Notes: generated by a model not told the origin, from the sequence alone. DNA of 32,000 bases from Dickeya dadantii NCPPB 898 (GCF_000406145.1 NZ_CM001976.1:997263-1029262), one strand, 5' to 3'; positions 1 to 32,000 are shown, counted from the first letter of the stretch. Program-made: numbers and translations.

Positions 1-1161
1 ACCGACACCGTGACCTACACCGTCAGCGACGGCGCCGGCGGGGTGGCGACCGGGACGCTGACCATTACCGTCACCGCGGTGAATGACGCCCCGGTGGCCG
101 GCAAGGATACCGCCACCACACGCCAAGACACTCCGGTCACCGTCGATGTGCTGGCGAACGACAGCGATGTGGACGGCAATCCGCTGACGGTGACCGCCGC
201 CAGCGCCGGCAACGGCTCGGTGGTGATCAACGCCGACGGCACGCTGACCTACACGCCGAATGCCAACTTTAACGGTACCGATACGGTGACCTACACCGTC
301 AGCGACGGACAGGGTGGCGTGGTGACCGGCACGCTGACCATTACCGTCACCGCGGTCAACGACGCGCCTGAAGTGATCGGTGAGACCACGTTAAATACGT
401 CAGTGAATACCCCGGTATCGGTCAATGTGCTGGATAACAGCCGCGATGTGGACGGCGACCCGCTGACCGTCACGTCGATATCGGTTACCAACGGCAGGGT
501 GCTGGTTAACGCCGGCGGCATGATGACTTACATACCCAACCCCGGTTTTAGCGGGACGGATGTGGTCAGTTATACCCTCAGCGACCCGCAGGGCAGTACG
601 GTGCGCGGTACGCTGACGGTAGTGGTCAGCACGTTACCGGGAACGGATGGTAATACGGCGGGCGGCGGAGCGGGGCAGATGAACTATGTGCCGCCGCCGG
701 ATAATGCCGGCTTGCAGCCCACGTTCATACCGGGACGGTTGAGCGCGGAAATGGAGGCAAGAGAGTATGACCCGATATTGCTGGACGCCGTGAACGCGAT
801 CAAAGGATTGGGCGGCAGCGCGCAACTGCTCGGCAATCAGCCGGGTGACCAGGCTGTTGCCGGCGTGAAGTCGCTGGGCACCAGCAGCGGGCTCGATTTG
901 TCACAAGGGAGTATTACCCAGGTGGTCCGCGATTTTGAACCAACCAGGACATTTGAGTTTTTGAATGATGCGCAGAATCAGCCGGTAACCAACCCGGCAA
1001 CACTCGGTGAAGGGATACCCATCGGGCCTGAAACCGCACAGAACAATAACACGACGATACCCGCGCAGGATGAACCCGCTGTCACGGTAGAGCAGCAATT
1101 GCAGACCATTGCGATGCGTGAACAGCAAGCATTGAGGGATCTTATCCGTGCGTTGAGTTAA
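1..1161 (+). CDS. C-terminal part of a very large tandem-repeat adhesin/exoprotein (cadherin-like, 'tandem-95'-type repeats); 5' end lies outside the window
   Basis: Frame +1 is open from base 1; the track ORF merely starts at an internal GTG at 10. Units TYTVSDGxGGVxTGTLTITVTAVNDAP...DTPVTVDVLANDSDVDGNPLTV recur every 92 codons. A non-repetitive tail of about 175 aa follows. Stop TAA 1159-1161. Confidence 0.85.
   Translation, partial: TDTVTYTVSDGAGGVATGTLTITVTAVNDAPVAGKDTATTRQDTPVTVDVLANDSDVDGNPLTVTAASAGNGSVVINADGTLTYTPNANFNGTDTVTYTVSDGQGGVVTGTLTITVTAVNDAPEVIGETTLNTSVNTPVSVNVLDNSRDVDGDPLTVTSISVTNGRVLVNAGGMMTYIPNPGFSGTDVVSYTLSDPQGSTVRGTLTVVVSTLPGTDGNTAGGGAGQMNYVPPPDNAGLQPTFIPGRLSAEMEAREYDPILLDAVNAIKGLGGSAQLLGNQPGDQAVAGVKSLGTSSGLDLSQGSITQVVRDFEPTRTFEFLNDAQNQPVTNPATLGEGIPIGPETAQNNNTTIPAQDEPAVTVEQQLQTIAMREQQALRDLIRALS
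10..640 (+). repeat. In-frame 276-bp tandem repeat units inside the adhesin gene (units 10-285 and 286-561, plus a diverged partial third)
   Basis: GTGACCTACACCGTCAGCGACGG...ACGCTGACCATTACCGTCACCGCGGT occurs at 10 and again at 286. The protein-level periodicity is 92 aa. Confidence 0.85.
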
Positions 1162-1173
1162 TGGAATGTCACA

Positions 1174-2700
1174 ATGCCTGATTTTATTAAACAATCTGTT
1201 TTGGCGTCTTTTGCTGTCTGGGGAGTGGTGACGATTACCGGGTGTGCGGTGACGTCGCCGCCGATTGATACCGATAAACAAACCTGGGGCGCGTATGACC
1301 GCATCAATGAGATCGTGTCCCGTGATGAACCGGTTTCGGGGCCGATTTCATTGTATGAAGCGATGGCGCGTGCGTTGAAATACAACCTCGACCAGAAAAT
1401 CGAACTGATGGATGAGGAGTACAAAAGCAAACTCAGCGAACTGGGAAGGCTTGGCATGTTTCCGTCGGTGGTGGCGTCGGTGGGCGGCAGTCAGCGCAAT
1501 AATGACTCCGGCTCCAGCAGCCGTTCATTGATCGACGGCAGCCAGTCGTTGCAATCGTCGACCTCTTCGGAACGGCGTACCTATACCGCTCAACTGGCGG
1601 CCAGTTGGGATATTCTGGATTTCGGCCTGTCCTATATTCAGAACAAACAGAATGTGGACGAGCAATATATTTCCCAGGAGCGGCGACGTAAGGTCATCAG
1701 CCGTATTCTGGAGGATGTGCGTACGGCTTACTGGCGGGCGGTCAGCGCCGACCGCACCCATGAAAAACTGATCAAACTGGAGGCGCTGGCGCAGAAAACC
1801 CTATACCAGTCCGAACAACTGGCGAAACGGCGCAACGTGTCGCCGCTAAAGGTGCTGAATTATCAGCATGACCTGCTGGAGATTCAGGCGAATGTGCAAC
1901 GCATGCAGCGTGAATTGTTTTTTGCCAAAAAGCAGCTGGCGGCGCTGATTAACCTGAAACCCGAAACACCGTTTAAACTGGTTCTGCCGGACCGGACAGC
2001 CGTCGTGCCGGAATTACCCGGTTCGGCGGAACAGATGATATTAATTGGATTGAAATACCGCTCCGAATTGCGTGAATCCAGTTATCGAAAACGAATCAAT
2101 GACAATGAGTTGACGAAACAATGGGTCCGCAATTTACCGTCATTTAAAACGTTATTGGGCATGAATTACGACACCAATAAATATCTCTATAACAATGAAT
2201 GGGCGAATTTCTCCGGCACGGTCAGCTGGAATTTGATGAATGTGTTCAGTTATCCGATGCAACGTAAGGTGGTGCAGGCCGAAGCGAAAGTGATTCAGGC
2301 ACGTGAGGATGCGCTGATAATGGCTATTCTTACGCAAATCTATGTCTCCAGAGCGCGTTTTATCCGCCTGTCTCAGGAATTAAATACGGTGCGCCAGAGC
2401 CATGAGGTTCAGGACAATATATTGGAATTAACCCGTGCCGGTTTTCAGGGAAAAATCATCAGCCAGATGGATCTGGTACAGGTCGAGATGAAAACCATCC
2501 TGGATGAGGTGCGCTACGACACCGCCTATGCCGATTTGCAAAATGCTTATGCCAATCTGTATGCCTCAATGGGTATCGATAATTTTGATTCTGACATTAC
2601 TGAAAAGGATTCCGTCTCCAGTATCGCGAAAAAACTCCAGTTTTATTGGACGGAAGAAATTACCACCTTACCGGAAGTATCAAGGCGGGAAAATCCATGA
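1174..2700 (+). CDS. TolC/OMF-family outer-membrane channel lipoprotein
   Basis: 508 aa. Signal peptide with lipobox ITG|C (MPDFIKQSVLASFAVWGVVTITGC). OMF-like blocks include SLYEAMARALKYNLD and AQLAASWDILDFG. Starts 12 nt after the adhesin stop, and its TGA overlaps the next ATG (ATGA at 2697-2700). Confidence 0.8.
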   Translation: MPDFIKQSVLASFAVWGVVTITGCAVTSPPIDTDKQTWGAYDRINEIVSRDEPVSGPISLYEAMARALKYNLDQKIELMDEEYKSKLSELGRLGMFPSVVASVGGSQRNNDSGSSSRSLIDGSQSLQSSTSSERRTYTAQLAASWDILDFGLSYIQNKQNVDEQYISQERRRKVISRILEDVRTAYWRAVSADRTHEKLIKLEALAQKTLYQSEQLAKRRNVSPLKVLNYQHDLLEIQANVQRMQRELFFAKKQLAALINLKPETPFKLVLPDRTAVVPELPGSAEQMILIGLKYRSELRESSYRKRINDNELTKQWVRNLPSFKTLLGMNYDTNKYLYNNEWANFSGTVSWNLMNVFSYPMQRKVVQAEAKVIQAREDALIMAILTQIYVSRARFIRLSQELNTVRQSHEVQDNILELTRAGFQGKIISQMDLVQVEMKTILDEVRYDTAYADLQNAYANLYASMGIDNFDSDITEKDSVSSIAKKLQFYWTEEITTLPEVSRRENP

Positions 2701-3722
2701 AAAACTGCCAACCTATTCTTATTTGTATGCTTGCCGCCCTGTCGTTTTCCGCCCACGGCGTTGGGCCGGAAAACAATAGTCTGGAAAACAATAGTCTGGA
2801 AAACAATAGTCTGGAAAACAATAGTCCGGAAAACAATAGACCGGAAAACAGTAGACCGGAAAACAGTAGACCGGAAAACAGTGGGCCGGAAAAAAATAGG
2901 GCGGTGATGAAGGGGAATTCCCGTGCGGTATTATCGGGTAACCGGGCTTTCGCTGAAGATAATGGCGTTTATCAGGCGCACGGTATTTTGCGGGCGATAA
3001 ATCGAGCCACGCTCTCTTCGGAACTGGGCGCTCAGGTATTACAAATTCCGTTTCGCGAAGGGATGGCGTTTAAAAAAGGTGACCTGCTGGTCGGGTTTAA
3101 TTGTGATCGTCCCCGTGCCGAGGCGGACGCGGCCAATGAAGAGGTGAAGGTAAAAAAGAACGCCTGGGACACCAATATCGAGCTGGATAAATTCCAGTCG
3201 GTGGGGCGTTATGATTTGCTCACCTCGCAGGCGGAATACAATCAGGCGGTCGCCAAAGCACGCGGGCTGGCGATTCAAATCAGTTATTGCGACATTCGCG
3301 CGCCTTTTTCCGGCGTGGTGCAGGAACTGAAAGTCTCGCCGTTTGAAGCGGTTTCGGTCAGCCAGCCGTTGATTACCATTGTGGACCCGAGCGCGCTGGA
3401 ACTGAACGTGATCGTGCCGTCTTCGTGGTTGAACTGGTTGAAAACCGATATTCCGCTCCAGTTTATGGTGGATGAAACCCAGTCGGCTTATCAGGGCCAT
3501 GTCACTCAGGTGTTGCCGCAAATCGACGCGGTGAGCAAGACGGTAAAAATTATCGGCAAACTGGATGCCGACGCATTGGACCCCAACGTGTTTGGCCCCG
3601 GTATGAGCGGCTCAGTCATGTTTAAACAGCCGGTCATCGCTAAACAGTCGGCCATCTCTAAACCGTCGGTCATCTCTAAACCGTCGGTCATCTCTAAACT
3701 ACAGGGGGACGGCGATGAATAA
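2697..3722 (+). CDS. Periplasmic HlyD/MFP-type adaptor with Sec signal peptide and low-complexity repeat linkers
   Basis: ATG at 2697 gives MKNCQPILICMLAALSFSAHG (signal peptide, no lipobox). Lipoyl-like motif GILRAINRATLSSELGAQVLQIPFREGMAFKKGDLLVGF, a short coiled-coil hairpin, then IRAPFSGVV. The track start at 2646 lies inside the upstream gene and was not used. Confidence 0.8.
   Translation: MKNCQPILICMLAALSFSAHGVGPENNSLENNSLENNSLENNSPENNRPENSRPENSRPENSGPEKNRAVMKGNSRAVLSGNRAFAEDNGVYQAHGILRAINRATLSSELGAQVLQIPFREGMAFKKGDLLVGFNCDRPRAEADAANEEVKVKKNAWDTNIELDKFQSVGRYDLLTSQAEYNQAVAKARGLAIQISYCDIRAPFSGVVQELKVSPFEAVSVSQPLITIVDPSALELNVIVPSSWLNWLKTDIPLQFMVDETQSAYQGHVTQVLPQIDAVSKTVKIIGKLDADALDPNVFGPGMSGSVMFKQPVIAKQSAISKPSVISKPSVISKLQGDGDE
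2766..2900 (+). repeat. Nine tandem 15-bp units (CYGGAAAACARTAGN) coding (P/L)ENN(S/R)/PENSR pentapeptides
   Basis: Units read directly at 2766, 2781, 2796, 2811, 2826, 2841, 2856, 2871 and 2886. In frame, immediately after the predicted signal peptide. Confidence 0.95.
3624..3695 (+). repeat. Four tandem 18-bp units coding KQPVIA/KQSAIS/KPSVIS/KPSVIS at the adaptor C-terminus
   Basis: AAACAGCCGGTCATCGCT, AAACAGTCGGCCATCTCT, then AAACCGTCGGTCATCTCT twice; the last two units are identical. Confidence 0.9.
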
Positions 3723-5079
3723 TACGATCCCCGCACAAGGCAATAACAATACTGCGCCGCTGGGGCAACTGGCGCTGCCCGCGTTGAAGCTGTTGCAGTT
3801 TGAAGCGGCGATCAGAAAGCTGGCGGATGAGCGAATCATGAAAGCGCATATCGCCAATGCGGTGCGCCAACTGCTGCCTTATGAACAGGCGATTGTCTGG
3901 CAGCGCAATCAGTTCTCCGGCAAATTGCGCGTAGTACAGATATCGGACGTCAAGGGCGTGGAACGCAAAGCGCCGCTGTTGCTGGCGCTGGAGCGGTTCC
4001 TCAATAAAAAAGGCCAGGCGCTGGAAGCGTGCCGGGTGCTGAATTTGCAACAGTCTCCGGAAGCCGAACTGAAAAACTATCCGTTGCAGCATGGCTTGTG
4101 GTTGCCGCTCGGCTACCGGGAACAACCGGAGGCCGGCGTGCTGTACCTGCGTAGCGAGCAGGATTTTAATGAAGCCGAGCAGTCGCTGGCGCTGCGCCTT
4201 TCCGAAACTTACACCCATGCATGGCTGGCGTTGCGGCGCGAGCCGCGGCTGTCGCAGGGGACGCGGCTGCTGCGTCACTGTTTGTGGCTGGTGCCGGCGA
4301 TTCTGGCGGCGGGCGGGTTTATTCCGGTGCCGCTCAGCGTGGTAGCGCCGGTGGAGGTGATCGCCCGCGAACCTTACCGCCTGACCGCGCCGATCGATGG
4401 CGTGGTGCGCCAGATTCTGGTCGCGCCCAACAGCCAGGTGGCGTCCGGAACATCGCTGGTGCAGTTCGAAGATCTGAAACCTTACAACGAGATGGTGCTG
4501 GCCGGGCAGGAGCTGGCGGTGGCGGAAGCGCACAGCGGCCAGGTCAACGCCTCGGCGTTTGAGGATGAAAAATTCCGTCAGGAGATGGCGGTGGCCAGCA
4601 CCGAATACCTGCTGGCGAGGGGGCGCTATCAGTACATGACGGACATTTACCAGCGTACCAAAGCCGTTGCGCCGCAATCCGGCATCGCCATCTATACCAA
4701 TAAGCGCGACTGGGAAGGCAAAACCGTGCGGGTGGGCGAGGAGATCATGCAGGTGGCGGACCCGCGGAAGATCCAGTATCAGATTGCGCTGCCGGTCAAT
4801 GACAGCATTCACCTGAAAGCCGGCGACCGGATCCGGATTTTTCTCGACAGTTCGCCGTTGAAATCCTACAACGCCACGTTGACCACGTTCAGTTATACCC
4901 CGCAAGTCACGCCGGAAGGCGTCAGCAGCTATACGCTGCTGGCCGAGGCGGATAGCGATGACGTTTACCCGCGTATCGGCGCCCGGGGAACCGCGCGCAT
5001 CTACACGGAAGACGTGCCGCTGTGGTTTCAGCTGTTGCGCCGTCCCATTGCCTCGGCCAGGCAGTTTCTGGGGGTGTGA
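3715..5079 (+). CDS. Inner-membrane-anchored HlyD-family adaptor with a cytoplasmic N-terminal domain of about 180 aa (GAF-like by eye)
   Basis: 454 aa. One TM segment (LLRHCLWLVPAILAAGGFIPV). Lipoyl-like motif LTAPIDGVVRQILVAPNSQVASGTSLVQFED, a coiled-coil stretch and a beta-barrel-like C-terminus. The start overlaps the upstream stop by 8 nt (ATGAATAA). Confidence 0.8.
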   Translation: MNNTIPAQGNNNTAPLGQLALPALKLLQFEAAIRKLADERIMKAHIANAVRQLLPYEQAIVWQRNQFSGKLRVVQISDVKGVERKAPLLLALERFLNKKGQALEACRVLNLQQSPEAELKNYPLQHGLWLPLGYREQPEAGVLYLRSEQDFNEAEQSLALRLSETYTHAWLALRREPRLSQGTRLLRHCLWLVPAILAAGGFIPVPLSVVAPVEVIAREPYRLTAPIDGVVRQILVAPNSQVASGTSLVQFEDLKPYNEMVLAGQELAVAEAHSGQVNASAFEDEKFRQEMAVASTEYLLARGRYQYMTDIYQRTKAVAPQSGIAIYTNKRDWEGKTVRVGEEIMQVADPRKIQYQIALPVNDSIHLKAGDRIRIFLDSSPLKSYNATLTTFSYTPQVTPEGVSSYTLLAEADSDDVYPRIGARGTARIYTEDVPLWFQLLRRPIASARQFLGV

Positions 5080-5081
5080 AG

Positions 5082-7163
5082 ATGCTTGACGACAGCACGG
5101 CGCTGCCCCGTTTACGTCAGGAACTGCAGCTGGAATCCAGCCCCGGCAACGACGGGGAGATGAGCTGGCGCATTTACGATCCCTGGCAGCATCGTTTCTT
5201 CCAGTTGCCGGAAAGTGATGTGATGCTGCTGTCCCGGCCCGGCTGCCGTACCATCGGCCAACTGAAACCGCTGCTGGATTTGCACGGGCTGCGTTTCGAT
5301 ATGGAGCAGTTCGGCTCGCTGACGCTGTTTCTGCGCCAGCAGCATCTGTTGATGGCGCAGGACTACGCGGCATCGGCGGAAGAAAAGCCCAAGGCGCTGT
5401 TGCTGCGCAAACCCAGCGTCCGGCAATTGCCGTTATGGGACCCGATGCCGCTGTTGCATCTGGTGGCCGGACACCATCTGCGCTGGCTTACCCGCGCGTT
5501 GTTGACGCTCTGGCTGCTAGTCACGCTGGTCGGGCTGTATCTGACCGCCAGACAGTGGGACAGCTACCTCGCCACTTTTCGGGATTTCTATTCGTTACAG
5601 GGCGTGCTGGGGTTTGGCGTGGCGATCCTGTTTCTGAAGTGGTTTCACGAAATGGGACATGCCTTTGTGGCGTATCGTCAGGGATGTCGGGTCGGAAAAA
5701 TGGGCATTTCCCTGTTTGTTATCTTTCCGATGTTTTATACCGATCTGACCGACGCGGCGCGGGTGGTCCAGCCGCGTCGCCGGATGTGGATTGCGCTGGG
5801 CGGCGTGGGGGCCGAGACGCTGATTGCCGGTTTGGCTACCGCGGGGTGGGCGTTGTTGCCGCCGGGCACGCTGCGCTCCATCTGCTTTGTGCTGGCGACC
5901 ACCAGTTGGGTGACGACGCTGGCTATCAACCTCAATCCGTTTTCCCGTTTTGACGGTTACTACTTTTTAAACGATCTGACCGGGGTGGATAACCTACAGC
6001 CGCGCTCGCGCTCGCTGCTCAATTATTACTGGCACCGGTGGGTACTGGGGCCGGTGCTGGACAAGCCGGAGCCGGTGGGCGGTCTGCGCCCCAAGCTGAT
6101 GGCGCTGTATGGCCTGCTGGTGCTGGCGTACCAAATGTTTCTGATTCTGGGCATCGGCTATCTGGCTTACCGGTTTTTCATCCCGCTCATCGGGATACTG
6201 ATATTCGCTTACATCCTTTATCACTATCTGCTGCTGCCGCTTGTGCTGATGGGGAGAGATATGGTTCGACATCGGGAGAAAATCACCTGGAGACGCAAAC
6301 TGGTGCTGACGTTGCTGCCGTTCGTGGCGATAGGGGCCTTTTTTTGCCCGCTTCCCCGCACGGTGAATATCCCCGCCATGGTGAATATTCAGGGGCAAAC
6401 CCTGATTCACGCACCGGATAAAGCGAAGCTGGAAACGGTCGCCATCGGTAATGGCGACCGGGTGCGGCAGGGGCAGGTGCTGCTGCGTTTTTCCTCGCCG
6501 GAACTCACCTTCCAGCGCGAGCAGGCGATGATGGAGCATGACCTGATGCAATTCCGGCTCAACCGCATCAGCAGCTCCGAGGCGGAAAAACTGGAAACCG
6601 TGACGCTACGGCAGAAATTGCAGGAAGCGGAAGAAACACTGGCCGGGCTGGATAACCAACTGGCGCAACTGGTCTGGCGTTCGCCTGTCGATGGCGTGGT
6701 GGTGGATCTGCTAGCCAACCTACAGCCGGGGCAGTGGTTCTCGCCGGATCAAATCATCGGCCGGATTCTGGAGGGCGACAAACAGGACATCATTGGCTAT
6801 GTGGATGAAACCTTTGTTTCCCGTCTGTCGCCCGACCTGCGCGGCAAGTTTATCCCCAATAACCTGTCGATGCCGTCCCAGCCGGTCAAAGTTGAACAGT
6901 TGGATCCGAACAGTTCCGAATTTATTACGCCCAAATCCCTGAGTGTTCTGTACGGCGGGCCGATCGCGTCGCTGAAAAATGATAAAGGGGACGCGGTGCC
7001 GGTGGTGGCGATGCACCGAATACAGTTTTTGTTTAGCGACGCCAGCCTGCCCGATCGGCAGGCGTCGCAGGGGGTGGTGGTGTTGCGGCTGGCGCCGGAG
7101 AGCCTTGCCAGCCAGTCGGGAAAACGTTTGTGGCGTTTGATTATTGCCGAACTTAACCAGTAA
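5082..7163 (+). CDS. Fusion protein: cytoplasmic PqqD/RRE-like N-domain + polytopic M50 (site-2 protease family) zinc metalloprotease + C-terminal HlyD-type adaptor domain
   Basis: ATG 5082 lies 2 nt after the upstream TGA. HExxH = HEMGH (5646-5660). Second M50 motif NLNPFSRFDG (5928-5957). Multiple hydrophobic TM segments. After the last TM comes a lipoyl-like motif (LIHAPDKAKLETVAIGNGDRVRQGQVLLRFSSPEL), a coiled coil, then RSPVDGVVVDL. Confidence 0.8.
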   Translation: MLDDSTALPRLRQELQLESSPGNDGEMSWRIYDPWQHRFFQLPESDVMLLSRPGCRTIGQLKPLLDLHGLRFDMEQFGSLTLFLRQQHLLMAQDYAASAEEKPKALLLRKPSVRQLPLWDPMPLLHLVAGHHLRWLTRALLTLWLLVTLVGLYLTARQWDSYLATFRDFYSLQGVLGFGVAILFLKWFHEMGHAFVAYRQGCRVGKMGISLFVIFPMFYTDLTDAARVVQPRRRMWIALGGVGAETLIAGLATAGWALLPPGTLRSICFVLATTSWVTTLAINLNPFSRFDGYYFLNDLTGVDNLQPRSRSLLNYYWHRWVLGPVLDKPEPVGGLRPKLMALYGLLVLAYQMFLILGIGYLAYRFFIPLIGILIFAYILYHYLLLPLVLMGRDMVRHREKITWRRKLVLTLLPFVAIGAFFCPLPRTVNIPAMVNIQGQTLIHAPDKAKLETVAIGNGDRVRQGQVLLRFSSPELTFQREQAMMEHDLMQFRLNRISSSEAEKLETVTLRQKLQEAEETLAGLDNQLAQLVWRSPVDGVVVDLLANLQPGQWFSPDQIIGRILEGDKQDIIGYVDETFVSRLSPDLRGKFIPNNLSMPSQPVKVEQLDPNSSEFITPKSLSVLYGGPIASLKNDKGDAVPVVAMHRIQFLFSDASLPDRQASQGVVVLRLAPESLASQSGKRLWRLIIAELNQ

Positions 7164-7202
7164 TTGAGCTTAACCAGTAATTGACATTGACCAGTAACGC
7201 GG
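7152..7202 (+). repeat. 17-bp tandem triplication spanning the stop codon of the M50-adaptor gene
   Basis: CTTAACCAGTAATTGAG / CTTAACCAGTAATTGAC / ATTGACCAGTAACGCGG. The first unit contains the codons LNQ and the stop. Confidence 0.8.
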
Positions 7203-7211
7203 GAGGGGGAC

Positions 7212-8198
7212 ATGACATTGACTCGACGTGCATTTCTGGCAGGTGCCTCTGCCTGCATGGTGGCGCCCTGGTTAGGCACGAGGGCCGCGGAAACTGCGCC
7301 GTCCGGCGAATTGATCTTCGGATATGGTAAAACCGGGATTGGCAGCGCGCTGGCGGAAGATACCGTGGCGTTGCTGGCGCAATCCTATCAGCAGAATCGT
7401 TACCAGTTGGTCAATATCCCCAGCGGGAACAGCCTGCGCGCCGTTTCGACGGTTAAACACGCCGTCCCCGACGGCCGAACGCTGTTGCAGGCCCAGTCGC
7501 CGCAGATGAATCTGCTGCCGGTGATCTACCGCAGTTTGCCGTATGACCCGCTCATGGATTTCGAGCCGCTGGCGCTGATGGGGGAATACACCTTGTTTCT
7601 GACCGTCGGCAAGCTGGTAGACCCACGAGTCAAAACGCTGGATGACTACCTAAGCTGGGTGGAAAGGAACCCGGAATACCGTAATGTCGGTTTTACCCAG
7701 TTCGGCTCGACCGGCCATATCGCACAGGCGATTCTGGCGCGTCAAAAAGGCGTGGCTCTCCAGCCGGTGGCCTACTTTGGTTCTTCGATGATGATCGAGG
7801 ATTTACTGAATGGTTACCTCTCCGCCGGGCTGGTGATTTCGGGTAATGCCTCCGGCGCGTTTCGACGTGGTCGCCTGCGTGCGGTCGCCGCTACCAGCAC
7901 CGAACGTCATCCCGGCTGGGAAGATATTCCGACCTGCAAGGAGCAGGGCGTGCCGGGAATGGCGATTAACGGCTGGTACGGCTGGTTTGCGCCGGCCTCA
8001 ATGCCCGACCGCATCTACGCGCCGCTGGCCGAGGCGTTACAACAGCGCATTCAGCATGAGCATTATGCCTCTGTACTGGAGCGCTATTCGCTGAAACCGG
8101 TGTCGTCGTCATCCCCCGACAGGATTCGGGAACGTATCCGCGATGAGCAGGAACACTACCGTGAATTGGTCGACAGTTATCACATCAGCCGGATCTGA
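7212..8198 (+). CDS. Bug/TctC-family (tripartite tricarboxylate transporter-type) periplasmic binding protein with twin-arginine signal peptide
   Basis: 328 aa. MTLTRRAFLAGASACMVAPWLG carries a Tat motif T-R-R-x-F-L. SD GGGAGGGGGA sits upstream. TctC-like blocks include VPDGRTLLQAQSP, LQPVAYFGSS, GRLRAVAATS and INGWYGWFAPASMP. Confidence 0.75.
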   Translation: MTLTRRAFLAGASACMVAPWLGTRAAETAPSGELIFGYGKTGIGSALAEDTVALLAQSYQQNRYQLVNIPSGNSLRAVSTVKHAVPDGRTLLQAQSPQMNLLPVIYRSLPYDPLMDFEPLALMGEYTLFLTVGKLVDPRVKTLDDYLSWVERNPEYRNVGFTQFGSTGHIAQAILARQKGVALQPVAYFGSSMMIEDLLNGYLSAGLVISGNASGAFRRGRLRAVAATSTERHPGWEDIPTCKEQGVPGMAINGWYGWFAPASMPDRIYAPLAEALQQRIQHEHYASVLERYSLKPVSSSSPDRIRERIRDEQEHYRELVDSYHISRI

Positions 8199-8248
8199 TG
8201 CGAGGCTGCTGTGATGGAACATCCGTAAATCGATTGGGAGACGAACCT

Positions 8249-9235
8249 ATGGCTATGACCCGGCGAACATTTCTGGCGGGCTGCTCTTCGCTGCTACTCC
8301 CCGCGCTGTATTCGCGTGGACCCCTGGCCGCCGCGCCGCAGGAAGGCGTGGTGATGTTTGGCTATGCCCAGACCGGGTTGGGCAGCAAGGTGGCGACCGA
8401 GGTGTCGGTATTGCTGGAGTCTCAATATCGCGAGCGACGTTACCGGTTGTATAACGAACCCGGCGAAAACAGTATCAGGGCGGTGATGTCGACGAAGAAA
8501 TCGCCTGGTGATGGCGGCGTACTGCTGATGGCGCAATCGCCGCAGCTGATTATATTCCCGTCTATCTACAACCGCTTGCCCTACAATCCATTGACCGATT
8601 TCAAGCCGCTGGCGATAACCGGCGAATATACCTTGCTGCTGACGCTGGGGCCGATAGTCGATGCCAGGGTAAAAAGCCTGGACGATTATGTTAAGTGGGT
8701 GGAAAACAATCCGGAGTTCAGCAATATCGGCTTTGCCCAGTTTGGTTCTCCCGGCCACATGGCGCAACTGGTGCTCGGGCGCGAAAAGAACGTGGCGCTG
8801 CAACCGCAGTCTTACTATGGCACCTCAATGATTGTGGACGACCTGCTGAACGGGCATTTGGCAGCGGCGTTTTTGATTTCCGGCAACTCGCTCGATCTGT
8901 ATAAGAATGGCAAACTGCGGGCGATTGCCTCCACCAGCCGGTTGCGCCAGCCGGGGGTGGATGACGTGCCGACCTGCCGTGAGCAAGGGATTCCGTCGAT
9001 GAACATTAACGGCTGGTATGCCTGGCTGGCGCCGGCCAGCATGCCGGACCGTGTTTATCGCCCGCTGGCGGATGCGATGCAAAGAACCATCGTGAGCTAC
9101 GACTATCTGGAAATGCTGAGGAAATATTATCTGAAGCCGGTGTACGACAATCCCGATAAAATCCGCCAGCGAATTCAACAGGAGCAGGCATATTACGCCG
9201 AGCTTGTTGAGACGTATCGGGTGAGTAAAGTGTGA
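8249..9235 (+). CDS. Second Bug/TctC-family binding protein (tandem paralogue), twin-arginine signal peptide
   Basis: ATG 8249 is preceded by GGGAG 8 nt upstream. MAMTRRTFLAGCSSLLLPALYS. Collinear with the upstream paralogue, with more than half of positions identical by eye. Confidence 0.75.
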   Translation: MAMTRRTFLAGCSSLLLPALYSRGPLAAAPQEGVVMFGYAQTGLGSKVATEVSVLLESQYRERRYRLYNEPGENSIRAVMSTKKSPGDGGVLLMAQSPQLIIFPSIYNRLPYNPLTDFKPLAITGEYTLLLTLGPIVDARVKSLDDYVKWVENNPEFSNIGFAQFGSPGHMAQLVLGREKNVALQPQSYYGTSMIVDDLLNGHLAAAFLISGNSLDLYKNGKLRAIASTSRLRQPGVDDVPTCREQGIPSMNINGWYAWLAPASMPDRVYRPLADAMQRTIVSYDYLEMLRKYYLKPVYDNPDKIRQRIQQEQAYYAELVETYRVSKV

Positions 9236-9379
9236 ATCGTTTTCGCGCCGGGTTATCGCTCCACGGGGATGCCGCACCCCTCCCAGTTATCCCGGTTATA
9301 AAGGAATCATCTTTCGAAGCGGTTTGGTCATGTCAAAAACGTTTATCCAATAGCCCTTATTTTATTGTGTCATTAATAA

Positions 9380-9399
9380 TGCTGTGATTATATACAGTA
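9380..9399 (+). promoter_or_regulatory. LexA (SOS) box upstream of sbmC
   Basis: TGCTGTGATTATATACAGTA has the form CTG-N10-CAG with an AT-rich core. It is close to the consensus TACTGTATATATATACAGTA and lies 29 nt upstream of the ATG, overlapping a TTGTGT-N17-TTATAT promoter-like pair. Confidence 0.75.
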
Positions 9400-9427
9400 T
9401 CTCTAATCGTGTAATGAGGGGGTAAAT

Positions 9428-9901
9428 ATGACACTGCGTTTTGACGTGGCACCGCCTAAGAAGGTGCATTGCCTGCGCGTTATCGGGCCTTATTATCAAT
9501 CGGTGCCTGATGGCTTTCAGAAACTGATGGCGTGGTCGCAGGAGCAGCAATTGCCCTGGACGGAAACGCTGGCGTTTTACTGGGACGATCCATCCGAAAC
9601 GGAACAAGATCAGCTGCGGGCGGATGTGGCGCTGGTCCTTCCCGAAGGGACGGCTATTGATGAAAATACGCTGGGTGTGCGTGAGGAAACGGTGCCGGGG
9701 GGATTATTCGCCGTCCTTCATACTGTTGTCAGCAATGGTGAATTTGCCAAAGCCTGGAACGAGCTGTATGACCTGATTGCGCAAAATGGGTATAAGCCGG
9801 CCAGAGGCATTTGCTTTGAGAACTATTTGTGTGATGGCAGCAGCGGAAACTGGGAAATTGAAATCTGGCAGTCGGTCGATCCGAATGACGGCGCCCAATG
9901 A
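9428..9901 (+). CDS. sbmC: DNA gyrase inhibitor SbmC/GyrI (GyrI-like small-molecule-binding fold)
   Basis: 157 aa, the same length as E. coli SbmC as I remember it. Shared blocks are GFQKLMAWS, FYWDDPSETEQDQLRADV and CFENYL...WEIEIW. The SOS box upstream fits sbmC being a LexA regulon member. Confidence 0.65.
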   Translation: MTLRFDVAPPKKVHCLRVIGPYYQSVPDGFQKLMAWSQEQQLPWTETLAFYWDDPSETEQDQLRADVALVLPEGTAIDENTLGVREETVPGGLFAVLHTVVSNGEFAKAWNELYDLIAQNGYKPARGICFENYLCDGSSGNWEIEIWQSVDPNDGAQ

Positions 9902-10092
9902 AGAATGGACGTTGCCGCCGTTTTTACAGGCAATCATGCTGGTTTAGTCATGTATTTCTTATGTTTCGTGTATGATTCGTTGTCTGAATATCGCAAGCGA
10001 TCTGGCCCCGAATGAGGAAACGATGCCGTCTTACCCAGCGTCAATAGCGTCGGGAAAGACGGAAATCTCGGGCATCACCAAAGGATGGAGTC

Positions 10093-10818
10093 ATGCAGGA
10101 AGACCGGTTCGATACGCCACCGGGAACAGCGGCCCCCGGTTTGATACGGCTGGAACAGGTTAGCCACGCTTATCCCTCCGCGGCGGCATCGCACCCGGTT
10201 CTGCATAATGTTTCCCTGCGGGTTGACGCGGGGCAGAGCTGCGCCATCGTTGGCGCTTCCGGCTCCGGGAAAAGCACGCTGCTGAACATTATCGGGTTGC
10301 TCGATAAACCCACGTCGGGGCGACTGTGGCTGAATGGCTGCGACATGGCGCAGGCCTCGACCGATGAACGCGCCAGAATACGCAACCAGACTATCGGGTT
10401 CGTTTTTCAGAGCTTTAATCTACTGCCGCGTCTTTCCGTGCTGGATAACGCGGCACTGCCGCTGCTGTATCGCGGTGACTCCCGCCGTGATGCCCATCAG
10501 GCGGCCAGACGGCAACTGGAGCGGGTTGGGCTGGCCGAGCGCCTCCATTACCGCCCGGCGGATCTGTCCGGCGGCCAGCGACAGCGCGTCGCCATCGCCC
10601 GCGCTCTCACCGGCGAACCGTCACTGTTGCTGGCCGATGAACCCACCGGCAATCTCGATAGCCAGACCGCCGGCGATATTCTGTCGTTGTTGCTGACGCT
10701 GAACCGGGAACAAGGGGTGACGTTGGTGATGGTTACGCATGACGAATCCATCGCCCGGCAGATGCAGCGTCGTATTCAGGTGAACGATGGCCGGGTTCAG
10801 GAATACAGTAATAGTTAA
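10093..10818 (+). CDS. ABC transporter ATP-binding protein, MacB/LolD-type stand-alone ATPase
   Basis: Walker A GASGSGKST, signature LSGGQRQRVAIARAL, Walker B LLLADEPTGNLD, H-loop VTHD. SD GGAG lies 5 nt upstream. Confidence 0.9.
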   Translation: MQEDRFDTPPGTAAPGLIRLEQVSHAYPSAAASHPVLHNVSLRVDAGQSCAIVGASGSGKSTLLNIIGLLDKPTSGRLWLNGCDMAQASTDERARIRNQTIGFVFQSFNLLPRLSVLDNAALPLLYRGDSRRDAHQAARRQLERVGLAERLHYRPADLSGGQRQRVAIARALTGEPSLLLADEPTGNLDSQTAGDILSLLLTLNREQGVTLVMVTHDESIARQMQRRIQVNDGRVQEYSNS

Positions 10819-10966
10819 ATATTTTTGTATGGTTACTGATTTATTTGTAAAGGTTTGGTCGGAGGAGTCGATATTGACTAGCGGCAGAGTTTCCGACTTA
10901 TTGCCTTATTTTATAAAGGATGCTGTCTTTTTTCGACAGCGTAAAACGAAACCAAGGGAGGTTTCC

Positions 10967-11374
10967 ATGAATCTTAAATCATTAAAAAAATTGTTTTTTG
11001 TTAGTGCCCTGGCTCTGGGCGCCGCTTCTCAGGCGAACGCGGCAAGCTGCGGTCCGACCCGTGTGACTGTTCCGGTAGCGGGAACGGTTGACCCTCAGAC
11101 AGAAGTGCAGATCTATTCCAAAACGTACAACTGCTCGGCATACCTGATGGCGTCTTTAACGCCGAATTTTGGTTCCTCTTCCGTTTCTCTGTCGTTGACG
11201 CTCAAGCTGTATCAGCAGGTGGGCGGAAGCTGGCGTAGCGTCAGCGAAGGCCGCAATGTTTCCTATCAGATGGGCAGCACCGGCGGTACTTACAAACTGG
11301 TCGTATTCAATAGCAATACCAGCGGTAACGCCCTTAACTGGACCGGAAACTATAAATCCCCTCTCAACAACTAA
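10967..11374 (+). CDS. Small Sec-secreted beta-rich protein (mature form about 110 aa, two Cys), PPC-domain-like by eye; function unknown
   Basis: ATG 10967 has a strong SD (AAGGGAGG). Signal peptide MNLKSLKKLFFVSALALGAASQANA|A. The upstream extension of the track ORF (10787) overlaps the ATPase gene and lacks an SD. Confidence 0.7.
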   Translation: MNLKSLKKLFFVSALALGAASQANAASCGPTRVTVPVAGTVDPQTEVQIYSKTYNCSAYLMASLTPNFGSSSVSLSLTLKLYQQVGGSWRSVSEGRNVSYQMGSTGGTYKLVVFNSNTSGNALNWTGNYKSPLNN

Positions 11375-11389
11375 TTGACAGGGAAATGG

Positions 11390-11417
11390 CCCACACCATT
11401 TCTCACAAAGGTGTGGG
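11390..11417 (+). other. Hairpin just after the small-protein gene (8-bp stem CCCACACC/GGTGTGGG, 12-nt loop), possible attenuator or mRNA-stabilising element
   Basis: Inverted repeat read directly. No U-tract follows, so this is not a canonical terminator. Confidence 0.3.
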
Positions 11418-11713
11418 TCAGTTAACAGCACGAATCAGGGAGGATACCGTGAGCATTCAAATTTCATCCGTGGCGGCGCAAAGACCGTGGCGGCGTAAAA
11501 ACCATGTGCCGGGCGGTTCTCTCGCTGGTTTCTGTCTCTTGCGTGGTGACGGAAAAACCCGTTTCCTGATGCGATAAAGGCTCAGCACTTGTGTTAAAGC
11601 GCGACAGCGACGGAGACTACGCTAAAGGGATACATTCCGCGAAACCGCCGGAAGAACGGAACGCGTCTTTTTCTGGAGTCGCTCATTCACCCTACGGCGC
11701 TTCTCTGCGTTAC

Positions 11714-12883
11714 ATGCTGACCGAACCGCTGGATAGCCTGCGCCAGCTAGGGCGACGGGCGGTGCTGGCGTTGCTGGGCATCACGGTGGGCTGTGCGGCG
11801 GTGGTGGCGTTGCTGAACATTGGCCACAACGCGGCGGCGGACGCCATCCGCGCCTTTCACGATATGGGCAGCGATATGCTGGTCGCCGGCTTTGACGACA
11901 CGGCGGAAACCAACCAACGCCGTGTGCCCGCCACGCTGGATATCGACGCGCTGACCCGCGCCTTGCCTGGCATCCGACACGCCGCGCCGCTTATTCTCAC
12001 CTCGACCAATGCCCGCCTGCATCGACGTCAATTTAATGCCATTGTGGCCGGTGCCGGCGCTGAACTGGCGCAGGTACTGGCGTTGCAGGTCGCGCATGGC
12101 CGCTTCCTGACCCGATACGATCGTCAGAGCACCTACGCCGTGCTCGGCGCGAAAACGGCGGTCGAACTGGGCGAGGCCGGTACGCCGGCGACGCTTGGCA
12201 GCCGGATACAACTTCGCGGCTATCTGTTTGAAGTGGTAGGAATTTTAAAAGAGCAGGGGCAAAATCCGCTGCTTCCGGTGCCGGTGGACGAAGCTATCAT
12301 CTTGCCTATCGAAGGAATGCACCGTCTTCTCCCTTCTCCTGAAATCAGCAGCGTGGTGGCACGCAGCCGTCGTAGCGAGACGCTGCAGCAAGAGGCGGCA
12401 GCGTTGCGTGATTATCTAATGGCCCTGGCGCCGGGACGCGAGGTGTCGGTGCAACTCTCCCAACAACTGTTGGAAGGCATGGCGCGGCAGTCGCGCACCT
12501 TTACCTGGTTACTCGCCGGATTGGGCGGCATTTCGCTGCTAATGGGGGGCGTGGGCGTGATGAACGTGATGGTGATGAACGTTGCCGGGCGGCGGCGAGA
12601 AATCGGCGTGCGCATGGCGCTGGGCGCTCGCCCAAAAGATATTGGCCGCCTGTTTCTGCTGGAAGCGGCGGCGTTGGCGATCGCCGGCGCGCTGGCCGGC
12701 GCGATTGTCGGCCTGCTCACCGCCTGGTTGTTTGTGAAAATGTCCGGCTGGATTTTTTCGTTATCCCCGCTGTCGTTGCCTTTGGGCATTATCAGTTCAC
12801 TGGCGGTCGGGGTGTTCTTTGGTCTACATCCCGCCCTGACGGCGGCCCGGCTGGAACCTGTAAAGGCGCTGCGTGATGATTAA
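11714..12883 (+). CDS. ABC transporter permease, MacB/FtsX family with large periplasmic domain
   Basis: MLTEPLDSLRQLGRRAVLALLGITVGCAAVVALL is a typical MacB-type N-terminus and TM1. A periplasmic domain of about 220 aa follows, then a C-terminal FtsX block (RRREIGVRMALGARPKDIGRLFLLEA). The start is uncertain: the ORF is open from GTG 11591. Confidence 0.85.
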   Translation: MLTEPLDSLRQLGRRAVLALLGITVGCAAVVALLNIGHNAAADAIRAFHDMGSDMLVAGFDDTAETNQRRVPATLDIDALTRALPGIRHAAPLILTSTNARLHRRQFNAIVAGAGAELAQVLALQVAHGRFLTRYDRQSTYAVLGAKTAVELGEAGTPATLGSRIQLRGYLFEVVGILKEQGQNPLLPVPVDEAIILPIEGMHRLLPSPEISSVVARSRRSETLQQEAAALRDYLMALAPGREVSVQLSQQLLEGMARQSRTFTWLLAGLGGISLLMGGVGVMNVMVMNVAGRRREIGVRMALGARPKDIGRLFLLEAAALAIAGALAGAIVGLLTAWLFVKMSGWIFSLSPLSLPLGIISSLAVGVFFGLHPALTAARLEPVKALRDD

Positions 12884-14342
12884 AACGGTTGCCCTCGTCC
12901 TGTTGCTGCTGGTCGGTCTGGATGCGTCCGCGGCGCTGACCGACCGCTTGCTGCCTTCTCAGGCTACCCGTGCGGGCAGCAGCACCTTGTCGCCCAACGC
13001 GCAGATTATCGACCTGACGTTAAGCGACGCCATCTACCTTGGCTTGCGCGATAACCGCGCCATTCGTAGCGCCTATCTGGATCGCGTCGCGCAGAAGTTT
13101 GATCTGCTGGTGGCCGAAGACCGCTTTACCCCCAAGCTGGTGTTGAGCGGCAGCTATCTGGCGGCGCGCAATCAGGATGATCGCTACCGCCAGGGCGAAA
13201 TCGCGCCCACCACCACGCTGCTGACGCCTTATGGCACCCGCGTGAGCCTGGCCTGGACGCACCGCTCCAAGCAGGCGGATGAAGCCGGTCGTACCCGCAA
13301 TGACGGCGCTACGATCACGGTTATCCAGCCGTTGCTGCGCGGCGCAGGTAAGGAGATAGCCACCGCGCCGGTGCGGCTGGCAAAGCTGTCCGAACAGATC
13401 AACCGGCTGACGCTGAAAGCCACCGTCGCGCGGACTATCACCCAAATCATTATGGCTTATCGGGCGTTGTTGCAGGCGCAGGAGCAATTGAACATCGCCG
13501 ATGAAGCGCTGGCGCGCTCACGTCAGTTGCTGGAGGTGAACCGCTCGCTGATCGCCGCCGGGCGCATGGCTGAATTCGAAATCATCCAGACGGAAGCGGA
13601 TGTCGCGACTCAGGAGCTATCCCGTGAGGAAGCGCTCAATCAGCTTGACGTTAGCCGTCTGGCGCTGCTGCAACTGCTGGCGCTGGATTTGCGCACGCCG
13701 GTCCGTGCGACCGAACGGCTACAGGCCAGTCGCGTCGACGTCAGCCCCGCCGCGGCGCTGTCTCAGGCCGAGGCGCTGCAACCCGCCTACCTTACGCAGT
13801 TGATCGTCGATAAACAGGCCGACATTAATCTGGCGGTGGCGCGCAATGACCGCCTATGGGATGTGTCGCTGGTGGGGGGAACCAACCAGCTGCGCGATCG
13901 CAGCAGCACGGTGGGCAGCTCGCGCAACTGGGAGAACTATGTCGGCGTGCAGGTGGACATTCCCATCGGCGATATGAGCCAACAGCAGGCGGAAGTGCAG
14001 GCGCGGGTTAACGTGCAGAATCAACGCATTCAGCTTGCCGAAACCCGCCAGCAACTGGAGCGCGACGTCGCCAACGCCGTGCGTGATATCAGCACCCGCT
14101 GGCGCCAGTTTGAGATTGCCCAGCGCGCGCGGGATCTTTCGCGTCGCAAGCTGGAGATCGAACGGGAAAAGCTCACCGCCGGGCGCTCCAGCAACTTTCA
14201 GGTGCTGAGTTTCGAAACCGATCTGCGTAACGCCGAAAACGCCCGGCTCAGCGCCCTGATTACCTATCTCAACACCCAGGCCGATCTGGATCAAACGCTG
14301 GGTACGACGCTGCAAAGCTGGGATATCTCACTCAATGATTAA
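12876..14342 (+). CDS. TolC/OMF-family outer-membrane channel protein
   Basis: Signal peptide MIKTVALVLLLLVGLDASA. OMF N-terminal block LTLSDAIYLGLRDNRAIRSAY. Overlaps the permease stop by 8 nt. Confidence 0.85.
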   Translation: MIKTVALVLLLLVGLDASAALTDRLLPSQATRAGSSTLSPNAQIIDLTLSDAIYLGLRDNRAIRSAYLDRVAQKFDLLVAEDRFTPKLVLSGSYLAARNQDDRYRQGEIAPTTTLLTPYGTRVSLAWTHRSKQADEAGRTRNDGATITVIQPLLRGAGKEIATAPVRLAKLSEQINRLTLKATVARTITQIIMAYRALLQAQEQLNIADEALARSRQLLEVNRSLIAAGRMAEFEIIQTEADVATQELSREEALNQLDVSRLALLQLLALDLRTPVRATERLQASRVDVSPAAALSQAEALQPAYLTQLIVDKQADINLAVARNDRLWDVSLVGGTNQLRDRSSTVGSSRNWENYVGVQVDIPIGDMSQQQAEVQARVNVQNQRIQLAETRQQLERDVANAVRDISTRWRQFEIAQRARDLSRRKLEIEREKLTAGRSSNFQVLSFETDLRNAENARLSALITYLNTQADLDQTLGTTLQSWDISLND

Positions 14343-15627
14343 TCTTTCACGATACCGGCAACGTCCGCTACGCCAGCGCGCGGCGCTGATGATCGCCCTG
14401 GCGCTGGGCGCGGCGGCGATGGTCTGGAAGTTATGGCCGACAACCACCAGCGCCATGCCGCAGACACAATGGCTACGGGTTGAGCCACAGGTGCTGGAAA
14501 ACCGTCTGGGGCTGACCGGGCGGATTCAGGCCGCCGCGACGCTGACGCTCTCCGCGCCGTTTGACGGCATGATCAAAGACGTGCTGGTCAATGAAGGGCA
14601 ACGTGTGGAAGCGGGTCAGCCGCTGCTGACGCTGGACACCGGCCTGCTGGATATCCAACTGCGTCAGGCGCTGGCCGATTTGCTAAAAGCGCAGCGCACG
14701 GTGCAGGACATGCAACACTGGGAGCAAGGTCAGGAGGTGGCGCGGGCGCGACGCACCCTGAATAACGCGCGTATCAGCCTGGCGAACACCGAGGCCAACC
14801 TGAAAGATACCCGCACCCTGTTTGAGCGCGGCATCGTAGCCAGAATGGAAGTCGACGCGCTGGCTCAGCAGGCTCAGGCGCAGCGGCTGGATTTGTCCGC
14901 CGCGCAGGATGAATTACAGGCGGCGCTGGACCGCGGGCGTGGTGAAAACCGTCAGATCGCCGAGATGGAACTGGCTAATGCTCAATCGCGCCATCAAACG
15001 TTGATGGCGATGCAGGCGCAACAGGTGGTGCGCGCGCCGTTTGCGGGTGTACTGGTGCGCCCCGCCGCGCCGGAAACCGATAAACGCCAGCCATTACAGC
15101 CGGGGATACGAGCCAGTCAGGGAATGCCGCTGTTCGGACTGATCAATCCCGACCAGTTACAGGTCATCGCCAGTCTTGAAGAGGCCGATCTGCATCAGTT
15201 GCATGAAGGCATGCCGGTGGACATCAGCGGTGACGGCTTTGCCGGGCTGACGCTGTCCGGCCATATTCAGACCATCGGCAGTGAAGGGCGCGCCGCCGAC
15301 GTGGCCGGTGCCAGCGCCCGCTACGATGTGCTGGTCACTATTGCTACTCCACCAGCGGAACAGCGCCAGCGCCTGCGGTTAGGGATGAGCGCCCGGCTGT
15401 CGGTGGTCACGTATCGTAACGAGCATGGCACCGCTGTTCCTGCCGAGGCGTTGCACACGGACGAGGCCGGCAACAGCTATGTTCTCTTCCGTCAGGATAG
15501 CGATAGCGCGCCGCAACGGCGTACGGTAGTGCCGGGCGTTGCGGTGCCGCAGGGCGTGGAAGTGAAAGGATTATCCGATGGTCCGGGGTTCGTCGAAATC
15601 ACCAATAACAGCGGCGTTGCTGAATGA
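14335..15627 (+). CDS. HlyD/MacA-type membrane-fusion (periplasmic adaptor) protein
   Basis: N-terminal TM (AALMIALALGAAAMVW). Lipoyl-like motif LSAPFDGMIKDVLVNEGQRVEAGQPLLTLD, a long coiled coil, then VRAPFAGVLV. ATG overlaps the OMF stop (ATGATTAA). Confidence 0.88.
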   Translation: MINLSRYRQRPLRQRAALMIALALGAAAMVWKLWPTTTSAMPQTQWLRVEPQVLENRLGLTGRIQAAATLTLSAPFDGMIKDVLVNEGQRVEAGQPLLTLDTGLLDIQLRQALADLLKAQRTVQDMQHWEQGQEVARARRTLNNARISLANTEANLKDTRTLFERGIVARMEVDALAQQAQAQRLDLSAAQDELQAALDRGRGENRQIAEMELANAQSRHQTLMAMQAQQVVRAPFAGVLVRPAAPETDKRQPLQPGIRASQGMPLFGLINPDQLQVIASLEEADLHQLHEGMPVDISGDGFAGLTLSGHIQTIGSEGRAADVAGASARYDVLVTIATPPAEQRQRLRLGMSARLSVVTYRNEHGTAVPAEALHTDEAGNSYVLFRQDSDSAPQRRTVVPGVAVPQGVEVKGLSDGPGFVEITNNSGVAE

Positions 15628-15705
15628 AACGGGTCGATGCATAACGGTCAGATGACAGCAGGTTTTTCAGGCCGGGCCGATAGCGGTATTCAGGTGTTGA
15701 GATGG

Positions 15706-16233
15706 CTATCTCGTCAGTTCCCATTCATCAAACTGTTTATTAATGTCTTTAATCGAGGCGAGTCTGATTTTGGGTAGGGTCAACGCGTCAAACAGCTCAG
15801 CATAGTGTTTCCTGTTTTTAGGCGTGACGGCGGCAATATGATGGAACATTTTCCAGTTCAGCCGGTCTATCCCCCCTTCCAGAGCACCATAGCGCTGGTA
15901 TTGAAATAGCGTTCGGTTCACATAGCGCAGTAAGCTCGACAGCGTGGAGACATCCAGCAGAATAAGCCCCGTGGCGCGAGACAAACGCTGTGGCAGGCAT
16001 CTTTTGTAATTGCCATCGATGACCCAACTCTCTTTATTTATTGCCATATCATGCAATAAAAGGAACTCATGGAAAGGGCGTTCTTGCCAGTTTGAGTGCG
16101 GGACATGAAAAAGTTGGTCCAGATGGATAACGTCCAGGTTACGTTTCCGCGCAATCGCATTCGCAAGGGTAGATTTACCGCTGTTCGATGGCCCCATAAT
16201 GCAAATTCTGTCGCCTAAATCTGAAAGCTTCAT
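15706..16233 (-). CDS. P-loop NTPase, adenylate-kinase/topology-modulation (FlaR)-like small kinase
   Basis: Walker A in ICIMGPSNSGKSTLANAIARK. ATG 16233 is preceded by GGAGAAG. The longer track ORF starting at 16302 has no SD. Confidence 0.65.
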   Translation of the reverse strand: MKLSDLGDRICIMGPSNSGKSTLANAIARKRNLDVIHLDQLFHVPHSNWQERPFHEFLLLHDMAINKESWVIDGNYKRCLPQRLSRATGLILLDVSTLSSLLRYVNRTLFQYQRYGALEGGIDRLNWKMFHHIAAVTPKNRKHYAELFDALTLPKIRLASIKDINKQFDEWELTR

Positions 16234-16456
16234 CGTCTTCTCCATACCGCGTGGTGTCTGGTATTTGGGGGAGCGCGAACTGCCACCACGGCGATTTATC
16301 ATTTTAACGATCTCTCGCCTGTTCGGGTTGACGAAGTAGTAAAAGATTTTGAAAGTGAGGGGAACGTGGAAAAAATAAAGCAGCCTGGCGGTTGTATTGG
16401 TTGATGTAATACCTGATTGACGCGCGGGATGGTTTATCGTTATTCGTCCGTTTTAG

Positions 16457-16507
16457 CCGTAAGGAACGCAGACATTCCGTACTACACTGAAGGCAATGGC
16501 TAATGCT
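16457..16507 (-). pseudogene. 51-bp relic copy of an internal segment of the downstream-facing acylase gene (48/51 identical to 16825-16875)
   Basis: CCGTAAGGAACGCAGACATTCCGTACTACACTGAAGGCAATGGCTAATGCT versus CCGTAAGGAACGGAGACATTCCGTATTACACTGAAGGCACTGGCTAATGCT. Confidence 0.8.
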
Positions 16508-16521
16508 ATTAATATATTGAT

Positions 16522-16559
16522 GCCAGACTATTACTTCTATAGTGAAGAGACAGTCTGGC
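16522..16559 (-). terminator. Hairpin 9 nt after the acylase stop (GCCAGACT...AGTCTGGC), putative terminator
   Basis: 8-bp outer stem plus an inner CTTC/GAAG pairing. The flanks are A-rich and T-rich. The U-tract on the minus strand is weak. Confidence 0.4.
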
Positions 16560-16568
16560 GTTTTTAGA

Positions 16569-17642
16569 TTATATCCCAGCGAAATCGAATGGCGTCGCTT
16601 TTTTAAATTGATCTGAAACCTGCCCAGAGTAAATCTTACTTTGATTCGGCCCCAGATCCAGTTTCATGGCGCTCCCATCGCGCGGAGAGAAATCCACCTT
16701 TTTCAGGTCGACCCAAAAGATATTAGGAGACATGGCCGACTCAAAGAAATATTGCATGGATTTATGATCAATCACGCTACGCCACCGGGTTGAGGCGATA
16801 TTCGGTTCAGCCGACAGGGCATAACCGTAAGGAACGGAGACATTCCGTATTACACTGAAGGCACTGGCTAATGCTTTATCATGACCTTCATTTTTAGGAA
16901 TATGGTTCACGTAAAATGAGGCGCGTACAAAGCGATCCGCTGCCCGGTTAGTGCCTGGCAACATGACGTTTCCGCCTATCTGTTCCCAGTAAGCATTAAG
17001 CGCTAACTGTTGATCGAAAACCGGTGAATTGGTCATCACCTGATATTCCCGCTTATGGTGAATGACGGGTTTACCATTGATATATTCAATAATTGCGCTG
17101 TCGCCTGACGAATCAGACAAAGACAGGTGCAATTTTGCCAGTCGCTCTTCGCCAGGAACATTGGCGGTGACCAACGTAAACTTATCCTGCTTTAGCGACT
17201 GAACCGCCTCATCGACGGTGGCAAAGTTATCCAGCACATATTGCGCCCAGGCTGCAACGCTCAGCCCCGGTTTTTCAGCGGTGGGTGCAGCGGTTGGATA
17301 TTCTGATTCTACCAACCACAGCAAATTAGCGGCTAGCCCTTTCTCATTTATGCCATCCGTTGTCGAAATATCATAAGCCGCTGCGATGACGCTGCCATAT
17401 TTAGAAACCCACTTCAGCGTGTGTTGCCCCCCTTCGCCAGAACGATGTAATTCGCGTGGGAATACCCATAAATTTGTTCCCACATCTTTTTTCCAGTCCA
17501 TCGAGCGAGCTGTGATGGTTTCATTATCGTCGCCCAGATAGACCAGCCGTGTACAGGCAAGCGTTACGGATGAGCTAAGTATTAAAGCACCCAGCGATAT
17601 CATGCAAGCAATGGGATTAACGCGCTTATTATTTATCTTCAT
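16569..17642 (-). CDS. Secreted choloylglycine-hydrolase-family Ntn hydrolase (penicillin V acylase-like; possible acyl-homoserine-lactone acylase)
   Basis: 357 aa. The signal peptide ends ...SSSVTLA|CTRLVYLG, placing the nucleophile Cys at mature position 1 as in PVA/BSH enzymes. Confidence 0.8.
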   Translation of the reverse strand: MKINNKRVNPIACMISLGALILSSSVTLACTRLVYLGDDNETITARSMDWKKDVGTNLWVFPRELHRSGEGGQHTLKWVSKYGSVIAAAYDISTTDGINEKGLAANLLWLVESEYPTAAPTAEKPGLSVAAWAQYVLDNFATVDEAVQSLKQDKFTLVTANVPGEERLAKLHLSLSDSSGDSAIIEYINGKPVIHHKREYQVMTNSPVFDQQLALNAYWEQIGGNVMLPGTNRAADRFVRASFYVNHIPKNEGHDKALASAFSVIRNVSVPYGYALSAEPNIASTRWRSVIDHKSMQYFFESAMSPNIFWVDLKKVDFSPRDGSAMKLDLGPNQSKIYSGQVSDQFKKATPFDFAGI

Positions 17643-17898
17643 GTTTTTTCCTTCCGAGTTTGCAATGTCAATTAATTATAGGTGGCATCTGATATTGCAT
17701 AGGTGTTTTTGGGGTTTTTTATTATTGATTATTTTTAGTGGATTAATTTTCTGTTCTTATATTTTCGATTTAATAGTATTTAAATTTTTATTTATGGCTA
17801 TGTTTTTATTATTTTTAGGCAATGGTTTTCGTCCGTTATAGATAAATCCAATAGCTTCTTCTACGTTGCGCATGGCGGCGGCAATTCCTCTAACCATG

Positions 17899-17915
17899 GT
17901 GACAGGATCTGTCAC
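17899..17915. promoter_or_regulatory. Perfect palindrome GTGACAG-GAT-CTGTCAC about 50 nt upstream of the SnoaL/QOR/YafY operon; candidate operator
   Basis: 7-bp arms read directly. The position suits autoregulation by the operon-encoded YafY-type regulator (inference). Confidence 0.3.
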
Positions 17916-17964
17916 TACGTTGCTCTAGACTGGGTTTGCTTTATCACAACCAAGGAAAACTATC

Positions 17965-18342
17965 ATGACTACAATGAGCAACAAGGCCCTGGACATTGCG
18001 CGTACTTACGTTGCAGCGATGGCGAAAAAAGATGTCGAAACAATTATTTCGATCTCCGCCGGGAATGTCGTCTGCACATCACCCATCGGGCAAATCACCG
18101 GTATTGAGCGCTTCCAGGCTTTTCAGGAAGGCTTCGCCCGGATGATTACGAACTTGACCGTCCTCGCCGTCTATGGCGATGACGAGCAGGCTGTCGTGGT
18201 CTACGACGCCGAAACGCATCCGGTTCCGCACTCGGTCGTGGCGGAACTGATCAAGGTCAGGGACGGTAAGCTCGCCTCCACCGAGGTGATCTACGACGCT
18301 ACGCCGTTCGCCGCTTACATGGCATCGGTTCAACCTCACTGA
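17965..18342 (+). CDS. SnoaL-like / NTF2-fold small protein
   Basis: 125 aa with SD AAGGAAAA. The N-terminal motif ALDIARTYVAAMAKKDVETIISI is typical of SnoaL/ketosteroid-isomerase-like proteins. Confidence 0.6.
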   Translation: MTTMSNKALDIARTYVAAMAKKDVETIISISAGNVVCTSPIGQITGIERFQAFQEGFARMITNLTVLAVYGDDEQAVVVYDAETHPVPHSVVAELIKVRDGKLASTEVIYDATPFAAYMASVQPH

Positions 18343-18366
18343 CCCCACTGGAAAGGCATCAGGCTT

Positions 18367-19299
18367 ATGAGGCGTATTCAATACGATAAGTACGGCGGGC
18401 CGGAGCGGATGCGGCTCGAAGACTTTGAACTGGCGGTACCGGGAAAAGGCGAAGTGGCGGTGCAGGTCAGGTTTGCCGCCATCAACCCAATCGACTGGAA
18501 GGTTCGTAACGGCTATCTCAAGATGGTTACGGGGAGAGCCTTCCCGCGCGCCATGGGGAGCGATTTTTCCGGGACGGTGATGGCGGTTGGCCCAGACGTG
18601 ACGCGTTTTAAACCCGGTGACGCCGTGTTCGGCCTTGCCCGTCTCCGGGAGAGCGGCGCGCTGGGCCAGGCTGTCATAACCAACGAGGCGTTCATGGCAA
18701 AGAAGCCTGACAACCTGTCTTATCAGGATGCGGCTTGCCTTGGTACTCCCGGTGTTACGGCCTGGAATGGCCTGGTAGACAGGGCAAAGATCGCCACCGG
18801 CATGCAGGTATTCATTAACGGCTGTGCCGGTGCGGTGGGGGACGCGGCCGTGCAGATTGCGCTGATGCTTGGAGCGAACGTCTCCGGATGTTGCAGCGAG
18901 GCGGACATGGAGAGAGCCAGGGCGCGCGGTGTCCGAACGGTGTTTGATTATCGAAAAACCGATCTGTCGACGCTCAGCGAACGTTTTGATGTGGTCTACG
19001 ACGCGGCTGCCGTGATGACGACCGTAGAGGGTCTTGGCTTGTTGCATAACAAGGGGATTTTTCTTGATGTTAACCCGACGCCGGGCAAGTTCATGCTATC
19101 CATCTTCAACCGACGGCTGAAGCCGATTGTCTGCACGCCTCGGTCCGAAATACTCGATAGCCTCGCTCACGCCGCGGAGGCGGGAAATCTGCGACTTCCG
19201 GTTGCCAAAATCGTGCCATTGAGCGAAGCAATCCCGTTTATCACCATCCTTGAAGCGGGCCACAGGCTCGGCGGCAAGGGGCTGGTCGTGATGGATTAA
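18367..19299 (+). CDS. Medium-chain dehydrogenase/reductase, NADPH:quinone oxidoreductase-like
   Basis: 310 aa. GEVAVQVRFAAINPIDWKVRNG and the nucleotide-binding motif INGCAGAVGDAAVQIA. Confidence 0.8.
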   Translation: MRRIQYDKYGGPERMRLEDFELAVPGKGEVAVQVRFAAINPIDWKVRNGYLKMVTGRAFPRAMGSDFSGTVMAVGPDVTRFKPGDAVFGLARLRESGALGQAVITNEAFMAKKPDNLSYQDAACLGTPGVTAWNGLVDRAKIATGMQVFINGCAGAVGDAAVQIALMLGANVSGCCSEADMERARARGVRTVFDYRKTDLSTLSERFDVVYDAAAVMTTVEGLGLLHNKGIFLDVNPTPGKFMLSIFNRRLKPIVCTPRSEILDSLAHAAEAGNLRLPVAKIVPLSEAIPFITILEAGHRLGGKGLVVMD

Positions 19300-19301
19300 G
19301 C

Positions 19302-20003
19302 GTGTCGCGCAGTCATCGGTTATTCGATCTGATACAGGCGCTTCGCCGGCACCGTGGAACGGTGTCCGGCGAAGCGCTTGCACGCGAGACTGGCGTATCG
19401 TTGCGCACCATTCGCCGTGATATCGCTACGCTGCAAGCGATGGGAGCCGATATCGATGGCGCTCCTGGCGTGGGCTATCTATTGCGACCAGGCTTCCTTC
19501 TGCCGCCGCTGTCTTTCACCGAGGAAGAGCTACAAGCGCTGGCAGCCGGCGCCCAGTGGGTCAGCCGCCAGACTGACGACGCTCTGGCGCTCGCCGCGCA
19601 GAACGCACTCGCCAAAATCGGCGGGGTGCTTCATCCCGAGATGAGACGAGTCCTGGACGATGACGCGCTCTATGTCGGCCGCCAAAGGGAAATGGCCTCA
19701 AGCCTTGATCTGGCGCGGGTGCGGCAGGCCATGCGCGAACAACGCAAGATGCGCATCACATACATGGATCAGCTCGGCGTGGCGTCAGAGCGCATCGTGT
19801 GGCCAATCGTCCTCGGTTTTGTTGAATCCCGGCGCTTCATTGCCGGCTGGTGTGAACTGCGTGAAGACTTCCGCCTCTTTCGCGCCGACCGTATCACCCA
19901 CGTCGAGTATCTGAACGACCGTTATTCACGCAGCCGTCGACGGCTTGTTAAGGAATGGCGTACGCAGGAAGCGTTAAGGTGTAAGCATCAAACAGGGCGC
20001 TAG
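19302..20003 (+). CDS. YafY-family transcriptional regulator (N-terminal HTH + WYL domain)
   Basis: GTG start 2 nt after the QOR stop. HTH LFDLIQALRRHRGTVSGEALARETGVSLRTIRRDIATLQAMG. WYL-like block MRITYMDQLGVASERIVWPIVLGF...FRLFRADRI. Confidence 0.8.
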   Translation: MSRSHRLFDLIQALRRHRGTVSGEALARETGVSLRTIRRDIATLQAMGADIDGAPGVGYLLRPGFLLPPLSFTEEELQALAAGAQWVSRQTDDALALAAQNALAKIGGVLHPEMRRVLDDDALYVGRQREMASSLDLARVRQAMREQRKMRITYMDQLGVASERIVWPIVLGFVESRRFIAGWCELREDFRLFRADRITHVEYLNDRYSRSRRRLVKEWRTQEALRCKHQTGR

Positions 20004-20077
20004 GCTGCGTCAGTTTTGTATCACTGGGAGGTTGGGTAGCGAGAGGTAGCCAAGAGAAAACTAGCAAGTCGTTGGCT

Positions 20078-20140
20078 AGAAAAGCAAAAACCACACCTTG
20101 TGGGCGGGTTCTTTAAATTAAGTGGTGCGGACTCGGGATC
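20078..20140 (-). repeat. Degenerate copy of the pheV terminator plus the last ~18 nt of tRNA-Phe (att-like direct repeat; partner at 21658-21720)
   Basis: AGAAAAGCAAAAACCACACCTTGTGGGCGGGTTCTTTAAATTAAGTGGTGCGGACTCGGGATC aligns to 21658-21720 at about 57 of about 65 columns. Confidence 0.8.
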
Positions 20141-20483
20141 ATACTCACGATTAACTTGCTGTTAATTATCTATTTTGTTGATATTTATCGTAAACAGCGC
20201 CCCCATGAAAGCCCCCATAAAAAATCGCTTTGTTTTTTTGATGGTTGTCACGATGAATCGTTGTTTTAGAGGTTAACGGCGCTAAAAACGTCGTTCCATC
20301 TCCTATGCAGGCAACAGTCGACAGCTCTCTGTATTGAATATCTTTTAAACGTAGATTTGATATGTTGGATTTGTGATTTTTGAGATAATAAAAAATGGTG
20401 TGACCTATAATTGATGGATTATATTGGTATTTTTGCTATCATTTTGAGATGTCGTCATGCTAGGTTTGAGATAACTACATATC

Positions 20484-21626
20484 ATGGCTCAATTTAATCA
20501 CTTTGAACTCTCGCTCCTGAACCCCAGTTTTGACTCCCCTTTGGTCGATGCGCTGACGGAACTGGAGTTACTCCGGCATCTGAGGCTGGAAACGGATGTT
20601 CACCCTATCCTGTTTGCGCAGTTGAAAGCCGTTTTCCACATGCTGGAGAGTCTGGGCTCTGCGAGGATTGAGGGAAACCACACCACGCTTGCCGACTATG
20701 TGGAAAGCAAAGTCGAAGGAACACAGAGTTCGACGGATCAGCTCAAAGAAATCAACAATATTGAAGCCGCGATGGAATTCATCGACGAGCATCTAAATAA
20801 TGGTGATGAGATAACGGAATATTTTATCCGCGAGCTACATAGTCTGGCGGTTGTCGGGTTGCAACAGGAAGGCGATAAAACGCCCGGTGCCTATCGACAA
20901 CATAACGTCAGCATCGCTCAGTCTGACCATTTACCGCCGGATCATATCCACGTTCCTGACTATATGTCAGAACTGACCGCCCTTATTAACCGTGCTGATA
21001 AACCAAAATATGATCTGATGAAGATTGCGCTGGTGCATCACCGTTTTGGCTGGATACACCCATTTGGCAACGGTAATGGCAGAACGGTCAGACTGCTGAC
21101 CTATGCGTTATTGATCAAGTATGGTTTTAATGTGCAGGCAGGTGGCCGGGTTCTTAATCCGACAGCGGTATTCTGTAACGATCGTGAGCGTTATTACGCC
21201 ATGCTATCGTTAGCGGATAAAGGAACTGAGCAGGGCTTAGAAGAATGGTGTTTATATGTACTTTCGGGAATTTCATCTGAGTTGAAGAAAGTCGATCAAC
21301 TGACAAACCATGCTTTTTTGAGTACGAAAATACTGTATCCGGCGATCGACTTTTCATCTGAAAGAGGGTTAATAAACCCGTTGGAATCTAAGGTACTGAA
21401 ACGCGTTGTCGAGCTAGGGACGATAAAAGCGGGTGATCTCCGCGCCGCCTTACCTGACCTAAAACCGGCGCAGGTGACTTATCAACTTGGCAAGTTGATC
21501 GACCGGGGACTGCTCCAGCCAGTGGAAGAGGGAGCCCGTTCCTATACGGCGAAGTTTTCTAACTCATATTTGATTCGTGGTGTGATTAAGGCCCTGCGTG
21601 AAGAAGGGTTTATTCCTGATTTGTGA
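20484..21626 (+). CDS. Fic/Fido-domain protein, class II type (N-terminal inhibitory helix, central Fic motif, C-terminal winged-helix-like domain)
   Basis: 380 aa. Fic motif [12 protein letters not shown] (21057-21092). Inhibitory-helix motif SARIEG (20658-20675). Confidence 0.85.
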
Positions 21627-21658
21627 TGTGTTCTTACTCATTTGTCGTTCTATGGACA

Positions 21659-21689
21659 GAAAAGCAAAAACCCGCCTTGTGAGCGGGTT
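21659..21689 (-). terminator. Rho-independent terminator of tRNA-Phe (also serves the convergent fic gene)
   Basis: Stem AACCCGC/GCGGGTT (21669-21689). On the minus strand it is followed by TTTTTGCTTTT. Confidence 0.8.
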
Positions 21690-21700
21690 CTTTAAATAAA

Positions 21701-21776
21701 TGGTGCCCGGACTCGGAATCGAACCAAGGACACGGGGATTTTCAATCCCCTGCTCTACCGACTGAGCTATCCGGGC
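21701..21776 (-). tRNA. pheV: tRNA-Phe (anticodon GAA)
   Basis: The reverse complement reads GCCCGGATAGCTCAGTCGGTAGAGCAGGGGATTGAAAATCCCCGTGTCCTTGGTTCGATTCCGAGTCCGGGCACCA, the enterobacterial tRNA-Phe with encoded CCA. Being next to speC matches pheV. Confidence 0.97.
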
Positions 21777-21786
21777 AACGGGGCGC

Positions 21787-21815
21787 ATTAAACCGTATAT
21801 CGTGGGGAGCGTCAA
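21787..21815 (-). promoter_or_regulatory. sigma70 promoter of tRNA-Phe with GC-rich discriminator
   Basis: The minus strand reads TTGACG-N17-TTTAAT-GCGCCCCGTT, then the mature 5' end of the tRNA. Confidence 0.75.
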
Positions 21816-22440
21816 CGAGTTTCTGTCATAATCGCTGCGGTTGGTCTATTTTCAGTCAGTCACCCCCATTGGCCGTGGGTTTCCGGCGTGCCGGCGCGCT
21901 CCCGCAATGACGCGGCAGGCCAGACGGCGCGCGGCATTGCGATGATAAATACTGTCACATTCGTTTTCTTGAATTCGGCGAAAAATAATGCCACTATTGC
22001 GCGGTTTTTAACTTACCTTTCACCTGCGGTTATTAGAGGGTTGCGGATATGTCGGATTCAATGCTCATGGTACAGACACCGTGCGCCGGATCTCTGCTGC
22101 TGTCGCCGCATCCTGAACGCACTGCGTTAACCCCGTCCCTGTTTTCCCGATTATCCCTCGCCACCATGCGGTGAGGCGTGCTGACGCTCCCTGTTAGGCA
22201 TGATTAAAAATAGAGCTGGTCTCTGATTTTACTGATGTCTATCGGACGGTGCTGGTCCCAATGATGTGATGTTTGCCTGCGCTGCTGGTGCGGGTCATAC
22301 GTTTGTCGCGGTTGGCTGGCATGCTGTTCGTCGTTTTGGGCAGTAGTTGATCGGGTGCGTTACGCTTAAACCGTGGCGTTATCCCTGCGAGGTGTCTTTT
22401 CGACACGTACACTCATTCTTAACCGTTTGGGTTTGGTTAC

Positions 22441-24594
22441 ATGAAACAGTTAAAAATTGCGGCTAATGCGGCGGTTGCCTCCCGTCTAATCACCCTGCGT
22501 CCGGTTGTGGCGCTCAGTCAAACCGACTTTACCGACATCGCGGCCGTCGTGGTATCGGTGGAGGAGGCGCGCAGCGGCATCCTGTCGGTGATGCATCATT
22601 CCGGCTTCGGTATTCCGGCATTCGTCGTGCGGGAGTCTTGGCATAGCGGCCAGGAAACGCTGCCGCCGAACAGCGAATGGCTGTGTCTGGATAAAACCGG
22701 CGAGCACGCGCTTCTGCTGGAAAAGACGGCGGCGGAGTATCAGGCCCGGTTGTTGCCGCCATTCTTTGACACGCTGTCCAAGTATGTCGGCATGCGCAAC
22801 ACCACCTTTGCTTGCCCGGGTCATCAGGGCGGGGCGTTTTTTCGCAAGCATCCGGCGGGGCGCCAGTTTTTCGATTTCTACGGCGAAAACCTGTTCCGGT
22901 CCGATATCTGCAACGCGGATGTGAAGCTGGGCGATTTGCTGATTCATGAAGGCGCGGCCAAAAAGGCGCAGAAGTTCGCGGCCACCGTGTTCAACGCGGA
23001 CAAAACCTATTTCGTGCTGAACGGCACCTCGGCAGCCAACAAAGTGGTGACCAACGCCTTGCTGACGCGCGGCGATCTGGTGTTGTTCGACCGCAATAAC
23101 CACAAATCCAATCATCATGGCGCGTTGATTCAGGCCGGTGCGACGCCGGTTTATCTGGAAACCGCCCGTAACCCGTTCGGTTTTATCGGCGGGGTGGATG
23201 CGCACTGTTTTAACGACGGTTACCTGCGTGAGCTGGTGCGTGAAGTCGCGCCGGATCGCGCTGACGAAGCCCGTCCGTTCCGTCTGGCGGTGATTCAGCT
23301 CGGCACCTATGACGGCACTATCTATAACGCCCGGCAGGTGGTGGACAGCATCGGTCACCTGTGCGACTACATCCTGTTCGACTCCGCCTGGGTGGGGTAC
23401 GAGCAGTTCATCCCGATGATGGAGCAGTGCTCGCCGCTGTTGCTGGATCTGAACGAGAACGATCCGGGAATTTTCGTCACCCAGTCGGTGCATAAGCAGC
23501 AAGCCGGTTTCTCGCAAACCTCGCAAATTCACAAGAAAGACAACCATATTCGCGGGCAGAAGCGCTTCTGCCCGCACAAGCGCCTCAATAATGCGTTCAT
23601 GCTGCACGCGTCCACCAGCCCGTTTTATCCGCTATTCGCCGCGCTGGACGTCAACGCCAAAATGCATGAGGGGCCGAGCGGTCGCCGGCTGTGGATGGAG
23701 TGCGTCAGGCTGGGGATCGAAGCGCGTAAGCAACTGCTGGAGCGCTGCTCGCTGATCAAGCCGTTTGTGCCGCCGACGGTAGGCGGCCTGCGCTGGCAGG
23801 ACCACGACACCGAGGTGATGGCGCAGGATGTGCGCTTCTTCAACTTCGAGCCGAGCGACAACTGGCACGCCTTTGAAGGCTATGCGCAGCAACAGTATTT
23901 TGTCGACCCGTGCAAACTGCTGCTGACGACGCCGGGGATTGACGCGGTGACCGGCGCGTATACCGAGTTTGGTATTCCGGCGACCATTCTTGCCAACTAC
24001 CTGCGCGAACACGGCATCATTCCGGAAAAATGCGATCTTAACTCGATTCTGTTCCTGCTGACCCCGGCGGAAGACAGCGTGAAGATGGAGCGTCTGACGG
24101 CTGCGCTGGTGCAGTTCGAGCAACTGATCGAGCAGGACGCGCCGTTAAGCGAAGTGTTGCCGAACCTGTATCACAAATATGAGCAGCGCTATGCCGGCTA
24201 TACCCTGCGCCGCCTGTGTCAGGAGATGCACGATTTTTACGTCAGTCACGATGTGAAGCGGCTGCAAAAAGAGATGTTCCGCAAAGCCTCTTTCCCGCAG
24301 GCGGTGGTGTTACCGCAGGATGCTCACACCGCGTATATCCGCGGCGAGGTAGACCTGGTGCCGCTGGCCGAAGCGCAAGGGCGCATCGCGGCGGAAGGGG
24401 CGTTGCCTTACCCGCCGGGCGTGCTGTGCGTGGTGCCGGGGGAAGTCTGGGGCGGTGCAGTGCTGCGTTACTTCCAGGCGCTGGAAGCGGGCATCAACCT
24501 GATGCCGGGCTTTGCGCCGGAGCTACAGGGCGTCTACAGCGTGGCGCAGGAAGACGGCAGCAAACGCCTGTGCGCGAATGTGATTGCTCGCTAA
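22441..24594 (+). CDS. speC: Ornithine decarboxylase (biosynthetic type)
   Basis: 717 aa, collinear with E. coli SpeC. Long identical blocks include TFACPGHQGGAFF, NADVKLGDLLIHEG, FVLNGTSAANKVVTNALLTRGDLVLFDRNNHKSNHHGALIQAGATPVYLE and SVHKQQAGFSQTSQIHKKD. Confidence 0.95.
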   Translation: MKQLKIAANAAVASRLITLRPVVALSQTDFTDIAAVVVSVEEARSGILSVMHHSGFGIPAFVVRESWHSGQETLPPNSEWLCLDKTGEHALLLEKTAAEYQARLLPPFFDTLSKYVGMRNTTFACPGHQGGAFFRKHPAGRQFFDFYGENLFRSDICNADVKLGDLLIHEGAAKKAQKFAATVFNADKTYFVLNGTSAANKVVTNALLTRGDLVLFDRNNHKSNHHGALIQAGATPVYLETARNPFGFIGGVDAHCFNDGYLRELVREVAPDRADEARPFRLAVIQLGTYDGTIYNARQVVDSIGHLCDYILFDSAWVGYEQFIPMMEQCSPLLLDLNENDPGIFVTQSVHKQQAGFSQTSQIHKKDNHIRGQKRFCPHKRLNNAFMLHASTSPFYPLFAALDVNAKMHEGPSGRRLWMECVRLGIEARKQLLERCSLIKPFVPPTVGGLRWQDHDTEVMAQDVRFFNFEPSDNWHAFEGYAQQQYFVDPCKLLLTTPGIDAVTGAYTEFGIPATILANYLREHGIIPEKCDLNSILFLLTPAEDSVKMERLTAALVQFEQLIEQDAPLSEVLPNLYHKYEQRYAGYTLRRLCQEMHDFYVSHDVKRLQKEMFRKASFPQAVVLPQDAHTAYIRGEVDLVPLAEAQGRIAAEGALPYPPGVLCVVPGEVWGGAVLRYFQALEAGINLMPGFAPELQGVYSVAQEDGSKRLCANVIAR

Positions 24595-24620
24595 CTGGCT
24601 GTTCCGTATCCACTAAAGAG

Positions 24621-24647
24621 AAAACCGGGGGAAACCCCGGTTTTTTT
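24621..24647. terminator. Bidirectional rho-independent terminator between convergent speC and ansP
   Basis: AAAACCGGGG-GAAA-CCCCGGTTTTTTT. Confidence 0.9.
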
Positions 24648-24662
24648 ATCGTTTTCCAGTCT

Positions 24663-26147
24663 TCAGGCTGCCGTTTTTTCGTGTTCTGCTTTCAGCCGGT
24701 TGACTTCTTCTTTCTGTTTACGCAGCCCATACCAGCCGGCAATCAGCATGATCGCCAGCACCGGGATGGTGGCGATAGTCCAGGTGCCGTTCGGGTAATC
24801 CAGCGCCATCAGCACCAGCACGCTGAACAGAAACGCCAGCGTTAGCCAGGAGGAGAACGGCGCCAGCGGCATACGGAAGGCCACCGGGCTGGCTTTGCCC
24901 TGATGAATGGCCTGACGCAGCTTCATCTGGCAAATGATGATGAACGCCCAGGAGCTGATAATGCCGAGCGAGGCCACGTTCAGGACGATTTCAAACACCT
25001 GCGACGGCACGATGTAATTCAGGAACACCCCAATAATGTGGATGCAGACGGTGACCAGAATGCCGGCGTAAGGCACCGACTGCGCGCTCATATTGCCGAG
25101 GAATTTCGGCGCGGAACCGCCCTGAGACAGCGAACGCAGGATACGGCCGGTGGAGTACAACCCGGAGTTGAGGCTGGAAAGCGCCGCCGACAGCACCACG
25201 ATATTCATGATGGTGCCGATATAAGGCACGCCCAGCTTGCTGAAGAAGGTAACGAACGGACTTTGTCCGGCCTGATAGGCATTCCACGGCAGCAGGCACA
25301 CCAGCAGGATGACCGAGCCAACGTAGAACAGACCGATACGCCAGATAACGCTGTTGACCGCTTTGGGCAGCGTTTTTTCCGGGTCTTTACACTCGCCGGC
25401 GGCGGTGCCGATCAGCTCCACCCCGGCGAACGCGAAGATAACCCCTTGCACCAGAACCAGCGCCGGTAGCAGGCCGTGCGGGAACAGCCCGCCGTTATCG
25501 GTAATCAGGTGCAGCCCCGGCACGTTGCCGTCCAGCGTTTTGCCGGTGCCGAGGAAAATGGTGCCAACTACCAGGAACAGGGAAATCGCGGCGACTTTGA
25601 TCAGCGCGAACCAGAACTCCATCTCGGCGAACCATTTCACGCCAATCATGTTCATGGTGGTGACAATCGCCAGCGCGCCGAGCGCGAACATCCATTGGGG
25701 AACCTCGGCAAAGGTGCCCCAGTAGTGTATGTAGAGCGCGACCGCGGTGATATCGACGATGCCGGTCATCGCCCAGTTGAGAAAGTACATCCAGCCGGCG
25801 ACATAAGAGGCTTTTTCGCCCAGAAATTCGCGGGCGTAGGAAACAAAGCTGCCGCTGGACGGGCGGTGTACGATCAATTCGCCCAGCGCCCGCAGAATGA
25901 AGAAAGAGAAGATGCCGCACACCAGATAAACCAGCGCCAGCGCCGGGCCGGCCATCTGCAGCCGTGCGCCTGCGCCCAGAAATAAACCGGTGCCGATCGA
26001 ACCGCCGATGGCGATCATCTGCACCTGGCGGTTACCCATGCTTTTGTGGTAACCCGCTTCATGTGAGTCGAGCCAGCGTCGTTTGGCGTGGTGTTCGGTT
26101 TCGTTTTTATGTTGATTCATTGCCCGTTTGATTCCCTTGTCTGTCAT
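24663..26147 (-). CDS. ansP: APC-family amino-acid permease, L-asparagine permease-like
   Basis: 494 aa. Near-identical blocks to E. coli AnsP as remembered: AKRRWL..HE.GYHK.MGNRQVQMIAIGG.IGTGLFLGAGARLQMAGPALALVYL and QSPFVTFFSKLGVPYIG. The start is uncertain (26147 or 26120). Confidence 0.85.
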   Translation of the reverse strand: MTDKGIKRAMNQHKNETEHHAKRRWLDSHEAGYHKSMGNRQVQMIAIGGSIGTGLFLGAGARLQMAGPALALVYLVCGIFSFFILRALGELIVHRPSSGSFVSYAREFLGEKASYVAGWMYFLNWAMTGIVDITAVALYIHYWGTFAEVPQWMFALGALAIVTTMNMIGVKWFAEMEFWFALIKVAAISLFLVVGTIFLGTGKTLDGNVPGLHLITDNGGLFPHGLLPALVLVQGVIFAFAGVELIGTAAGECKDPEKTLPKAVNSVIWRIGLFYVGSVILLVCLLPWNAYQAGQSPFVTFFSKLGVPYIGTIMNIVVLSAALSSLNSGLYSTGRILRSLSQGGSAPKFLGNMSAQSVPYAGILVTVCIHIIGVFLNYIVPSQVFEIVLNVASLGIISSWAFIIICQMKLRQAIHQGKASPVAFRMPLAPFSSWLTLAFLFSVLVLMALDYPNGTWTIATIPVLAIMLIAGWYGLRKQKEEVNRLKAEHEKTAA

Positions 26148-26479
26148 TCAGGAGAATGAAATTGGCTGTTGTGTCACAGCCTGGCTCATCGAGAGGATTG
26201 TGTTTTTCTGGCCGTACCGTGCCGGGTTCCCTGCTGGTATCGGGCCAAAAACGTCAGCGATGCTACCGTTTCCTGACCTGAGAGGCAAAAATTCCCTGCG
26301 CTAACATGGAGGGTTTATTTTGTTTGTGTGCTCATTTTTTTATTTTTACTAATTCATTAATCTGTTTAATTTCAATTTTTCGGTTTTTTAGTCTATGAAA
26401 TGGCTTTTAAGATAGTGTTTGCTTATGACTGTAACCAATCGTTTGCTTTGGTTATTTATTAATCATTGCTAATGTGATG

Positions 26480-26510
26480 GCGGTGTTCCTGTGGTGAACA
26501 GGAACACCGC
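26480..26510 (-). terminator. 12-bp-stem hairpin downstream of mltC, putative terminator
   Basis: GCGGTGTTCCTG-TGGTGAA-CAGGAACACCGC, 22 nt after the mltC stop. There is no strong U-tract. Confidence 0.45.
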
Positions 26511-26531
26511 TTGTTCGGGGAGGACGCGCAG

Positions 26532-27614
26532 TCAGCGGCTGTAACCGCGATAGTTTTTCTGCGCGGTGTTGACCTTGTACAGATAATGCCGTGATTCAGC
26601 GGACGGATGGCGCGTCGTCAGGGTCTGGTAGACCTCTCCGGGCGACATGTTATTGATGCGGCCGAACGCTGTGTCCTTATCGCTGGAGAAGACTCTAAGC
26701 ACACTGCCTGCGCCGCCGTTATAGGCGGTGATGACGGCGTAGCGCTGCGACGTTGGGTCCTGAATGCCCGACAGGTAGACATTTTTCAGCATCGACAGAT
26801 AAGCGGTACCGGTGTCGATGTTGTTCTCCGGGTCAAACAGGTAGCTACGGCTCGGCTGTCCCCATTTGCCCTTCATTTTGAACACGTCGCGGCCGGCGCT
26901 GTGCTGCACCACCTGCATCAACCCCAGCGCGTCGGAACGGCTGACTGCGTAGGGGTTGAAACTGGATTCGGTCTGCATGATGGCCAGGATCAGCGAGGCG
27001 TCGATACCGTAGCGTTCGGAGGCCTGACGCACCATCGGCAGGTATTTGTGCGCGCGTTGATCCAGGTGGTCCGGCACCAGTTGAATCGTGACCGACCAGA
27101 TCACGCGCATGCCGGCGGTGCGGCGCTGCAGCTTATTCTGGATCAGATAATCGGCGAAGTTGCCGGCGCGGCCTTCCCAGCGAATCGGCTGGCCGGTGTT
27201 ATCCAGCACCTGACCGTACAGCAACGGTTCGCGGCTGATCTGGATATCGTTGGCGTCGGAATAGAGGTCGGTGTTGCTGGCGTTATCGCCCATCAGCAAG
27301 GTGGTGATGATCGCCTGACGCAGGCTGGCCTCATAATTAGTAGAAGAAATGGTTTCGATGGTGATGGTACCGGCGTCGAAGTTGACGTGACTACGCGTCA
27401 TATATTGGTCGGAGTATTTGACGTAGTCTTTGGGGCCGGCGATCAGAACCTCGTTCAATCCCCAAATGTTTTCGATGTTGTTGGCGAATTGCCCCATCAA
27501 AATGTCGAAGGCGTTGGTGTCTTTGATAAAAGCCTCGTTGTTCTCGCCTCCTTTTTTGCTGGAGCAGGAAATCAACAACGGGGCAACAAGCAGCAAAGCA
27601 AACAGTTTCTTCAT
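26532..27614 (-). CDS. mltC: Membrane-bound lytic murein transglycosylase C (lipoprotein)
   Basis: 360 aa. Lipobox LLISC. SLT catalytic region [27 protein letters not shown]. Conserved position next to yggX-mutY. Confidence 0.9.
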
Positions 27615-27668
27615 CGTATCAAGCCGTACGGTATCAAGGACGCGTCAGGGCCTGCCGGCCCCTGTCAT

Positions 27669-29029
<1,361 letters not shown>

Positions 29030-29187
29030 AAAGGCGTCGTCATCCGGCTGGTAAAAATTTGACAGCGATTGCAGCACAGAGTGAATGTACTGTAAACCGG
29101 AACTTTCCGCCTCCGGCTACTTGCTAAACAACCGTATCCTTGGATAATGCGCGTTTTCCCAACCCAATCAGACTTACAGAAAGCATT

Positions 29188-29907
29188 ATGATCAATAACG
29201 TCATCTCTCCGGAATTTGATGAAAACGGACGCCCGCTGCGCAGAATCCGCAGTTTTGTGCGCCGCCAGGGCCGCCTGACCAAAGGACAGCAACAGGCGCT
29301 GGATGATTTTTGGCCGGTGAAGGGCGTGGAGTATCAGAATGAGGCGCTGGATTTCGCCCGGCTATTCGGACGCGATGCGCCGGTGGTGCTGGAGATCGGT
29401 TTTGGGATGGGGGCGTCTTTGGTGACGATGGCGCAGCAGCACCCGGAACAGAATTTTATCGGTATAGAAGTGCATGTGCCCGGCGTGGGGGCTTGTCTGG
29501 GCGCGGCGCAAGAGGCGGGCGTCGACAACCTGCGGGTGATGTGCCATGACGCGGTGGAAGTGCTGGAACACATGATCCCCGATGGTTCGCTTGCCATGGT
29601 GCAGCTGTTTTTCCCCGATCCGTGGCACAAGGCGCGCCATAATAAACGCCGTATCGTTCAGGCGCCTTTTGCCGAACTGGTGCGCAGCAAGCTGGCGATC
29701 GGCGGTGTGTTTCATATGGCCACCGACTGGGAACCTTATGCGCAACATATGCTCGAAGTGATGAGTTCGCTCGCAGGTTATCGCAACCTGTCGGACCATA
29801 ATGATTATGTGCCGCGCCCGGCGTCGCGGCCATTGACCAAATTTGAGGCCCGCGGCCAGCGGCTGGGGCATGGTGTCTGGGATCTGATGTTTGAGAGGAA
29901 TCAATAA
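29188..29907 (+). CDS. trmB: tRNA (guanine46-N7)-methyltransferase
   Basis: [34 protein letters not shown] matches the E. coli TrmB N-terminus. Also [18 protein letters not shown]. The track start 29140 was rejected. Confidence 0.93.
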
Positions 29908-30251
29908 TGGCTAAGAATCGGAGTCGTCGTTTACGTAAAAAGCTGCACATCGATGAATTTCAGGAATTCGGCTTCTCGGTAAGCTGGCGTTTCCCGCAGG
30001 AAACCAGTGTGGAAGCGATCGATCGCTTGCTGGATCTGTTTGTCGATGAAGTGATCGAGCCGAATGGGCTGGCGTTCGAAGGCAGCGGTTATCTGCAGTG
30101 GGAAGGGTTGGTGTGCATGCAGAAACTGGGTAATTGCACCGATGAACATCGCGAACTGGTACGCAAATGGCTGGACGCGAACCAGATGACGGACGTAACG
30201 GTCAGCGATCTGTTTGACATCTGGTGGGATCTGCCCGCCAACCTCGGTTAA
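29907..30251 (+). CDS. yggL: DUF469 protein YggL
   Basis: [25 protein letters not shown] is near-identical to the E. coli YggL N-terminus. TAATG overlap with trmB. Confidence 0.9.
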   Translation: MAKNRSRRLRKKLHIDEFQEFGFSVSWRFPQETSVEAIDRLLDLFVDEVIEPNGLAFEGSGYLQWEGLVCMQKLGNCTDEHRELVRKWLDANQMTDVTVSDLFDIWWDLPANLG

Positions 30252-30265
30252 ACCCGCGCGTTTTT

Positions 30266-30298
30266 CGTCATCACTGGCGGTTGCCGCCGGTGATGACG
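30266..30298. other. 15-bp-stem intergenic hairpin between yggL and yggN (REP-like element or terminator)
   Basis: CGTCATCACTGGCGG-TTG-CCGCCGGTGATGACG, with one G-U position and no U-tract. Confidence 0.5.
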
Positions 30299-30361
30299 AC
30301 TGTCGGTCTTGACGGCCGGTCGTTCCGGCTGGCGTCGGGCGCTGTTTCTTCAGGAGTCTTT

Positions 30362-31078
30362 ATGTTGCGTAAAATGACCTTGGGTGCATTGATGTTACTG
30401 GCCTGGCAAGCGCAGGCGGCCTATCAGTGCAATGTTCAACCTCAGGACGACATCATCATCAGTCCGCAGAGTGTGAAAGTGGTCGGCGCCAGCGGCAATC
30501 TGCAGATTTCGCCGCAGGGCGACATACTGAGCAACGGCAGCGCGCTGAACCTCGATGCCGGTCAGCGTCAGCAGGCCAAAGCCTACCAGGCTGAACTGCG
30601 TCAGCAACTGCCGTGGATTGACGAAGGCGCAAAGCAGCATCTGGAGAAGGCTCGTCAGGCGCTGGACAAGGTGATTGTGCAACAGCTGGGCAGCGACAGT
30701 AATGTGCGCAACCGTCTCGGCACGCTGGATGAACAGTTAAAGCAGCAGATGAACCGGATTATCGAACACCGTAGCGATGGCCTGACCTTCCATCATCAGG
30801 CGATTAAGCAGGTTGAGCAGGACGGACGGCAGATTGTTGAACGCAGTCTGGGCGGCGTCTTGCAGGATAGCCTCAACGAAATGGGCGTCAAGCAGATGGG
30901 CAGTGGCGGCGGTAATCCGCTGCAGGCGATGATGGGCAATCTGGGCGGCTTGCAGAAAGCGATCCAGACCGAGTGGAACAATCAGGAAATGGATTTTCAG
31001 CGTTTTGGCCACGATGTCTGCAATCGGGTGACGGCGCTGGAAAATCAACGCCAGATGTTAGTGCAGTCAATTAAATAG
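30362..31078 (+). CDS. yggN: DUF2884 periplasmic protein YggN
   Basis: ATG 30362 gives the signal peptide MLRKMTLGALMLLAWQAQA. Collinear with E. coli YggN (QCNV.P.DD.I.SPQ.V, LPWIDEGA, MNRIIEHRSDGLTFH). Confidence 0.85.
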   Translation: MLRKMTLGALMLLAWQAQAAYQCNVQPQDDIIISPQSVKVVGASGNLQISPQGDILSNGSALNLDAGQRQQAKAYQAELRQQLPWIDEGAKQHLEKARQALDKVIVQQLGSDSNVRNRLGTLDEQLKQQMNRIIEHRSDGLTFHHQAIKQVEQDGRQIVERSLGGVLQDSLNEMGVKQMGSGGGNPLQAMMGNLGGLQKAIQTEWNNQEMDFQRFGHDVCNRVTALENQRQMLVQSIK

Positions 31079-31090
31079 CCTTTCTTTTTT

Positions 31091-31122
31091 CAAGGGTAAA
31101 TGCCGTTTTGTATTTGCCCTTG
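31091..31122 (+). terminator. Hairpin after yggN (CAAGGGTAAA...TTTGCCCTTG), weak terminator candidate
   Basis: 10-bp stem with one wobble. The T-run precedes rather than follows the stem. Confidence 0.3.
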
Positions 31123-31350
31123 ATTCCTTGATTATTCAGCTGTGCTTCCTTAATTCTTCCTAACCGTAGCGTCCTGCCTGTGTCACTGTATCCTGGCAAT
31201 ATAGACAGCAAATAGTTAAATACTGTCTCAGTCAACCGGCTGCGCTAATTACGCTTTTTGCGTTATCACGTTGAGAGATAAATGAAAATGACTGGTGCGG
31301 ATTATCGTATGTTTTACCTAAACAACAATGGCGCTTTAGTATTTCAGCCA

Positions 31351-31623
31351 TCATTTTTCTTCCTTCTGGCATTTATCTGGAATGATTAATACGTAATTGT
31401 ATTCATGTGCGTTATGTATTAATAAGGTGCGTTTATTTATAAATAACGTTTCTTCTCTGGCATGAATGTTTCTTTGTTTTTCTGTTTGTTTCATTTGGAT
31501 TTTAATTTTATTTAATTCATCAAAATATAAATTAAATGGCTTGTTTTGTTCATTTTTGTCGTGTAAATATATCGTAAATAAACGCAGTTTTTCGTTATGT
31601 GTAAAGTCATGGCGAAAAATCAC
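31351..31623 (-). CDS. Hypothetical protein in AT-rich tail (doubtful)
   Basis: 90-aa ORF with a GTG start only, Lys/Asn/Ile-rich as expected from AT-rich DNA. No recognisable motif. Confidence 0.25.
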   Translation of the reverse strand: MIFRHDFTHNEKLRLFTIYLHDKNEQNKPFNLYFDELNKIKIQMKQTEKQRNIHAREETLFINKRTLLIHNAHEYNYVLIIPDKCQKEEK

Positions 31624-31692
31624 AGCGTAAGCGTAGAGTTCGGCATAGCGCTATGGTGCAGAGTCCGACATAGAACGATATAGAACAAACAA

Positions 31693-31735
31693 TGGTGTAA
31701 AAGATAAAAATGGTGTGAAAGATAAAAATAGTGTT
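31693..31735. repeat. 18-bp tandem repeat (TGGTGTRAAAGATAAAAA x2 plus a partial unit) in the AT-rich tail
   Basis: Units at 31693-31710 and 31711-31728, then TAGTGTT. Confidence 0.8.
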
Positions 31736-32000
31736 TTTCTGAATCAATGGAATATGTTGGTCGAACAAGGGATGACGGTCGATGATTGCAGGTTATTGCC
31801 ATATGAATGGTATTTTCATCAATAAGCCGATGACGATTTTGCTTTTTCTTATTCAATCGGAATTATCAGGTTTATCTTTATTTAGTGGCGGTTTTCCATA
31901 TATATACTAAAAATATTCGGATTGCAGGGGCGTAATTGACAGTGACCTGAAAGGGCGAGGCCCTACCGTCAATACACCTGCGACACGAAGCGTGACGAAT

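Follow-up and report, generated by a model that had tools for sequence, protein, structure and literature searches.

A conserved gene module with an M50 protease-adaptor fusion, linked to LEPR-tagged giant adhesins: a candidate export and leader-processing apparatus without an ABC transporter

Gene content of the Dickeya locus

The window analysed here is a stretch of 32,000 nucleotides from Dickeya dadantii NCPPB 898, and all coordinates count from its first letter. It opens with the 3' end of a giant adhesin gene on the plus strand (10-1161, the last 383 codons), which encodes cadherin-like/Big_9 ('tandem-95') repeats (Big_9 1e-50, Cadherin_5 9e-48, tand_rpt_95 8e-51) followed by a non-repeat tail that terminates in the helix EPAVTVEQQLQTIAMREQQALRDLIRALS, whose pattern recurs in other giants. 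Across Dickeya genomes the full gene encodes 3195 to more than 4115 residues. Domain-model searches of the last 383 residues found neither RTX nonapeptide repeats nor other RTX-type matches, and the C-terminal part weakly matches the BapA/Bap/LapF large-adhesin model NF045619 (1.9e-12, below its cut-off). On the same strand, four genes follow at 1174-7163. A first-pass annotation had described them as tightly coupled, and the open reading frames and junctions match that description: a 12-nt gap separates the adhesin stop codon (1159-1161) from the first ATG (1174), the next two junctions are an ATGA overlap at 2697-2700 and an 8-nt overlap at 3715-3722, and a 2-nt gap lies between the TGA at 5077-5079 and the ATG at 5082. 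Its domain calls, namely an outer-membrane factor lipoprotein, a signal-peptide adaptor, a membrane-anchored adaptor and a fusion of M50 and HlyD-type parts, are upheld as well, with support of varying strength.

The first gene (OMF, 1174-2700) encodes a dedicated TolC-family outer-membrane factor that shows the hallmarks of the TolC/NodT lipoproteins, with two OEP repeats (PF02321, 4e-27) and an ITGC lipobox that can be read directly off the sequence. Because its scores against the subfamily models TIGR01845 and TIGR01844 are far below cut-off, we regard it as a divergent member. The second gene (MFP1, 2697-3722) encodes a periplasmic adaptor with an N-terminal signal peptide, a HlyD_3 match (1.8e-15) and a RND_mfp score of 96.5 bits against a cut-off of 94.9; it contains two in-frame low-complexity tandem-repeat tracts (2766-2899 and 3615-3699). 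The third (MFP2, 3715-5079) encodes a membrane-anchored adaptor that likewise passes HlyD_3 (4e-13). In its AF2 model (pLDDT 87), a cytoplasmic alpha/beta domain (residues 17-173) precedes a membrane helix (184-200) and a MacA-like adaptor (Foldseek match to MacA 1.5e-16) with an alpha-hairpin at 254-313; the C-terminal helix RRPIxxxRQxxG is conserved in the columns of alignment A2. MFP1 and MFP2 show the lipoyl, beta-barrel and alpha-hairpin architecture expected of adaptors, the A1 profile matches the HlyD chains 8dck and 7sgr, and, counting the fusion protein described below, profile and structure searches confidently place all three adaptors with MacA, MexA and HlyD. The earlier suggestion that the MFP2 N-terminal domain is a GAF domain fits the predicted alpha/beta topology; at the sequence level the matches are weak, being limited to Pfam GAF in 4 of 12 family members (best E 0.042), GAF_2 in 2 of 12 (best E 0.0081) and the GAF entry 3k2n among PDB sequences (E 0.069).

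The fourth gene (M50::MFP, 5082-7163) encodes a fusion protein, and profile searches do not contradict its reading as M50 plus HlyD. Its predicted layout comprises a cytoplasmic β3α3 domain (residues 16-86), seven membrane helices and a periplasmic MacA-like adaptor (424-673). HEMGH and NLNPFSRFDG lie where the first-pass annotation had placed them, at residues 189-193 (nt 5646-5660) and 283-292 (nt 5928-5957), and H189, E190, H193, N283, D291 and G292 are invariant among 22 distant homologues with 28-49% identity. HExxH and NxxPxxxxDG, the two motifs that mark M50/site-2 proteases, are thus conserved within membrane helices, at the cytoplasmic ends of predicted helices 2 and 4. The protein scores 26.8 bits against Pfam Peptidase_M50 PF02163 (cut-off 27.2), a precomputed PF02163 match is present in most of its homologues, and a profile search of the PDB returned RseP (7w6x, E 0.0097) and MjS2P (3b4r, E 0.014) with matches around HExxH. 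Hydropathy predicts an N-in/C-out arrangement of the seven helices that obeys the positive-inside rule, so that the protease site and the β3α3 domain are predicted to be cytoplasmic and the adaptor periplasmic. The C-terminal half is below Pfam adaptor cut-offs; its identity as an adaptor comes from the AF2 model (pLDDT 84, alpha-hairpin predicted at 473-528) and from Foldseek matches of residues 424-673 to MacA, MexA and EmrA, with E values down to 8e-14 (MacA). The further guess that the N-terminal domain resembles PqqD fits the predicted β3α3 topology, with sequence matches to PF05402 in only 1 of 15 members (E 0.074) and none among PDB sequences.

Conservation of the module and its linkage to LEPR-tagged giants

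The module is conserved and widespread and is no oddity of Dickeya. It is found in at least 594 species genomes, and a profile search at E ≤ 1e-30 recovered 5,680 protein clusters. The hosts belong to the Alpha-, Beta- and Gammaproteobacteria and to Nitrospira, and include Pseudomonas, Stutzerimonas, Sphingopyxis, Hyphomicrobium, Achromobacter, Nitrosospira and Nitrospira defluvii. Among 83 non-Dickeya loci surveyed for synteny, MFP1, MFP2 and M50::MFP are contiguous in 73 of the 74 that could be tested. The gene set is kept and its order is shuffled between taxa: we find giant-OMF-MFP1-MFP2-M50, MFP1-MFP2-M50-(gap)-giant-OMF, OMF-MFP1-MFP2-M50-giant, OMF-MFP1-GIANT-MFP2-M50 and divergent arrangements. 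In other taxa MFP1 is always directly upstream of either MFP2 or the giant gene, and OMF orthologues adjoin the giant gene or the adaptors in many of them. The first-pass annotation had asked whether a tandem-repeat adhesin is always adjacent. A giant repeat open reading frame is indeed adjacent in 43 of the 46 loci that extend 9 kb or more to either side, and the word "always" fails for three Pseudomonas loci that have the adaptors and no giant gene within 10 kb.

These giants share a short motif near their N-terminus. LE(P)RxxFD(A/G) occurs in all 52 giant open reading frames with a visible N-terminus, about 25-35 residues from the protein start and usually followed by DUF4347. The motif appears to correspond to the NCBIfam 'LEPR-XLL' domain, LEPR-8K/NF012209, a model of a ~24-residue N-terminal motif; against its cut-off of 17 bits, the sequence from Achromobacter scores 23.4, Pseudomonas 16.8, a Nitrosospira MAG 15.7 and Dickeya 12.5 bits. 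The Dickeya adhesin begins with LERRLMFDA and then DUF4347 (2e-44), and the core residues L, E, R and D are invariant in alignment A4, Dickeya included. We also searched in the reverse direction, starting from DUF4347 N-termini in metagenomes and looking for the system nearby. Among 64 LEPR-positive genes, the system was present for 29, one was a clear negative (L135, a giant with no system within -9.9 to +4 kb) and the rest were uninformative; it was present for none of seven LEPR-negative DUF4347 proteins. The LEPR-XLL motif is likely the recognition element of the module. It is encoded outside the window and goes beyond the first-pass annotation, which had named the adhesin as one possible cargo; that proposal is much strengthened by the conserved linkage to LEPR giants.

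Transporter genes in and around the module

The first-pass annotation had also claimed that the operon lacks a transporter, with an intramembrane protease in its place. According to the review PMC8277102, all TolC-dependent machines characterised so far work with an energised partner in the inner membrane. Pfam searches found no transporter gene and no ABC domain within 1174-7163, and no surveyed locus has an ABC match inside the adaptor block. Pfam places the two neighbouring ABC genes examined with it, in P. thivervalensis and Nitrospira defluvii, among the importers. The search for MFS and other transporter classes covered the Pfam-annotated contexts, a part of the loci, and there the module contains no exporter. 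An ABC or RND gene invariably co-conserved upstream would have spoken against the claim; the local synteny of the surveyed loci holds no co-conserved exporter-type ABC, RND or other transporter gene, which strengthens it. Dickeya itself has a complete MacB-type ABC tripartite system in the window (10093-15627), 3 kb downstream of the module and equipped with its own adaptor and OMF, as well as an AcrB-like RND gene that precedes the adhesin start by a few kb; in other taxa the module comes with neither of them. We found no published characterisation of this gene quartet, in keeping with the earlier impression, and the module is apparently unstudied and without a known transport motor.

A candidate export and leader-processing apparatus and its alternatives

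The best reading of these data is that the module is a type-1-like, ABC-less export and leader-processing apparatus dedicated to LEPR-tagged giant adhesins. We think it rather probable that the four genes and the upstream adhesin gene form a five-gene, envelope-spanning apparatus that exports LEPR-XLL giants and processes them N-terminally, and we infer that the proteins assemble into a complex, that the giant is its cargo and that its leader is cleaved. MFP1, MFP2 and the adaptor half of M50::MFP would form a mixed periplasmic sleeve docking on the private OMF, for which the TriA/TriB pair in TriABC-OpmH provides a precedent. At the inner membrane, the seven-helix M50 domain and the MFP2 anchor would take the place of an ABC, RND or MFS motor. 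The predicted cytoplasmic β3α3 domain would capture the LE(P)RxxFD(A/G) segment of the adhesin and the cytoplasm-facing zinc site would cleave the captured leader, much as SpoIVFB acts on pro-sigma-K, M50 leader peptidases act on RiPP precursors and C39 domains cut double-glycine leaders in peptidase-containing ABC exporters. The MFP2 GAF-like domain may gate the process on a cytoplasmic ligand. The drive and the direction of transport are more speculative: the chain could travel through the adaptor/OMF duct, driven in place of an ATPase by co-translational chain feeding, by the proton-motive force or by a ratchet in which cadherin-like repeats fold with calcium outside the cell.

Giant-adhesin type 1 systems (LapA-LapBCE, SiiE-SiiCDF, HlyBD-TolC) share with the module a TolC-family OMF and an anchored adaptor with a cytoplasmic N-domain, here OMF and MFP2. 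They also share a cargo, putative in our case, that is a giant repeat adhesin from the same locus, and Cadherin/Ig-like repeats are typical of such cargo. Unlike these systems, the module pairs no HlyB-type ABC protein with its adaptors, has three divergent adaptors instead of one, fuses an M50 intramembrane protease to one of them and serves a putative cargo with an N-terminal LEPR-XLL motif and no RTX repeats in its last 383 residues. Peptidase-containing ABC exporters (colicin V CvaAB-TolC; PCAT) likewise fuse a leader peptidase, putative in our case, on the cytoplasmic side to an export component, and an adaptor and a TolC-type channel complete the route. There, however, a C39 cysteine protease resides on the ABC transporter and the cargo is a small peptide, whereas the module has an M50 metalloprotease on an adaptor, no ABC domain and a putative cargo of 3,000 to more than 6,000 residues. 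Several non-equivalent adaptors from one operon also serve one duct in TriABC-OpmH, the two-adaptor RND pump of Pseudomonas aeruginosa, and the profile search also matched 6vej, a structure of fused TriAB (E 0.0012); TriABC has an RND transporter and exports small molecules, whereas the module has three adaptors and no transporter.

A different account of the same genes, which we consider unlikely though better placed than those that follow, is retention and release on a type-1-like pathway. The adhesin would exit C-terminus first through an ABC transporter encoded elsewhere, M50::MFP and MFP2, serving as a tether or plug, would keep its LEPR/DUF4347 end at the inner membrane, and the M50 cut, possibly under control of the GAF-like domain, would free it, much as LapD/LapG do with LapA but from the cytoplasmic side. 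As with LapD/LapG, the N-terminus of a giant adhesin would be the target of a protease, and a membrane protein carries a cytoplasmic sensor-like domain. The giants' common C-terminal helix argues for C-first transport and could be a type-1-like C-terminal signal: a pattern defined post hoc recurs at the extreme end of 22 of 56 distinct giant C-termini versus 0.6% of internal windows. The weak NF045619 match, the HlyD-type cytoplasmic N-domain of MFP2 and the position of the M50 site on the membrane face at which an N-terminal tail would stay point the same way. LapG, however, is a cysteine protease of the periplasm and LapD a c-di-GMP sensor, whereas the module has an intramembrane metalloprotease and a weakly GAF-like domain, and its cytoplasm-facing site favors leader processing at the inner face over LapG-type periplasmic release. 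Type 1 systems usually encode the ABC protein next to the adaptor, but no exporter-type ABC gene is linked to the module in the genome or metagenome loci checked, and the adhesin's last 383 residues lack RTX repeats. Post-translational C-first export is also hard to square with the reported LEPR-tagged proteins of more than 20,000 residues (bioRxiv 10.64898/2026.03.19.712371).

There is very little probability that the module instead matures and exports a small ribosomal peptide or bacteriocin, with M50::MFP as a YydH/daptide-type leader peptidase and the adhesin neighborhood incidental. Among named families, the protease domain comes closest to the NCBIfam daptide intramembrane metalloprotease NF041824 (1e-33), JGI labels the homologues 'putative peptide zinc metalloprotease protein', and the topology of the N-terminal domain is PqqD/RRE-like. 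M50::MFP shares with YydH, the daptide protease, SpoIVFB and RseP the two motifs in membrane helices, a cytoplasm-facing site, predicted in our case, and the removal, here proposed, of an N-terminal pro-segment or leader. Yet the NF041824 score of 117 bits is far under the cut-off of 300, the annotated contexts hold no precursor-peptide or modification-enzyme genes, and we rejected membership in the daptide/YydH-type family on these grounds. The protein is below the PF02163 cut-off as well, and differs from M50 leader peptidases in its extra membrane helices and C-terminal periplasmic adaptor; those enzymes partner modification enzymes or ABC exporters, whereas this one partners an OMF and adaptors. 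The peptide explanation is further opposed by intergenic gaps too small for another gene and by the near-universal linkage to LEPR giants, one of which is even encoded between MFP1 and MFP2.

Least probable of all is a role in small-molecule or metal efflux or envelope maintenance with an unlinked pump or TctC proteins and a regulatory, site-2-protease-like M50 domain, to which the adaptors' best scores against RND/MacA-type models, the TctC genes after the module in Dickeya and three other lineages and the nearby MacB-type pump might point, but most family members have neither TctC nor MacB genes beside them, the MacB system comes with an adaptor and an OMF of its own, and the strict link to LEPR-tagged giants would be left unexplained.

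The TctC genes just mentioned are two genes for TctC-family periplasmic binding proteins (7212-9235, plus strand; TctC 2e-31 and 6e-27). They are probably co-transcribed, and there is no terminator-like site between 7163 and 7212. Pseudomonas sp. HR96, a betaproteobacterial MAG and Pelomonas likewise carry such genes after the module; the TctC genes are accessory and linked to the module only in a Dickeya-like subclade.

Gene Layout and Predicted Architecture of the Quartet

The four forward-strand genes encode an OMF (1174-2700), the adaptors MFP1 (2697-3722) and MFP2 (3715-5079), and M50::MFP (5082-7163), in which an intramembrane M50 zinc protease is fused to a MacA-like periplasmic adaptor. 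The layout described in the first-pass annotation was confirmed: 12 nt separate the adhesin stop from the OMF start, the OMF and MFP1 genes overlap by ATGA at 2697-2700, those for MFP1 and MFP2 by 8 nt at 3715-3722, and MFP2 and M50::MFP are 2 nt apart (5080-5081). Its domain assignments stood in profile searches for the OMF (PF02321, 4e-27), MFP1 (HlyD_3, 1.8e-15; RND_mfp over cut-off), and MFP2 (HlyD_3, 4e-13). The fusion protein matched both Peptidase_M50 and HlyD-type models, with the M50 score under the cut-off (26.8 vs. 27.2 bits), and it also matched the daptide intramembrane metalloprotease model (1e-33, again under cut-off). No specific NCBIfam model was matched above its cut-off by any of the four proteins, a generic RND adaptor model was passed by MFP1 alone, and database names are generic. 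The M50::MFP start at 5082 is backed by homolog alignment and by three of four genome annotations, the OMF protein is identical in three complete Dickeya-type chromosomes, and MFP2 is 100% identical to an NCBI-named D. dadantii protein. Promoter and terminator scans found no more sites than in shuffled sequence.

In the AF2 model of M50::MFP (pLDDT 84), an N-terminal domain of three strands and three helices (residues 16-86) precedes a helical membrane core and a C-terminal adaptor (424-673) with a hairpin at 473-528, and the adaptor part matches MacA, MexA, ZneB, and EmrA in Foldseek (E down to 8e-14). Hydropathy indicates seven membrane helices, a topology that puts Lys/Arg-rich loops on the cytoplasmic side. 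The N-terminal domain and both protease motifs, HEMGH at the end of helix 2 and NLNPFSRFDG at the end of helix 4, are thus predicted to face the cytoplasm, with the adaptor on the periplasmic side. Residues H189, E190, H193, N283, and D291 are invariant across 22 homologs that share just 28-49% identity; judged from this conservation, the protease is very likely active. The N-terminal domain is a candidate RRE by predicted topology alone, and sequence searches with it did not yield a PqqD/RRE identity. MFP2 is modeled (pLDDT 87) as a cytoplasmic alpha/beta domain (17-173), weakly GAF-like by sequence, followed by one membrane helix (184-200) and a MacA-like adaptor (Foldseek, 1.5e-16). The Foldseek confirmation covers the adaptor halves only, as adaptor chains filled the results of the M50-core and GAF searches. 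By eye, the sixth predicted membrane helix of M50::MFP (columns ~405-420 of the family alignment) carries an embedded Glu in most proteins outside the Dickeya-like clade (VVEIAVF, LVELLWF), and within that clade a His three positions after the Glu site instead (YILYHYL). As pure speculation, this residue could be a protonatable site for energy coupling.

The adaptors look like old, specialized paralogs: MFP1 and MFP2, and MFP2 and M50::MFP, are hardly alignable (BLASTP E 0.001 and 0.011, respectively), and recognizable orthologs of MFP1 and MFP2 adjoin the fusion gene across taxa. MFP1 contains two in-frame tandem repeats, one at 2766-2899 (15 nt x 8.9 copies, ENNSL/ENSRP-type units) and one at 3615-3699 (18 nt x 4.7 copies, SKPSVI units). 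Its lengths of 315, 320, 330, and 341 aa in four Dickeya strains fit a change in repeat number.

Distribution, Gene Neighborhood, and the Search for a Transporter

Full-length M50::MFP homologs (~700 aa) occur in many Proteobacteria, and a scan of one genome per species placed the fusion in at least 594 species. Among 1.84 billion representatives, its profile matched 5,680 clusters at E ≤ 1e-30, and the best 150 of these are all ~700 aa. To describe the neighborhood, we predicted ORFs in 83 genome loci from outside Dickeya and classed them by phmmer searches in which the window proteins served as queries. Of the 74 loci that extend far enough upstream, 73 have MFP1 and MFP2 immediately before the fusion gene. 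A giant repeat ORF stands beside the module in 64 of the 83 loci; where at least 9 kb is available on both sides, the adjacent adhesin that the first-pass annotation had asked about is present in 43 of 46 loci and not in the remaining three. The same five genes recur in Pfam-annotated contexts of Pseudomonas sp. HR96, Stutzerimonas, and Sphingopyxis. The Nitrospira defluvii module has unrelated genes and a molybdate-type importer as its neighbors.

A reverse survey started from DUF4347 N-termini in metagenome contigs, DUF4347 being the domain that usually follows the N-terminal motif of the giants; a word-indexed protein search with the adhesin N-terminus gave 10 short fragments. The gene orders recovered were OMF-MFP1-MFP2-M50::MFP-giant, OMF-MFP1-giant-MFP2-M50::MFP, and divergent arrangements. 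In some metagenome lineages (loci L092, L115, L131, and L148) the giant gene thus lies between MFP1 and MFP2, an arrangement that is hard to account for other than by functional coupling. In P. thivervalensis (locus L047, 12116-14991) genes for a GNAT acetyltransferase, an uncharacterized 202-aa protein, and a sulfotransferase separate the M50::MFP gene from the giant, and the same three genes apparently lie there in related Pseudomonas that have a similar 3-4 kb gap; these proteins may modify the cargo.

The claim that the operon has no transporter of its own extends to the family, as local synteny shows no ABC, RND, or other transporter co-conserved with the module, and no exporter was seen in the Pfam-annotated contexts of the three genera named above. 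An ATPase encoded away from the module may nonetheless take part. Nearby ABC and RND genes were rejected as partners. At 10093-15627, the MacB-type system comes with an adaptor and OMF of its own and, like the AcrB-like gene upstream of the adhesin, is not beside the module outside Dickeya. The ABC gene near the P. thivervalensis module adjoins an NMT1-type binding protein and so belongs to an importer, and the Nitrospira ABC match carries BPD_transp_1 and TOBE, which identifies a molybdate/sulfate-type importer.

Giants as Probable Cargo and a Proposed Export Route

All 52 giant ORFs whose N-terminus lies inside the locus carry the motif LE(P)Rx(L/M/V)(F/L)D(A/G) some 25-35 residues into the protein, which matches the NCBIfam LEPR-XLL domain; the other 12 giants show no motif, and in each of them the ORF extends past the locus edge. 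An Ala/Thr/Asp/Gln-rich linker follows the motif, and then in most giants DUF4347 (2e-44 in Dickeya), which is missing behind the motif of the Halomonas giant. In the reverse survey the system was seen with 29 of 64 LEPR-positive DUF4347 giants, with one clear negative (L135), and with none of seven LEPR-negative ones, again with one clear negative (L152); both clear negatives offer a good view on both sides, and the other loci were uninformative, the contig being short or the giant gene running past its end. The L152 protein carries a Sec-type signal peptide. The link therefore tracks the LEPR motif and not DUF4347 as such.

DUF4347 itself (L003 401-1100, an adhesin N-terminus outside the window) shows an invariant His-Gly (SHG) and Tyr-Gly-Cys (YGC) and the further pattern DxAAS...D.TG..GG.W.LE, and the Dickeya domain scores 24.0 bits against Peptidase_C80 (cut-off 23.8). 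The His/Cys pattern and this score suggest a putative clan-CD-like His/Cys autoprocessing domain just behind the LEPR leader. Chain G of PDB 9qpe is a DUF4347 protein.

The giants also end alike, in a helix of roughly the form P-x-(L/F)-x-x-Q-(L/I/V)-x(10-16)-L-x-x-A-L, and thus carry conserved features at either end. In the window, which holds the 3' end of the adhesin gene (10-1161), this helix is EPAVTVEQQLQTIAMREQQALRDLIRALS, ending at 1158 (region 1072-1158), and the pattern recurs in the giants of L005, L006, L041, L047, L030, and others. It matches 22 of 56 distinct C-termini compared with 0.6% of internal windows, having been defined post hoc on related sequences. The Dickeya adhesin gene encodes 3195 aa in CP023467 and more than 4115 aa in CP077422 (L001-L003), and is broken up in CM001982 into three ORFs of 769, 304, and 392 aa, which points to repeat-number change plus either pseudogenization or assembly collapse.

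TolC-dependent envelope machines are defined by an energized inner-membrane transporter. We propose that the module is a widespread, uncharacterized variant of these machines, with an intramembrane protease in the motor's place, dedicated to LEPR-tagged giants. The context surveys support the reading of the first-pass annotation and extend it. It is highly probable that quartet and adhesin are functionally linked as one module, and likely that the adhesin is exported through this module; the most plausible role of the adaptors and OMF is that of a duct taking the giant from the periplasm to the outside. The cytoplasm-facing M50 site, the neighboring cytoplasmic β3α3 domain, and the conserved cargo motif together suggest that an N-terminal leader is recognized and cleaved. 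There are parallels for leader cleavage in SpoIVFB acting on pro-sigma-K, in the M50 leader peptidases of ribosomal peptides, and in the C39 domains of peptidase-containing ABC exporters. We consider the chances evenly balanced that no ATP-driven transporter is needed, and rate cleavage of the LEPR leader by the M50 protease slightly below that. The full scheme is put forward tentatively: an oligomeric M50::MFP with two adaptors and a private OMF would recognize the LEPR-XLL leader, cleave it, and conduct the giants out, all without an ABC, RND, or MFS motor. The giants could leave co-translationally or be pulled out by an extracellular folding ratchet.

The strongest rival is C-first transport, in which the giant would be moved from its C-terminal end, tethered, and then released. 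We keep it alive, as the helix shared at the extreme C-terminus could be a type-1-like signal. A LapG-type periplasmic release step is argued against by the same cytoplasmic site and domain together with the N-terminal cargo motif. A Sec or Tat signal on the adhesin was set aside by eye: the ERRLMF of Dickeya resembles a twin-arginine motif, most members read LEPR with one Arg only, and charged residues break up the segment.

In its working, the module most resembles the type 1 secretion systems for giant adhesins; an ABC transporter is their defining test, and the module, having none, falls outside that family. Its protease belongs to the M50 family by motifs and topology, scores just under the Pfam cut-off, and does not rank as an equivalog of the daptide enzyme. 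The closest precedent for a single duct built with several non-equivalent adaptors is TriABC-OpmH. If correct, the proposal would explain the export of LEPR-tagged giants of up to tens of thousands of residues by a concrete, testable route, and would bring in an inner-membrane partner of a new class and perhaps also a novel means of powering or coupling secretion. Hosts include genetically tractable plant pathogens and root colonizers (Dickeya dadantii and the Pseudomonas fluorescens, P. brassicacearum, and P. syringae groups), and the adhesins are probably relevant to attachment.

The first-pass annotation knew of no experimental description of such a module, and we found no prior functional characterization in the open-access and bioRxiv literature; mentions of "M50" in efflux reviews proved to be residue numbers or DOI strings. 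The sole relevant text found there describes two Chlorochromatium giants that have LEPRxLL N-termini, flank a TolC-like gene, and are stated to be without known transport signals (bioRxiv 10.64898/2026.03.19.712371).

Other Features of the Window

A second, complete tripartite exporter occupies 10093-15627 and comprises a LolD/MacB-type ATPase (10093-10818), a 135-aa signal-peptide protein without family match that is a possible cargo (10967-11374), a MacB_PCD+FtsX permease (11591-12883), an OMF (12873-14342), and an adaptor (14335-15627). All four Dickeya loci have this exporter, which does not go with the quartet elsewhere.

Immediately behind the M50::MFP gene, Dickeya carries two genes for TctC-family ("Bug"-like) periplasmic binding proteins and Pseudomonas sp. 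HR96 carries four; such genes take this position in a betaproteobacterial MAG and in Pelomonas as well (window 7212-9235; L005 12157-16279; L008 4347-5438; L041 12050-13057). These lineages are the closest to Dickeya, and most other family members are without TctC. A 17-nt direct repeat of 2.7 copies, CTTAACCAGTAATTGAC, at 7152-7197 copies the final codons and stop of M50::MFP into the spacer, 48 nt long, that precedes the first TctC gene.

G+C falls from a background of 55-62% to 37-49% at 2001-3000, 16001-18000, 20001-22000, and 31001-32000. One dip lies inside the operon, over the 3' end of the OMF gene and the 5' end of MFP1, and others cover islands that contain a choloylglycine-hydrolase-family gene (16569-17642) and a Fic-domain gene (20484-21626).
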